NCBI GenBank assembly: GCA_964247055.1 | Contig: OZ176057.1 | Span: forward strand, 310,001-374,000 | From: Paragordius varius | Taxonomy: Eukaryota; Animalia; Nematomorpha | Length of the DNA: 64,000 nucleotides | Reading direction: 5' to 3' | In this document: positions 1-64,000 of the stretch, piece after piece | Numbering within the stretch: position 1 is the first letter of the stretch | Layout: each line of letters opens with the position of its first letter | Position numbers and translations under genes: made by a program | The notes under the pieces: generated by a model | Told to the model about the DNA's origin: nothing | The model's database searches: none | Seen by the model: only the letters and a program-made list of their open reading frames with translations

Positions 1-60
1 TGTTAAACAAGGAGCGTTTACAATTTCATATTTCCTATTAAAACATCGTTATTATATATA

Positions 61-293
61 CCATTTGGAATTCAAATTCACCCTCAAATAAATATTTTTT
101 TAATAGAAAAACTACCAATATTTTTATATATTTTTAAAAAACAAAAACTTTGTTGAAATTAAAATAACAATGAAAAATAAGAAACTATACCATAAAAATA
201 TATTCTATATTAATAATGAGTTATATTTCGAAAACATATAATTTATTTTGGGGTGAATTTAAATCCTTCAAGGGTGAATTTGAACTGTAATGG
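61..293. mobile_element. MITE with ~24-bp imperfect TIRs, TA-flanked (Tc1/mariner-type)
   Basis: Left TA|CCATTTGGAATTCAAATTCACCCT; right AGGGTGAATTTGAACTGTAATGG|TA. Related copy at ~14881-15147 and a fragment at ~51280-51320. Confidence 0.7.
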
Positions 294-445
294 TATATAT
301 AAGTAAGTTGGTCAATTATAAAAATAATTATCCCTTACCTTTTATTATGGCTTGGAAAATTTTTCTCTAATGCATATTTTGTAAATAATTTGATTAAAGT
401 TAAAATCTTTTACGATCCTTAGTATCTACTGTATATAATTCATAC

Positions 446-3400
446 CCAGTAATACAGATATCTCCATGGTATCCAACATTGTTAATCAAATCAAGTTCAG
501 AATCATTATTTAAGCAATCATTTATATAATTTTGTTGGTTTAGTAGTTGGATAACTTTGCGTTTATGTTCCGTAAAGGTATTTATTAATCCCTCATTCAA
601 ACCCTTTAAAGAAATGTATTGCGTTGACGTGATAGCACTTGAATGCAAACAAGGCAGGTTAGCATTTTGAGATTCGCGAATAGCAAAACCTAAGTAAAAA
701 TTAACATTGAAATGGCAAAATAAAATTATTAATAATAAAACTTATCTCCCTTGTTTATAGATTAATTTCGAAAAATTTGCGCAAAACTAGATAAGAGATT
801 AAAGCACAAATAATAAAATTTTAAAGTCTAAAGTTAATATAGAACTGTAATATAAAAATTATATAAGGTTGTCAATTTTAGTTATGAGATTAGCCAAATT
901 CATTTGCCCTTATTTGATTTAGCAAATTACTGACTCTAAACAAAAAATAATTTTGGGATAATGCAATCTATTATGCTTTAAATTAAGGATGTATGATTAA
1001 ACATAATTTTCCCTTTACTATATTTTAAGCCTTAGCTCTCCAAATTTTACTTTAAAACGATTAATTTTAATATGTTAGGTTGAAAATTATAACCAAAATA
1101 AAATAATCAATAATACAGGTAAAATACTTTTTGCAGTTTCATAATGCGAATCTTGGATATGAATAGAAACGTTATAACACAAATATTCTTCTTCCGTTAA
1201 AATAGATAATTTAAAGTTGTGTCGTTTGTCTGTAAAAAAAAACATTCAACAAAATGAAATCATCGTAAAGTAAAGACATTATATATAAAAATTGTCTATT
1301 AAATAACTTTTTTAAAATGTCAAAAAATTTATTTTAATCATATCAAAATTATTTAATTTATATTATTATAATTAAATTTTATACCTGATATAGCATTTTT
1401 GTCTCGAGAAGACTGTTGAATCATAATAGGTGACAATTTATAATCCAAAATTTTGGATGACACGTCCAAAATTTTTAAAATTTTTATGGCACCTGTCGAT
1501 TTTTGCAATTCACGGGGCGCATACGTTAAATAAGCGATCGTAAGGGTGTATTTATCATTAAAGCCCTCATCTTCGATATGTGAATTACTATCTTTGAATC
1601 CAATATTTTTGGGTAAGCCCCCGACAAAAGTTAAAAGACACCTTGAACAATCAGTTTCTTCTAATGGCCTATAAGTAATAAAAATGATATAAATAAAATT
1701 AAATTAAGCGCAGAGTTAACATAAAAGGTAGAGTAAATACAAAATTATAAATAATAGAAATAAAAAACTACTTATATTTTATTATAAAACAATATTTTTG
1801 ACATAAAAATTTTCCTATATAACATGGCAAACAATTTACATCTTTATTGTTTTAGCAATTCAAATTAGAGATCGTAGAAGGCTGTCTAAAAAAATAGAAA
1901 AATCCTTTAATTTTTATGTTTTGTCCTTAAAATAAAAAGGCAATATTGTTTAAACCCTTTTTCGGGTATATGTCTAGAATCAAATTACACGCCTTATATC
2001 TCAACCTTTATGGAATTATAGTTAAAATTTGTATTTCTTACATTTTAGTGAATTTTATTTTTCAATTAATTATAACAAAAATTTTTAGATAAAAGCGATA
2101 TAAAGAGAGTATTTAGTTTTATATAAAAGACAGATAAGGTAGCTGTATATACATAAAATTAATTGACTTACTTGATGAGAGGATATGTTCGTAACTTTGA
2201 CATTGGGTAAATATCAGGAGTACCTTCACAAAAGTATCAAGAAAACATATTAAACATCATAAAAAATTTAAAATGAAAATTTAAAAAAAGCTATATACAC
2301 ATACCAAAAGGCCATATCGGACCATATTGTTGGAGATGCGTAGTACTAAGATTTATTAAAGGAAAATTATTCGTTTGATAAATCCATTTAAGAGAATTCG
2401 AATTTGGATTAGCTTTGCATTCCTCGATGTTGAGTTGTTTAAGCAAAATGTCGTCAATTAAATCACCCGAAGTCGAAATGCAATCCTCCCTTCGCGTTGA
2501 TAATATGTCATCTTTTTTTAACAAAGTTTCATCTTTACTCAATTTACGTAAACTTTCGTAAAAATTAGATTCTTGACAATTCCTTGTTTTTCCTGCAAAC
2601 CAAACATTTAAGGAACCTTTTGCACTGACGGTCATGAAGGAATTTAAACTGTAAAAAGTTGGAGCAAATGAAACCAGATCCTAAATAAAATGAATATATT
2701 GAAAAAAACGGCTTTTTCATTTATATCGAATGAAAGCCTTGAAATTTATAAATCTTATTTTTATCATATATAATATAGGAATATTGTATGTTAAAAGAAA
2801 TGGATTTATCGCGATTAATATAATAAAAATATAGAAATCCTTATATCTTATTTTTAATTTTAATTCCATATACAAATGTTAACATATAAACTGTAAATTG
2901 CCAGAAAATTAATCATAACCCATTAATACCATTTTTATTATAAAAAACACTGTAAAATGAGATTAGAACAATAATTCGATTTCGACTTATAACGTAAAAA
3001 CTGACATTAATATAAAAACCGCATTTAATAATTTTTAGAGGTATTCATAAGGCATATTATTTATTTTTAAACAAAAATATTAAAATTAATTATAGTTATA
3101 AACGAATTCAAATATATAATTATATTTTATGGTTTTTTTAAAAAAGGATTTTGGAATAGTTAAGATAGGTAATTTTAAATATTTCATTTATAAGATTAAA
3201 TATTATTGAAATAATTTTTTAATATTATACAGTAAAATATGTAATTATCCGTACGAATTTTTTAACTAACGGACATAATTTTTTTATAAGAGACAGAGTG
3301 TTAAAATCAAAAGATTATAATTTTTAATTGGCGGACAAATTTTTTATTATACGGACAAATTTTTTTTTAACGGACAAATTTTTTTTTATACGGACAAATT

Positions 3401-6400
3401 TTCGATTATACGGACAAATTTTTTTTTATACGGACATAAATCCGAAATATAATAGGGTAAGAAGAGCACTTATTATATAACAATTCTCAACATTTCTGCC
3501 ACTCAAGTTTGCAATTTTTGATATTTAGTATCATTCTAACAGTAAGTCTAAAATAAAAATTATAAATCCTTGTAAGAATTTTGTATAATTTGATATTTTT
3601 GATTATGCGCCCTCTTTATCAAAATTTTACTAAATGTTTTTATTTGAAAATATACAAGTAATGCCCATTTGTAATATAAAAAAGTAATAAAAACTTAAAA
3701 TGTATACTAATATGTATTACATTGACAGTTATTATTGGACACAGATAGCTACAAACGCGCGAAGCGAGAGCATTTTTTTAATTAATATATCTTTAAAACT
3801 AATGGATGAAAATAGCTCAAACTTTGTTTAGTTGGTGATGAATGTCAAAAAAAGATAACCCAAGAAAGTTTTTGTTTGTGAAATAATTTTTTTATTCTTT
3901 TATGTCACTCAAAACAGCCATTTTTCGGTTTTTTGTTTTTTAAAAATTACCATATCATCAATAATAATTTAGGCTGATTATTTCGAAATTTAAAGATTAA
4001 ACCAACGTTTAAGGTATTATTGATCTTTTATAGCCATTTACAGTTATAACTATGCATTTTAGGATCCACTAGGTAAAATATTTATGATAGTAATAAAAAA
4101 AACCAAACCAAAAGCTTTTCCAAACATTTTTGTTTAAATTAAATACTAATATAACCCTAATAATTATATTAAAATAATTTATATGATTTTCAAATTAGTT
4201 TGTCTGTGAAAATTCTTGACTTCTTATGGGATAGAAAATTTCGACCATTTAAATCCAAATAACTTTTATATCCGATTGATATAAATGACTTATTACCATT
4301 AAGATGCAGTGTTTTGCGCTCTTTCGAATGATATAAAATACATGGTTTCATATCTAAAACTTTTAATTTTCAAAATTTCGAGTTTAATGTTAAATCGGGG
4401 CCAAAAATTATCGATAAACCTAATATTAAAAAAATATTGAATGCTAAACCAATTCTCTTTTCAGATATACTAATTATGTACATTTACAAGAATGGCAGTT
4501 AAATAAAGTTAAAATTTGTTTTCTAGTGTAATATTGATAAATAATAACTCTTTGAATTCTAGTCGGCTAAATGTTTACTTTGTATTTTAGAAGCTTTAAA
4601 ATTATAACATAGCAATTGATTTTCACCGACTTAAGAATAAACCATTTTTTATTTAATGTTATTTATTATATTAAATGAATAGGATTTAATAAATATCGCA
4701 TTTAACTAAGGCAAAATATTATTTCATGCATTATTAACACCAATCATACTGTCATCTATTTGTAAAATTTTAAAAAACCTTATCATAACTATATTCATTT
4801 CAAAGAAACTTTTTTACTACTGAAAAAATAATAATCCAATTTTTCATTATATTAATCTTATTTTAACAATGTTTCCAATCTTATAATAAGGTTTAATCGA
4901 AAACAATAGTCTAATGGGCTTCTACACTGACTGTATTTTTAGATTATGTATCATATCAACTCTCTCTATTATATTGTTAGGTGGGACAACTTTCAATTTA
5001 CGACAAGATGGGACTCTTCTTAATATTAAACATCTACCGCATAAGCTCAATAAGCAGACGAGTAAATACTAATCGTCTGCTTTTAACATCAATTATAACT
5101 GCAATATAATGTAATAGAGAAAATAATTTATTAAAATAATATGAAAATAACATCAATATAAATAAATAGTAAAAAAATAAATAATGGTGAAAAAAATAAA
5201 AACACTAATAAATGCCTTTAAAAATTTTTATGTGCGAAAACAGTTACTGATTAAGCCTATGGATCGCAATAAATTAGAACGGGAACAAGTTTTACAGTTT
5301 TTTTACAGTAATGAAGAGATTTCCAACTATTAAATATATGCCTGCGGTTGAAATATAAAATATTTGATGATGATTTATAATATAATATTTTAATCATCCC
5401 ATACATTATAAATAATGTCTATACACCGTATTATCTAAATAAGAAAATGATATTAGCTATGAAAAAATAGATCCAACTTAAATGATTCACAACAAAAATC
5501 ATATGAATTTTCAGGTAATAAATTTAATTTTTTTAAACAAACATTATTTAATATTTTATCTACATGTTCATAATATTTACTTAAATCCTTATTATAAAAT
5601 ATTTTAGAAACTTCTTTTATATTTTTATCCATATTTAAATCTTTCTTATTAAGAGCTCGTAATTTGTGTTTAAATTCATGGAAAATACACTCAATAGGAT
5701 TTAATTGAGGTGAATATGGTGGTAAAAAAATTAAATTTTCGAATTCTTTATTTCGAGAATAACGATGAATAGGGGCATTATCCAAAATTATATAGGATGT
5801 TAAAGGTATTATTTTAAAACATTCCTGTAAAAAATGATATATATCATCCCCATTGTATGGGTCAGATTTATATTCATATTTTATCATTCCATTTATTCCA
5901 ATCATAGCCAAATAGTTTATATTTTTACCTCTTGGCTTACGTTTAATCGTAGGAAATTCTCCCTTTTTACACCAACAATATAAATAAAGACTGTAATCAT
6001 TGATTCCAGTCTCATCCATATAATATATGTCGCTGTGCAAAAACTGTAAAACTTCCCACGCATAAGTATACCTATGCTCTATTATTTCTATTTTATTGCG
6101 ATTTATAGGCTCAATCTGAGCCTGTTTTCTTACAAAAGAATTTTTTTTAAGCATTTATATAATGTAGTTTTTGATATTTTTTATGAATAAGGAATAGAAT
6201 CTAAAATTTCATCAATTGTGATATTATTATTTTCATTTAAAATATTTTCTATGGCTTCCTTTAATTTACAATCATCATATTTTGGCTTGCGGCCACTTTT
6301 TTTAGGTGGGATGTGAAGGCCGACGTTCAATCGCCTGCGATATTTATAAATTGTTGATCTGGACATTTTTAAAATGTTCATATTGTCCGTCATAGTATTA

Positions 6401-9400
6401 TTCGAAGTGGACGGATTACTGAAAAGGCTCTTAGCAATTTCATTCTTTTCATTTGTCCAACTTCCTCTGCCTTAACCAAATATTCACAAAGAATTTATTA
6501 TTTTAGATAGTTGAATAAACAATTCTTATATATAACTGGTAATTTATTATATTATTTTATTAAATTTTTTAAAAGTTATTGATTCAATCGGAATAATGTA
6601 ACTAGAATACCTTTATTAAAATAAGGCGGAAGAATCAATTTACTTATGTAACTATATTAAAATTTGCAAGATTTTCATATAAATATGTTAAATATAATAT
6701 CTAGACTATTCCCACTTGAAATAATTATTTTAAATAACGTCGATCTCAAACCTTGATATAAGTTTTAAGAATATATGCAAAAATATTTAAAGGAAATTAT
6801 GTCGCATAAAAACACAAAAAGATACTAGAGCTAGCACAATGGTATTATGGAATATAATATAATTTGAAATGTATATACGTTTTCTTTGACGAATCGTATC
6901 ATCTTGGTTGTTTTCTGAACATATAGATGAAGATGGCGATGACGGTGAGAATGATGGTGAGCGTATAATTGAACGATTTTCTGTACAATCATCATAGAAA
7001 TCTAAAGGTGAAATTAAATTTTACCATAGGTGTGATCCATTAATAATAATTACTATAGGCCGAATAAAGAGTATTAAATATAGATATTGTTAAAGTATAT
7101 TAAAAGTGATTAAATTAAGATGAAAAGACTATGGGTACACGTAAAAAAATAATCAATAGTTAATAAATTATTATAAATTAAAATTGATTATATTTAAGAT
7201 GAAAAGATTATGGGTACAAAAAAGAACAAAATAATTAATTAATAAAATTAAAAAATACATATATTTACCGTATGCATATTATTGGTAGTCAATTTACTTT
7301 ATTTTTTGCTCCCGTTTGGTGATAGTTGCGTATTGATTAAAACATGAAATAGTTAAATTTACATATTTTTTTATCTTACAACCATAATTAAATATTTAAA
7401 TACGGCCAAATTTATTTTATATTATAAACTAGTGTATTATCATAAGTCAAATATAAAAATGGAATTAGGTACCGAATATGAGTTCATTTTAATGAACCCC
7501 CCTGTCAAAAAACCTAGTACACATATCAAATTTCGAAATTTTTTAATTTTATTAATTAATTATTTTGTTCTTTTTTGTAATAATCTTTTCATCTTAAATA
7601 TAATCAATTTTAATTTATAATAATTTATTAACTATTGATTATTTTTTTACGTGTACCCATAGTCTTTTCATCTTAATTTAATCACTTTTAATATACTTTA
7701 ACAATATCTATATTTAATACTCTTTATTCGGCCTATAGTAATTATTATTAATGGATCACACCTATGGTAAAATTTAATTTCACCTTTAGATTTCTATGAT
7801 GATTGTACAGAAAATCGTTCAATTATACGCTCACCATCATTCTCACCGTCATCGCCATCTTCATCTATATGTTCAGAAAACAACCAAGATGATACGATTC
7901 GTCAAAGAAAACGTATATACATTTCAAATTATATTATATTCCATAATACCATTGTGCTAGCTCTAGTATCTTTTTGTGTTTTTATGCGACATAATTTCCT
8001 TTAAATATTTTTGCATATATTCTTAAAACTTATATCAAGGTTTGAGATCGACGTTATTTAAAATAATTATTTCAAGTGGGAATAGTCTAGATATTATATT
8101 TAACATATTTATATGAAAATCTTGCAAATTTTAATATAGTTACATAAGTAAATTGATTCTTCCGCCTTATTTTAATAAAGGTATTCTAGTTACATTATTC
8201 CGATTGAATCAATAACTTTTAAAAAATTTAATAAAATAATATAATAAATTACCAGTTATATATAAGAATTGTTTATTCAACTATCTAAAATAATAAATTC
8301 TTTGTGAATATTTGGTTAAGGCAGAGGAAGTTGGACAAATGAAAAGAATGAAATTGCTAAGAGCCTTTTCAGTAATCCGTCCACTTCGAATAATACTATG
8401 ACGGACAATATGAACATTTTAAAAATGTCCAGATCAACAATTTATAAATATCGCAGGCGATTGAACGTCGGCCTTCACATCCCACCTAAAAAAAGTGGCC
8501 GCAAGCCAAAATATGATGATTGTAAATTAAAGGAAGCCATAGAAAATATTTTAAATGAAAATAATAATATCACAATTGATGAAATTTTAGATTCTATTCC
8601 TTATTCATAAAAAATATCAAAAACTACATTATATAAATGCTTAAAAAAAATTCTTTTGTAAGAAAACAGGCTCAGATTGAGCCTATAAATCGCAATAAAA
8701 TAGAAATAATAGAGCATAGGTATACTTATGCGTGGGAAGTTTTACAGTTTTTGCACAGCGACATATATTATATGGATGAGACTGGAATCAATGATTACAG
8801 TCTTTATTTATATTGTTGGTGTAAAAAGGGAGAATTTCCTACGATTAAACGTAAGCCAAGAGGTAAAAATATAAACTATTTGGCTATGATTGGAATAAAT
8901 GGAATGATAAAATATGAATATAAATCTGACCCATACAATGGGGATGATATATATCATTTTTTACAGGAATGTTTTAAAATAATACCTTTAACATCCTATA
9001 TAATTTTGGATAATGCCCCTATTCATCGTTATTCTCGAAATAAAGAATTCGAAAATTTAATTTTTTTACCACCATATTCACCTCAATTAAATCCTATTGA
9101 GTGTATTTTCCATGAATTTAAACACAAATTACGAGCTCTTAATAAGAAAGATTTAAATATGGATAAAAATATAAAAGAAGTTTCTAAAATATTTTATAAT
9201 AAGGATTTAAGTAAATATTATGAACATGTAGATAAAATATTAAATAATGTTTGTTTAAAAAAATTAAATTTATTACCTGAAAATTCATATGATTTTTGTT
9301 GTGAATCATTTAAGTTGGATCTATTTTTTCATAGCTAATATCATTTTCTTATTTAGATAATACGGTGTATAGACATTATTTATAATGTATGGGATGATTA

Positions 9401-12400
9401 AAATATTATATTATAAATCATCATCAAATATTTTATATTTCAACCGCAGGCATATATTTAATAGTTGGAAATCTCTTCATTACTGTAAAAAAACTGTAAA
9501 ACTTGTTCCCGTTCTAATTTATTGCGATCCATAGGCTTAATCAGTAACTGTTTTCGCACATAAAAATTTTTAAAGGCATTTATTAGTGTTTTTATTTTTT
9601 TCACCATTATTTATTTTTTTACTATTTATTTATATTGATGTTATTTTCATATTATTTTAATAAATTATTTTCTCTATTACATTATATTGCAGTTATAATT
9701 GATGTTAAAAGCAGACGATTAGTATTTACTCGTCTGCTTATTGAGCTTATGCGGTAGATGTTTAATATTAAGAAGAGTCCCATCTTGTCGTAAATTGAAA
9801 GTTGTCCCACCTAACAATATAATAGAGAGAGTTGATATGATACATAATCTAAAAATACAGTCAGTGTAGAAGCCCATTAGACTATTGTTTTCGATTAAAC
9901 CTTATTATAAGATTGGAAACATTGTTAAAATAAGATTAATATAATGAAAAATTGGATTATTATTTTTTCAGTAGTAAAAAAGTTTCTTTGAAATGAATAT
10001 AGTTATGATAAGGTTTTTTAAAATTTTACAAATAGATGACAGTATGATTGGTGTTAATAATGCATGAAATAATATTTTGCCTTAGTTAAATGCGATATTT
10101 ATTAAATCCTATTCATTTAATATAATAAATAACATTAAATAAAAAATGGTTTATTCTTAAGTCGGTGAAAATCAATTGCTATGTTATAATTTTAAAGCTT
10201 CTAAAATACAAAGTAAACATTTAGCCGACTAGAATTCAAAGAGTTATTATTTATCAATATTACACTAGAAAACAAATTTTAACTTTATTTAACTGCCATT
10301 CTTGTAAATGTACATAATTAGTATATCTGAAAAGAGAATTGGTTTAGCATTCAATATTTTTTTAATATTAGGTTTATCGATAATTTTTGGCCCCGATTTA
10401 ACATTAAACTCGAAATTTCGAAAATTAAAAGTTTTAGATATGAAACCATGTATTTTATATCATTCGAAAGAGCGCAAAACACTGCATCTGAATGGTAATA
10501 AGTCATTTATATCAATCGGATATAAAAGTTATTTGGATTTAAATGGTCGAAATTTTCTATCCCATAAGAAGTCAAGAATTTTCACAGACAAACTAATTTG
10601 AAAATCATATAAATTATTTTAATATAATTATTAGGGTTATATTAGTATTTAATTTAAACAAAAATGTTTGGAAAAGCTTTTGGTTTGCTTTTTTTTATTA
10701 CTATCATAAATATTTTACCTAGTGGATCCTAAAATGCATAGTTATAACTGTAAATGGCTATAAAAGATAAATATTACCTTAAACGTTGGTTTAATCTTTA
10801 AAATTTCGAAATAATCAGCCTAAATTATTATTGATGAGATGGTAATTTTTAAAAAGAATAAAAAAATTATTTCACAAACAAAAACTTTCTTGTGTTATCT
10901 TTTTTGGACATTCATCACCATCTAAACAAAGTTTAAGCTATTTTCATCCATTAGTTTTAAAGATATATTAATTAAAAAAAATGTCGCTTCGCGCGTTTGT
11001 AGCTATTCTGTGTCCAATAATAACTGTCGATGTAATACATATTAGTATACATTTTAAGTTTTTATTACTTTTTTATATTACAATGGGCATTACTTGTATA
11101 TTTTGAAATAAAAAAATTTTTTAGTAAAATTTTGATAAAGAGGGCGCATAATCAAAAATATCAAATTATACAAAATTCTTACAAGGATTTATAATTTTTA
11201 TTTTAGACTTACTGTTAGAATGATACTAAATATCAAAAATTGCAAACTTGAGTGGCAGAAATGTTGAGAATTGTTATATAATAAGTGCTCTTCTTACCCT
11301 ATTATATTTCGGATTTATGTCCGTATAAAAAAAAATTTGTCCGTATAATCGAAAATTTGTCCGTATAAAAAAAAATTTGTCCGTTAAAAAAAAATTTGTC
11401 CGTATAATAAAAAATTTGTCCGCCAATTAAAAATTATAATCTTTTGATTTTAACACTCTGTCTCTTATAAAAAAATTATGTCCGTTAGTTAAAAAATTCG
11501 TACGGATAATTACATATTTTACTGTAATATTTTAAAGGATTCTAATATTGTTTAGTTAAAGTTTATTATAAAATAGGGAGGAGCCAACTTGATATACATT
11601 GAATATGGTGTTTTTAAAGACAACCAGTCATACTTTTTAACAATATAATTTTTATGGTAAAATATATAATTTGTTTTCTCAACTTATTTAATTTTACAAC
11701 GCAAAACAATAGGTTAAATTATTAAAACAAGGGTAACTTTATATCTAAAAATTTCTCTCTATATAAAAAAGTATACCTCTGAAAAGATATAATGTGTCGG
11801 TAATTGAATTTTAGTGTCCAAAAATATGAGGAGAGAATTACAAACTATGATGAGATAAGGATATTGGTAATGATCACGAGAATCTTTCATCCAATCAAAA
11901 TTTGCATCACTTTCCAGGAATTGCTCACAAGACTTTTCCTTGTCGTAATAATGCAAAAACTCCATTTGTGTTATAGATAGGCAACCAGTTGTTGTTTTGT
12001 GATGAATCATTTGTTTAAGTTTACTATTTAAAAAATAAAATTCGGAAATTATGCTCAAAATGTAAATTATATCTATGTAAAACATTTAACAATTATTGTT
12101 ATATATACTTGCCCGACTATAAAGGAGTAATATTATTGGGTGAAATAATGTTTGAAAAAAAATTAATTTTAAGCATGTCTTTTATGTGAATACTATTTCA
12201 TATCAAATAAAACCCTATTTTTCCTGTTGTGTACATGAGTTAAAGCTAAAAGGCGCATGGGTTTTCTATAACAACCATATTTTATTAACGCTAATTTTAT
12301 TAATATAACCAATAATTTAGATGTAAATTGGCATCTCAACGATTGTAATTAACTAGTTTATATAGGAAAGGTTTTATATTTTTACGTTTTGTCCGTACAA

Positions 12401-14483
12401 TTTTAATTATTACACTGTTAATAAATGCAAGCTTATTCATTTTAAAGCAAAAAAAAGGTAGAAAGTATAAGTTTAACTCATTGTGTGAAAAATCCATAAT
12501 TTTGAGGAGAGATATGGTATGTATGTTTGACTGTTTATTAATATCATCATCAGAATTATTTTGGGTTAGATTTTTAGCGGAAGTGGTGTTTATAATATGC
12601 AAATCCCCGTTAGAATCCGCCACATATAAAAAAGTCGACCCAGGTGGTATCTTAGAGTCATGAAATGCTAAGCTGCTTGTAATTTTTGGGCAACAATTAT
12701 TCTTAGGAAAAGCAACTGCATTTTTACCATATCGATATTGGATTCGAGATTTTGGTTCAGGTTTTTCCATTAAATCCAATTGATTAACAACTTTCCTAGG
12801 GAAAAAAACAATCATATTTTAGAGTTGCACAGAGTGCGGAAAAAAGTGTTTATAAAAATGAAGAATCAAGTGATAACATACTAAAAAAAGAGTTATTTTT
12901 ATTTTATTAACCAAAAATAAAAAATGGCATTTTTTTCGCACAATAGGTCACATAAAAATAACACTAGACAAAAAAAACTTTAACGAAATCCTATTTGTAA
13001 ATATAAATTCATAAATATACTCAATTCAATGTTTTTAATTAGATTTTTATATTTTTAGAGGGTCATTTAAAGAGACCAGGATATAAGCTAATATTATGCG
13101 GTAAAAGATTATCGCATGAAATTTACCCAATATATCGCGTTAAAAGATAATATTTAGCTTATATGATAACAAATCTTGATATTTTATTCAAAAACCAAAG
13201 TATAGCTGCAAAAATTCAAAATTGTAATTAATTAATGATTTCCATGGTATAAAAACATGCATTGTCTCAAATCCTTTGATTTATAGAGTTTTTATAACCA
13301 ATGTTGGGAGACGATCTAAAGATCATACACATCAATACATATTCTCATGCAATCAAACACTATCCAATCATTTAATTCTTAGATAAAAACACTAATTTTC
13401 ACTATAGCTGGGCAATCGACAGTTGTATATGGAATAAAATAAACAAAGTTATATATTAGAAAGGGAGAAATCGTTTATTCAGTATTTTGTTGTTTTTTTC
13501 CATACATTACTGTAAATATTCAGGTATATAACAAAATATGAATTAAAACTTTTAAACCCTAAATTAAAACCGAGTCAATCATTTTTTTGTGCATTTTATA
13601 GGAAAAATATTTATATATATAATTAAAATCATTTTTGGGGTGATTTCGGGTAAACTTAAATATATGATACAATAAAAAGTGAAATTATACGGACAAAACG
13701 TAAAAATATAAAGGAATATACTTTTTATAATGGAAAACATATACTTTATTTAAGCCATTTAGTTACAATAGTAAAATATAAAAATGATTATGTTAGATAT
13801 ATATATATATCTCTATTCCAGATTTTAATATATAAAACAATGAGTTATATTGATATAAATCAATATTTAAAAAATATGGTTGCCTTTTAGAAAAAAATAT
13901 TTGTCATTATATTTTTACATTTTGTCCGTATAATTTCAGTTTTACTGTAATAAAAATTAAAATGTTTTACCGCATAATAGCAAATAGAAAATTTTATATG
14001 TGGGATTTTTAATAAATTAATAAATGTAGTACTTTATAAACCCTCTAAAAATTGTAAAATTTTCATCGAAATATTTTGCTCTTAAACCATCTTTATGGAG
14101 TATTTTGGTTATAAAAAAATTTTGTTGACACGCCTTTCTCTAATTAAATAACCTAATGTGCGACGAAAATGCGTTTTTTGGGGTTATATAATTTAAGAAA
14201 AAAAAATTTTTTTATAAAAAAGATAGCCTTTTGCGAAAAAGCAATGCATCTGCAATTCCTAATTATATATGTTTCACAGTTGTAATGCTATTATAAAAAG
14301 CGAATAAATATTGTTTACTTTACGAAACTCTTTTTAATATTTGCGTGTTGTCTTAAAAATTATATTTTATTTCTTGTTCCAACTATTAGGTCAATTCAAT
14401 TTAATTGTTAAATTATAATATATAAATTCGAATTAAGTTGTTAGTACAATTATAAAAATGAAACATAAAAAGTAATAAATAGT

Positions 14484-14541
<58 letters not shown>

Positions 14542-15742
14542 GAAAAAAAACGGATATTTTTTGTAATTTTTGATAATCCATTCCATTACTGATATAATTT
14601 AATTAGTTTAATTAGAATGCTTGAAAATATGGATGTTTATGCTAAACTTATCTTAAATTAAAACATATTTAACCTCAAATCGTATATATATTCGATGAAA
14701 AAACAAAATACCTGATGGGCACATTAAAAATATTCAACAATTTCAAGATTGGGCACTCGTTGGGATTTTCAGAATGGCGATCAAGAACACAAATCTCATA
14801 ATGATAAATGCAGTTGTTTGTTCCAACAATAAAAACTTCATTCTGTTCATTATTATAATAAAATATAAAATTTTGCATTGGCTTATATTACAGTTCGAAT
14901 TCATCCTTGAACAATTTAAATTCACCATCACCCTCGAACAATTCAAATACCCACTAAAATTAAATTATGTGTTATCGAACCTTAATATAACTCATTATTA
15001 ATATGAAACATATCTTTATGGCATAGTTTATTGTTTTTTCAGTATTTTAAAACAATATTTTATTTTTAAAAAATATTAAAAATATAGGCAATTTTTAATC
15101 TTAAAAAATATATAATTATTTAAGGGTAAATTTAAATTGTAAATGGCTTGTTGTTATTTTTATCTTTTCATTATAATTATGTTACTGGCAAATTTAAATG
15201 AAAAAAAAACTAATGCATTTTTTACAACGTATTAATTATAATGTGATTTATGGAATTGGTTTATAAAGGAGTTATGTCTAATAATCATTCAGAATATGTC
15301 GTGGAAAAAAGCAATTCTTATCAAAGACAGCAAATTTTTTTATATTAAAAAAGGAATTGAAATATTAAGATACCATTTTATCCAAAAAATCAATTTAGGT
15401 CTGTTTAAAATTAAAATAAAACTTATTCCAAACATAAACAAAATAACTCTTTAAAAAATGTAGATCTTCTAACGTTAAAAAATTCACATATATAAATTAT
15501 TAAACAATTGCAATGTTATAATTATAACCTTTAAAGAAACTAAACAAATCATTGTTACACCAACTGAATCTGCAGGTAAATATGTTTCTATTTGACGACC
15601 ATCAAGATATCTAAAATAGTAATCAAAAAAGTTACATTCTAATAAGCCCATCTTTAGTGCCAATCACCAATAATTTTGCTATTGCATCATATTCAAAAGC
15701 AGATGGTTTTAATGGATAACCGACATCGCCATCAAAATTAAA
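446..15742 (-). CDS. Lethal(2) giant larvae / tomosyn (LLGL/STXBP5) family WD40 protein, multi-exon; both ends unresolved
   Basis: Phase-compatible GT-AG exons: 15742-15636, 15610-15529, 14842-14712, 12795-12478, 12023-11777, 2680-2305, 2223-2172, 1668-1385, 1229-1128, 689-446(?). Family motifs occur in the correct order: GYPLKPSAFEYDAIAKLLVIGTKDGLIRI (cf. GFPYQPSALAFDPVQKILAVGT), FLYVADSNGDLHIIN (cf. WLYVGTERGNIHIVN), YGPIWP, LLTFVGGLPK (cf. FSGGMPR), LSILTEEEY (cf. LAVLLEEEL), LPCLHSSAITS (cf. LAPLHSSAITC), ICITG (cf. LLLTGHE). Lgl versus tomosyn cannot be decided without the C-terminus. Confidence 0.85.
3331..3440 (+). repeat. Subterminal array, 6 x ~20 bp (CGGACAAAT core)
   Basis: CGGACA at 3332, 3352, 3371, 3391, 3411 and 3431. 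Confidence 0.9.
4970..5360 (+). pseudogene. Decayed, internally deleted paralog of the element's own transposase, in opposite orientation (mirror at ~9431-9821, -)
   Basis: AATGCCTTTAAAAATTTTTATGTGCGAAAACAGTTACTGATTAAGCCTATGGATCGCAATAAATTAGAA...GTTTTACAGTTTTTTTACAG aligns to the transposase's TGCTTAAAAAAAATTCTTTTGTAAGAAAACAGGCTCAGATTGAGCCTATAAATCGCAATAAAATAGAA...GTTTTACAGTTTTTGCACAG. Similarity upstream of ~5190 is weaker. Confidence 0.7.
5453..6393 (-). pseudogene. IS630/Tc1-family transposase, left copy, split into HTH ORF (6181-6393) and DDE ORF (5453-6154)
   Basis: MSRSTIYKY...KKSGRKPK (HTH and linker); YMDETG, ILDNAPIH, FLPPYSPQLNPIE (DDE). An in-frame TAA and a -1 frame offset at an A8 run separate the two parts. 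Confidence 0.9.
6787..7040 (-). CDS. Mirror copy of the candidate 76-aa passenger gene
   Basis: Reverse complement of 7751-8004; intron 7002-7024. Confidence 0.55.
7751..8004 (+). CDS. Candidate 76-aa orphan passenger protein (Ser/Pro-rich, basic RQRKR, hydrophobic C-tail)
   Basis: Exon 7751-7766 (ATG GAT CAC ACC TAT G), 23-nt intron 7767-7789 (gtaaaatttaatttcacctttag), exon 7790-8004. Product: MDHTYDFYDDCTENRSIIRSPSFSPSSPSSSICSENNQDDTIRQRKRIYISNYIIFHNTIVLALVSFCVFMRHNFL*. Confidence 0.55.
8398..9338 (+). pseudogene. IS630/Tc1-family transposase, right copy (ORFs 8398-8610 and 8637-9338)
   Basis: Proteins identical to the left copy, with the same TAA (8608-8610) and TT-A8-TTC (8641-8653). 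Confidence 0.9.
11314..11423 (-). repeat. Mirror subterminal array, 6 x ~20 bp
   Basis: Reverse complement of 3331-3440. Confidence 0.9.
13670..13947. mobile_element. 278-bp MITE (CAGTAAAA family), TA-flanked
   Basis: Left TA|CAATAAAAAGTGAAATTATACGGACAAAACGTAAAAATATA; right end reverse-complements to CAGTAAAACTGAAATTATACGGACAAAATGTAAAAATATA, followed by TA. Confidence 0.85.
14487..14534. repeat. (AT)n microsatellite, ~24 units
   Basis: Seen directly. Confidence 0.95.
14881..15147. mobile_element. Degenerate MITE related to 61-293
   Basis: Repeated TTCAAATTCACCCT-like motifs at left; AAGGGTAAATTTAAATTGTAAATGGC at right. Confidence 0.5.
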
Positions 15743-16169
15743 CTGAAAATCGTGGGGATTTTCGTTTTGATGTGTTTTTTGTTGTTTTAATACCTTTAAC
15801 AGCTGAAGCATGGGTAACGTGCATGTATGGTAATATTTCCACAGGACGAAAATTTAATATTGTACAAAAATTTAATATTAGAATATTTTGTCCTATGAAT
15901 GTTAAAATATAGTTAAAAGAATAAATCATATTAAACATCCACTTGCATTTTATACCACCATTTTTGAAAAGATATTAATACATTAACGTAGCATTATTAT
16001 ATTATTGAAACTATAGTTTGCACTCCTAAATAAACATATTATTTCAACTACAATAGCTAGGCTACTTAATTTTCTGCTATATTTATGCTGTTCAATTTAT
16101 CAGTAATTAGCAGGTAGATTTTCTATACCATACTTTTAATTATCTAATAACGGTAAAAATAACCTCTAT

Positions 16170-18135
16170 CAATGGTACTCAAACCGCACCCGCGGGTCGC
16201 ATGCGGCTATAATTGAAATTGCCCTATGTCCATATTGATACATAAATTTATTTTTATTTATGAATTTTATAAATACACATAAACGAATTTTTGCTTATAT
16301 CAATAATAATTTATTTTCTTTAGATCTATTTCGTAATTTCTACTTCTTACCCAATTTGAAATGTAGCCTACATAAAATGATTTCATAATTTTGGCACACG
16401 TTTCTATTTTTTTCCTATTTTTAAATTTCTATTGGATTATTTTTTTGTATTTCAGCAAGCTTTTAACCCAACCTGCATATACATATTCTTTTCATTGCCA
16501 TCCCTCATTTTTTATAACTCATTCCCATAATATATTTTTCAAATCAACAAAATTTCGACCTGTTTTATAGCATAATTCACACTATATTCCTATTTTTTGC
16601 AAAAATTACATAATATTTAAACATAAATTCAAAGGAAGACAGCTAATGCTAAAAAAACGTAAATTATCCGATGAAAATCGCTTTTTAAAATGGAATAGGA
16701 TGAAAAAAATTTTTCGTTTTTAAAAAAAATATTGTTACCTGCCTTATATTCAAGGACAACATAATTATAAATTGGAATATTGAAAGTCATTTTACAATCC
16801 ATCATTCTCATAAATTACCAGAATATCATACGGAAAGAAACGAAAAAATATAAAAAATTAAGGAATTATACCAGATTATTTTTATAGCTTTCTTCCAGGA
16901 AAAGCTGTAACATTAGCTTCGTATGAAATTCACTATATTTTAGGCAAAAATATGAAACCGTTTACTGATTCCCAACTAATTAAAGAATGTCTAATAAGTG
17001 GTATCATTTAATAATGGGATATCTTTGAAAATTGGTTTCGATCTGCACAGATGGCTGTCCCTTTATTAAACGAAGGATTTATCCCCTTTCGAAAACAAAT
17101 ATTTGAAAAATATTTATTCAACAGCAAAACTTGGTTTCGCGTGTGGATGAATCACTCATTTCAGTAATTAAAATTGATGGATATAGTTAACCTAATCCGG
17201 GAGAATTCAACAGCCGTAAATTCAAAAAAACCTTCTGAAAGATATGCACAGTGAGTTTGATGATATTTTGTACACCGCTGTGAGATGGCTAAGCCTTAGC
17301 TAAGTATTGAATAGATTTTTTGTTTAAGACAATTCTATTATTTATAAAAGATAACATATTGATGAGGAATTAATAGTGACAAATGGTGGGTTTTATTAGC
17401 CTACCTTTGCAACTTTACTTATAGACTCAGTCTTAATATAAGATTTTAAGAGAGCAAAATAATAACCCAATTTGCTAATCAAATATTTACTTTTGAAGAA
17501 AAATTAATAATGTATAAACGAGATTTTATAAATAAAACACTCCTATATTTCCAACAGTTAAAACGATTCATTAAGAAAATATGGAATTTACTGCGGAGAT
17601 AAATTTTCCTTTAGCATTTTTATCTAATATGAAATTCAGATTTGAAGAAAAAATATTTAATATTCCTTAAAACTCGTAGAAAATCCATGGTATGGATATA
17701 TCCAATATTAAGCAACTGTAGTGGCTTTGATCAGATGCATATCATCGAAGAATTCGTAGATTTTAAAAATGATTCCGATTCAGAGGCTATATTCAAGGAG
17801 AATCGTAGCGAAAAAGGATGCATGGTTTTGGCAAGATGTACCAAATAAATGTGCTCAAGTTATCCTAACTGTTTTTCTCCCAAGTTACCCATGGACGGCA
17901 TCTTCAAAAATAAGGTATCTCAAGAATACATACAGAAATCGCTTAACCGATGATCATATGGACGACGTATTAAGAATGGTCTGTCATGAGGCGAAACCAA
18001 TGTCAAAAATTATTGGTTAATATTAAAATAAATGTTGTTATTAAAATATTTTATTTTTTAAACCAAATGGTGCAAAACGAGTTTTTAACTGGATTTACAT
18101 GCGATCCGCAAAAAATTAATTGATTAGTATCTTTA
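16170..18135 (+). mobile_element. Decayed hAT element (Buster/Charlie/SPIN, GTF2IRD2-like transposase)
   Basis: Charlie-like 5' end CAATGGTACTCAAACCGCACCCGCGGGTCGCATGCGGC. Fragments ASYEIHYILGKNMKPFTDSQLIKECL, SICTDGCP, VRWLS and SKIRYLKNTYRNRLTDDHMDDVLRM (dimerisation domain); many stops and frameshifts. Confidence 0.85.
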
Positions 18136-19499
18136 TATGTGTCAATGCTCTAGATATTTACAAATGTTAAATGTGGGTGATTTTTTCCATGATGTGCCTT
18201 TAGGTGTGATTTTCATGTAGTTTCAGTAATCAGTAGAACGTCGGGTATTTTGAGTTGTTTGGTTTACAATCAAAGTACGGACACAAGATTGATTTGGATA
18301 AAGTTGAAATATTAGGTTAAGAAAACGATTCCAAAAGATTAATATAAAAAAGTTACTATGCAAATAAAGAAAAAGTTAAAACAAAAAGCAATCATTCAAA
18401 TAGAATAACGAACTTTTTATATACAATTATCATATTCATAATTTGATTTAATTTTAATTATTTTTATTAATTTTATTTTTGTTTAATTTAACACAAATGA
18501 TTCTATCCAAAATTCATTTATTTTTTTTGCTGATGTTTGCACAAATTTTACTAGGATTATACTGTTTTTATGATGTCTTTATACATGATTTTTTTCAAAA
18601 TATGTTGTAAAAATTGGATATGAAAGAGTTTGCCTATGTACCTCTATTTTTGAGTAATAGTGAGAATGTTTAAAAAAGAAATTGTTCATCGTGACCAATA
18701 TTCTATTAGGGGCAAAGTTAAATTTGTCAGATGTTAAATATCATTATTATTTAAAAATTCGTTTTAATCATTGGGTTTGAAAGAGTTTCCAAAACTTTCT
18801 GTGTATTTTGATGTATACCTTGGGAAATGTAAAAATAAATTTGTCCAACGGTGGCCAAAATCGGATTTTTAAGGGAAAAGAATTAGTGTTAGATTACCTG
18901 TGTTGTTTTTTTTTTCAGATTTTTTTTGAATCGTTGAAAAAATCTTATATGGTATCAAACTATCTGTATATTTTAATGTAGTCTCATAAAATAAATTAAT
19001 ATAATTTATTACCATTTAGATGTAGTTTAAAAAAATATACATTATAACATTTAACATTAGATGTTATAAACCATAATTTTGGTAAAAATTAACCATTATA
19101 ATTGGATCGGTTTTATGTATGTTGATTAAATCACATTTTTCTTGACCTCCTATTTTTTTCTCTCTTTTTGAGATCTCACATTACTCATATCCTCATCAAT
19201 CTCAATATTATATATATCATTGGGTGATACATCCTTAAAATTGTAATTATCTTTATGTTTTTCCAAGATATATATTTGAGATGTTTTACATTTCTATCCC
19301 CTCAGAATTTCTATAAAAAGATTACTGCTTTCAAATTTAAATACAATAAAACACATTATTTTACTTAAATGTGAAGACAAACAAATTTCCAAAATTACCT
19401 TGACATTGGAATATATATTCCATCAAGATCTTTTTTGTGTGCACTGTGTAAAAATTTGCCCAGGATACTAACTCAAATTATTACCTGTTATAGTAAAAT

Positions 19500-20330
19500 A
19501 ATGTAATTTGGAAAGAAAATTCATTATTGTTTTAAATATTGTCCATCGACTCCACACATTTTGGCCATCTACATGAATACCATGGCAGAAATTTGTCCTA
19601 TGCAGAAAACTAAGCAAGCCATTTTTCAATGTCTTTGAAATTATTTGAGTGCTGCTAAAAGAGTGCTCCATAGATTCAAAGTTGTATTAGTCTGGGCGCC
19701 AGTACAGCGAGGCATAGCCATGAAATTAATTTGCTTTGTTTTCATGAGTGGTTTTAATTAAGTATTTGTTAGCGATAGTGTTGTGTATTAACACGGGCTT
19801 ATGTCCCCCAGACACAGAGTATGGTTTTCTTGCTGAAGCCATTTGGTTTTGTTTTTATGGTTGTTAACCCAAAATCCTTATTTTTTTGCTTTCTATTTAC
19901 AAAATAAAACCATCATTCATCAGCCGTTCTAATTCAATGCAAAAATGATTTTTTCGTGGCGCTAAAGCAGCATTTCTTTGGTCTAGTGATTTTCGATTGT
20001 AAGTGTATTCAAATTGAATGGAACCCGTTTATCGAATATATAATCCCTTCCATTGCTTGTATACATTTATTGATTGTTTTTTGTTATATGTGGAATACAT
20101 TTGCCAATTGTTGTTATGTTTGAGTTGGGTCATCATTCAATAACTCTTGCATTTTATCCACTTTTCAGTTGGCTGGTCTACCAGAGCTTCAAATCTCTTG
20201 CAGATTAACAATTATTTATGTTTTCGAAACCATGTTTACTTAATACGGGAAAGCATAATAACCATATGTTTCTAGCAGATGACTATTAATACATTTTTCT
20301 TCTGATGGCAAAACGTGCCGTAAAAGCACT
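19500..20330 (-). mobile_element. Decayed mariner (Mos1-like) transposase
   Basis: Fragments QELLNDDPTQT, RVPFNL, KPNGFSKKTILCVW and ESMEH...WPKCVESDGQYL match Mos1 motifs (LLDEDDAQTQ, WVPHEL, RPNRFGKKTMLCVWW, WEKCVASDGKYFE). Confidence 0.85.
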
Positions 20331-21399
20331 AAATTTGACATGATCATTGAATGATAACAGCAAGTTTTTAGTGAACTTAAATTTTGGGTGTTTTTTTGTA
20401 GTTCAATATGAATGGGGTCTGTATCAATTGATTCTTTTAGTTACACCAATAACAAATAAATGTATCTACTACATATTTCTTCGAAATATTTTTATAACTC
20501 TGTATTTTATGCACTGTGGTAGAATCAAAAATTTGGATAGCTTAAAAACCCAAACAAACAGCTTATTTTAAATCAATAAATTTTCAAAAAGTTGAAATGA
20601 TGGTTGAAAGTTGTTTAAGTTAATGTTCAAATTTAACCATTATATATTCTTTTCCAGTAGCGAAAACACGTAATGCAGAAAGCGAATTAAAATTAGGATT
20701 TTTATACAATTTTATATTCAAAAATTTTCTTAAAAGAATGCGCATTTCACATTATATGTTAAGGTCCATATCGTTGCGTCATATAAGGGCTATAGTTATA
20801 ACTTTAGCCTAGAATGTTATTTGAAGAAAAGCTATGAAAGCTATTCCCATGCTCACCACACCACGACCCATCCAAACTATTTTTGGATTTTGTTATATTA
20901 ATTTTTTGATTTGATTGATGCATAAAATTTGTATTTTCATTTGGATTATTGACGGCGTTTGATAATCGTTTTCTCAATGTGGATGATATGTTAATTGAAT
21001 ATATAAATAATAGGACAAGAATAAAGTTTCTTATAATTGGAGAAGAAAACATCAACTATTTCATGCTTTCCCATTCATGTTGCTATCAATCCAATACGTC
21101 TTTTAACCCAATAAATTTCCCTTTCTGCAAAAAGAATTCCTATATCACTTTCTTCTGAGAATTTTTTTTCGTCTTTCTAGCACGGGTTGATATAGAAACA
21201 TGCAAGTTCCCACATAAATTAGCGTTTATTGTTTCCTCGCAAAGTTGATTTGAATATCTAATAATTATAAAGTTAATAATTAAATGTCCTTAAATTTTTT
21301 ATTATTTGTTTTGGGATTTGTGAATCTATGTTGAACCCTATTTATTCTTACAATTTGATGCTGGAAACAAATTAATTTTATAAAATTTTAATTTAAAAT

Positions 21400-21700
21400 A
21401 CTCCGAAGTAAAACGGTCATTTCTTGTTAGTATTTGAAGCATTTATATTTAAATCTTCTAATAGCTCTATCAAATCAACCATCCCTCAACAATGGCATTA
21501 ACAACTTAAATTCTAGCGCTCCAGGTTTCAAACTCACGTTTATAGTTTTTTTAGTTTTTAATAGGCCCATCTAATAGGTGTAAGTGAAAAATAAAGGAAT
21601 TATTCCAAAACAAGTCTACAATAACATATTGCTTTCTAGTGACTCCTACTGCAATGAATCCCAACATTACAGATCATTATTATCCATTGAGATTGATTTT
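21400..21700 (-). mobile_element. Fragment of ZMYM1-like hAT transposase, same family as 35587-37193
   Basis: Minus-strand GAGTTTGAAACCTGGAGCGCTAGAATTTAAGTTGTTAATGCCATTGTTGAGG aligns to 36945-37000 GAGTCTGAAACCCGATGGCGTGCTAGAATTCAAGCAGTTAATGCCATTGTTGAGG. Confidence 0.75.
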
Positions 21701-22089
21701 GATATATGATTTATAAGTTGATTATATTATTTTTATTTTATATGTTAGTATTTCCTATCCCAATGTGTGGAAAAGTCCGGCAAACAAAAATGGTACTGTA
21801 AAGTATGGAATTTTATTTTATACATATTCCCGAAAAATTAATTTATTTCCAATATTTATTTTATCAATGAGTTTAGTATAGATGGCGGTATTCATTTAAA
21901 TTGGATAAAAGAATTAATATTGTTAAGGAAATTGCGTCGGTTTTTTAGGTACTATAAAACATTATTAATGACGGATAGAATATTGTGGTCATTTTTATTT
22001 GGTTATGGTAAAGTATTGTTGTGGGATGGCGGTTTTATAAAAGAAAATATTAGCAGTTTGTCTTTAGTTACTATACAACACTATTAATG

Positions 22090-22190
22090 TATTATTTGAA
22101 TTCCCTGTTTGGACGATAATCTGTAGGATCTAACAAAAAATAAGGGTAGAAAATTAAGTTTTAAAATATAATTACCTAACTCCACATGTT
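22090..22190 (-). pseudogene. Old relic of the kinase intron 43443-43395 and the start of exon 43394
   Basis: GAGTTAG|gtaatt...tttgttag|ATCCTACAGATTATCGTCCAAACAGGG (ILQIIVQTG) versus kinase GAGTCAG|gtatta...tttgttag|ATCCTAAAAAAAATAGTGGCAACAGGG (ILKKIVATG). Confidence 0.5.
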
Positions 22191-23799
22191 TTGACGAAGC
22201 GTGTTTCATAGCCCATCATTGTTCAAAAAGCACCATTTTTTGATAGCTAAAGTTTTTTAAAGGGTTTAATTTTAGAGGGCTTAGTCTCCATAGGCGCATT
22301 CAGAAAACAATAATGATAGTAAAGTATTAGAATGATTTAAACTAGAAAGTTTATGAGCTTCCATTTATACAAAACCAATTTGATGGGTGGACTAAAACTG
22401 AGGGACTATTTCGAAAATAGGGTCTAGTCCCTGTCGGCGCATTAATCTATGATTGAATTTTCATTTTGGAATTAGAAACTTTTTATTTCCATTAAACAAA
22501 GCATCTTTATACTTAATATAAATGAAGCCGAACATTAACTACCCTTATTCTATACATACCTAAAGTGTTTTAAGTTAATTATATTTTTTCATACGAGGTT
22601 GGGAGTTGTATTGATTTGAACCGGGTAAGATTGAAATCAGCCATATTTTAAACATTAAATTTATAATAATATTTAACTGGAAAAGTGTTTAAAACGCCCA
22701 TGTTGGTGACTGTAAGGAGATGATGTGTTGCATTATCATTTGAAACCGTAAGTAAATGTTTTATTTTTAACGAGAAATTATGTAAATATTTATTTAACCG
22801 AAACAAAAGTGATGGATACCGTATTCAAAATATACCATAAATATAATTGTTTTTACCATTCAGAGTAGCGTATAAAAATTAATAAAACTTAGATCGTGTA
22901 AAATTAAATATTCATTTTAGCTATGAAAATACAATCATAGCAATAAAGTTAACAATTAATTTCATCATAGTAGTTTTATTTGAGTTTTAACGATTTTTAA
23001 TCAAGAATTTATAGTTAAATTAAAATTTAACTTCATAATTGCTCGTTGTAGACAAGCTTAAAAATTAAAGTTATCAAAATATCGATTTTAAATTGTATCA
23101 AATTTATGTTTATATTGTCAGCTATTATACTAAATGATGTATATATGACGTGTTATAATTGATTGTTGATTATTTAGTTAAATTTGAAAAAATGCATAAA
23201 ATAAATCATTCAATATTAAAAAATCAGCAAGAAACTTTAACGATAACCTCTATTGTTACCCCAATTGAAGAAATATTCTCTCTTTTGAGAAAAATGATTA
23301 TTGTCAAGAGAAATATAGATAATCCAATGCTAGCTTTTAAATTAAGAAATCATAATCCTTTAGTTTGGTACAATAGATATAGATCTATAGCCAGTCGTAT
23401 GACATCCCGTATATGATGAAGAAAACTCAAAACATTGGTTTAATTCCGGGGGCTTCGGAACTCGCCGCCACGAGTTTTTGGGCCCCCGCGAATAATTTGA
23501 ACAAATACTGTACATATGCAATTCAATTAAAGCATCAAATGAGGATCGAGATTGCGCTTTATACTTCAAATCAGGGGTGTCCAGAAGTCGCCGCCACGAC
23601 TTTCTAAATACCCCGTGAAAACAAAGAAAAAAACCAAATATAAACCATATTATCCGCAATAAATAATATACGTAGAAAAATAAATAGAATATAAACCAAT
23701 TCATTGAATTTTTTTTATTTTTTCTGATCTCTCAGATATAATTGAATATGCTAGAAAAATTGATTGTCTTTTGCAGAAAACCATATGTTCTATTTAACG

Positions 23800-24290
23800 T
23801 CTTTATTATTTAAGCGCTTCTCTGCGAGGGTTTGTTTCATTGATACGTTTATATATTAATCAGATGGCGTTAGGTCAGGAGAATGCGACACATCGCGGGA
23901 TTTTAAAGTTAGGTTTCACCTGCCATAACATAGTCTTATTGCCCAGATGTGATTTTTTTCTGGTAGGATTTATAGACACAACACATCTAATTTGGTGCCA
24001 TAAAAATTTCGTCTCGTAGGGTTAAAGAAAAATTTCACTAGTCATTTTGTAGTTTCCGAGTGTTAGAATTAATGGTTTTTCCTATTCTCGTAGATTATAT
24101 ATTGTTTTTGATATATGTAATGATTCTACCAATGATATTAAGGTTGAGTGGGATATCATCCAATAACTCTTGCACTCGATCGTCTTCGCAGCTGTTTGAT
24201 ATAGCCAAGTTTGAACTTCACATTTTAAAACTTTTGTTTTAATCAATACATGTTGGCTATATGATCCTAACGGCAAATGATGATTTTAAA
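23800..24290 (-). mobile_element. Decayed, internally deleted mariner transposase
   Basis: EDDRVQELLDD, and HSPDLTPSD...KQTLAEKRLN (cf. YSPDLAPSDY...HALAEQRFD). Confidence 0.75.
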
Positions 24291-25959
24291 CAGCCTTTTT
24301 TTGTGAAGTAATAAGTAATGCATGTCCATCTTCTTTCTCAGGCACTAATTTGACAATGATAAAAATAGACGCGACCTTTTGGGGGGAATATGTGTGGTTT
24401 GGTTTTAGGTGTCAGAAGTACCTGTAAAAAAATAATCATCTGGATTATTTTCGTTAATTAGCCCAAAGATCAATTGGAAATATTCAATATGAAAAAACCC
24501 ATTTTTCGCTTGCTAACCGAAATCTCATTAGGGTTTTTTTAAAAATATGCTGACAGGAATTTTGAATAAAACAATGCAACCTTGGCAGAAAACAAAAAAA
24601 CCAAAAATTTAAGACCCGGACAGCAACTTAACCATCTTGCCATTTAGACATTAAGAAAATTATTAAAAAACGGATTATCAGTCGTTAAAGGCTATTCATA
24701 TTCGCTTACATTGCGTTTCATTTTTATTTACAAAATGTAAACTCAAAAAATACAGGTGGTTACAAATATGGTTATCTAATGTACCCTAATTAATACTGTA
24801 AAAAATATAGAGCACAGATTCAAATTTTTAGATTCGGAAAAGAGGTAAATATGTTTTGACTAATATATTAATATTCTTTGAATAATTTATATCACCTATT
24901 AGAGGTTTTTATACATCAAATTAATTTTTATCAAATTTAAAATTATGTCTAATCATTAATTGTTAAGAGTTGAACTAAAAAGGGAATATGGGATGTGTGC
25001 GAGTGTGGAATCTTTAAAAACGGATGTGGGTTGAATGATCGAAAGTCTGTTGGCATCGTTTTTTAATTGATTTATACTAAAGAGATTTATAAAAATGAAA
25101 AATTATGTTCCTTCAAAATTATACCTAAGAAACCAGTTGTATAATAAAATCGGCTTTCCAATGGGTCAATAGATTTGAATTTTTTAATGTCGACAATAGG
25201 GGAATATGAAATTTTAAATCAAACGTAACGATACGCCCATAGGCTCTTTAAAGGCTTCGTGGGTGGATATCGCACTATTTTATTTTGTCTTGAATTTATT
25301 TTTTATCGTGCCTGCTAACCTTTCTACTATCCCATTTTTTTAGGATGGTAGGGGGTAACTTTATTCACCCATAACTTAAAGTTGACGCAAAATACTCACT
25401 ATTAAAATACGATGCGTTACCGCTAACTAGCTCTCTTACAAAACCAAAACTTGCAAAATTCTACCTTGTAAATTACATTCGGTGGGTTTTTTAATACACC
25501 ATTTTGCCCTTTGATAGCCGATCGATAAACTTTTTATAAATAATCAGTAATAAATTTTCAACCATATACAAACTTATGGAACTTTCTCAGTTCAAACATA
25601 TTGCTCTTTATCGATGGTGGAGTAGTTCCGTTCGGCGTTACTGCATTTTTGCGAGGCATAAGCGAGGCACCTTTTCACTATTAACCTCATGAAATAATCC
25701 AAATCCTATATCTGACGCCTCCGTTTCTATTATCATTTCACCATTAAAATTTAAGTACCTCGCGAAGGGCTGTTCCATTGATGCGTAGATGTATAGATTG
25801 ACATGGTCCGGAGAGTTTAACGGCGTTTTTATCCAAATACTGTATCCTTCCCTCGTTTTACTGTTGAGAGGTTAGGGTATCAAAATCGCTTTGCCTTCTC
25901 TTTTGGTTTTTAATTATTTCATAGTCGATAACAAACAGCTTTTAGCATTGCGTTTGTAT

Positions 25960-26460
25960 TTTGGTCTTATAGCGGGTTTCGAAAGTTTGGCTCCAATAGA
26001 CAGATAACATAGCCTCATTGACCAGGATTGATAAGATTTATAAAGCACACAATACCCGTTCCAATTCGATGCTAAAATAATTTCTTTTTTTGAGGTTCAA
26101 AAATGACTTCATTAGTGGCTTGAAACTTTCGATTTGACTTTCATTCATATCGTTTTGCAATTTACCGAGTTTATTGTTTTACCCATTGTTATTATCTATG
26201 CTTTTTGATGCATATAATGCTCCTACCGATTGTTTTAAGTTTGAGTTAGGACATCATCCAAAAACTCTTGCGCTTGATCCTCTTTGTAGATGTTTGATTC
26301 AACAAGCGCCCGCTTCACAGTCAAATCACATTTATATTTTCGAAAACATTCTTAGCATGTTTTAATCGATCGAGCATGTTCGCTATATGTTTCTACCAAC
26401 AAACGAATATTTTAACAGCTTTTATCTTATCATGGAATAAGTAACGTGTGCCGCGAATGT
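25960..26460 (-). mobile_element. Decayed mariner transposase, 5' half
   Basis: RLLVETYSEHARSIKTC.ECFRKYKCD (cf. RMLVEAFGEQVPTVKTCERWFQRFKSGD) and QEFLDDV. Confidence 0.7.
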
Positions 26461-27268
26461 TCTTTATTAGGCACAGAATTTGAAATGATTAATCAATGAT
26501 ATAAACTAACGTGGTGGAATCAGTATGTGTGATTTCTTACTTAATGTCAGATAACAAACTGTATGTAACAAAATAATCTGCTTATTTTTCGTATACTTTT
26601 CTCATATACGGAAAACAACATAACCGTATCAAACTGAGAAATATATAATCAATTCACCATACAGATTAAAATTAATTAAAAATGTTAAAAATGAAATTTC
26701 AATCACAACGATATTACCAATTTTAGATTGGAGAAAAACAAATTTCTTTCCGCTAAGAACCATGAATACAATTATATTTTTTGCTTTAAAACTGTTTATT
26801 CGGGTTCTAAAAAAACCATCGGAATTTCTAAAAACCTGTGAACCTTGGTAGTCAACATCAAAACTAAGAATCGCAATTTTTAGAAGATTTTATTCTCATA
26901 ATTCCAAAAAGTCGATCTCGACTCTAACAACGCATTATTCATTTAGTGACAATCCATAAGATGAGAAAATATTACTTTATAATCAGTTGTTAAACGCATT
27001 TTTATATTCGCTAACATAGGTTTTGGTATTATCTAACAAAATTCATAGTGAGCCGACCAAATAATACCGTTAATGTATAACAATTATAAATATGTGAACG
27101 ATTGTGAATTAAAACGATTTGCGTGTACTCTAGGACTCTATCAAAATGGGGATTAAATGTCCTTAAATATACTAAATATACCAGACTCCGCTTTGAACTA
27201 TCAAATAAGCTATCCATTGATAAATATAATCAAGGTTTAAAAAGTATAGTTGTCTTTTTTAAAAAATA

Positions 27269-27545
27269 CAGTAAAATTTGGAATTATATAGACAAAAGTA
27301 AAAATTTAAAGACAAATACTTTTATCTAAAAGAGAACCATATTTTTTCAAAAATATTTTTTCGTAAGCTATTTAGTTACAATTGTAAAACATAGAATTGA
27401 TTGAGTTGGTAATATTATCAGTTTTTCATACTTTGCCATTTAAAACAATGAGTTATATTGAAATAAATCACACTTAAAAAGTATGGTTGTCTCTAAAAAA
27501 ATTTTTGTCTGATACGTTTTATCCGTATGATTTCATTTTATGATG
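27269..27545. mobile_element. CAGTAAAA-family MITE, degraded right end
   Basis: TA|CAGTAAAATTTGGAATTATATAGACAAAAG; internal blocks TTTAGTTACAAT and TAAAACAATGAGTTATATTGA are shared with 13670-13947. Confidence 0.7.
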
Positions 27546-27870
27546 TACTTTAGATCATTTCATTGTTTAAAATATTTTTTGACGTTTTCTGTATAATTAT
27601 TATACTGTGTATATCAATTTTTATTCTAAACCTTATAAAATTAAATATATAGATTAAAAAATAAAGGCTTATTTTCCACATGATGAATATGAAAAAAATT
27701 GTTTAACTTTTTTATGCAAATATAATTGCTTAAATGATTTTGCCTTTAAATTAAATTTATTTTAATATGTTAGAATAACTATTATTTAAATGGCTCGAAT
27801 AGGTGGTATTTTTTTTAAATATATATCCATATTTAATTTGATAATAGCATTAAATACGATTGAAAAAAAT

Positions 27871-28099
27871 TAGTAAAAATTTATATTATACGGATAAAAT
27901 ATAAATAAGAAAAATATATTTTTAAAGACACAACCATACTTAGCTCTTTCCAATTTAACCAATCAACACAGATGCAATTTATGAAACAAGTTATATTTAA
28001 AAAAAAAACAAGCGCAAAAAGTATGGTTATTGAGTTTTTGATGAAAAAAATATTTCTTGTAATTTTCACGATTTGTCCGTATATTTTAATTTTTTACTG
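27871..28099. mobile_element. CAGTAAAA-family MITE
   Basis: TAGTAAAAATTTATATTATACGGATAAAAT ... ATTTGTCCGTATATTTTAATTTTTTACTG. Confidence 0.6.
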
Positions 28100-29102
28100 C
28101 AAAAGAAATTTTAACATTTTTCAATTTAGCCCTTTTGACTTTCACGTGAATTCGGTTTCAATGGTACAGTATCATATATGTCATCCTCAGACTTGAAAGA
28201 TGTAATAAACTCTGGAAAAATTGATAATAATACTCATCATATCGAGAGCAATGAATTAGAACTGGATAAAGTAATCATACATTCCTAAAAAATTTATTTT
28301 ATATTGCAATTTTATTCTTTGATTATTTAATGATTGATATTTTTGTTTAAAAACTTAATTATTTACCATAACAACTATCTTGGGGAGTATTTTAGCTATG
28401 TAAAATTTAAATAATAAGTAAAAGATATTTCTAAAAATAAATCGAATAAGTAAGAAACAGGATCTGCGAGGTATTTTTAGATTTTTCCATATTTGAAAAA
28501 ATCGGCATATAACAGATAACTAAATATAATTATTTTGGCTATAATTATATTCAATAGCTTAAATTTAAATCCTAAATTTTATAAAGGTATATAATATTTA
28601 TATACAATATAACTTTACAATTTTGCAAATTTATTAATATATTGTTGAAATTATTTTTAAAGATAAAATTATTAAAATACAAACCTAAAGATTGTAAAAA
28701 ATATTTTTCAATAAAAATTGAAATATATAATGTAACAATATTTTTTCTAAAAAACAACCATCCTTTTTCAATCTGATTTTTTAAAATTATAACGCATTTC
28801 TTAAATTGCAAAGTATGAAATATAAAGCTCGATTTTCAATAAACTCATTGTTATTAAAACAAAGTATGAATTAAATTGGCATTACGATCAATTATATATT
28901 AAACAATTGTATTAATATAAATCAATTTTCGTTTTGTCCGTACAATTTAGAAACTTTCTATTCAATATAATTGATTGTTTTAAACAACAAAGTATCAATT
29001 AGACATTTTAATTGGTAATACCATCCATTATATATTAACAAATTTAAATGGTTGTCTTTTATAAAAAATATATCATTTTTCATTTACTGTGGATTATTAC
29101 AG

Positions 29103-30046
29103 AAATTACTATTTCGATTCTGTAAATGAGTGCTTGCAATATCGAATGCATGAAAATCCCTATTGTTTTGCTTCTCTCGATTGTTGTTTTGATACTTTAA
29201 TCATCGGTCATGATAACAATTTTACAGGTAATATATATTTTTTATGTTAAAATTGTAAAGATGAAACTTTAAAGTATGGGAAAAATTACATTGCGACACG
29301 GATGTATGGAACAAAAGTGTCCAGGTGAAGCCAATTTAAAAATTTGAATGGCTCTTAAAAAATTTAAAAAAATAAATTTTTGGAAAAAGCTTAATTTTTG
29401 AGTGGCGATGTAAAATTTTAAAAATGTTTTTTGGAAAGTAAAAATTTTAAATTTGTTGGTGCGAATTTTTTATAATTTTTCATCACATTCATTTGAAATG
29501 TTTTTTATCAGTTTAAGTTCAGCAGGAATTTAAGTGGGCTAGTTTATGTTGTCTTTTAATTCATTAAATTTTTTGATTGTTAATTGTGAAATCTTCTTTA
29601 AAAGCAGATATATTTAAAAATTAATTTGATTCATCCATGCATTTCATCAAATTCGTTTTTACACATACAATACAATTTGACAGCAATTTTAGTAATAACA
29701 TAATATTTTTACTAGTTATTTGGTTATCTATATATGGAAAATTAATACATTTCTATATGTTTATATAATAAAATTATGTCTTGATATATTAATTTAAACG
29801 TGGATCTTAGGATTTTTGAGGTGGAAAATGTCGCTCCTCAATCCATTTGTGTTGGACACCCCTGGGCCTAAATAGTGCGCCATTACGCCTAAACTCCATT
29901 TTTTGGCGAACAGTTTCTGTCATGCAACCCAAAACGATCGGTTTTTAGCAATATCAAGGTTGTCTGTGTAAAAATTTACTTATATTTTTGCAGCTATAAC
30001 TTGCTGTCCGTGTATGATGGCAAACAATAATAGTACTGTTAAATAT
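29103..30046 (+). CDS. Two putative internal exons of a Cys-rich, possibly PLAC8-like protein
   Basis: AG/GT-bounded, stop-free, phase-matched exons 29103-29227 and 29994-30046 give NYYFDSVNECLQYRMHENPYCFASLDCCFDTLIIGHDNNFTAITCCPCMMANNNSTVKY. A possible first exon is 28179-28270 (MSSSDLKD...ELDK|gtaatc). Confidence 0.45.
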
Positions 30047-30840
30047 GTAAATTTTATTTTATATATTTTCTCAATAGACAAAAACTCCATTATCTGTTTT
30101 ATAATTTATTGATTTAGTATAGGAACTTGGCGGTATTTATTTCAATATAAAAAAAGCATTTATTTTAATTTGAAATTAGGGCGGCATTTTTTGATTGTAT
30201 AAAATATTATCATTGTTGGAAATAAGGGAATCGCGGCAGTTATATAGAATTGTATGTAATGTTCACCTGGAAATATTTGATCAACAAATCGAAATTTTTA
30301 TATCCAATTTATGTATCATATAAAATTGTCATTGGATGAATATAACTAACGAATCGATTCAAAAAATGAAATTATATGTGCTTCCATTTTTTGTCAGTAG
30401 TGGATATTATACAATATCGTTTTTAAAGTACGCCCAAAGAAATAACCTATAAAAACAAATTTTGGATATAATGGGCAATACTCAAGATAGATTGAATAGC
30501 CTTTTTCTTCATATGCATCATTGTCAATGCTTTATAGTATCAAAATGAAAACCGGCGCAGTCTCATTACCACGTTAAAAATGCCTTACAGTATGCACATA
30601 AAAACCGCCGCAATCTCCATTCCCAAGTTAACTAGGCTTTACAATATCCAAAAATGCCGCAATCTCTTTATTTTCAACAATGACAATATTTTATACAATC
30701 TAAAAATGTCGCAATCTCCTTTCAACAATTATAATGAATGCTTTTATATTAAAATAAATATCGCCAAATTCATATGCGAAATCATAAATAATAATGGAAA
30801 TAAATTTTTGTCTATTAAAATATTATATAAAATAAAACTA
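30047..30840. mobile_element. Foldback-type element with ~200-bp imperfect TIRs built of ~40-bp GCGG-containing subrepeats
   Basis: 30050-30245 is the approximate reverse complement of 30590-30840. The core 30260-30520 matches 42710-42990 in inverted orientation. No TSD identified. Confidence 0.7.
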
Positions 30841-31289
30841 GCTGGTTTGCTGTGACGTAGTCTCATCGATATTTATTTTTAATAATTTGCAATAAATAAT
30901 GGATATCGACATAAAAAATAATAAAAAACATATTTAATTGAAAGAATGTCTTTAATTATGCTTTTACTGGTTTTTGCAATGGCTTAAATATTGTTTACTC
31001 AAAATCGACCACATTTAAACTGTCCCTTATTAAAGTAAATATTCAACTATCATTGGAAATTATTAAAAGATTTTCGTTTTGGGAAATTATAGTTGAAAGT
31101 TTTATTTCAAAATTGTGTTCACACAGCTGGGATCAAGGGATATAAAAGGTAAATCATTTGTGGTCCCTTTTTAAAGGAAAGAATGATATTATACAAATTT
31201 CCCAGAAATGTGTTTAATACTCGTATGGCTTCTTATGTTTTTTAAAAATTAGCTCCAAAACCATGCCATTTTTGTATGGCATATCAGTT

Positions 31290-32260
31290 TTAAACCGGTA
31301 CTCTACCCATAGACATATATGGAAAAAGCGCTGAGTTAAATTCTTTGCCTTGTAGGGCAAATATTTGGAATCATCGTTGATACCATCGTCTCATGGGTTA
31401 TTTGGAAAAAATACCTCAACACTAAATTATTGTTATATCATGGCGTTTTAAGGCATAAAGGCCTAAAATTAACTGCTAATAAAAAACGCCTGACCTTTTT
31501 TACCTAGTTACGGGTAATATTTCAGGCTCTTATTAAAATTGTGGCCTGATAATTTTCCGAAAATAAACTCCTGAGCAACGCAATTTCGATATAGTAGCGC
31601 AGTTTTAGGCTTGTAGCTCCCTACCCAGAGACTGATATTATAAAACGCTTGATTAAAGTTTTTGCCTTTATATGGAATACCTGGAATCATTATTTTCCAT
31701 ATGTTCAAAGTAGTTTTTGGAAGAATGGCTTCAAAACTAAATAATTGATCAATGATAGCGCATTTTTTAGGGCGTAAATGACCTAATTAACGGTTAATTT
31801 TAAAACCGATCGAATTTTCCTTTTTACGAGTAATATTTTAAGCCCCTATCGAACTCATATGGCCTGATGAGTTTTCTGAAAATAATCCCCTATACAACGT
31901 AGATATAGCGGCGCAGTTTTAGGCGGGTAGCTCTCTACCCAGAGACTGATACAAAAAAACGCTTGATTAAAATCTCTGCCTTTTTGCGAAGAATACTTGG
32001 AATCATGAGTGATTCCATACGCTCCCATTAGTTTTTGGAAAAATTGCCTTTGATGGCGCATTTTCAGGGCGTGAAGGGCCTAATTAACGGCTAATTTTAA
32101 AAACCGTTCGACCCAAATTTTTTTGTTACGTATTTTAAGCAACTATTATGGCCTGATAGGTTTTCTGATATTTAGCCTCAAAGGCACCCTATTTCGATAT
32201 GACGAGACAGTTTTTTGCGGGTATCTTCTTACCCGCCATTATAAAAAACGAACGACTAAA
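31290..32260. repeat. Degenerate tandem repeat, ~315-bp unit, ~3 copies
   Basis: Anchor CTACCC(A/G) at 31303, 31621, 31935 and ~32229; GGCCTGATA(A/G)TTTT and CGCAGTTTTAGGC recur with the same period. Confidence 0.75.
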
Positions 32261-32859
32261 AATTTCCCTAACAGGGAATACATGGAAATTGAATTTTTAC
32301 AGTCACATACCTTGGCAAAAATAGATTCAAAAAATTATTTTTGTGTACTTAGTTATTTTGAAAAAAATGGCTAAAATTGAATGGTCCAACATCTTTTCCG
32401 GAAAAATAATCTTAAAGACACGATTTTTGTGGACTTCGGTTTTCAAAAAAACCGTTTTTTACACGGGGTGGGCCCGAACTGGGAACCTAATTCGAAAAAA
32501 GGGTGAAGCTATTGTCGGGGCATTCATTAATCATTATATTTTTTCAACATTTGAATTTCAATATGTCTATTTTCCGAAAACGGATCGCAAAGCCATCATT
32601 TTTCATTTTTATAAAAATAAAGATTTCCATATTTAACAGCACCATAAATGTTTGCCAAGGTTTTTTCATACACTAGGACAGCAAAAATTTTAAATAACCT
32701 AAAGATAATATATTCAATTAATAATTTATGAATTCCACGTTAACAATGATTAACAATATCAAAATAAAAACCCCCGCAATCTTTTTATATCAAAAGTTAA
32801 CAATGCTTTACTAAATCCAAGATGTTATTGAAAATTCATTATTTAACAAAGCAGTTTGT

Positions 32860-33180
32860 CGGTTGATTCATACAATTATGTTGACGGAGTACGTTGACAC
32901 AGGATTGTTATTGACCTAGATTGTTTACTGTAATATATTAAACTTCACCCTTTAGAATCTCCGGTGGCTATGCTTGTTTTAGAGAAGGGTGCTGCCAAAA
33001 ATTATTTGGTTATATATTTTAGCGAAAACTTATACAATTAGTACAGTGACTTAATAAATCTAGTAGATATGCATACCGCAGCAAGTCATCGGCCGACCAT
33101 CGATCGATGATTTCTTTATGCAAAAATTTATGTAAAAAATCAGTGAAAACTGTGGAAATTGATTTGGCCAGGGTGAAAAT
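32860..33180 (-). pseudogene. Decayed copy of the last two exons, intron and 3' UTR of the kinase gene
   Basis: Last exon 32991-32908 has the same 84-nt length as the intact one but carries TGG>TAG and a second stop (HPSLKQA*PPEILKGEV*). The preceding exon reads FTDFLHKFLHKEIIDRWSADDLL. Confidence 0.9.
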
Positions 33181-35586
33181 TTTTGTAAAAATTCACTAAA
33201 ATTATAAAGCAAAAAACCCTCATATAAACATTAAGAAGCAAAAAGTTTATCCTCATTAAAATATATACCATAAGTCTCTTTTTATAATTTCTTAAACCGT
33301 TTATATACCCTTTCCATATGCCTAAAAATAGTAATTTAACAAAGCTCCTTTAAAAAAGATTTTTGAAAAAATATGTTATTAAAAAAAATTTAGTTAATAT
33401 AAAATTTGTTGTAATTCAAGAGTGTCCTTAAACACTTTACTAGTCATCAAACATTTTATGTTGGTCCTTAAATTTTTTAATTTTACTATAAATTGAATGT
33501 ATTTTATTATTTTAATTCACTTGGTTTTATATATTTATTCGTTTAATATTTTGCCTTAAACCAATTGTTATTCGAACTAATTCTATTAAAAAATACATTA
33601 TTTGCACCTCAAGAATGTTGATTACTCCTTGAAGGTTGCAAGTTGGTTTAAACACTTCAAATGATCCTAAATTTTAGGTTATTTTTTAATTTAATTTTCT
33701 TTATTTATTTTATCAGAAAATAAAATTTTTTAACACAAATTTTTTTGTTTCAAATTAATCTTTTCCAATTTAAAATAAAATATTAACTTATAAATGTTTT
33801 TTATGATTGTAATTAATAAGCCATAATAACCCAGAAAACTTATATTTTTAATTGCATGTTATTTTATAAGTGTTCATAATAATTTTTTGAAGTTGAAATT
33901 ATATACGGTTTCTGAAAGATTTAAAGGGGATATGGACTTAAATGCTTAACATAGTATATAGGTTAAAAATGATGATATAGAAATGATACGATTTGATTGA
34001 TAAAAGTAAATATAAAACAAATTGTTAAACGACCAACTTGAAGTGTCCATGGACCAACTTGAAATGTCCAGGTTTGAATATATTGTTTTGCTTTTTATAT
34101 GTAGTTTACAATATATTTTAGTGATATTTTATAAAAGGAAGCATTTAGCTTTCACCAAAATTCTATTTAAAAAATGTGCTATAATTTTGCCATTATATGG
34201 AGCACTTATACCACATAAACTTTGTTAAATCACGCTTAAGGTATTATAATTTTTAAGTAATATAATTACCGAAAAAAATATATAATAAAGTGTCTCTAAA
34301 AAGCAAGACAATATTTTAAAAATGATTTTATCATGTTGGCTCCAAAAATCCCAAATTTTTTCGCTCGTCTAAAATGAACTAATTCAATTTAAACTCAAAA
34401 AGGCCTGAATCGCGCGATAAATTTTTTATATTGCTAAATTTGACATTAGATGTTATTTTGAAAAATGTATTTTATTTACAATGAGCTACTTAGATATAAA
34501 ACTCTCTTATAAACTTGGACAAAAAACGAAAAGGTAATTAAGTGTTAAAAAACATGATATTACTTGTTTTATAGAAAACCTCAAAGGAAATTAATCACCA
34601 TATGGATTAACTATTTCCAGGGAGTTTTACAAGCAAATGAGTATTTTAACCATTATTAGTTTTTAATTTAATTCTAATATAGAGTATCATTCATGAGTTT
34701 AATAGCTATTTTATTTTGGAAGATTTGCGTTTGTGAGGAGTTTATATATACTGCGTCATCTTGCCAATTAATCACAGTCCAAGTGTATCAATAAAAAAAT
34801 TTCCGCAAATAGATACTCGTTATTGGCATAGAAATCTTTAACATCTAATTCTAATTAAATTTAATTAGACTTTTTTTATAAACCTCTATTATTGTTAACG
34901 AGATATGTTTTAATTTAATCAATACATAAAAGTTAACATGTAGCATAAAATAGTGCCGAAATGAAAAAAAATTAAAATTTAGTTTCATATGTCTTCTTAT
35001 CTATAACTCAATCTAAACAAGAGTCCACAAAAAATATCCTAAAAAATGCATTACAAGTCATGCTTTATATTGTTGCCCTAAATGACTTATTAACAATTTT
35101 GTGATAACCCATGGGAAATGGCAGAACGCGCACATTTTGTTAAATATTTTTAGTGAATGTTTTATTCCAAATACCATCAATAAAATATATCACAAACAAA
35201 ATACAAAAAGCAAAATGCTTTTTTTAATATTATAATTTTTTTCCCTTCTTTAATGGTATTTTCAACTTTTCACATTTTGTCCGCAATGACATATTACGTT
35301 GGTTTTAACCCCCTGAGCTCAATCTTAAATCAAACTATTGATATAAGATTTATTTTGGTTGAAATTTTATTATCTACGTTATATTGTTAATTCTGTTATT
35401 GCCTTTTATTAAATTATTTTAACTTCTCTCTCTCTGTATAAACCTTATATCTTATAATATTTTTAATTTATTCATATTCAGTTTCAAAACCCAATTTTTT
35501 TATCCCCATGATCATTCCATTTCTAACAAGGTAGGTTTTTATTATTAATATAGCCTTGTAATTTATATAATTACTTTCATCATCAG

Positions 35587-37193
35587 ATGCCTAAACTCAA
35601 CGGTTACGAAAATAGAAAACGAAAAATCTAGGAAGATAGTAACACAAATAAATTGAGAATGAGTATGAAATCTTATTTAGTGAAAATATCTGACCATAAC
35701 ATTGAAAAAAGTGTACTGAAACCCTAGTTATTGATATAATAAATAGAAGTGAGTACAGATAACCATTAGTAATTCCAAACGCTATACCTGGATAGTTTAA
35801 TGATGTCGCTTTTTAAATTTTACTAATAATAGTATTCCCGTAATATCTAATCAACTTCGCGAAATGATAATCTCAAGGATTTCAAAATAATTCTTTTTGA
35901 AACAAAAAATCATTGTTCAATGCCCCAATATTGGTTTTTTTGACGTGACGATAAAAAGAAGGATTCAAAGTTGAGATGTCTTGACTACCATAATCACCAA
36001 AGAACAAATCTGCATTGTTTTTGTTACCTACTTTTTTAGCGATCTTCTACCATCATTTTTTAAAACTACGCATAGTTTTAAATGTGAAATAGAAAAATTA
36101 ATCCATCATGAAAATAAGTTCCATCGAAAAGCATTTACTACTTGGAAAGAGGCAGAAATGAGAATGAAAATAAAATAGGAATTGATTCTGGTCTAGAGGT
36201 TCACATACAAGCTAAAAACGATTGATGGCTAAATATTTTACATCGAATATTGGCCTGCATGAAATTTTTAATCATCCAAAATCTCCCTTTCGAGGAAATT
36301 GTGAAAGTTTAATTTACTAAGATGACTCAGACCAAATCTTGGAAAACTCTTATCTTTACCTGTAGCTCAGTTTGACCCAATAATGGTAAAACACGTAAGA
36401 AACATTAACTCTCCTAACACTAATCCTATGTTTCAACCAAAATTTAAAACGAGTTTATACATCTTTTAACTTCAAGAGTTGAAGCTAAATTGATTGATGA
36501 CATAAAAAGTAAATATTATGGAATTATATTTGATTCAACGTCAAATATACCCCACCTAACAGTTATGTGTTTATTATGTGAAAAATAAAGTTGTCATAAA
36601 AAATCCTTTTTGGGTTTTTTCAGTTATTAAACAAAGATGCATAATTGAAAATGTAATTTTAGAAAATCTAAATATGGATATTCAGTTAAATGTAGATCTC
36701 GATGCTATGATAATGCAGCTGTGATGTCGGGTCACATTTCAGGCCTTCAACAATTCTGGAAAATAATAAAAAAGCAATATTTGTCAACTGTGACAATCAT
36801 TCCTTGAAGTTAGTAGGGGTTACGGTAGTAAAACATGTGTTTTTGTTGTGACCTGTTTAGAATAATTGAAATTATCTATCCTTTTTCACGTTCAACTATT
36901 GGATGAGGCCTATTAAAAAATAAACTGAAAAAACTTTTAAGCATGAGTCTGAAACCCGATGGCGTGCTAGAATTCAAGCAGTTAATGCCATTGTTGAGGA
37001 AATAGATGAATTGATACGAAGTGAGCCATCTGTTATACTTCAGAGTGTTTTTAGAAGTTGATAGGGTTCAACATAAATTTCAAGATCCTAAAATCAATTT
37101 TAATGAAGCATTCGACGTTTTTATTTTTTTCAAAAAGAGAGGGGTGAGGCGGCGCCATAGGATCGGATGCCGCAAATGCTCAGTACGCCACTG
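35587..37193 (+). mobile_element. Decayed ZMYM1-like hAT element with a preserved right TIR
   Basis: Fragments WLNILHRILACMKFLIIQNLPFRG, KYYGIIFDST, CYDNAAVMSGHISGLQ, FVNCDNHSLKLV and SETRWRARIQAV. Ends GCCGCAAATGCTCAGTACGCCACTG. Confidence 0.85.
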
Positions 37194-38503
37194 CCCCAAT
37201 ACACGATTGAACTAACGGTAAAATAAAACCTGAAAACTTACTCATAAATATTCACATTTTCTAACCATATTTCCATTTATTTTGTATTAGGGATTAAAAA
37301 AATTTCGAGAAAATATGGCGTCCAAAAGGTTTGAGATGATAATTATTTTTAGATTTGAAAGATTTGTTGGCGCCTTAAAGGTTAAGGTAATATTATTATC
37401 AGGTCTAATAGGTTAAATCTTTTAAATATGTTTAGATTACGAGCTCTAAAATATAACTTATAAAATGGTCAGGAAGAGTTAAAATATAGGCAAAAAGGTA
37501 GAGATTATAGTGCATTTTTTGATGTAGGATAGATAATGGCATAAAAACCATTTTGAAAAGCTTATTTTGCTCAAAAATTTATTTCCAAAACTTTGTTGAA
37601 ATGTAATACACAACGGAATTAAAACACTTTTTCTATATAATTCGATTATGACATATCCTATTCTAATTTTGATTAAAATATTCCATCGACTTCCAATTAA
37701 TAATATGGAATTATTGTTCAAAAATCCAAAAGCACGAATTTTTAAATTCAGAGGCGATTGAGATATTCATCACTTGTAAAAAGATGTTTAAATATTATTT
37801 TGAAGTATTTTTATAATTCGATAAAACTTGTTTCACGAATATTTTGCCATAAATTAAAATTAGTGAATTAATGTTATCAAAAAAACTTTATATGATGTCA
37901 AAATTTTACATATAAAATCTAAATGCGCGATCTCGGTCTTGCTGCCTTTAATTTAAGAGGATTGATTAGTGGCATTCAGTCAGATGTAACATTTAAAATT
38001 AGTGTTTTGCTCCTTGTATGTAGTTATTATAGTATTTTATTATATTTTTTTAGATTTAAGCATTTAGCTTTCACCAATAAAAATTTGTCTTACTGAAGCG
38101 TTTATTTTATTTTTTGATATGAAGGAGTTACCACAAAAGTCTTAATAACTTTCTTAAATCAATCGTACGGTCGGGCCATAAAGCACCATGATATTCTGAT
38201 ACATTTTCCCTTCAATATTATATATAGGGTATAATATTTTTGTGGCACTGTATTATATATTATTTTAAATTTTAAACTTTTTATATCGTTTCCATCAAGT
38301 TCAAAATGGCAATAAGTAAATTCAATATTTAATTTTTAAACTATGTAGGCATTTTTTAAAAAATATTGCCATAAAGCGCATATATTTAAAATCCTCTAAT
38401 ATAAAATCTCGGCATTTTGCGCAAATTCGAATTAAACTACCCCATTTTAGGAGATAGAAAAATATGAGACTTTGGAAGCCTACATAAAGGGTGGGGTAAC
38501 AAC

Positions 38504-39132
38504 CAGTGGCGTACCGAGCATTTGCGGCGCCCAGGGCATAAAACTTTTATGCCCCCCCCCTTATATATATATATATATTAATATGATACTAAATTTATTC
38601 ATTTTTAAATATATAAATAAATAAATATTTTAATATATAATATGGAATTTATATGTAAAATAAATGTTTTTGTTGCATATATTGAATTGATTTTATAATA
38701 GGGAACAATAATGTTTTAAAAAAAAATCTAGGCGAATTTTACAATACAATTTCAACAGAATAATGCAATTTATTTAATAAAATATTAATTATATGAAGAT
38801 TTTATCTTTTGGAAATGAAAAACTAAGAGAAAAAATAATGTAAAAAATTTTCTGGCTTTTGATATTGCAAAATTATTAATTATATCATTAAAATCTATCA
38901 TATTAAATTTTTCTTTTTCCTCTCTCAACAATGTTAAGTCATTCTCGTTTTATCGTACTAATTAGGTGAATAATAGATTATATATTTTAGGGATTATTAC
39001 CTAAATTAGTGAAAAATCTCATTTAAAAATTCTTATTATTTTTGCATAATTAAAATTTAATTTTAAAAAATCATTTAGGCGCCCCTAAATAACGGCGCCC
39101 GGGGCATGATGCACCCCCTCGGTACGCCCCTG
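38504..39132. mobile_element. 629-bp hAT MITE with perfect 8-bp TSD GTAACAAC
   Basis: GTAACAAC|CAGTGGCGTACCGAG...CTCGGTACGCCCCTG|GTAACAAC; TIR match 14/15. Confidence 0.95.
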
Positions 39133-39311
39133 GTAACAACAAGCTTTTGACTAGACTTGCAAGTAAGTGGCAAAAATTTAATATTAAAGGAGCAAGTTAA
39201 GCAAGAAAATTGGATTAGGACTCTGCAAGTTTGAGGAGGTAAACTTGTCAAACATAAAAATATATATAATTTTAGTAAACATTTAATATAATTTAGGTTT
39301 TATATGTATTT

Positions 39312-39551
39312 TAGGGGTGTCTAACATAAATGGTCTTGCGGGCCGCATTTTTTCTCAGAAATAATGAGGGATATATTTGGCCATCTAGGTTTGAAAAATT
39401 TTGATAGGACTGTTAAATGTAAATGTAAACATTTTTTCCATATCGTTGCCAATTGATTAGACCTATTTATAAAAATTATTTAAAAAATATCATTTTTCCC
39501 AAGATATGGTGTTTGCAAATTATGAATTTCTACGCGTGTTGGACACCACTG
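39312..39551. mobile_element. Charlie-like hAT MITE, old
   Basis: TAGGGGTGTCTAAC...GCGGGCCGCA ... GTTGGACACCACTG; no intact TSD. A similar end GTTGGACACCCCTG lies at 29851-29864. Confidence 0.6.
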
Positions 39552-40731
39552 AATTAGACCTTTTATTAATGTTATTAAATATTTATTAAATAATCTAATT
39601 TAACCTATTTATATTAGGTGGATATAAATAAAATGAAATTTCGAAATAACTCTCAATGTATTGAAGAACAATGTAAAAAAGTTCATATGTTACGTGTTTC
39701 TTAAACACATTTCCATGCATCACAGCTATTTTTGGTTTCCAAAAAAAACCCTTTTGAACAATATTAATTTTGAGTTTATAAAAATAAATTTAATTTATTT
39801 GTATCTATAATATGTGCAAAAAATTATAAGATTTGTTCGCTAATTCGTTTATTGTAACACCAATGACCCAACAAACAGAATTCGTGAAGTTCTAAAGTTT
39901 AATCACCATGTTTTTAGTAACGCCCAATCAAAATACAAAATTTGTGGTTATTTTTGGACATAAATTATTATATAATTTAAATTATTTATTATCATTATAT
40001 ATAGTTTATCTATTTTTAACTGAATATGTGCACTTACCGAAATTTATTTTAGAGGATTGCGAAAAAATATTTTTCAAATACAATTTTACCAATTTTCCGA
40101 TATCGTTGATAATCAATAAACTGATCGCGATAGGCTAAGAGAATTTTAAAAAGTTATATCCTAGTTTATTAGAGTACTAGTTAAGGTTACATTAGTTATT
40201 ATGGTTCATACATAATTTACTGCATATTAATTTCATGGTATCAAAAATGTGGTATCATAACGATTTCAGTTGAAATGCCTTATAATTTGTTTATTTATTT
40301 ACAAATTAATTATAATTTTTTATTTTTAACTCGATATTTCATTAATGATGTAGAAATAAATTTTACAATTTAATTAATTTATACGTGCCTAAACTATTTA
40401 CGTTTTAAAAAATGTGAAAATATATAAATATCTTAAGGTAAGATAACAAATATACAGTGCAAAGTATAAAATAGAGGGTTACAGCTTCCAAAAAAGTATA
40501 ACTGTAGAAAAATCTATATATACTACGATCATTTATGTTAATTGGATTTATTACCATTTGAGGGTTCAAAATAGATATTTAATTAACTATCAACATTTTT
40601 GTAGGTTTTTTTAGATGTTTTTCTTTAGATACTATAAAACATTATTAATGACGGTAGTATATTGCAATTTTTATGAATTTTGAAGCAATGTGGTGGGATA
40701 TAAGGAGAAATACGGCTTTTTTAGATTGTAT

Positions 40732-42557
40732 GCGGTTTTATTTGGTTGCAAAGCAATATGGTTGGACATATTTTGCGGTTTTTTAATTGTAAAGCATATC
40801 GACGGTTATTTATAGGATATGGTAGAGGTGGGTAAAGGACAACTTTGTCGGTTTTGTAGATTTTATAAAATATGCTTTTAAATTAGCAGGGTGGCGGTTT
40901 TATTTGGTTGCAAAGCAATATGGTTGGACATATTTTGCGGTTAATTGTAAAGCATATCGACGGTTATTTATAGGATATGGTAGAGGTGGGTAAAGGACAA
41001 CTTTGTCGGTTTTGTAGATTTTATAAAATATGCTTTTAAATTAGCAGGGTGGCGGTTTTATTTGGTTGCAAAGCAATATGGTTGGACATATTTTGCGGTT
41101 TTTTAATTGTAAAGCATATCGACGGTTATTTATAGGATATGGTAGAGGTGGGTAAAGGACAACTTTGTCGGTTTTGTAGATTTTATAAAATATTGTTTTA
41201 AATTAGGGGGTGGCGGTTTTATTTGATTGTAAAGCAATATGGTTGGACATATTTTGCGGTTTTTTAATTGTAAAGCATATCGACGGTTATTTATAGGATA
41301 TGGTAGAGGTGGGTAAAGGACAACTTTGTCGGTTTTGTAGATTTTATAAAATATGCTTTTAAATTAGCAGGGTGGCGGTTTTATTTGGTTGCAAAGCAAT
41401 ATGGTTGGACATATTTTGCGGTTTTTTAATTGTAAAGCATATCGACGGTTATTTATAGGATATGGTAGAGGTGGGTAAAGGACAACTTTGTCGGTTTTGT
41501 AGATTTTATAAAATATTGTTTTAAATTAGGGGGTGGCGGTTTTATTTGATTGTAAAGCAATATGGTTGGACATATTTTGCGGTTTTTTAATTGTAAAGCA
41601 TATCGACGGTTATTTATAGGATATGGTAGAGGTGGGTAAAGGACAACTTTGTCGGTTTTGTAGATTTTATAAAATATTGTTTTAAATTAGGGGGGTGGCG
41701 GTTTTATTTGATTGTAAAGCAATATGGTTGGACATATTTTGCGGTTTTTTAATTGTAAAGCATATCGACGGTTATTTATAGGATATGGTAGAAGTGGGTA
41801 AAAGACAACTTTGTCGGTTTTGTAGATTTTATAAAATATTGTTTTTTAGGGGGGGTGGCGGTTTTATTTGATTGTAAAGCAATATGGTTGGACATATTTT
41901 GCGGTTTTTTAATTGTAAAGCATATCGACGGTTATTTATAGGATATGGTAGAGGTGGGTAAAGGACAACTTTGTCGGTTTTGTAGATTTTATAAAATATT
42001 GTTTTAAATTAGGGGGTGGCGGTTTTATTTGATTGTAAAGCAATATGGTTGGACATATTTTGCGGTTTTTTAATTGTAAAGCATATCGACGGTTATTTAT
42101 AGGATATGGTAGAGGTGGGTAAAGGACAACTTTGTCGGTTTTGTAGATTTTATAAAATATTGTTTTAAATTAGCGGGTGGCGGTTTTATTTGATTGTAAA
42201 GCAATATGGTTGGACATATTTTGCGGTTTTTTAATTGTAAAGCATATCGACGGTTATTAGGATATGGTAGAGGTGGGTAAAGGACAACTTTGTCGGTTTT
42301 GTAGATTTTATAAAATATTCTTTTAAATTTGGGGGGTTGCGGTTTTATTTGGTTGCAAAGCAATATGGTTGGACATATTTTGCGGTTTTTTAATTGTAAA
42401 GCATATCGACGGTTATTAGGATATGGTAGAGGTGGGTAAAGGACAACTTTGTCGGTTTTGTAGATTTTATAAAAATTTCTTTATAATTAAAAGGGTGGCC
42501 GTTTTATTTGGTTGCAAAGCAATATGGTTGGACATATTTTGCGGTTTTTTAATTGTA
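40732..42557. repeat. Tandem array of a ~161-bp unit, ~11.4 copies
   Basis: Unit starts at 40732, 40894, 41052, 41213, 41375, 41536, 41698, 41858, 42019, 42180, 42339 and 42498. Confidence 0.97.
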
Positions 42558-43088
42558 TTACGGCATACCGAGGGTTGTTATTTATATATTGTAGCTTGTA
42601 AGATAGAAGGTCAAATTTGGCAGTTTTAGATTGTTATAAAAGCATTGGTATTGCTTGAAACAAGTAGATGGTGGCGGATTTTATTTAATAAATCAGAGGC
42701 ATTTTTGAGCATATAAAGGAAGAGATTGTTCAACCTATTTTGAGTATTTCCAACTTTAATAAAAGAGGCCAGCTTGATTTACATTATGTAAATTTCATCG
42801 CAAATTTGATTTTACTAGGCTATTCTTTAGACGTATTTTAAAAACGATCTATCCACTACTGAGAAAAAATGAAGGCACATATAAAATCATTTCTTTCGAT
42901 TTGTTAGCTATATTCATCCATTTGACAATTTTATGATACAAAATTAATTTAAAAACCTCAATTAGTTGCTCAAATATTCCCAGATATTCCATACTACTAG
43001 ATCTATTGAGATGCTATTAAAAATGGATTTTTTAGTAAAGTAGAATTTGATTTATACAATCATGCTGGCAAAGTAAGTGACACGATTG

Positions 43089-46000
43089 TTATTGACATGG
43101 ATTAGTTGCAACGATGTAATCAACTTTACGCTTTAGCATCTCCGGTGTCCATGCTTGTTCTAAAAAAGGGTGCTACCAAAAAAATATTTGTTTATATATT
43201 TTAGTGTAGAACATATATAATTAGTAACCCAGTGAATTAATAAATCTATGAGATATGCATACCCATAACAGGTCATTGGCCGACCATCTATCAATGGCCT
43301 CTTTATGCAAACACTTTTGCAAAAAATCGGTTAAAGTTTTAGAGATGGATTTTGGCAAAGTGGGCGTCCCTGTTGCCACTATTTTTTTTAGGATCTAACA
43401 AATAATGATGGTAAAATGATTATATTTTATCTAATATTAATACCTGACTCTGGTTCAAGCCAGCGTACGGAAGAGTGCCTTTAACTAATTTTATTATTAT
43501 AATTCCTGTGGACCAAATATCGACTTTGCAATTGTAGGAAGCTCGACAGATCATGTCGTAGGCCATATAGGATGGCGTTCCGACCATGACTGGAGCGCAA
43601 TTAGTTGTATGGAAGCATGCTAGGCCAAAGTCAACTAATTAATAGATTATTTTGTAAATATATTTTCTATATCATCATATTTATTAAATATTAGGAAACG
43701 ATGCAAACTGCTAATTTAATGGAGAAAAATTGTAAATCATTTAAAAGATATTTGCTGTATTTTTATTTATTCATGAACGGCCCCTTTTTTTTATTTTTTA
43801 TTTTTATACATCAAAAATAAATTTGTAATGAAGTAAAATTACTTATTTTCACGCATCCATTCGTGTCTACGAGGATGTTGTTGCATTTCAAATCTCTGTG
43901 CATTATATTATTGGCATGAATATATTGAAGGCCCATTAATGTCTACAAATAAAACACCGTGAATGAAATGATTTATAATATTTTAAGGCTAGCTATAGAA
44001 AGGGTACAATACCAAGTGCTATTATTTTTCTGCATACTAATTTATGTCATGAGTTTTATGGTAAAAAGATAGACTTTCAAAAAATTAACTGTCATGATCA
44101 AAATGGCGGTGTTGCCAACTATAAACACAAAGGGTAAAAACTAAAAAAGATTTTTTTAAGAAAGCCATATTTCTTTAAACCTTAATTTTTCCGATAACTA
44201 TTTAAAAGATATCTTATAAATTTATGCCTATATATAGAACTTTGCAGAAATTATGTTTAAAAAAGTATAGCGTCTTTAAAAAACTGTCTTTTATTACATT
44301 TTGTCTGTGTTACCGTTATTATTATGAAATATTTTCATTTTTCATTAATTTAAACGATAATAGAAAATCAATTTATTCTTATCCACGATTACTTATTTAT
44401 TACTTTGCAATTCCGCCAAAATCCAAAAACATAATAAGAACTACCTGTTTGACGATTCCTGCGACCATTGGTTCTTTAAGTTTATATTGAGCTATTTTAT
44501 CTAACGTGACTCCATTGATATATTCCAAAATGATCTGTTAATTATTAAGTATTGAAGATATTATTGAAAAACTGTCAAGAAAATTGCAAATTACTAAAAT
44601 GACATACCATAAGTGTTGACGAAGTTATTTTAGCCCCTAAATATTGTACAATATTAGGATGTCTGAGGTTGGATAGCATAAATAATTCGTTTATATGAAA
44701 GTTTCTTAGAACTGAATTTTCTAGATTTTGCTTTTTTATAGCAATACTGTGACCATCTGCATTAGTTGCCAAGAAAACAGAACCGAAGCCTCTATATTAT
44801 ATAAATATATGTTTGCTTTCCAATTGCCAATATGTAAAAGACAAATATGTTTAGATAACCATACTTTTCAACACTTGATTTTATATATTAATAACTTACA
44901 TTTCCATTTCTTGCAAAAATGATGATTATTAACACTTCCTTACCCTCAAATATTTATGGACAATTACATTTTGGTATAATTAAAAACTCCAGTGCTTATA
45001 CTTTAAATAAACTAATGTGAAAGTTATCAAACATTGTTCTCCTGTTTATAAAATTGGTGTAAAAAAATAGATAAATGGTGACGATCAAGTTTGAGAGGAG
45101 GTTTTTTTTACTATTTTTATTATAATGTAAAAATATCTTTTAAAGTCTTTGCCCGAAAAAATGTTAGCGAAACCACATTTTAATTTTGGCTTAATACCTT
45201 AATTATTAAAGATTTCATATTTTCGTTAGAGATATAAAACCACATTAAGAGGTAATGATTATCAAAATATCAAGAATTAAATTAGTATGTATGTCTTTTA
45301 GAAAATATTTATCTGTTAATTTTAACGTTTTTATGTAAAATTTCATTTTATAATGCAATTTTAATATGAAGATCTTACCCTTTCCCAATCTGTTTGCCCA
45401 TTTTATAACCTGAAGAGGGAATGTCAGCCTATAAAATAAAATGAATACATAATTTTATAGATGTTTATATTTATATTTTTTAAAAATACATTTTGTAATA
45501 TAATTGTTTATAAAACTTGTACTTACATTGGAATTATTGGGTTCGTTTTGATGCTCGTTATCTAAAAGGATGATATGTTAGTTGAATATATAAATATTGG
45601 GATAAAGTTTCTTATGATAAAATAGAATTATTCGTAGAGATATTTCAAACTATTTTAGCAAGAAGTAAAACAAAAGATGATGGCATAATTATATTCCCAC
45701 TCTAATCTGATGGAGAGGGGATTTCGATTTAATAATAAGTATATCACACATTGTCTCAAAATATAACCTGATAGTAATCAAGATTTATATGTCCTTTTGA
45801 CTTTGATTTCAAGTGATTTATGTAAGATATTTAAGTTTTGGTGGTATAACTGCTCCATATCATTAAATAGCGATTTCGCACACAATTATAAAATTTTGGT
45901 TGATAAAATGGTTCATTCCAAAAAATATCAATATCATAATTAAATATTAAAAGCAAAATAATGTTTTGGAAATTTTAATTGGAAGATATGCCTCTGAAAG

Positions 46001-49000
46001 TATCATATTTAACCCTTCCAAAACGGAGGTTTTCTCAAAAGAAAGGCAGAAATGCCGAGATTGCTTGATAAAAAATTTAAACATATGATAAATGACATTA
46101 AAAAAAGTTTTTTCCGAAAAATGAATATTTTGCATGAAACTTATCAAAATTGTTTTTTATTGTATTTTGAAGCATGATGGTATTTAAATTTTATAAGATA
46201 TTTAAACATACTTTTTATGTACGTAAATTTGGATGGTTTTGTAAAAAAAATATTTGATATAAATTTAAAATGAACGAAAATTTTAATCAAAAGATAGAAA
46301 TTTTCAGCATCATCGATTTATATCGTATAAGTATAAATATTTTAAAGCCCTTAATAACGTTTGCTTCATGCCTCAGGATGAATATTACTTCAACACAATT
46401 TTATAAAATTTTGCAAAATACCCCTTTCGGAAATAACCTTTCTAAATGTCAAAATTCAAAATAATGATAATCATGCGATTTTGGGATTTGCCTTTCTTTC
46501 AAAAAACTATTCCATTTTGGAAGGCAAAAAAATTTGGGACTTTCCGAACCCACCTCTGAAATTCAAATTTTTATCGAGTAGTTTATGAATGAATTTCTGT
46601 GATAAATTTTTGGAATTCAGATGTTTCTAAATTTATTTGACATGCGCTTTTGCAGTTACTAGAATAAGAATATCACTACTAAGGGCGAATCAATATGATA
46701 ATTCTGATACATTTTCCCATCGTAATGCATATATATGAATTCATTAGGGTGTTTTTATGAACAATCATTTGGATCAAAGAACGCAATACCGCCCTTGTTT
46801 TACACTTTATTAGTTAGTTCTTTAGGGTATGTTTATATCCCACAGAAATCAAATAATAAATTTATACATAAATATCAAAAATTTGTGTTTTGGCCTTTTA
46901 TGATCTAAAAAAATTACGAAATTAGCAAAACTCTTCGCTGCCATACAACTTTTTTTCAAATGTTTATTATGGTCAAAAATCAATTTTACAAAATTTCACT
47001 CTATAGTATTATTATTTTAAAATCAGTTGCTACTTTTCAGAGGATAGTAGAGATATTAATCACGTTTAAAAATTGTAAAAAATATATGTTTTTGTGTCCG
47101 ATAATATTATTTTGATCAAAACAATTTAAAAACGTTTTTAAACTTTAAAATACAAACTTAGCCAATAAAATGTCTACATCAGGTAATTTAGCATTTAACT
47201 TTATACAAAATACAGTAAATAGTCTAAATAAATAATTTACTCAAATTTGATGGCTTGTCTCCAGCTTCATCGATATTTTGTTTTGAATTATCTTGATCAT
47301 CTATTTAAATCGCGATTGTGCATTAGGAATTAAGAATAATTAAATAAATTATTTTTAGTTTGTCTTTTTATGATATAATATTTACTAATTTTTTGTATAA
47401 AATTTATATAATATTAAAAAGTTTTTGAAAATGACAGGCCAGATTCTAAATAGATTATTAGCGATTAGAGCAATTAAGTAGACTTTAGTGTATATGTTTT
47501 TACACAATTTACATGATTTATTAAAGAACGTATCCTGCTTTCGTCCCAATATTAAAAGCTTGGCTCTCTCTTTTAGTCTCCCTGCAAGGCTCTGCAAAGT
47601 TCCTTCAGGTTACATTTTTTAATAAGTAAACATTTGATCAGACAACAATAAAGTTTATTGAATTGCTCTAATCACTAAAATTATATAATTATTGGGGGAA
47701 AAGTTTAATGGATATCACATATAAAGAAAAAGAATAATATTTTATTAGAGCATATTTTACATTTTTGGACATATAAATACCCTATATTCAAAATATTAAT
47801 TTGACGGTCAAATTATATTATGTTCCACGATATCATTTGCACAGATCTGCCCAAAGTTGACAGTGTTGATTATAAAGGGAAAATCTAATTCTGGCTTGGA
47901 CACAATGTAATAATGCGGCCTCCTAACCTTATTTGTCGCGCCTTCTCTTTTTGTTTCATTAGTCTTTATGACAAAATTTTACACACAATCCGACTTCTTC
48001 AAATAAGTTATATGAGTTTAATTATGTTATCTAACGCGGCCCAAGGCGTAACAAAAAACATTTCAAAAAAACTTCATTTTAGACTAATCAATGTTTCTAC
48101 AAAAACCGCAAACGCACAACCTTTTTTACACCGTATAAAAAATTTCCATTCCAAAATAGGCGTTGGTTTCGTTAAAAAAATATTGAATCTATTATTTATT
48201 TAGTTTTAATTTCTTACAAATTGATTTCCTATACAAATAATGTAAATTTTTAAGAAGTATATAATTTAATATTGTAACTGTGATTATAATATTAATATAA
48301 TGGGACACTATTTATACAGAAATATCGACAAAAACTATGTTTTGCCCATTCCAAAGCCCTTAATAATTTTAATAATAAATGTCTTTCGAAACATTACGCT
48401 TAAACCTTTGGATATATCAAATTTAAATTTTTTTAAGAAATAAAATATATGTACCATGCAAAAATATTAATTTTTTAGTTTAAGTATTTTTTCATTATAA
48501 AACCTGTCGCTTGACTGGTGATACTGTTGATTATAATTCAATTAGCTTCTGGAAAGCCATCTATAGACTCAAAAGTGTCGCGATAATATAACTTTAACTC
48601 AAGATCTCGGGCCAACGTAAAAGATATGATTAGCAAACACTTCATTTTTACTTTTTAAATAAAGAACCAATTTAGTTTTGCTTTATTTTACGATTTTATT
48701 TTAGGTCTTTTGTTTTTATATAAATAAAAATATAATTCTCATACACTTTTCTAAAACCATTCAAATCTCTCTTAAAATGGTTTCCTTACATCTGTGCAAA
48801 ATAGAAAGTTAAATCAACTAAATTCACAAAAAATCAATCATTCGTAATAATTCACATCTTAAATAACTTTATCGGGTGTGTATAACGCTATACGTATATA
48901 AAATAATGAGCGATATAGTGTACATCTTACTTTGCTATTTTCTTTTCACATTATTTTGGAAATCTTTCTTAAAATTTAAATTCATTTCAATATAGTCAGT

Positions 49001-49498
49001 CATTTTTAAAATATTTTTAATGTATTTCAAATGTTAGAGTTTTGAAATGTGACATAAATGAAGGATATAATGGTTAACACATACTGATTGGGTTTCCTTC
49101 ATTGGTGGTGGGGTGAGCCCTTTTTTTCCTGAAAATATTCAAAATGCGCCATTTGTTTTTCTTATCTATTGTTGAATAAGAGTTATATTATTAATAAAGG
49201 TATTTAAAAAACTTTATTCACTATAAGACATATTAAACTATAATGCTTAATACTTTGGCATTAAACATGGACAGTCTAAAATCAGTATTACCCTAACAGC
49301 CAAATCAAGCATGCAATAATGTGTTTTTAAAAAGCATAATGAAATTAAGAATAATTTCAGATTTAATAGAAAATATAAGCTTTAGTTACTTCTCACAATT
49401 GGTTGCGGATTGTCTGCGGGATTTGCTTCAACGGTTTCATCGGTGACGGGACAGCAACAGCAACAACAAGTTTTTTTCAAAAATTTGATGAATTTCAT
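43089..49498 (-). CDS. PAK/STE20-type Ser/Thr kinase, 374 aa, with N-terminal Cys6 cluster
   Basis: Exons 49498-49390, 47602-47513, 47300-47241, 45561-45527, 45428-45379, 44791-44608, 44534-44445, 43942-43843, 43634-43444, 43394-43263 and 43172-43089 total 1125 nt, stop-free, all GT-AG and phase-matched. Motifs [56 protein letters not shown]. The kinase-domain exons are secure; the four 5' exons are joined on phase compatibility. Confidence 0.88.
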
Positions 49499-49825
49499 AA
49501 AAACATTAATATTAATTCAAGAATCAAATTTACGTAATTAATTGTTGGTTGTATATTTTATATAACTATAAATAAACCCTATCGAATTGGGTAAAACTGT
49601 AAGAAATTTATTTTAAACTAAAAGCTGTCATTTAATCTTTAAAAAAATGTATAATTCAGCTAAGTTTGCTGTAATAATTTTAATATCCTTTTAAATTAGA
49701 TGCAGTAAAAATTTAGTTTTCACTACATAATATTTCTAAAAAACAACTTTTAGCGGAAAAAAATACTTAAAGTAATAAACCAGCCAAATATATAGGGTTT
49801 AACCGGACTTATAAAAATATATTAC

Positions 49826-50163
49826 TCTTTTCCATCCTAAGCTTGTCTTAACAATTTCTGATATGCAACTAGTCGACCTCTTTAGAAGTTTTATAATCCC
49901 TGCTTATGTATGTAAGAAAAATTGATTTTAATTTTAATCTAAAGGAGATTTTATAACCTAATCAAGTTTAGTTAAAAATGTATAAGTTAGACAAAAATTT
50001 ATATGAATTGATTAGAAATCACCACTGGATTGTATAAAGCTTTAATGCAGTATACCTGTCTTCATTTGAATTAAAATATTGAGAGTTCTACTCGATAATC
50101 CTTCCGGTTCACTTAAATAAGGAACCACCTTATTAATAAAATTAGCCCATTTTGTATCAATAG
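49826..50163 (-). CDS. Two putative exons of an unidentified gene
   Basis: Phase-matched AG/GT exons 50163-50056 (AIDTKWANFINKVVPYLSEPEGLSSRTLNILIQMKT) and 49899-49826 (GIIKLLKRSTSCISEIVKTSLGWKR); no recognisable domain. Confidence 0.35.
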
Positions 50164-53100
50164 CTAACACAAGTGGTTCCAATATATAAATTAAGGGTTA
50201 TTTTACAATCAGAGATGAAGAAAATTGAAAAGGGTTACGTCAATAAGAGTTAAGTCAGATCTTTTAGTCAATGAACCCATTTAAATGGCTTAAATGTGAA
50301 TGACCCAAACAGTTATGAAAAGTAACGAGACACCATTTTATAGCTCAATAATCCCTATACCTTAAAAGTAGGAGAGATATATGGTATATGAATTATTTTG
50401 AGGCGGCTTAAAAGGTTCATTTAAATGTCATTTAGCCAGCTAAACGACCCATTCAGAGGGACCTGACTTTACATATGTTGTAAACCGTGAGATTTCTATG
50501 TCTTAATCAATTTATTGTGGAATCTGAAGAATGATATACAATAAGCGTACCCTTTAAAAAATATTAGTTATTTGGAAGTGGCGAAAAATATCTATTCATT
50601 AATACATTCTTATGAAAAAATACACATTAATTTTTAATATCAACTAAATTGGCCCAAATAAATACATAGTTTTAACATATCTATCACGTTTTCTACAACT
50701 TCTAAAAGTCAATCGTTCAGCTTATTTAAACTGTATTACACATAGGAAAGGATTGACTGACAGGCTTTTCCCATTATTTTAGGGACGCCCATCGCAAAAG
50801 CTTTCCTGGCCCGCAATACTATTTCAAAATTGAAAATGGGACAAAACGTCAAAAGTCAAATATTTTTTAAAAAGGCAACATTCTTCTTTAAACCATGGTT
50901 TTTCCTATATAATTTTTTAATTAGAGTTGCAAAATATATTATTTATTTAGTTGCAAATTAACAAATCTTTTTCATACTTTTTACAGTTTAAAACAATAAA
51001 TTTAAAAAATCAAGTTTAAAATATAGCGGTCTTAAGATTTGTATTTTTTAATTTACATCTTGTCGGTATAATTTCAATATTTGCTGTGATGCAGGAAATA
51101 TATTATTAAAAGGCAAATATTTTCCATAACTTTTAGACCTTGATTTTTCCGACATAAACTTGATAATTAAATTATGCACCCCAAGTATTGCTGTTTAGAT
51201 TTCACGTTCTGTAGTACTTAAATATTACCGTAAAACATAAAAATGGCGCGTCGCATTTAGATTATACTATTTAATCCCTACAATTCAAATTTACCCTTGA
51301 AAATTCAAATTCACCCTTAACTTTATTTTTTAATATTTTATAATATGAAATTCTGTTTATAATTAATAGAATTCAGGAAAAGTAAAATAGTCGTAAAAAT
51401 ATATTTCATATAAATGATGATTTATATTAGCCCAAAAACACATAATTTCTTTTTAGGATAAATGTAAATTGTTCTGAATTCGAATAGTAAATGTTATATA
51501 TGATATCAGGAAATTTTCAGTTAAAAGATAAATGCGATATTACAAAAATATCTAAAAATATATGATACAGTCTATAAAAAGTTTAACTATACTATTAAAG
51601 ATTTTAATCTTAGTAATCCAAAGATGTTTGCTGCTCCTCTAAAATAGGCTAGTTCTCTTAAAGGTTTGCGAAACTTTGAGATTGCGCGATCTTTAGAAAA
51701 AAATGGATGCTTGGTTCAAAAATTTAATTTGGAAAACCTACCACATAATTTTAGGCGAAGATATTATACCAGCTTTTTCTTCAATATCTTGATGAAATAT
51801 CTATTTTTTGATTGAAAAATGCATCTGAATTTTTAAGCTCCTCGTAGTTTTTAGCCTAACAAATAAAGAAAATATTTACACCTTTGTGTTAATTGCTCCA
51901 TATTATAAAATCGCATTTGTTCACATTATGCTAAATAATTTTCTTTGGTGGAGATTCATTCCTTAATTTATTCAATATTTTTTCAAAAAATATAAGATGT
52001 GGTGTCCAACTGTTTTAAATTCGGACGCGTCTAAGATGGCTAAGTTTTTAAACAAAATGCCGATATTTCATACGTAAAAATAAATATATGCCAAATTTTG
52101 AGAGAAAAAAAGTTTTCTAAAATGGTTATCTTTGCCTAAAAATTTAATTTTTAGCAGTGACTTTGCCATTTTGAAGCATGTTGGAACCAGTATATCGCTT
52201 TAAGATATTATAAAACATTTTTTATATTGTTAAAAAAAATTTATCACCGCAAATAAAAAGGTTCTTTTGCCTTTAGACAATTTACATTTAATATAAATTT
52301 GAAACCGAAAGATGTTAGTATTCAAATAATTTTTTATATTTCAGTTTATTAATGTTACACAACAAAATTTTGCCATGGGTTCATTTCCTTCCATATTTTT
52401 TAAAGTATTTAATTTGAACAGACCAGGTATCCAATGACCCCAATTTGACTCAAGGAGTGGAATGTGTTGTATCCAAGTGTTAAAAAAATTTTTATATTTA
52501 TATTATTTCCATTTCCATCTTGATTCGAAATCGCATACCGCGCAAATCTTTTTTAGAAATTGAGTTTTCAATAAAGTAATGTTTTCAAAAATAATATTTA
52601 TGGCATATTTTACGATATTAAATATTACTGCGCATAGTTAGAAACTTGAATGGGTTAAAAATTTTGGTACTTTCAGAGCTCACATCTAAATTAAAACTTA
52701 GAAACATTGTTTGCTTTTTGCAAATAATATATTTTAGTGATATACAGAATGAAGCATATTTTTCATCAAAAAAATTTTATTTTAAAAAATGTGGGCAAAT
52801 TTTACCATTTTCTAATATATACCCCTTACCACAAAATGCAAATAACTTTTTGATATCTCTTGTAAGGCCAAAAAAACACTATGATAATCCTGAAACTTCC
52901 TATAAGAATATATTTATTTCAACAGATTATTTTTTTCAGACCCTGTGTAATATAAATATTCCATCACCAAAAAGAGTTTTGATATAATATGCGTTAATTT
53001 AGATAATTTTCGGTACGCAATTAACAAAGTATATATTATTTAAACACTTTTGAATCCAAAAATGCTTTATGATAATGCTGATACGTTTTCCTCAGAATAT

Positions 53101-53958
53101 ATAATTTAAATTGTATTTTTTATACCCCCGATTTTAAACGCAAATAAAGGTTAAAATCTATAGTTTTGGCCCAAAATTTGGTATTATTATACAATTTAGT
53201 CTTTTTTGTTTGCAAAATCAAACAAATAATATATATCAACATTTAACACAGTGCGCATAAAATAATAAACGAACATGAGTTTTATCTAGAATAATAAGAA
53301 ATCTCTTGAATAAGACCCCAAAAATTTAAGGGCAAAAATGCACCCCAAGACGGAAATCTTCCATTTTAGATTTTTGTCCATATTTTTTCTTATTGAGCAA
53401 ACACGATAAAACTTTTATTTATCATATAAAACTTAATATATTCTTAAAAAAAATAATACATAAAATTATTTTAAAACATCATAAATTTTTAAATTCCACA
53501 AAAATTCGTAAATTTTATGACAGTGTCGAAATATGTTAAAAAAATTAATTGTAAAAACTACATGTTATTATTATTTAACTTTAATACTAAACATACCAAA
53601 GAGTTGGTGTTTCTAAAGCAATGTATCTTTTAAACAGTGTAATAACCTTGTTAACATATTGGGGTAAAAGTACGTGGTTAAAATTTAATTATAAAACATT
53701 GTCTATATATTTATTAGAGTTTTGTGACTTCTATAGTCTAAAATCGGCGGCTCCGAAACCGATTGAATTAAACAGCTATTTTAAAATCCAAATCCAATAT
53801 TCGATCATCAAATGTAATAAAGATACTAAAATAATTTAATTTCATTTTCTAAACATAATATCCCTCTTTTCCTATGTATTTTAAAAAAACTTAATAAAAA
53901 TAATGGCGGTGAAAAATTTGAGAAAATTATTTTTACAATTTTATATAATTTTAACACT

Positions 53959-54502
53959 TCGATTCGAATTGGGGTGTCTAAATACCCCAGACTAAATTTA
54001 AATAATATTTTTAAAAAACTACTGAAGGAAACGGTCCCATTTTAAATTTATGCTTCTATCCTGATTAAAATTATATAAATATGACAAAATATCTTGATAA
54101 AATTTTGTTTTGAACAAAAAGTTCCATCTCAAACTACTTCGACGTCATTTTTATTTTACAAAATTTTTGGAAAATATCGTCTCCATCTATTTTTAAAGGT
54201 AAAACTAAAGCTAATTTTTTATATAAATTACATCTAACATTGATGGAAATGGAAAAGCGGTTTATTTTGTATTATTTTTTAATTTTAAAATTTGACACAT
54301 GTCACGTTGACGAAATTTTTACCTTTCGGTTTTAGATTAAAATAAGTAATATCAAGTATTTTTGAATAAAATTTTTAATATACTCGGTTTATTAATGTTA
54401 TATAAGTGCAAAATTTTGCCATAGTTTCGATTCCTTCCATACTTTTTAAAGTATTAGATTTTAAACAGGCCTGGGGTATCCAACAACCCCAATTTGAATC
54501 GA
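53959..54502. mobile_element. Degenerate foldback MITE with ~80-bp TIRs
   Basis: TCGATTCGAATTGGGGTGTCTAAATACCCCAG... versus ...CTGGGGTATCCAACAACCCCAATTTGAATCGA. The right half recurs at ~52300-52490. Confidence 0.55.
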
Positions 54503-54801
54503 GGAACTAAAATGAGTGTGTTGTATCCAATTGTTAAAGGAATACTTGCATTATGTTAAGAGGCTACAGAAAGCATTTTATATTCAGCCTAATACCATAA
54601 TATTATTTAAAATATTTTTGTATTTCGAATCGCTTTGCGATAAACTACTTCAAAGGCTATAAAGTGTAAAATTGAGTTTCTTATTGCATCTCATATAAAA
54701 ATTATCAGTAATGATTATTAAAAAATAAATTATTATCAATACAAATATAAAACTGCTATGCATATCGTTTTAGCTGACGGTGTGAATTTGTGAATTTCAG
54801 C

Positions 54802-55113
54802 ATGATTAAAAATTATACACTTGTTAGAAATTTGTCAAAAGCTATTCCGAAAGATATTGACCCAATAAAAAGAATATTTCTGGAAAAAATTAGAGAGTTT
54901 GACATTAATAAACAGTAATTTTTGCTGATATTTAGTAAATCTCCTTCTATACAACGTGATTTGGAAGATGCTTTGAATCGGCTAAAAGCTGTTTATGTTC
55001 AAGGAGAAAAGGATAAAAATCTTGATGAATTTCCTCAAATTCAATATCAAGGTTAACTAAAAATATTTATTTTAGATGCTAAATTTGATTTGTTGGATAT
55101 AACTAAAAATTAG
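54802..55113 (+). CDS. ATP5PF: Mitochondrial ATP synthase coupling factor 6 (F6), 88 aa
   Basis: Exons 54802-54914, 54936-55051 and 55076-55113, with introns of 21 and 24 nt. Product MIKNYTLVRNLSKAIPKDIDPIKRIFLEKIREF...IQRDLEDALNRLKAVY...NLDEFPQIQYQDAKFDLL (cf. KELDPIQKLFVDKIREY...QQELERELFKLKQMF...MNTFPTFKFEDPKFEVI). Confidence 0.85.
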
Positions 55114-57160
55114 AAACCTTTTTTGACTTAATTGGATTCACATAATAAATAAAAATGTTTTGCATTTTATAATATATAAAATCTTATGTCAGTTTTTAAA
55201 AAAGGTATATTGTTTGATAATGTAATTCTTATTAATAAAATTAATAACTTTTTTTAGTGCTAAATTATATATCGGATTGCTTTAATAATGGTATTTTTGT
55301 TAAATAATCAAAAAATTAAAATGTTTGGGAAAATAATAGTTTTCCATAACAATTGGGCTATGATCAATTAAAACAGTATTATTATTTTGTAAGCATTTCT
55401 TTATTATAGGTCCTTTACATCCATCATTGTCATATTGCAATGTTTTCGAAAAATACGAAGTTTTAACGTATAAAATCTTTCGAACGAAATGTCACAACTG
55501 AAAGACAATTATTAATTTTTTAACACGGCCATTTTAAAAAAAAAATTGTAAAAAATTATTGATTCTGTTACCATTGCGGTGTAAAACAATTAGTTCTATA
55601 GCGGCCTTTGAAAAACTATGTTTCTTATACTTATTATAATAGAACAAGCCGAAGAAAAAAATGCAAATCTCTAACACTTTTACCTCCTTTGGAAGGAGTA
55701 AATAGCGTATAATGGATATATTCTGTCTGAATTTCAAATTTTTACTGTAATATTTACTAGCGCCAAAATTATGATTACAGACCTTTTTAAGCACTCAGTG
55801 TTCGTATTGAGTGGTTTTTTCTGATAAATTTTAATTTATGTCAGTTTATTATTACTTTCGCAATCAATTTTATATCAAACCTACTGTTTGAATAAATAGT
55901 AATTAAATTTAATATTTATCATGCATACATTAACTTTGAAAAGCTTTTTTTCTGATAAATTTTCAAATTTTTAAAATGAGTATCAGTATCAGGGGTCAAA
56001 CAAGATCAATTTGACTTGACAGTTTCAGTCTGCACAAGACTCCCCAATCCCCTTCACAGCATAGCTTTCACGGGGCATTGATTACAAAAGTTTGATTTAT
56101 TCTAATATAAATAGGGAAGTTATATTTAAAGTTATAGCGGTTTACATTTATTCAAAAAAAATTTATTGATTACATTTATTATATTAAAATATTTTTTTGT
56201 TTATATTTTATTGTATTTAATAAGTTATCTTCAAAGGAAAAAAATGGTTGTTTCTATATCCAATTATTTGCAATAAAATGCTTGATGTACGTAAAGTATT
56301 TTGATTCAGTTAATATTACCGTATTTATTTAAGGTACAGTTAAAATATTGTAACATCGGCACATATGGGACCATAATTTTTTAAGCGTTTTGGGAAAACC
56401 TTCTTTTGTTTCTCATTCGATTGCATTTGCTAGAGTTGAAAGTTGCTGAGTTAAGAAATTTTATACGAAACTAAAATTATAAATCAAAGCCTTTGCACAC
56501 AGGGTAAGTTGTTAGACGTTTAATCTTATAAAGAAATATAAAGAGTTTTTTGAAATTACAGTTTTTAATTTTATATCCAATGTCAGAACAATATCATTTT
56601 TCCATGACGGTTATCGAACCAAGTTACATATGTCAAGTAAATTTAATATTCAGATGCGTTTTCTATTTTTTGGCAAATTTGACTGTAAAAAATATATGCC
56701 CGTAAAATTTTTATTGGGAAGACCAAAAATAATTTGAAATTAGGTTTATTATATAATTATTTTTATAGATGGTGCTCACATAATTTTGTTGTATATATAT
56801 TAATAAATTTAAATTAATGACCACTGTCCTATGATAATGTTTATATGAAAAAGAAAATTTATAATAAATAAAATACGTCTCAGAAAAAGTTATTTTCATT
56901 CTAAGAAATCAATCTAATCCGACAAATATCATCATTTATTTAAATAGTGTAAATGAGCATAAATAATATATGGTAATTATAATTCAAACAAAAAAGTGGT
57001 AAGTATGTATATAGACAAAATAGCAAAATATTTAATAAGAAAAAATATAAATGAAATAATTATATATGTAATATAAGTTAAGAACTTTAAAGATATGCGC
57101 CATCTAAATACTCTCCTCCAAATTTTAAATGCATTATATTTATTTGGTTTACATCTTATC

Positions 57161-60100
57161 TTAGATAGAGCATACAACACAAGGTATTTCACGACCATCG
57201 GGATATTCCGAACAAGGCAAAGAACCGCATTTTGTTTCAACCAGAAAGAGAGCGGTTCCTTCACCAAACGTATTTTCAGGCAAATCGTAGGCTTCTGGTT
57301 CTTCATCCACGCAAATATAACTGGTGCGAGAGTTGTGTAATCCTTCATATTTTTCTCTAGACTTGCCTTCTTGAGTCGAAGGAAAATTAGAAATGGCAGA
57401 GGATGAGGCCATCAAATAGCCTTCATATTCAAGATGCCAAGCGTCCGAAGGACATTTGCTCATAGCCGGAAACATTATATTTTCTGATCTTCCTTGAACC
57501 CGACATAGAACACATACAGATCCACTGCGAGCTAAAGCTGACGTTCCAAATCTATCAGGAGCAATGGGTTTTGGGGCATTATGCTCCCGGTGGCGCCTTG
57601 TTTCATCTCGGGGATTCACTTCATTGTTATGAGAGTTTGATTGAAAACGCCTGCTTTCAGGACGCCGCAAAGTGTTGTAGGAAAAGGGTTGGGAGGATTG
57701 CCTTTTGCTCCTACGCGATCTTTCGTTCCTATTGGCATTTTGGGTAAAAATTCGAATCCTATACTCTGTTCCATATATAGTTGCATGAGATTGGAATCCT
57801 GGCACGTGCTCTTTCCATGTGGGTTTGCTCGGAAAACACAAAAAATTGGAACCGCTATCTCCCTGATTGAAGTGACCTCCAGCAATATAACCTAAAATAT
57901 AATTAAATCGTTACCGTCATATATTTTTTGACTACCAGATCTGCATTCACTTCTTCCCCAACGTGTGTAGATCGTGGTTAAATACTGTGAAAAATCTTTG
58001 GGTGCTTCTCTGCTTATGATTGTTGGAACAATATCTTCTAAAAATCAATTTATTACAGTAAAAATTGAAAATATACCGACAAAAACGTAGAAACAGTAAG
58101 ACTAATATTTTTTTAAAAAACCGCTATACTTTTTTAAAATTATTTTTTTTATCATAACTCATTGTACGCTGTAAATTATGAGATAGAGATGTAAATTGGT
58201 AAGATAGTCAGTTATATTAAAATTGTAATTAAATAGTTTCTATAGGAAAGCTTAAGCTTTAGAAGTATGATTATCCCTCGAAAAAATATTTGAATTTTAC
58301 TTTTTACGTTTTGTCTGTATAATTTCAATTTTTAATCTATAACTGATTTATTCATTACTAAAAAACAGTAGTCAAATTTATATGAGGTAAAAATTACTTT
58401 TAAACGATTTGTCCCAATCCTCATGGGCATCAGGGAATTCGGTATAACAGCCTTTTTCGCAGTATCCAGGCTTACCTGGGAGACCGGGAAGACCGGGCTC
58501 ACCCGGTGCCCCTGGTAATCCCTTGTCCCCCTTTTCGCCCGGCCATCCTGGGGCGCCAATATCCCCCTTCGATCCTGGAGAACCATCTTTCCCATTCCTT
58601 CCAGGTGCTCCTTGCCGGCCTGGCTCTCCTGGCCAACCAGGTAATCCTATACTTATGAAATAATGACAAAAAAGGTTAGGTAACAACAGAGTAAACTTAA
58701 ATCAAAATTACGAAAAAATGATTATGACCAAAACTTGATGGGTTACTGTGGATAATTTTGACACCTACGTTTGCATAATTTTTTAAGGACAATGTCTATT
58801 TTCATAGTATTTTATCGTATTTAAAAATTATATGGGCTCTGAGTTTTAAACCCGTAATAATTTTTAGGGATTTAATCAGCTAGGAAGTTAATATAAATAT
58901 TTATGCCTTTATCCCCAGGCGCTCCCGGAACGCCATCTTTTCCTGGTTTCCCGTGAGGTCCGATGTCTCCAGGATATCCAGGCTTTCCAGGTTCTCCTAT
59001 TAGACCAGGGTCCCCTTTATGGCCCTAAAAAATATAAATTACAATTTAGCCATCCATGTTGAATGATTTAAAATTATTTATGAGCAGTTACTGGTAATCC
59101 AGGTAATCCCGATTCCCCATCTTTTCCAGGCCATCCAGGCTTTCCTATCGGTCCTGGTTCGCCAGGCGGTCCTTGAGGCCCATCTTTTCCGTCAAATCCA
59201 GGGGGGCCGATTGCACCCTTAAAAAATATTATTAATATATGGATAATGAAAAAAATATGGTATAGGGATATTGTTTTCGTGCATATATATATATATATAT
59301 AATATGTATATATATTTATATTTGCTTTTATAAAGAATTACTGGCTCCCCTGAAGATCCAGGCAATCCGTCTTTTCCCGGCCAACCAGGTGGACCTGGCA
59401 AACCATCTTTACCAGGAACTCCGTCAACTCCATTCAGTCCATCTTTTCCAGGTATTCCAGATGGGCCCTCAAAAGAAACATCAATATAGTAATGTAATAC
59501 AGTATAACAAATAGAATTTAGATTTTGATGCATATCTGCTATATTTCAACCTAACTCCTAAAAATAGTACTATAACTTTGTGATAGTAATAAATATATAA
59601 ATACTGGCAGTCCTGGTGCTCCAGGAGGCCCAGGAAGCCCTTCAAGTCCTTCTTTTCCGGGCAAACCATCTTGACCTGGCGCGCCATCATGACCTTTATC
59701 ACCGGGTTGTCCTGGGTCTCCATGTGGACCCTAATCATGAAGCAAATAAATACAGTTATGATTGGGTTTTTGCCAGTTTAGTTATAATAACCGGCCAACC
59801 GCTTATGAATGCAGTATATATGGTCATAAGTCATATTAATCAAAAGAATAAAATATATGTTGATGGTCATAAGTCATATTAATCATAAGAATAAAATATA
59901 TGTTGTTACCAAACCAAATAAAACTAATTGAATTTTTTTACAGTCGCAATATGATAAGTAATTCTAATTTATAATTATATGGTATTGAAAATTTCGAGTA
60001 CTTTATATGAATATTAGTAAATACATGTTTTTTTCAGTTAGTTTTTATAAACGGTCATATAAGTCAGACTCAACCCTAATTACGGTATCAAATTTGTCGA

Positions 60101-63100
60101 AAACAAGTATAATTCATACCCTGTCTCCTGGAGGTCCCGGACTACCGTCTCGACCCGGAGATCCCGGCATTCCAGGCTCACCATCTTTTCCCGACCAGCC
60201 AGGGAGCCCTTCTTTACCATCCAATCCTGGGGGACCTGGATCTCCCTAATGATATATGCACTTTATGAGTATGAAATTAAGTTTGTGTAAATTTGTTAAA
60301 AATTCACCGGATGTCCCTTTTCTCCAGGCAAACCAGGCGGCCCAGGAAGACCAGGCACTCCATCATTCCCGTCACGTCCTGGGATCCCAGGGATTTTTTC
60401 GAGTTGCGTCAATCCAGGATCGCCCTTTTCACCCTAAGATGATCAAATTGAAAAAAAAATAAAAATGGTTAAGCAATGAATAACTGTATACCTTTGGCCC
60501 TGGTGGACCTGGCCAGCCATCTTTTCCAGGCGGTCCCGGAACACCATCCTTTCCGTCCCAACCCGGTTTCCCAGGTTCACCTGGAATCCCTGGGGGCCCC
60601 TTGGGACCTTTTTCTCCCTACATTTTTATTAAATAAATTATTTTTAAATAGAATAAGATTGAAAATATACAGACAAAATGTAAAAATTAAACAAAATTTT
60701 TTAAAAAGACAACTATGCTTTTTAAAGCTTGTTTCGTTTTTACTGCAAACTTACTAATCACAATTTTAAATATATAATTGTGTGTTGCTTATGTGACCTC
60801 TTTTTGTGCTGCCCTAAAAAACGAAATTTAAAAAATGTAGTTGTTTTTAAAAAAAATATTTAACTTTTTAATTTTTACTTTTTGTCCATATATTTTCAAT
60901 TTTTAGTATAGAAGAATGAAATATTTGTATACTTACTTGTATGCCCTTATCACCCGGAACTCCGTCTAAGCCAGGCGGTCCAGGAGGACCCGAACTTCCA
61001 GGCCTTCCGTCATGACCATCTTTTCCTTCCCATCCTGGGGGACCTCGTAATCCTGGTGGTCCCTTCATTTTAAATGGAGTTATTGTTCGTAAGATTAGTA
61101 ATATATTGACTTTAAATGAATCAAATACATACTCTTTCTCCAGGTTTCCCATCAATCCCATTTTTACCAGGCCAACCATTTTTCCCGTCTTTTCCATCTC
61201 TACCGGGCGCGCCATCTTTGCCCGGATATCCGTCTTTTCCAGGCAAACCGTGCGGACCGCGCATACAATTGCTTCCTTTGCAGTGGGATCCGCCACTTCC
61301 TCCGCCAACTTTGCATTAATTAAAACATCAGTCATATACATTCGAACCTTTTCTTTTTGTAAATTGACCCTTTTTTATTTATCAGTATCCCTTTTTTCGC
61401 GCAAAATTCTGTGACTTTTTTTTATAAAACCATGGTAAAAATAAATTTAAATTATGTTTAATATTTATTCGAAAATTGCACTATAAATAGGATAGATTTT
61501 ATTATCTTTAAAAACATATATGATTACCAATCACAAATAAATTCATTTTAACTTAAAAACCTTTATTTTTTTATTTTGTAACTTGAAAATATTTTGTACG
61601 GATTATTCTTCCGCATAAATTTTTTATTGCCAATATAAAATAATCATTATTTATGATTGACCTTTTTTGCCATTTTTTGCGACCGTGTCTCGTACAAAAA
61701 GAGTTTTGGCTCTAAAAAAATAATTAAAATTGAAACTCCTCTTTTAATATACAATTAATAATAAATTAGACTCTGAAAAATATATAAACTAGTAACTTCG
61801 AAACGCGGCCCATTTGATTTAAGCATTCTCTATTAAAAATAGGCAAATCTTAATTACTTACGCCAATATTAAGTCAAAATTGTAACTCTTTTTATTATTA
61901 TAGTAATTACATTATAATACAATGTAAAATCAACCAATATCTCATAATTTATTGGTACTTGCTAAAGTTATATTATAACACGATTTTATTTAAAATTTAA
62001 AGAATATGTTGAAAAAGTTAGTTTTTCGATATTATACGTTTTACATTCTTGAGTAAATATTTGGACAAATTAGAATTTTTATTGATCACTTCTATCATAA
62101 TGCGAAAAAATTTGTTATAATCACGGCATCAAGCATTTCATATCTCAAATTTATGAATATGATGACATAACGCAATCATTTTGTTGGCTAAATATTATAA
62201 ATTAGATTCCCTGAGCATTTAAAATGTTATAATAAAATTAATGCCACAACAGTTGCCAATAATGTTTAACTCGATATTAAATCCGTCATATTTCCCATTC
62301 GTAAGGGTTATAATTAACTTAAACTTCATACGCATATACACTTGAACGCAATCATAAAGGAACAAATTTTATGAACGAGCCAATACGATTAAAAATACGT
62401 AATTTATGTTATTTGAGATATAAAAACATTAGGCTTTTACTTTCAGTTAATTAAATGTAAAAAGTTTCTTGGTTTTTTAAAAATTTTAAAACTTATTATT
62501 TGCACAACAAAATGTTTTAAACTAATTATCTTTAAATTATAAAATGTCTTATTAAAATAACGGAGACTGCCTAAAAACAACAATTTATTGAAAAACCCAG
62601 TAGCCCTTATAATAACTTTTAAAGTATGTAAAAGAAGCTAATATACTTCCCAAAATTCATAACAACCCATTTTTATTAGTATAAAGGTAGTAACGAAAAT
62701 TAAAAACAATAAATCCTACAGTCGTTTTATATAAACATATTTAATCGTAAATAAAGATAATGCAACAAAATATTAATTTCAAATTTTATTCACAGAAAAT
62801 CCAATCCAGATATTTATGCAAAATGAAACATTTTACTTTAAATTATCAAAAAGGAAAACTTACGCCAAGGCGGTCTTTCAAAACTTGTTGGTTCATCTAG
62901 AGCTGTGTCAGAGGGAGATTTGTCTTGCGAAGATGGCCGCAACCCCCAACCCCCGACTGTGCTTCCCAAAGATAGACCTCGGGCTTCAAAATTAAAGTTT
63001 TCATGTTTGCTAATTTGTCCGTCATTCTTTTCTTCGCTGAACCCTAACTGCGCCGCAGGTTTGGGATTTGGTTGATCAACACTTTTTTCCTTTCGGGAAT

Positions 63101-63638
63101 GTTTGTTTTCTTCCTTGACTTTCGCAACTATTTCTCGTTCCGGAACTGGCCGAGTCGGAGTCGGCTGAGAGCGGTTGAAGTTGGAAACAGAACCACTGAA
63201 AGCTCCAAAAGCCCCAAAAGAAGCGAAATTACGAAAGGCCGCTAAAGGTCTATTGAAGCGTGATGTGACATCATCTATTTGCCATCCTATCTTCAATTTT
63301 TTGTTGTGTTTTGAATGTGGAGTTGATGCAGGTTGAACCGGTTTCGTTGGCAGTGGATACGAGTTTATTGTATATTTTTTAATCTGATTTATCCTTTCTA
63401 AAACATTGGAATGAGCATTTCTAGTTTGAGGTGAGTTGCTTATGTTTAGCCGATTGCGACCCTTGGTATTATAATATTTTATGAAAAATGATAATTTAAA
63501 TAATAATTGTTTAAAATTTACTTGAGTGTTCGTATGTATTGCTGTTGAACCAAATATGGGGGAATTTTGGATACCATTGGAAAATTGACCAATAATGAGT
63601 GGTAGGAATGCGATATGGCAAACGATGAATATGTACAT
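57161..63638 (-). CDS. Secreted collagen (~145 Gly-X-Y triplets) with a short-chain collagen C4 / CTHRC1-type C-terminal domain
   Basis: Secure exons: 61308-61133, 61062-60937, 60617-60492, 60433-60308, 60245-60120, 59730-59605, 59467-59342, 59217-59092, 59024-58907, 58646-58398, 58037-57915 and 57891-57161. C-domain motifs [78 protein letters not shown]. The 5' part is inferred: signal-peptide ORF 63638-62864 (phase-1 donor C|gtaagt, probable 60-nt intron 63521-63462), joined via optional exon 61408-61340. Confidence 0.85.
58056..58337. mobile_element. CAGTAAAA-family MITE in a collagen intron
   Basis: TA|CAGTAAAAATTGAAAATATACCGACAAAAACGTAG ... TTTTTACGTTTTGTCTGTATAATTTCAATTTTTA. Confidence 0.75.
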
Positions 63639-64000
63639 TTTGAGAATATTAATAACACAATTTTGATGAAATAATAAATTGGATTAATCCTTGGGCGGAC
63701 CTGCGTGGGGCGGGAAGGATTAAAAAAGGCCAGAAAAATTTGATAAAAATTGGGTGCAATTTATGAGCTGGACGTGATTGATAACATTGTTATGTTTTTC
63801 ATTGTAAAAGAAGCGAGACCATGTATGGTGATAAAATGTCAAGAATGGAAAACTTAATATATTTAATATAGCATATTTACTTTGCAACACAAATTTTTTT
63901 AAAAAACAAATTTTTAATTGTTTTTACAAAATTTATTGTCCGCCCTTTTAATGGCGGAGATAAATGAAATTACATTTGCATTCTGCTACAATTATTAGTT

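Follow-up and report, generated by a model that had tools for sequence, protein, structure and literature searches.

The Tc1/mariner transposons with long, repeat-bearing terminal inverted repeats (TIRs), such as Tc3, Sleeping Beauty (IR/DR type), Minos and Paris, insert at TA, have CAGT-type termini and encode a DDE transposase with a helix-turn-helix (HTH) N-terminus. The short direct repeats inside their TIRs are probably bound by the transposase, to which both ends of a Tc1/mariner-type element are equivalent. The TIRs of these elements range from some tens of bp to a few hundred and flank one gene. Bari, which shares these features, was compared as a further Tc1/mariner element with long repeat-bearing TIRs (PMC4877112). 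Inward extension of terminal repeats is described for Galileo, where both repeats have taken in secondary insertions and the last part of the transposase ORF (PMC4168063, PMC3573991). [quoted passage not shown] Very long inverted arms are also known from the Foldback-like elements of Drosophila, whose arms are made of tandem subrepeats. The Mu killer locus of maize contains one terminal repeat twice together with an inverted duplication of the transposase, and a ~4-kb hairpin RNA can form when transcription reads through from the gene beside it (PMC3440606). Mu killer is of the Mutator superfamily, has a partial duplication and is known as one locus that silences rather than moves. Composite transposons of the Tn10/Tn5 type have two inverted transposase-bearing units, the outward-facing ends of which act together, and each flanking unit keeps both of its own ends.

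The element described here is real and unusual, yet it is an extreme form of what is known from foldback elements, inverted-repeat extension and Mu killer. The inverted repeat of a cut-and-paste transposon has been extended so far that an entire gene lies within each 4-kb repeat, and the mobile-element ends and TA flanks are still present.

Arms, termini and position in the host gene

The window, that is the whole 64-kb stretch of DNA analysed, contains at 3230-11524 an 8.3-kb Tc1/mariner-type element that begins with CAGT directly after a TA and ends with ACTG directly before a TA. Repeat finding, blastn and MAFFT resolved it into two mutually inverted arms, the left at 3230-7256 (4027 bp) and the right at 7538-11524 (3987 bp), which account for 8014 of the 8295 bp (97%) and enclose a unique spacer of 281 bp (7257-7537) as the loop of the palindrome; the window contains no further copy of the spacer. 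These borders and lengths agree with the original prediction. Arms that make up nearly the entire element are a feature of foldback (FB-like) elements, and very long arms are shared with Galileo, an element of another superfamily. Whereas Foldback arms consist mainly of tandem subrepeats, ~100 bp per arm is tandem here; tandem DNA is limited in each arm to 105 bp of arrayed 20-bp units and a single duplication of 79 bp (1.9 copies), which lies innermost in the left arm at 7099-7246 and has its mirror image in the right.

The left terminus reads CAGTAAAATATG after TA and the right terminus CATATTTTACTG before TA, and the 28-nt terminus beginning with CAGTAAAATATG was found at two sites in the 64-kb window, both of them element ends, against a chance expectation of 0. 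The CAGT-type terminal inverted repeats are those of the IS630/Tc1/mariner group. The TA at 3228-3229 (TTATA before CAGT) and the same dinucleotide at 11525-11526 (ACTG before TAATA) form a putative target-site duplication, as known for this group, which is weak evidence alone at 76% A+T. The left terminal region (3230-3450, plus strand) starts with CAGTAAAATATGTAATTATCCGTACG, followed by a 20-bp repeat array, and is identical to the right terminal region (11304-11524, minus strand), which mirrors it. The array consists of six direct repeats of 20 bp, TACGGACAAATTTTTTTT, at 3332-3436 on the plus strand, which are likely to be the transposase binding sites, like the short direct repeats in the TIRs of Tc3, Sleeping Beauty, Bari, Minos and Paris.

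Neither a terminus nor the 20-bp CGGACAAA repeat array was found at the inner arm ends near 7256 and 7538, and TIR-like matches in the centre of the element did not exceed AT-rich noise. As had been proposed, the locus is thus one element with the same end twice and not two adjacent full elements, and the missing inner ends also distinguish it from composite transposons, in which each copy keeps both ends. Two copies of one end with an inverted transposase duplication between them are likewise the arrangement of Mu killer. The spacer was no more self-complementary than shuffled sequences, which ruled it out as a decayed palindrome centre. It contains at 7401-7414 a copy of the repeat motif with two mismatches, for which the chance is ~0.01 in the spacer stretch; such matches elsewhere in the window outside the ends were as many as chance predicts, and the copy could at most hint at a relic of a lost end.

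The whole element lies inside one intron of a minus-strand host gene (2681-11776; GT at 11776-11775, AG at 2682-2681; phase 0 at both ends), and the prediction of an insertion within a single gene was confirmed by in-frame exons of this gene on each side. An upstream exon of the gene weakly resembles residues 10-46 of LLGL2 (E 0.008). The intron measures about 800 nt without the insert.

The transposase pseudogene in each arm

Each arm has a full-length transposase gene that is collinear with IS630/Tc1/mariner (DDE_3) genes. On the plus strand of the right arm, the N-terminal, putative HTH part (8320-8607) is closed by TAA at 8608-8610, and the DDE catalytic part of 233 aa (8637-9338) matches PF13358 DDE_3 at 2.9e-22. 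The two parts differ by one frame, and the frames join in an A8 run at 8643-8650. The left-arm pseudogene (5453-6471, minus strand; DDE part 5453-6154, putative DNA-binding part 6184-6471) is directed from the centre to the outside and is identical to the right-arm copy, so that the same TAA and the same frame change are present in both arms and the uninterrupted frame of an autonomous Tc1/mariner element is missing. The claim that the transposase lies inside the TIRs was therefore right as to a full-length gene in each arm, but both copies are pseudogenes that share the same lesions. Furthermore, a degenerate inverted transposase fragment corresponding to residues 4-42 (5220-5312, plus strand; tblastn 44% identity, E 0.003; 77% in DNA) meets the main left-arm gene tail-to-tail and has a mirror copy at 9479-9571.

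The residues D47, D125 and E155 are shared without exception by the eight relatives aligned with the protein and form the triad expected of DDE_3. The D125-E155 gap is 29 residues as against 34 in these eight relatives, which sets the protein apart from DD34E (Tc1 proper) and from the transposases of Tc3, Sleeping Beauty, Bari, Minos and Paris, and its nearest proteins are ~35% identical. The N-terminal part gave sub-threshold HTH matches (HTH_7 at 0.008, HTH_Tnp_IS630 at E 0.057), and its hhalign comparison with HTH1 of the relatives gave E 0.0023 with a probability of 12%. Together with the TA flanks and CAGT ends, the DDE_3 match supported the assignment to the Tc1/mariner type. Protein searches with the transposase returned nothing above 35% identity, the exact-protein look-up found none on record, the DDE part had no match among PDB sequences, and in the data searched no intact partner for the transposase region is known.

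Other readings of the interrupted frame were also considered. A ciliate code, in which TAA is Q, was rejected as the host exons and other genes of the window are open in the standard code and the window encodes collagens; the A8 frame change would persist regardless. Removal of the TAA and the frame change by a tiny intron was dismissed, as there is no GT within 8560-8656 and the sole GT..AG candidate (8657-8680, 24 nt) would delete residues that the relatives conserve. Reading the N-terminal ORF as the HTH2-linker-D1 region duplicated in tandem and since diverged (BLAST to P0001, E 0.04) was rejected in favour of a collinear HTH1-linker-HTH2 arrangement because of the hhalign result and the lack of similarity to the DDE part.

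Differences between the arms and copy number in independent runs

Identity between the arms is 99.6% in their inner 3.3 kb and falls to 97.6% in the outer 0.67 kb, and both the outermost 400 bp and the inner 2.84 kb are without any difference. The 23 difference events comprise 15 substitutions, 7 indel events and one GGG indel at 7212, and 22 of them are confined to 742 bp at 3631-4372 (binomial p ~7e-15), with a 39-bp indel at 3898-3936. Copy number was roughly estimated from word depth summed over the Logan contigs of independent public runs. By this measure, the non-coding left-arm segment 3500-4530, which contains the 22 differences, reached 230,000-510,000 as compared with ~215-330 for the single-copy flank, and the difference-bearing 742 bp have roughly 1000-fold genomic copy number. 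No nested element with its own ends was found in 3430-4750 as a source of this high copy number. The real indels between the arms had been put forward as an argument against a chimera; because the differences are confined to the ~1000-fold segment, this argument is weak, and they could have come from conversion by other copies or from consensus polishing.

The transposase region showed ~20-35 times the depth of the flank, and the spacer together with the junction of spacer and right arm showed ~4-20 times the single-copy depth in the runs X1, X2 and X5. Parts of the element, including the spacer, are multi-copy. The spacer contigs of these three runs carry the variant bases C at 7346 and T at 7538, and the bases of the window at both positions were absent from every contig, which leaves this exact copy without independent confirmation. 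One spacer contig of X5 departs from the left-arm end in its first 44 letters, and some copies may have a different neighbour on that side of the spacer. Deletion derivatives were also present, e.g. 5919 joined to 6925 with the filler ATTC, at 6-10 times the single-copy depth in two samples. The presence of the spacer, its junction and deletion derivatives in independent runs points to a multi-copy family rather than a chimera, and the contigs with the spacer and its right-arm junction make a chimera of reads or of assembly improbable, in line with the original prediction, which had argued against an amplification or long-read chimera. The Logan contigs are short and the arms collapse in them, and no contig or read was obtained from flank to flank for this copy; protein searches and two metagenome pattern scans, which came back blank, gave neither a second palindromic copy nor a single-arm progenitor. 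In runs labelled as other organisms, the share of the element exceeded that of the flank, as expected for a repeat.

Proposed formation and mobility of the palindrome

We consider it probable that the element is a non-autonomous member of a multi-copy IS630/Tc1/mariner family, a derivative by foldback or inverted-repeat extension that moved as a unit and was mobilised in trans. In place of its 5' end, the element would have received the remainder of itself copied in inverse orientation, namely the upstream region, the transposase gene, ~2.2 kb lying downstream of the gene and the terminal repeat of the 3' end, and the spacer may be the unpaired loop remaining from this event. The inverted copy could have been made by foldback or template-switched DNA synthesis in break repair, or by copying between the inverted ends that moved inward; the former origin is plausible, and arm-to-arm conversion extending the inverted repeat would give the same product. 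Since the transposase would treat both ends alike, a unit with one end twice should still be excisable and insertable at TA, and the palindrome most likely arrived in the intron whole, by transposition. The transposase would have been broken before the arm was copied, or the arms would have been homogenised afterwards, and therefore an enzyme from another copy would be required for movement.

It is unlikely that the palindrome was formed on the spot, from an ordinary short-ended element at this TA that was later overwritten arm over arm, inward from the terminal repeat, by gene conversion or by break repair that used the other arm as its template, the palindrome itself never having been mobile. 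The identical outermost 400 bp would be expected when copying begins at the tips, and insertions in one Galileo repeat are later found in both (PMC4168063), but the identity of the inner 2.84 kb fits one recent copying event equally well, and the several-fold depth of the spacer and right-arm junction in three samples suggests a centre shared with other copies. An artefactual second arm, made by a read that is a foldback chimera or by misassembly across the inverted repeats, is very improbable. It would accord with the lack of a spanning read and with arm differences that consensus polishing could generate in the very high-copy segment, but the borders of the inversion coincide exactly with the two transposon termini, each next to a TA, the flanks form a single intron with in-frame exons, and the spacer of 281 bp, an unremarkable AT-rich sequence, is joined to an arm in contigs of independent runs.

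The position in an intron and the Mu killer-like architecture (PMC3440606) bring up a selected hairpin device, in which the host promoter could transcribe the element and read-through of the intron would give ~4-kb dsRNA of the transposase and small-RNA silencing of the family. We regard this as improbable, as the public RNA runs listed contain next to none of the words of the element, its structure is accounted for without such a function, and the family reached high copy number all the same. The intron also offers a natural test of whether dsRNA is made against the element's own family and of how a spliceosome used to the 21-25-nt introns usual in this AT-rich animal deals with one of 9 kb. 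It is distinctly doubtful, though conceivable, that palindromic transposons are a systematic property of this genome, arising through unusually frequent hairpin-primed foldback repair of transposase breaks or because selection tolerates large inserts in introns mainly if these fold on themselves in the pre-mRNA and so reunite the splice sites. A lone case would be a curiosity, and a genome-wide pattern would be the actual finding. If other copies have the same centre, a perfect multi-kb palindrome could be moved about by a transposase of the Tc1/mariner type and persist in the genome of an animal, which would bear on the survival of long palindromes in replication and on the origins of foldback elements.

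Related ends occur elsewhere in the same host gene, where a 280-bp MITE and a solo end have termini CAGTAAAA..ATTATACGGACAAAA that are related to those of the element.

Architecture of the element and its place in a host intron

The element at 3230–11524 is composed of two inverted arms of 4,027 and 3,987 bp that flank a 281-bp spacer (7257–7537), as seen when 3230–7256 was aligned by blastn and MAFFT with the reverse complement of 7538–11524. A repeat search of the window detected inverted pairs of 3,257 nt at 99% and of the terminal 432 nt at 98%. The left end of the element reads TA followed by CAGTAAAATATGTAATTATCCGTACG, and the right end is its mirror image followed by TA. The 28-nt terminus was found at two sites in the window, which are both ends of the element, and in none of 100 shuffles. 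Each terminal region contains six 20-bp direct repeats of TACGGACAAATTTTTTTT. Direct-repeat arrays of this kind bind the transposase in long-repeat Tc1/mariner elements, and the 20-bp repeats were named as a putative transposase-binding array. When the outer 240 bp were searched against 6400–8400 by blastn at permissive settings, only AT-rich noise was returned, and neither the terminus nor the repeat array was found near the inner arm ends. Thus, the element consists of two copies of one end without inner ends, and the structure proposed in the original prediction (palindromic arms, TA-flanked termini and no inner ends) was borne out by the alignment and by the searches for the terminus and the repeat array. 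The spacer is asymmetric and without self-complementarity.

On the minus strand, the exon upstream of the element closes with ...TTTTCAGAG, after which GTATAC follows at 11776, and the downstream exon begins after ...TTATTTAG at 2680. Since neither exon boundary splits a codon of its open frame, the element sits in a GT..AG intron of 9,096 nt, which is about 800 nt long when the element is subtracted. An upstream exon on the same strand showed weak resemblance to the N-terminus of LLGL2 (E 0.008). In the literature on animals, introns of 21–25 nt have been described solely for the dicyemid Dicyema japonicum and for myxobolid myxozoans (PMC13644364). A 280-bp MITE (13669–13948) occurs in a further intron-like part of the host gene; it is flanked by TA and has inverted ends of 52 nt, beginning with CAATAAAAAGTGAAATTATACGGACAAAACG after TA and ending with ACTG before TA, and its terminus is about 70–75% like that of the element. 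A solo end of this type (12373–12418; ...TTTTGTCCGTACAATTTTAATTATTACACTG followed by TT) lies at the edge of a host-gene open frame and shows 90% complementarity to the MITE's left end (13673–13712).

The transposase gene in both arms

From the centre outward, each arm contains ~785 bp of non-coding DNA including a 79-bp tandem duplication, the transposase gene, a short piece of another transposase in inverted orientation (residues 4–42, 44% identity), ~1 kb of non-coding DNA and the terminal region. The two transposase genes diverge, with transcription running from the centre towards the ends. The catalytic part of 233 amino acids matches Pfam DDE_3 at 2.9e-22, and its D47, D125 and E155 were invariant in a collinear alignment with eight relatives, the spacing from the second D to E being 29 residues as compared with 34 in the relatives. 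The closest proteins in a collection of 5.8 billion showed 30–35% identity, and the closest among the source-named matches are annotated as “Tc3 transposase” and come from the microsporidian Dictyocoela muelleri. The helix-turn-helix matches of the N-terminal part (8320–8607) were all sub-threshold, and a profile comparison aligned this part with the first helix-turn-helix of the relatives (E 0.0023). The second helix-turn-helix is broken by TAA at 8608–8610, and the catalytic part lies one frame off the N-terminal part, the frames joining in a run of eight A (8643–8650). No GT..AG intron able to excise the TAA and the frame change was found, and these lesions are exactly alike in both arms. 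Thus, each arm does contain the whole transposase gene, as had been claimed, but the gene is broken in both, and the element as it stands is therefore unable to supply its own enzyme. In other copies, the A8 run (mirror 6142–6149) was one base shorter in all contigs of X1 and in one-sixth of the depth of X2, two independent public sequencing runs; neither length restores the frame.

Copies in independent sequencing runs and differences between the arms

The sequencing-run search found both the element and its flank in four runs of one species label. In runs with other labels, the shares of both were lower and the element share was always above the flank share, an excess expected of a repeat whose carrier is a low-abundance organism. 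In runs bearing five or six other species or organism names, 7–37% of the sampled words of the single-copy flank were present (2701–8700 and 11560–16500), so DNA of the animal occurs in samples that carry another label (host, cohabitant or close relative).

The contigs of four runs were compared with 2701–8700 by summed word depth; this measure is not equal to copy number, and the two arms are collapsed in Logan contigs. The summed depth of the single-copy flank was about 215–330 in X1 and 190–290 in X2; that of the transposase region was roughly 20–35 times, and that of the spacer about 7–25 times, this flank value (about 5–7 times for the spacer in X5, another independent run). The non-coding arm segment 3500–4530 (mirror 10230–11250) reached 230,000–510,000 in two samples and forms part of a repeat with about a thousand genomic copies; neither the ends of a nested element in this segment nor a copy of it in the window outside the element were found. 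In every spacer contig, positions 7346 and 7538 are C and T, respectively, as against G and A in the window, and therefore these contigs, which cross the boundary between spacer and right arm by 17–32 nt, derive from other copies. A deletion derivative in which 5919 is joined to 6925 with the filler ATTC, and which has lost the transposase gene's 5′ half together with the region upstream of the gene, was found in two samples at 6–10 times the single-copy depth and has itself multiplied. Many smaller rearrangements of the element were also seen in the contigs. The picture is of a family that is active or recently active, with the palindrome centre itself being multi-copy.

The arms had been reported to differ by real indels, which were taken as a sign of authenticity. 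We found that 22 of the 23 difference events lie within 3631–4372 (p about 7e-15), which is part of the segment with about 1,000-fold depth; the outer 400 bp and 4373–7211 contain none. Being confined to this segment, the differences are no proof of authenticity, and that argument is weak. At 3832, the right arm has the majority base of the family and the left arm a private base. The differences are most readily explained by conversion from other family copies, by local mutation or by the use of reads from such copies in polishing. The identity of the rest of the arms indicates a recent event or ongoing arm-to-arm homogenisation.

Classification, formation and movement of the element

The catalytic domain, the TA flanks and the CAGT termini place the element in the IS630/Tc1/mariner superfamily; it belongs neither to the DD34E family proper nor to the autonomous elements. 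The outline is like that of foldback elements, although the arms are not built of subrepeats. The element has its architecture in common with Mu killer (PMC3440606), and the extension of inverted repeats in common with Galileo, both of whose repeats came to include secondary insertions and a portion of the transposase ORF (PMC4168063). In the open-access literature, we found no Tc1/mariner element in which each repeat encloses a complete gene, nor any report of such palindromic elements from myxozoans or dicyemids.

The Tc1/mariner transposase acts alike on both ends of an element, and hence any DNA bounded by an inverted pair of one and the same end serves as a substrate. The spacer, being asymmetric and not self-complementary, is compatible with a single formation event, in which synthesis from the 3′ end would have passed through the gene and across the spacer before reversing along the complementary strand. 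In a second scenario, copying may have proceeded inward from the shared terminal repeat and been resolved 281 bp short of symmetry. The data fit foldback synthesis and inward copying alike. The finished palindrome would then have inserted as such at this TA of the host intron, which agrees with the multi-copy centre, with the intron being undisturbed and with the TA on either side. Formation on the spot, that is, an ordinary insertion at this site followed by the overwriting of one arm by the other, is considered improbable. Besides fitting the insertion of a finished palindrome, the multi-copy centre speaks against a chimera and in favour of the palindromic form having moved. The earlier view that a chimera is unlikely thus gained from the spacer and its right-arm junction being multi-copy in independent runs; however, no contig of the four runs spans the window copy, and for this copy both the chimera-free state and movement are therefore unproven. 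On the whole, the observation in the original prediction was confirmed and its interpretation partly supported.

Elsewhere in the window, the minus strand contains a short-chain collagen C4-like gene, whose source-named matches are mostly from molluscs, a brachiopod and annelids (26–43% identity), and a Gly-Pro-Pro collagen exon (57164–57841 and 60868–61341, respectively). The collagens mark an animal genome of spiralian affinity, and this affinity would suggest a host resembling dicyemids. The GC skew was +0.46 and +0.22 in two 2-kb bins (40001–44000) and within about 0.1 in the rest of the window, except for −0.19 at 60001–62000.

Follow-up and report, generated by a model that had tools for sequence, protein, structure and literature searches.

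Features of the locus

Analysis of the window, i.e., the whole 64,000-nucleotide stretch of Paragordius varius DNA (contig OZ176057.1, positions 310,001 to 374,000), revealed a long palindrome located between open reading frames of a predicted Lgl-type gene on the minus strand. The genome is very AT rich, with 24% GC at this locus. The following features were assigned (window coordinates).

2294 to 2680, minus strand: candidate for the downstream flanking exon, a 129-codon open frame that begins DLVSF... and has a likely donor near its 3' end
2681 to 11776, minus strand: putative host Lgl-type intron of 9,096 nt (GT at 11776-11775, AG at 2682-2681), from the sequence and the reading frames
3228 to 3229: left TA target-site duplication, from the sequence and the comparison of copies
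3230 to 11524: palindromic Tc1/IS630-type transposon of 8,295 nt, reading TA/CAGTAAAATATGTAATTATCCG... at both ends
3230 to 7242, minus strand: left arm; the second arm to be transcribed in a host-sense pre-mRNA, with the transposase gene in sense orientation
5453 to 6471, minus strand: transposase pseudogene of the left arm, with stop and frameshift as in the right arm; the translations of both arms are identical
7243 to 7548: central spacer (prospective hairpin loop), asymmetric and belonging to the element
7549 to 11524, plus strand: right arm; in a host-sense pre-mRNA transcribed first, as transposase antisense
8320 to 9338, plus strand: transposase pseudogene of the right arm, DDE_3 domain retained, two lesions
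10263 to 11276, plus strand: ~1-kb copy of a different, high-copy repeat that is nested in the right arm and mirrored at ~3478-4528 in the left arm
11318 to 11422: subterminal 20-nt direct repeats, 5.3 copies, with a mirror array at 3332-3436
11525 to 11526: right TA target-site duplication, from the sequence and the comparison of copies
11777 to 12085, minus strand: upstream flanking exon candidate, ending ...THYIFSE, a 103-codon open frame; 12085 is the frame limit and may differ from the true 5' exon edge
12339 to 12818, minus strand: candidate exon, a 160-codon frame that contains a motif resembling a beta-propeller blade (LYVADSNGDLHIIN) and whose database matches are all propeller repeat proteins
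15635 to 15853, minus strand: N-terminal Lgl-like exon (...GYPLKPSAFEYDAIAKLLVIGTKDGLIRM), matching LLGL2 residues 10 to 46 (E = 0.0084 against PDB sequences)

Structure of the palindromic transposon

An inverted-repeat search of the window revealed arms at 3986-7242/7549-10805 (3,257 nt, 99% identity) separated by a gap of 306 nt, and further arm segments at 3213-3644/11110-11541 (98%) and 3773-3901/10852-10980 (97%). Global alignment of one arm with the other yielded 4,041 columns with 20 mismatches and 8 gap events (53 nt in total, one of them 39 nt). Five of these mismatches lie outside the element, in AT-rich flank that resembles the arms by chance. The remaining 15 are all positioned within the outer ~1.15 kb (3636-4372), and the inner ~2.87 kb is identical except for a single 3-nt bulge. 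The substitutions in this alignment displayed no transition or deamination bias and thus no RIP-like signature. Folding of the central RNA gave -488 kcal/mol, compared with -144 ± 7 kcal/mol for shuffled sequences (z = -47). The palindrome described in the initial annotation is therefore real and near-perfect, and the element spans 3230 to 11524; the loop, placed there at 7257-7537, extends from 7243 to 7548 according to the arm limits.

The palindrome is one DNA transposon of the Tc1/IS630 type, 8,295 bp in length (3230 to 11524). Its true ends, at 3230 and 11524, read TA/CAGT...ACTG/TA, and its terminal inverted repeats are ~4 kb long with one transposase gene in each. In the right arm, this gene is interrupted by a TAA stop (8608-8610) and by a 1-nt frameshift in an A-run (~8641-8650). 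This copy is non-autonomous because the same stop and frameshift are present in both arms. The nested repeat is represented by at least 25 genomic copies at 82 to 83% identity. The subterminal 20-nt repeats are candidate transposase-binding sites, a role suggested by their position. Pfam analysis of small internal ORFs of the element (10308-10601, 7796-7960, and 9385-9607) and Rfam analysis of window positions 1 to 16000 gave no match.

The transposon family across the genome

A genome-wide search for the family termini revealed 44 pattern matches (22 forward and 22 reverse), and a control pattern gave 0. About 10 paired copies were found, three of them full length, and all have a common centre. 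The TA/CAGT ends are also present on at least seven other copies, the flanks of which are unrelated. The palindromic architecture is repeated on contig 11 (1381090-1389479), on contig 3 (7586074-7594373), and at five shorter loci. In the plan of the family, arms of ~4 kb carry transposase genes pointing outward from a conserved spacer of 300 to 360 nt; CAGT termini and 20-nt subterminal repeats are confined to the outer ends. The central spacer of the copy described here is 89 to 98% conserved in five other copies. These results indicate that members of the family are normally mobile as palindromes and that the one described here is not a local accident.

Comparison of the copies revealed arm identities of 97.8 to 100% within the younger copies, compared with 91 to 96.5% between copies. 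Internal deletions and the nested 1-kb insertion are mirrored in both arms of the copies that have them; the insertion is missing from both arms of two contig-1 copies, where the empty site is visible. Since arms are more alike within than between copies and since deletions and insertion are mirrored, the arms appear to have been copied from one another. In three copies, the arm differences are restricted to the outer part.

The contig-11 copy has an intact transposase frame of 339 codons and arms that are 100% identical. Among the three full-length copies, the transposase region is 99 to 100% identical and the flanking non-coding parts are 87 to 98% identical. This pattern suggests that the family transposase is under purifying constraint. 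With its intact frame on contig 11, the family is apparently still functional. The existence of an intact copy with identical arms argues that the family is not obviously silenced.

Superfamily assignment

A TA target-site duplication, as in the Tc1/mariner/IS630 group, was found for this copy and for at least seven others. The terminal inverted repeat CAGTAAAATATGTAATTATCCG is present at both ends and begins with 5'-CAGT as in Tc1-like elements. The family transposase matched DDE_3 (PF13358) at 2e-22, and residues D127, D205, and E235 were invariant in an alignment with relatives of 22 to 30% identity. The spacing from the second D to the E is 29 residues here versus 34 to 35 in most aligned relatives. 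For an N-terminal helix-turn-helix (HTH), marginal matches alone were obtained (HTH_17 at 27.6 bits versus a cut-off of 27, others below cut-off).

Foldback transposons have very long inverted arms that consist of tandem subrepeats and contain no genes. In contrast, the arms described here encode transposase, and tandem repeats within them are limited to the subterminal array of 20-mers (105 nt) and a few other short ones. The composite transposons Tn5 and Tn10 share with this family a transposase gene in each arm; each of their insertion sequences has its own two ends, whereas here termini are found only at the outer ends. Within our partial coverage of the literature, no precedent was found for Tc1/IS630 elements with the transposase inside long inverted repeats.

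The predicted host gene and intron

On the minus strand, the donor side of the putative intron reads ...TCA GAG/GTATAC and the acceptor side reads TTTTATTTAG/GAT CTG, with both exons in phase 0. The junction 11777/2680 is thus a putative canonical phase-0 GT-AG junction, resting on the open frames and the consensus dinucleotides. This agrees with the 9,096-nt intron with phase-0 edges that had been proposed previously between these two strong coding frames. Subtraction of the transposon and the TA duplication from the putative intron leaves ~799 nt. Frames of at least 100 amino acids are expected by chance at 0.03 per strand in 7.7 kb (shuffles at 24% GC). The 103- and 129-codon flanking frames are far beyond this expectation, which argues for live coding sequence. 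Over 13 kb, ten frames of at least 90 amino acids are located on the minus strand versus two on the plus strand.

Matches to LLGL1/2 are collinear and located on one strand (window 15635-15853, C8:307506-307982, and C8:307268-307486), and they bracket the element. The peptide with the aPKC phosphorylation motif (KSLKKSLRQSFRR) and the match to LLGL1 635-658 had E values of 0.012 to 0.07; LLGL1 577-614 was the sole match of the exon concerned (E = 1.1). Each LLGL match is weak, but their common order and strand point to a diverged Lgl as the host gene. The same matches, upstream and downstream of the element, bear out the earlier placement of the palindrome inside an Lgl-type transcription unit.

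The host exons were searched one by one. Searches of exons 11777-12085 and 2294-2680 and of the region 1356-1703 against PDB sequences were blank or gave noise. For exon 2294-2680, searches of the ESM Atlas and of 5.8 billion proteins were also blank, with no transcript-derived fragment spanning the junction. HMMER analysis of exon 12339-12818 against 1.84 billion proteins is uninformative because it gave only two weak matches, one of them a bacterial LVIVD propeller-repeat protein. In a genome-wide exon-level search, which has low sensitivity for short, diverged exons, Pfam LLGL (PF08366) matched contig 1 alone and not this locus, and Lgl_C (PF08596) matched nowhere in the genome. No paralogy between the host locus and the contig-1 LLGL locus was detected by tblastx. 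Pfam analysis of ten candidate exons returned only KNTC1_N, UCH_1, and CagY, which were rejected as sub-threshold noise; KNTC1_N gave nothing in the genome-wide search either.

It is very unlikely that the flanking frames are not joined as proposed, i.e., that the intron has other bounds or that the gene is decaying, so that not every transcript has both arms. The lack of homologues for exons 11777-12085 and 2294-2680 in these searches and the Pfam results for LLGL and Lgl_C could be read in this way. However, Lgl-specific motifs flank the element on either side, share one strand, and occur in the expected order, the open frames are long for 24% GC, and any intron that joins exons across the element must contain the whole element. 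An assembly or amplification artefact in the form of a fold-back chimera has a negligible probability. Some types of library are known to produce inverted chimeras. The unique flanks, the TA duplication, and the asymmetric conserved spacer led us to reject this explanation, as did the 15 mismatches and the 39-nt indel between the arms and the presence of the architecture at several loci differing by 4 to 9%.

Prospective hairpin RNA

The element carries an inverted duplication of its prospective target's coding sequence. Identity to the family's intact copy is high: of the 21-mers in the transposase ORF of that copy, the hairpin stem shares 85%. Formation of the hairpin needs transcription from outside because the element's own divergent transcripts are identical and not complementary. 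An outside promoter would be that of Lgl, within the transcription unit of which the element is positioned. The initial annotation had proposed that every Lgl pre-mRNA can fold into ~4 kb of double-stranded RNA. The geometry follows from the arms; "every pre-mRNA" holds only given read-through. Its further point that the two splice sites are brought close together is sound, since paired arms would leave them within about 800 nt. To say that the host intron forces the hairpin was an overstatement, as the palindrome is the ordinary mobile form of a transposon family, and for a built-in RNAi trigger we found no sign of a host-built or selected device.

A Dicer_dimer domain was found at one genomic locus and Piwi domains (Argonaute family) at two. 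Neither the ADAR deaminase domain (A_deamin) nor an RdRP domain was found in exon-by-exon profile searches, which are weak on split exons and were run without a positive control. Transposon polyadenylation or termination signals may truncate read-through in the AT-rich element. The 4-kb double-stranded RNA might be harmful in an essential gene; if so, the insertion would more likely be young or polymorphic than a working device.

We favor the interpretation that a non-autonomous member of a palindromic family resides in the Lgl intron and acts as an incidental hairpin trigger, not as a host-built device, and assign it a probability of roughly 0.55. A low-copy Tc1/IS630-type element would have inserted at a TA in a ~0.8-kb intron of a diverged Lgl on the minus strand, and its arms would be held near-identical at the DNA level by arm-to-arm copying, presumably through gene conversion or fold-back repair. 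Transcription of Lgl would read the right arm (antisense), the loop, and then the left arm (sense). In the pre-mRNA or the excised intron, the arms could then pair as a ~4.0-kb stem closed by a ~306-nt loop, with ~250 nt and ~550 nt remaining single-stranded next to the splice sites. Most probably, this duplex would be diced, and the resulting siRNAs would match the family, its intact transposase gene included. The outcome would be an incidental trigger resembling Mu killer or Tc1 read-through.

The same hairpin could be an inert passenger that is transcribed but has no silencing effect because it is unwound, is degraded together with the lariat, stays in the nucleus, or is never completed when transcripts end within the element. 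We consider this possible, though doubtful. It is consistent with the failure to detect RdRP and ADAR in the exon-level searches, with the apparently continuing function of the family, and with the host-sense orientation of the left-arm transposase gene, the 3' signals of which could end transcripts early. However, Dicer efficiently processes long perfect intramolecular duplexes in those animals and plants where the pathway exists (PMC3878927, PMC10317233), and a transcript ending past the left-arm gene would still pair over ~2 kb. Selection by the host, with the insertion retained since the Lgl promoter makes a constitutive hairpin RNAi trigger, is quite unlikely. The hairpin geometry, the 21-mer identity to the intact transposase, and the presence of Dicer and Argonaute genes would fit such a silencer. 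The copy itself is disabled, and among the three full-length copies it alone lies in a conserved gene, the flanks of the other two having retroelement-like ORFs (identified by eye). Against this stand the lack of any sign of selection or fixation, the persistence of an intact copy whose arms are 100% identical, and the apparent purifying constraint on the transposase. An extension of the preferred reading, in which the family exists solely as perfect palindromes with arms recopied from the centre outward and copies in expressed introns, this one in Lgl among them, act as self-renewing Mu-killer-like hairpin triggers, is in our view unlikely. Such a hairpin would never decay because homogenisation at the DNA level would keep it near-perfect, and a genome-wide propensity for transposon palindromes would be tied to RNAi-based control.

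Relation to known systems

The concept of silencing by such hairpins is established. Mu killer of maize is an inverted transposase duplication for which a ~4-kb hairpin, formed via read-through from a flanking host gene and converted into siRNAs that shut down the active element, has been proposed (PMC3440606). The locus described here resembles it in the inverted duplication of transposase sequence and in the length of the prospective hairpin (~4 kb). Mu killer is a plant locus that arose by rearrangement of MuDR (Mutator superfamily) and is immobile, and genetic work has demonstrated its silencing; here, in contrast, an ordinary mobile form of a Tc1/IS630 element is located in an intron of an animal gene, and the silencing role of this copy is a conjecture. 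Transcripts of Tc1 in Caenorhabditis elegans that start in the flanks fold through the terminal inverted repeats and enter RNAi (PMC3878927). Tc1 belongs to the same superfamily, but its repeats comprise tens of bases without a coding region, whereas the duplex here would be ~4 kb long and include the whole transposase gene. In Drosophila, long inverted repeats at hpRNA loci give rise to hairpins that are diced into endo-siRNAs against selfish genes (PMC10317233). Long genomic inverted repeats able to yield hairpins are common to both cases; the hpRNA loci descend from their targets and are non-coding transcription units in their own right, whereas the repeat described here is a mobile element in a host intron.

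If small RNAs arise from the intron, the locus would represent in an animal what Mu killer is in maize. The trigger would then be a normal mobile family member instead of a rearranged derivative, with a duplex kept near-perfect by arm copying. A further question posed by the locus is how a 4-kb intramolecular duplex in the pre-mRNA of an essential gene is tolerated. Regardless of RNAi, the family provides a clean natural case for the creation and homogenisation of very long inverted repeats, with mirrored insertions, mirrored deletions, and an identity gradient from the centre outward.

Identity and geometry of the palindrome

Inverted-repeat search of the very AT-rich window (24% GC around the palindrome) revealed one palindrome built from three collinear inverted-repeat blocks, with 306 nt separating the arms. 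Global alignment of the two arms gave 4041 columns with 20 mismatches and 8 gap events. The search had added 17 nt of AT-rich flank per side, which account for five mismatches; the ends read directly in the sequence place the element proper at 3230-11524. The palindrome of the initial annotation was retained, with the element ends corrected to 3230-11524 and the loop (put at 7257-7537) to 7243-7548 (306 nt). The 15 arm mismatches within the element all lie at 3636-4372 and the mirror positions, and the inner ~2.87 kb of both arms is identical except for one 3-nt bulge. RNA folding of the central 901 nt yielded -488 kcal/mol, compared to -144 +/- 7 kcal/mol for shuffles.

The genome assembly (110.6 Mb, 44 contigs; the window covers 310001-374000 of contig 8) contains further loci of like architecture, with two inverted arms around a 300-360-nt spacer.

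Other copies of the element
Contig 11, 1381090-1389479: full-length copy, inverted arms around the spacer
Contig 3, 7586074-7594373: full-length copy, inverted arms around the spacer
Contigs 1 (two loci), 2 (two loci) and 5: shorter copies, inverted arms around the spacer

A local inverted duplication was ruled out by this matching architecture on other contigs. Every copy carries TA|CAGTAAAATATGTAATTATCCG... at its ends, and the flanks differ between copies and are unrelated. The 23-nt terminus occurs in the genome at 22 forward and 22 reverse sites, none of them at a palindrome centre (control pattern, 0). Spacer conservation among copies is 89-98%. A DDE_3 transposase gene (PF13358, 2e-22) is present in each arm, and both genes are directed outward from the centre. 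An alignment with relatives showed all three residues of the D, D, E triad to be invariant. In a search of 5.8 billion proteins, the nearest relatives, with an identity of only 29-35%, were Tc1-like or IS630-like proteins from Hydra, a myxozoan, a mite, microsporidia and fungi. The shared ends, spacer and architecture and the DDE_3 gene in the arms indicate that the whole 8,295-bp palindrome is one Tc1/IS630-type element. Its "terminal inverted repeats" each span ~4 kb, transposase gene included. A 20-nt unit forms subterminal arrays ~100-200 nt inside each end; these arrays are candidate transposase-binding sites. In a partial literature search, no Tc1/IS630 element of such architecture was found, which does not in itself prove novelty.

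An inverted match of ~90 nt (75% identity, 8610-8705 versus 9512-9601, mirrored in the left arm) flanks the DDE region inside each arm and is present in other copies too. The transposase frame extends 26 codons ahead of its first ATG (8320-8397) and starts just past ...TTAAG; a short intron and a further exon may lie upstream.

State of the transposase gene

The full-length contig-11 copy, whose arms are 100% identical, carries a 339-codon frame without interruption in each of them (313 amino acids counted from the first Met; L004:2265-3281 in the stretch holding this copy) and is therefore a candidate autonomous element. The window copy reads TAA at 8608-8610 where contig 11 reads TTA, followed by a 1-nt shift in an A-run, and both lesions are equal in the two arms. 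Because of this stop and frameshift in both arms, the window copy is non-autonomous, but its ends are intact. The three full-length copies share 99-100% identity in the transposase region, compared to 87-98% in the adjoining non-coding parts. This difference indicates that the transposase is constrained and that the family is active now or was recently.

The flanks of the contig-11 and contig-3 copies (L027, G000:C11:1389500-1399499; L028, G000:C3:7576000-7585999) contain long open reading frames (ORFs) that are integrase/reverse-transcriptase-like by eye. Given these retroelement-like ORFs, both copies seem to lie in repeat-rich DNA and not in a conserved gene.

Copying between the arms

Mismatch-based arm identity within a copy was 100% for contig 11, 99.9% for contig 3 and 99.5% for the window copy, and 98.8% and 97.8% for two further younger copies. 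Between copies, arm identity was 91-96.5%, and arms did not cluster by left or right side. The contig-2 and contig-5 copies have internal deletions equal in both arms. A separate ~1-kb repeat, of which the genome has at least 25 copies (82-83% identity), sits at mirror positions in both arms of five copies.

Nested repeat in the window copy
10263-11276 and ~3478-4528: ~1-kb repeat inserted at TA, mirrored in both arms

This repeat had no Pfam match and no clear inverted ends. The two contig-1 copies lack it in either arm and keep the empty site. Independent insertion at two mirrored sites would not be a credible explanation; these comparisons indicate that the arms were copied from one another, perhaps by gene conversion or by repair within an extruded hairpin. 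In three independent copies (window; L017, contig 5; L018, contig 2), the arms differ almost only in their outer part (3636-4372 and 10419-11105 in the window), and the centre-proximal part is identical. This pattern suggests that homogenisation begins in the centre of the palindrome or that the nested repeat has a region-specific effect.

The host gene and the predicted intron

Three minus-strand exons matched Lgl proteins in the correct order.

Lgl-matching exons
15635-15853, minus strand: LLGL2 residues 10-46 (E 0.0084)
Contig 8, 307506-307982, minus strand: LLGL1 577-614, its only match (E 1.1)
Contig 8, 307268-307486, minus strand: MKKSLKKTLRQSFRRLRK; aPKC-substrate peptide and LLGL1 635-658 (E 0.012-0.07)

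Other exons contain propeller-blade-like motifs. Open frames of at least 90 amino acids over 13 kb of the locus numbered ten on the minus strand versus two on the plus strand; shuffled sequence gave 0.03 frames of at least 100 amino acids per 7.7 kb. The collinear minus-strand Lgl matches and the excess of long minus-strand frames place the element within the transcription unit of a diverged Lgl orthologue. Any intron linking both sides must hold the entire element. Pfam recognised none of the individual host exons, and no homologue of the flanking exons at 11777 and 2680 was detected in protein and PDB collections; this species is not represented in the protein collections covered. The sole Pfam LLGL-domain match in the genome (G000:C1:9997554-9997688, minus strand, 33.7 bits) is presumably a second Lgl/tomosyn-family gene, and tblastx revealed no similarity between that locus and the window's gene.

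The exons matching LLGL1 577-614 and 635-658 are ~20 nt apart (G000:C8:307486-307506; L025:7486-7506 in the stretch near 307 kb). An ultrashort intron would fit a gap of this size between adjoining Lgl frames.

Read on the minus strand, 11777 is the last position of the frame ...THYIFSE and is followed by GTATAC, and TTTTATTTAG directly precedes GAT CTG GTT (DLV...) at 2680. The predicted intron is 9,096 nt long and phase 0 in both flanking exons. The sequence reads as initially annotated; the 11777/2680 junction is a prediction.

A possible read-through hairpin

In an Lgl transcript, the right arm would come first, in antisense to its transposase gene, followed by the spacer and by the left arm in sense orientation. 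It follows from the sequence that the arms could pair over ~4.0 kb and enclose a loop of ~306 nt. This stem would contain 15 mismatches, one bulge of 39 nt and a few of 1-3 nt. The stem base would link 11524 to 3230, leaving 252 nt of unpaired intron by the donor and 549 nt by the acceptor, close to a pre-insertion intron of ~799 nt. The proposal that the distant splice sites would be drawn together agrees with these short unpaired remnants. The element's own divergent transcripts would be identical and not complementary; only outside transcription would yield double-stranded RNA.

Dicing of the duplex could generate siRNAs against the transposon family. Of all 21-mers in the intact transposase ORF, 85% are found in the stem. 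The genome has one Dicer_dimer locus and two Piwi-domain loci, and a domain search found no RdRP. The case for A-to-I editing of the duplex is weaker, since the genome yielded no A_deamin domain; these two negative searches are weak on split exons and lacked a positive control. The RNAi trigger proposed initially received partial support, for its geometry and sequence prerequisites; its description as "built-in" found no support. Neither did the view that the host intron "forced" the hairpin: the palindrome is the family's standard form on several contigs.

The idea of a hairpin trigger is already established in other systems. Maize Mu killer is an inverted duplication of mudrA, for which a ~4-kb hairpin arising by flanking-gene read-through was proposed (PMC3440606). 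Tc1 read-through transcripts fold via their inverted repeats and feed RNAi (PMC3878927), and Drosophila hpRNA loci give rise to endo-siRNAs against selfish genes (PMC10317233). In contrast to these systems, the candidate trigger described here is an ordinary mobile member of a gene-bearing palindrome family, it sits within an essential polarity gene of an animal, in an intron, and DNA-level homogenisation renews its duplex. The element can be placed both among Tc1-like transposons with long inverted repeats and among candidate read-through hairpin triggers.

Other features of the window

A tandem array at 40732-42557 (161-nt unit, 11.4 copies, 96% matches) has a strong G-over-C skew, which explains the GC-skew spike at 40-44 kb. 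Minus-strand frames at 57161-57841 and 60868-61341 contain Gly-Pro-Pro collagen repeats, have a C-terminal part rich in Cys and, by eye, represent a collagen gene.
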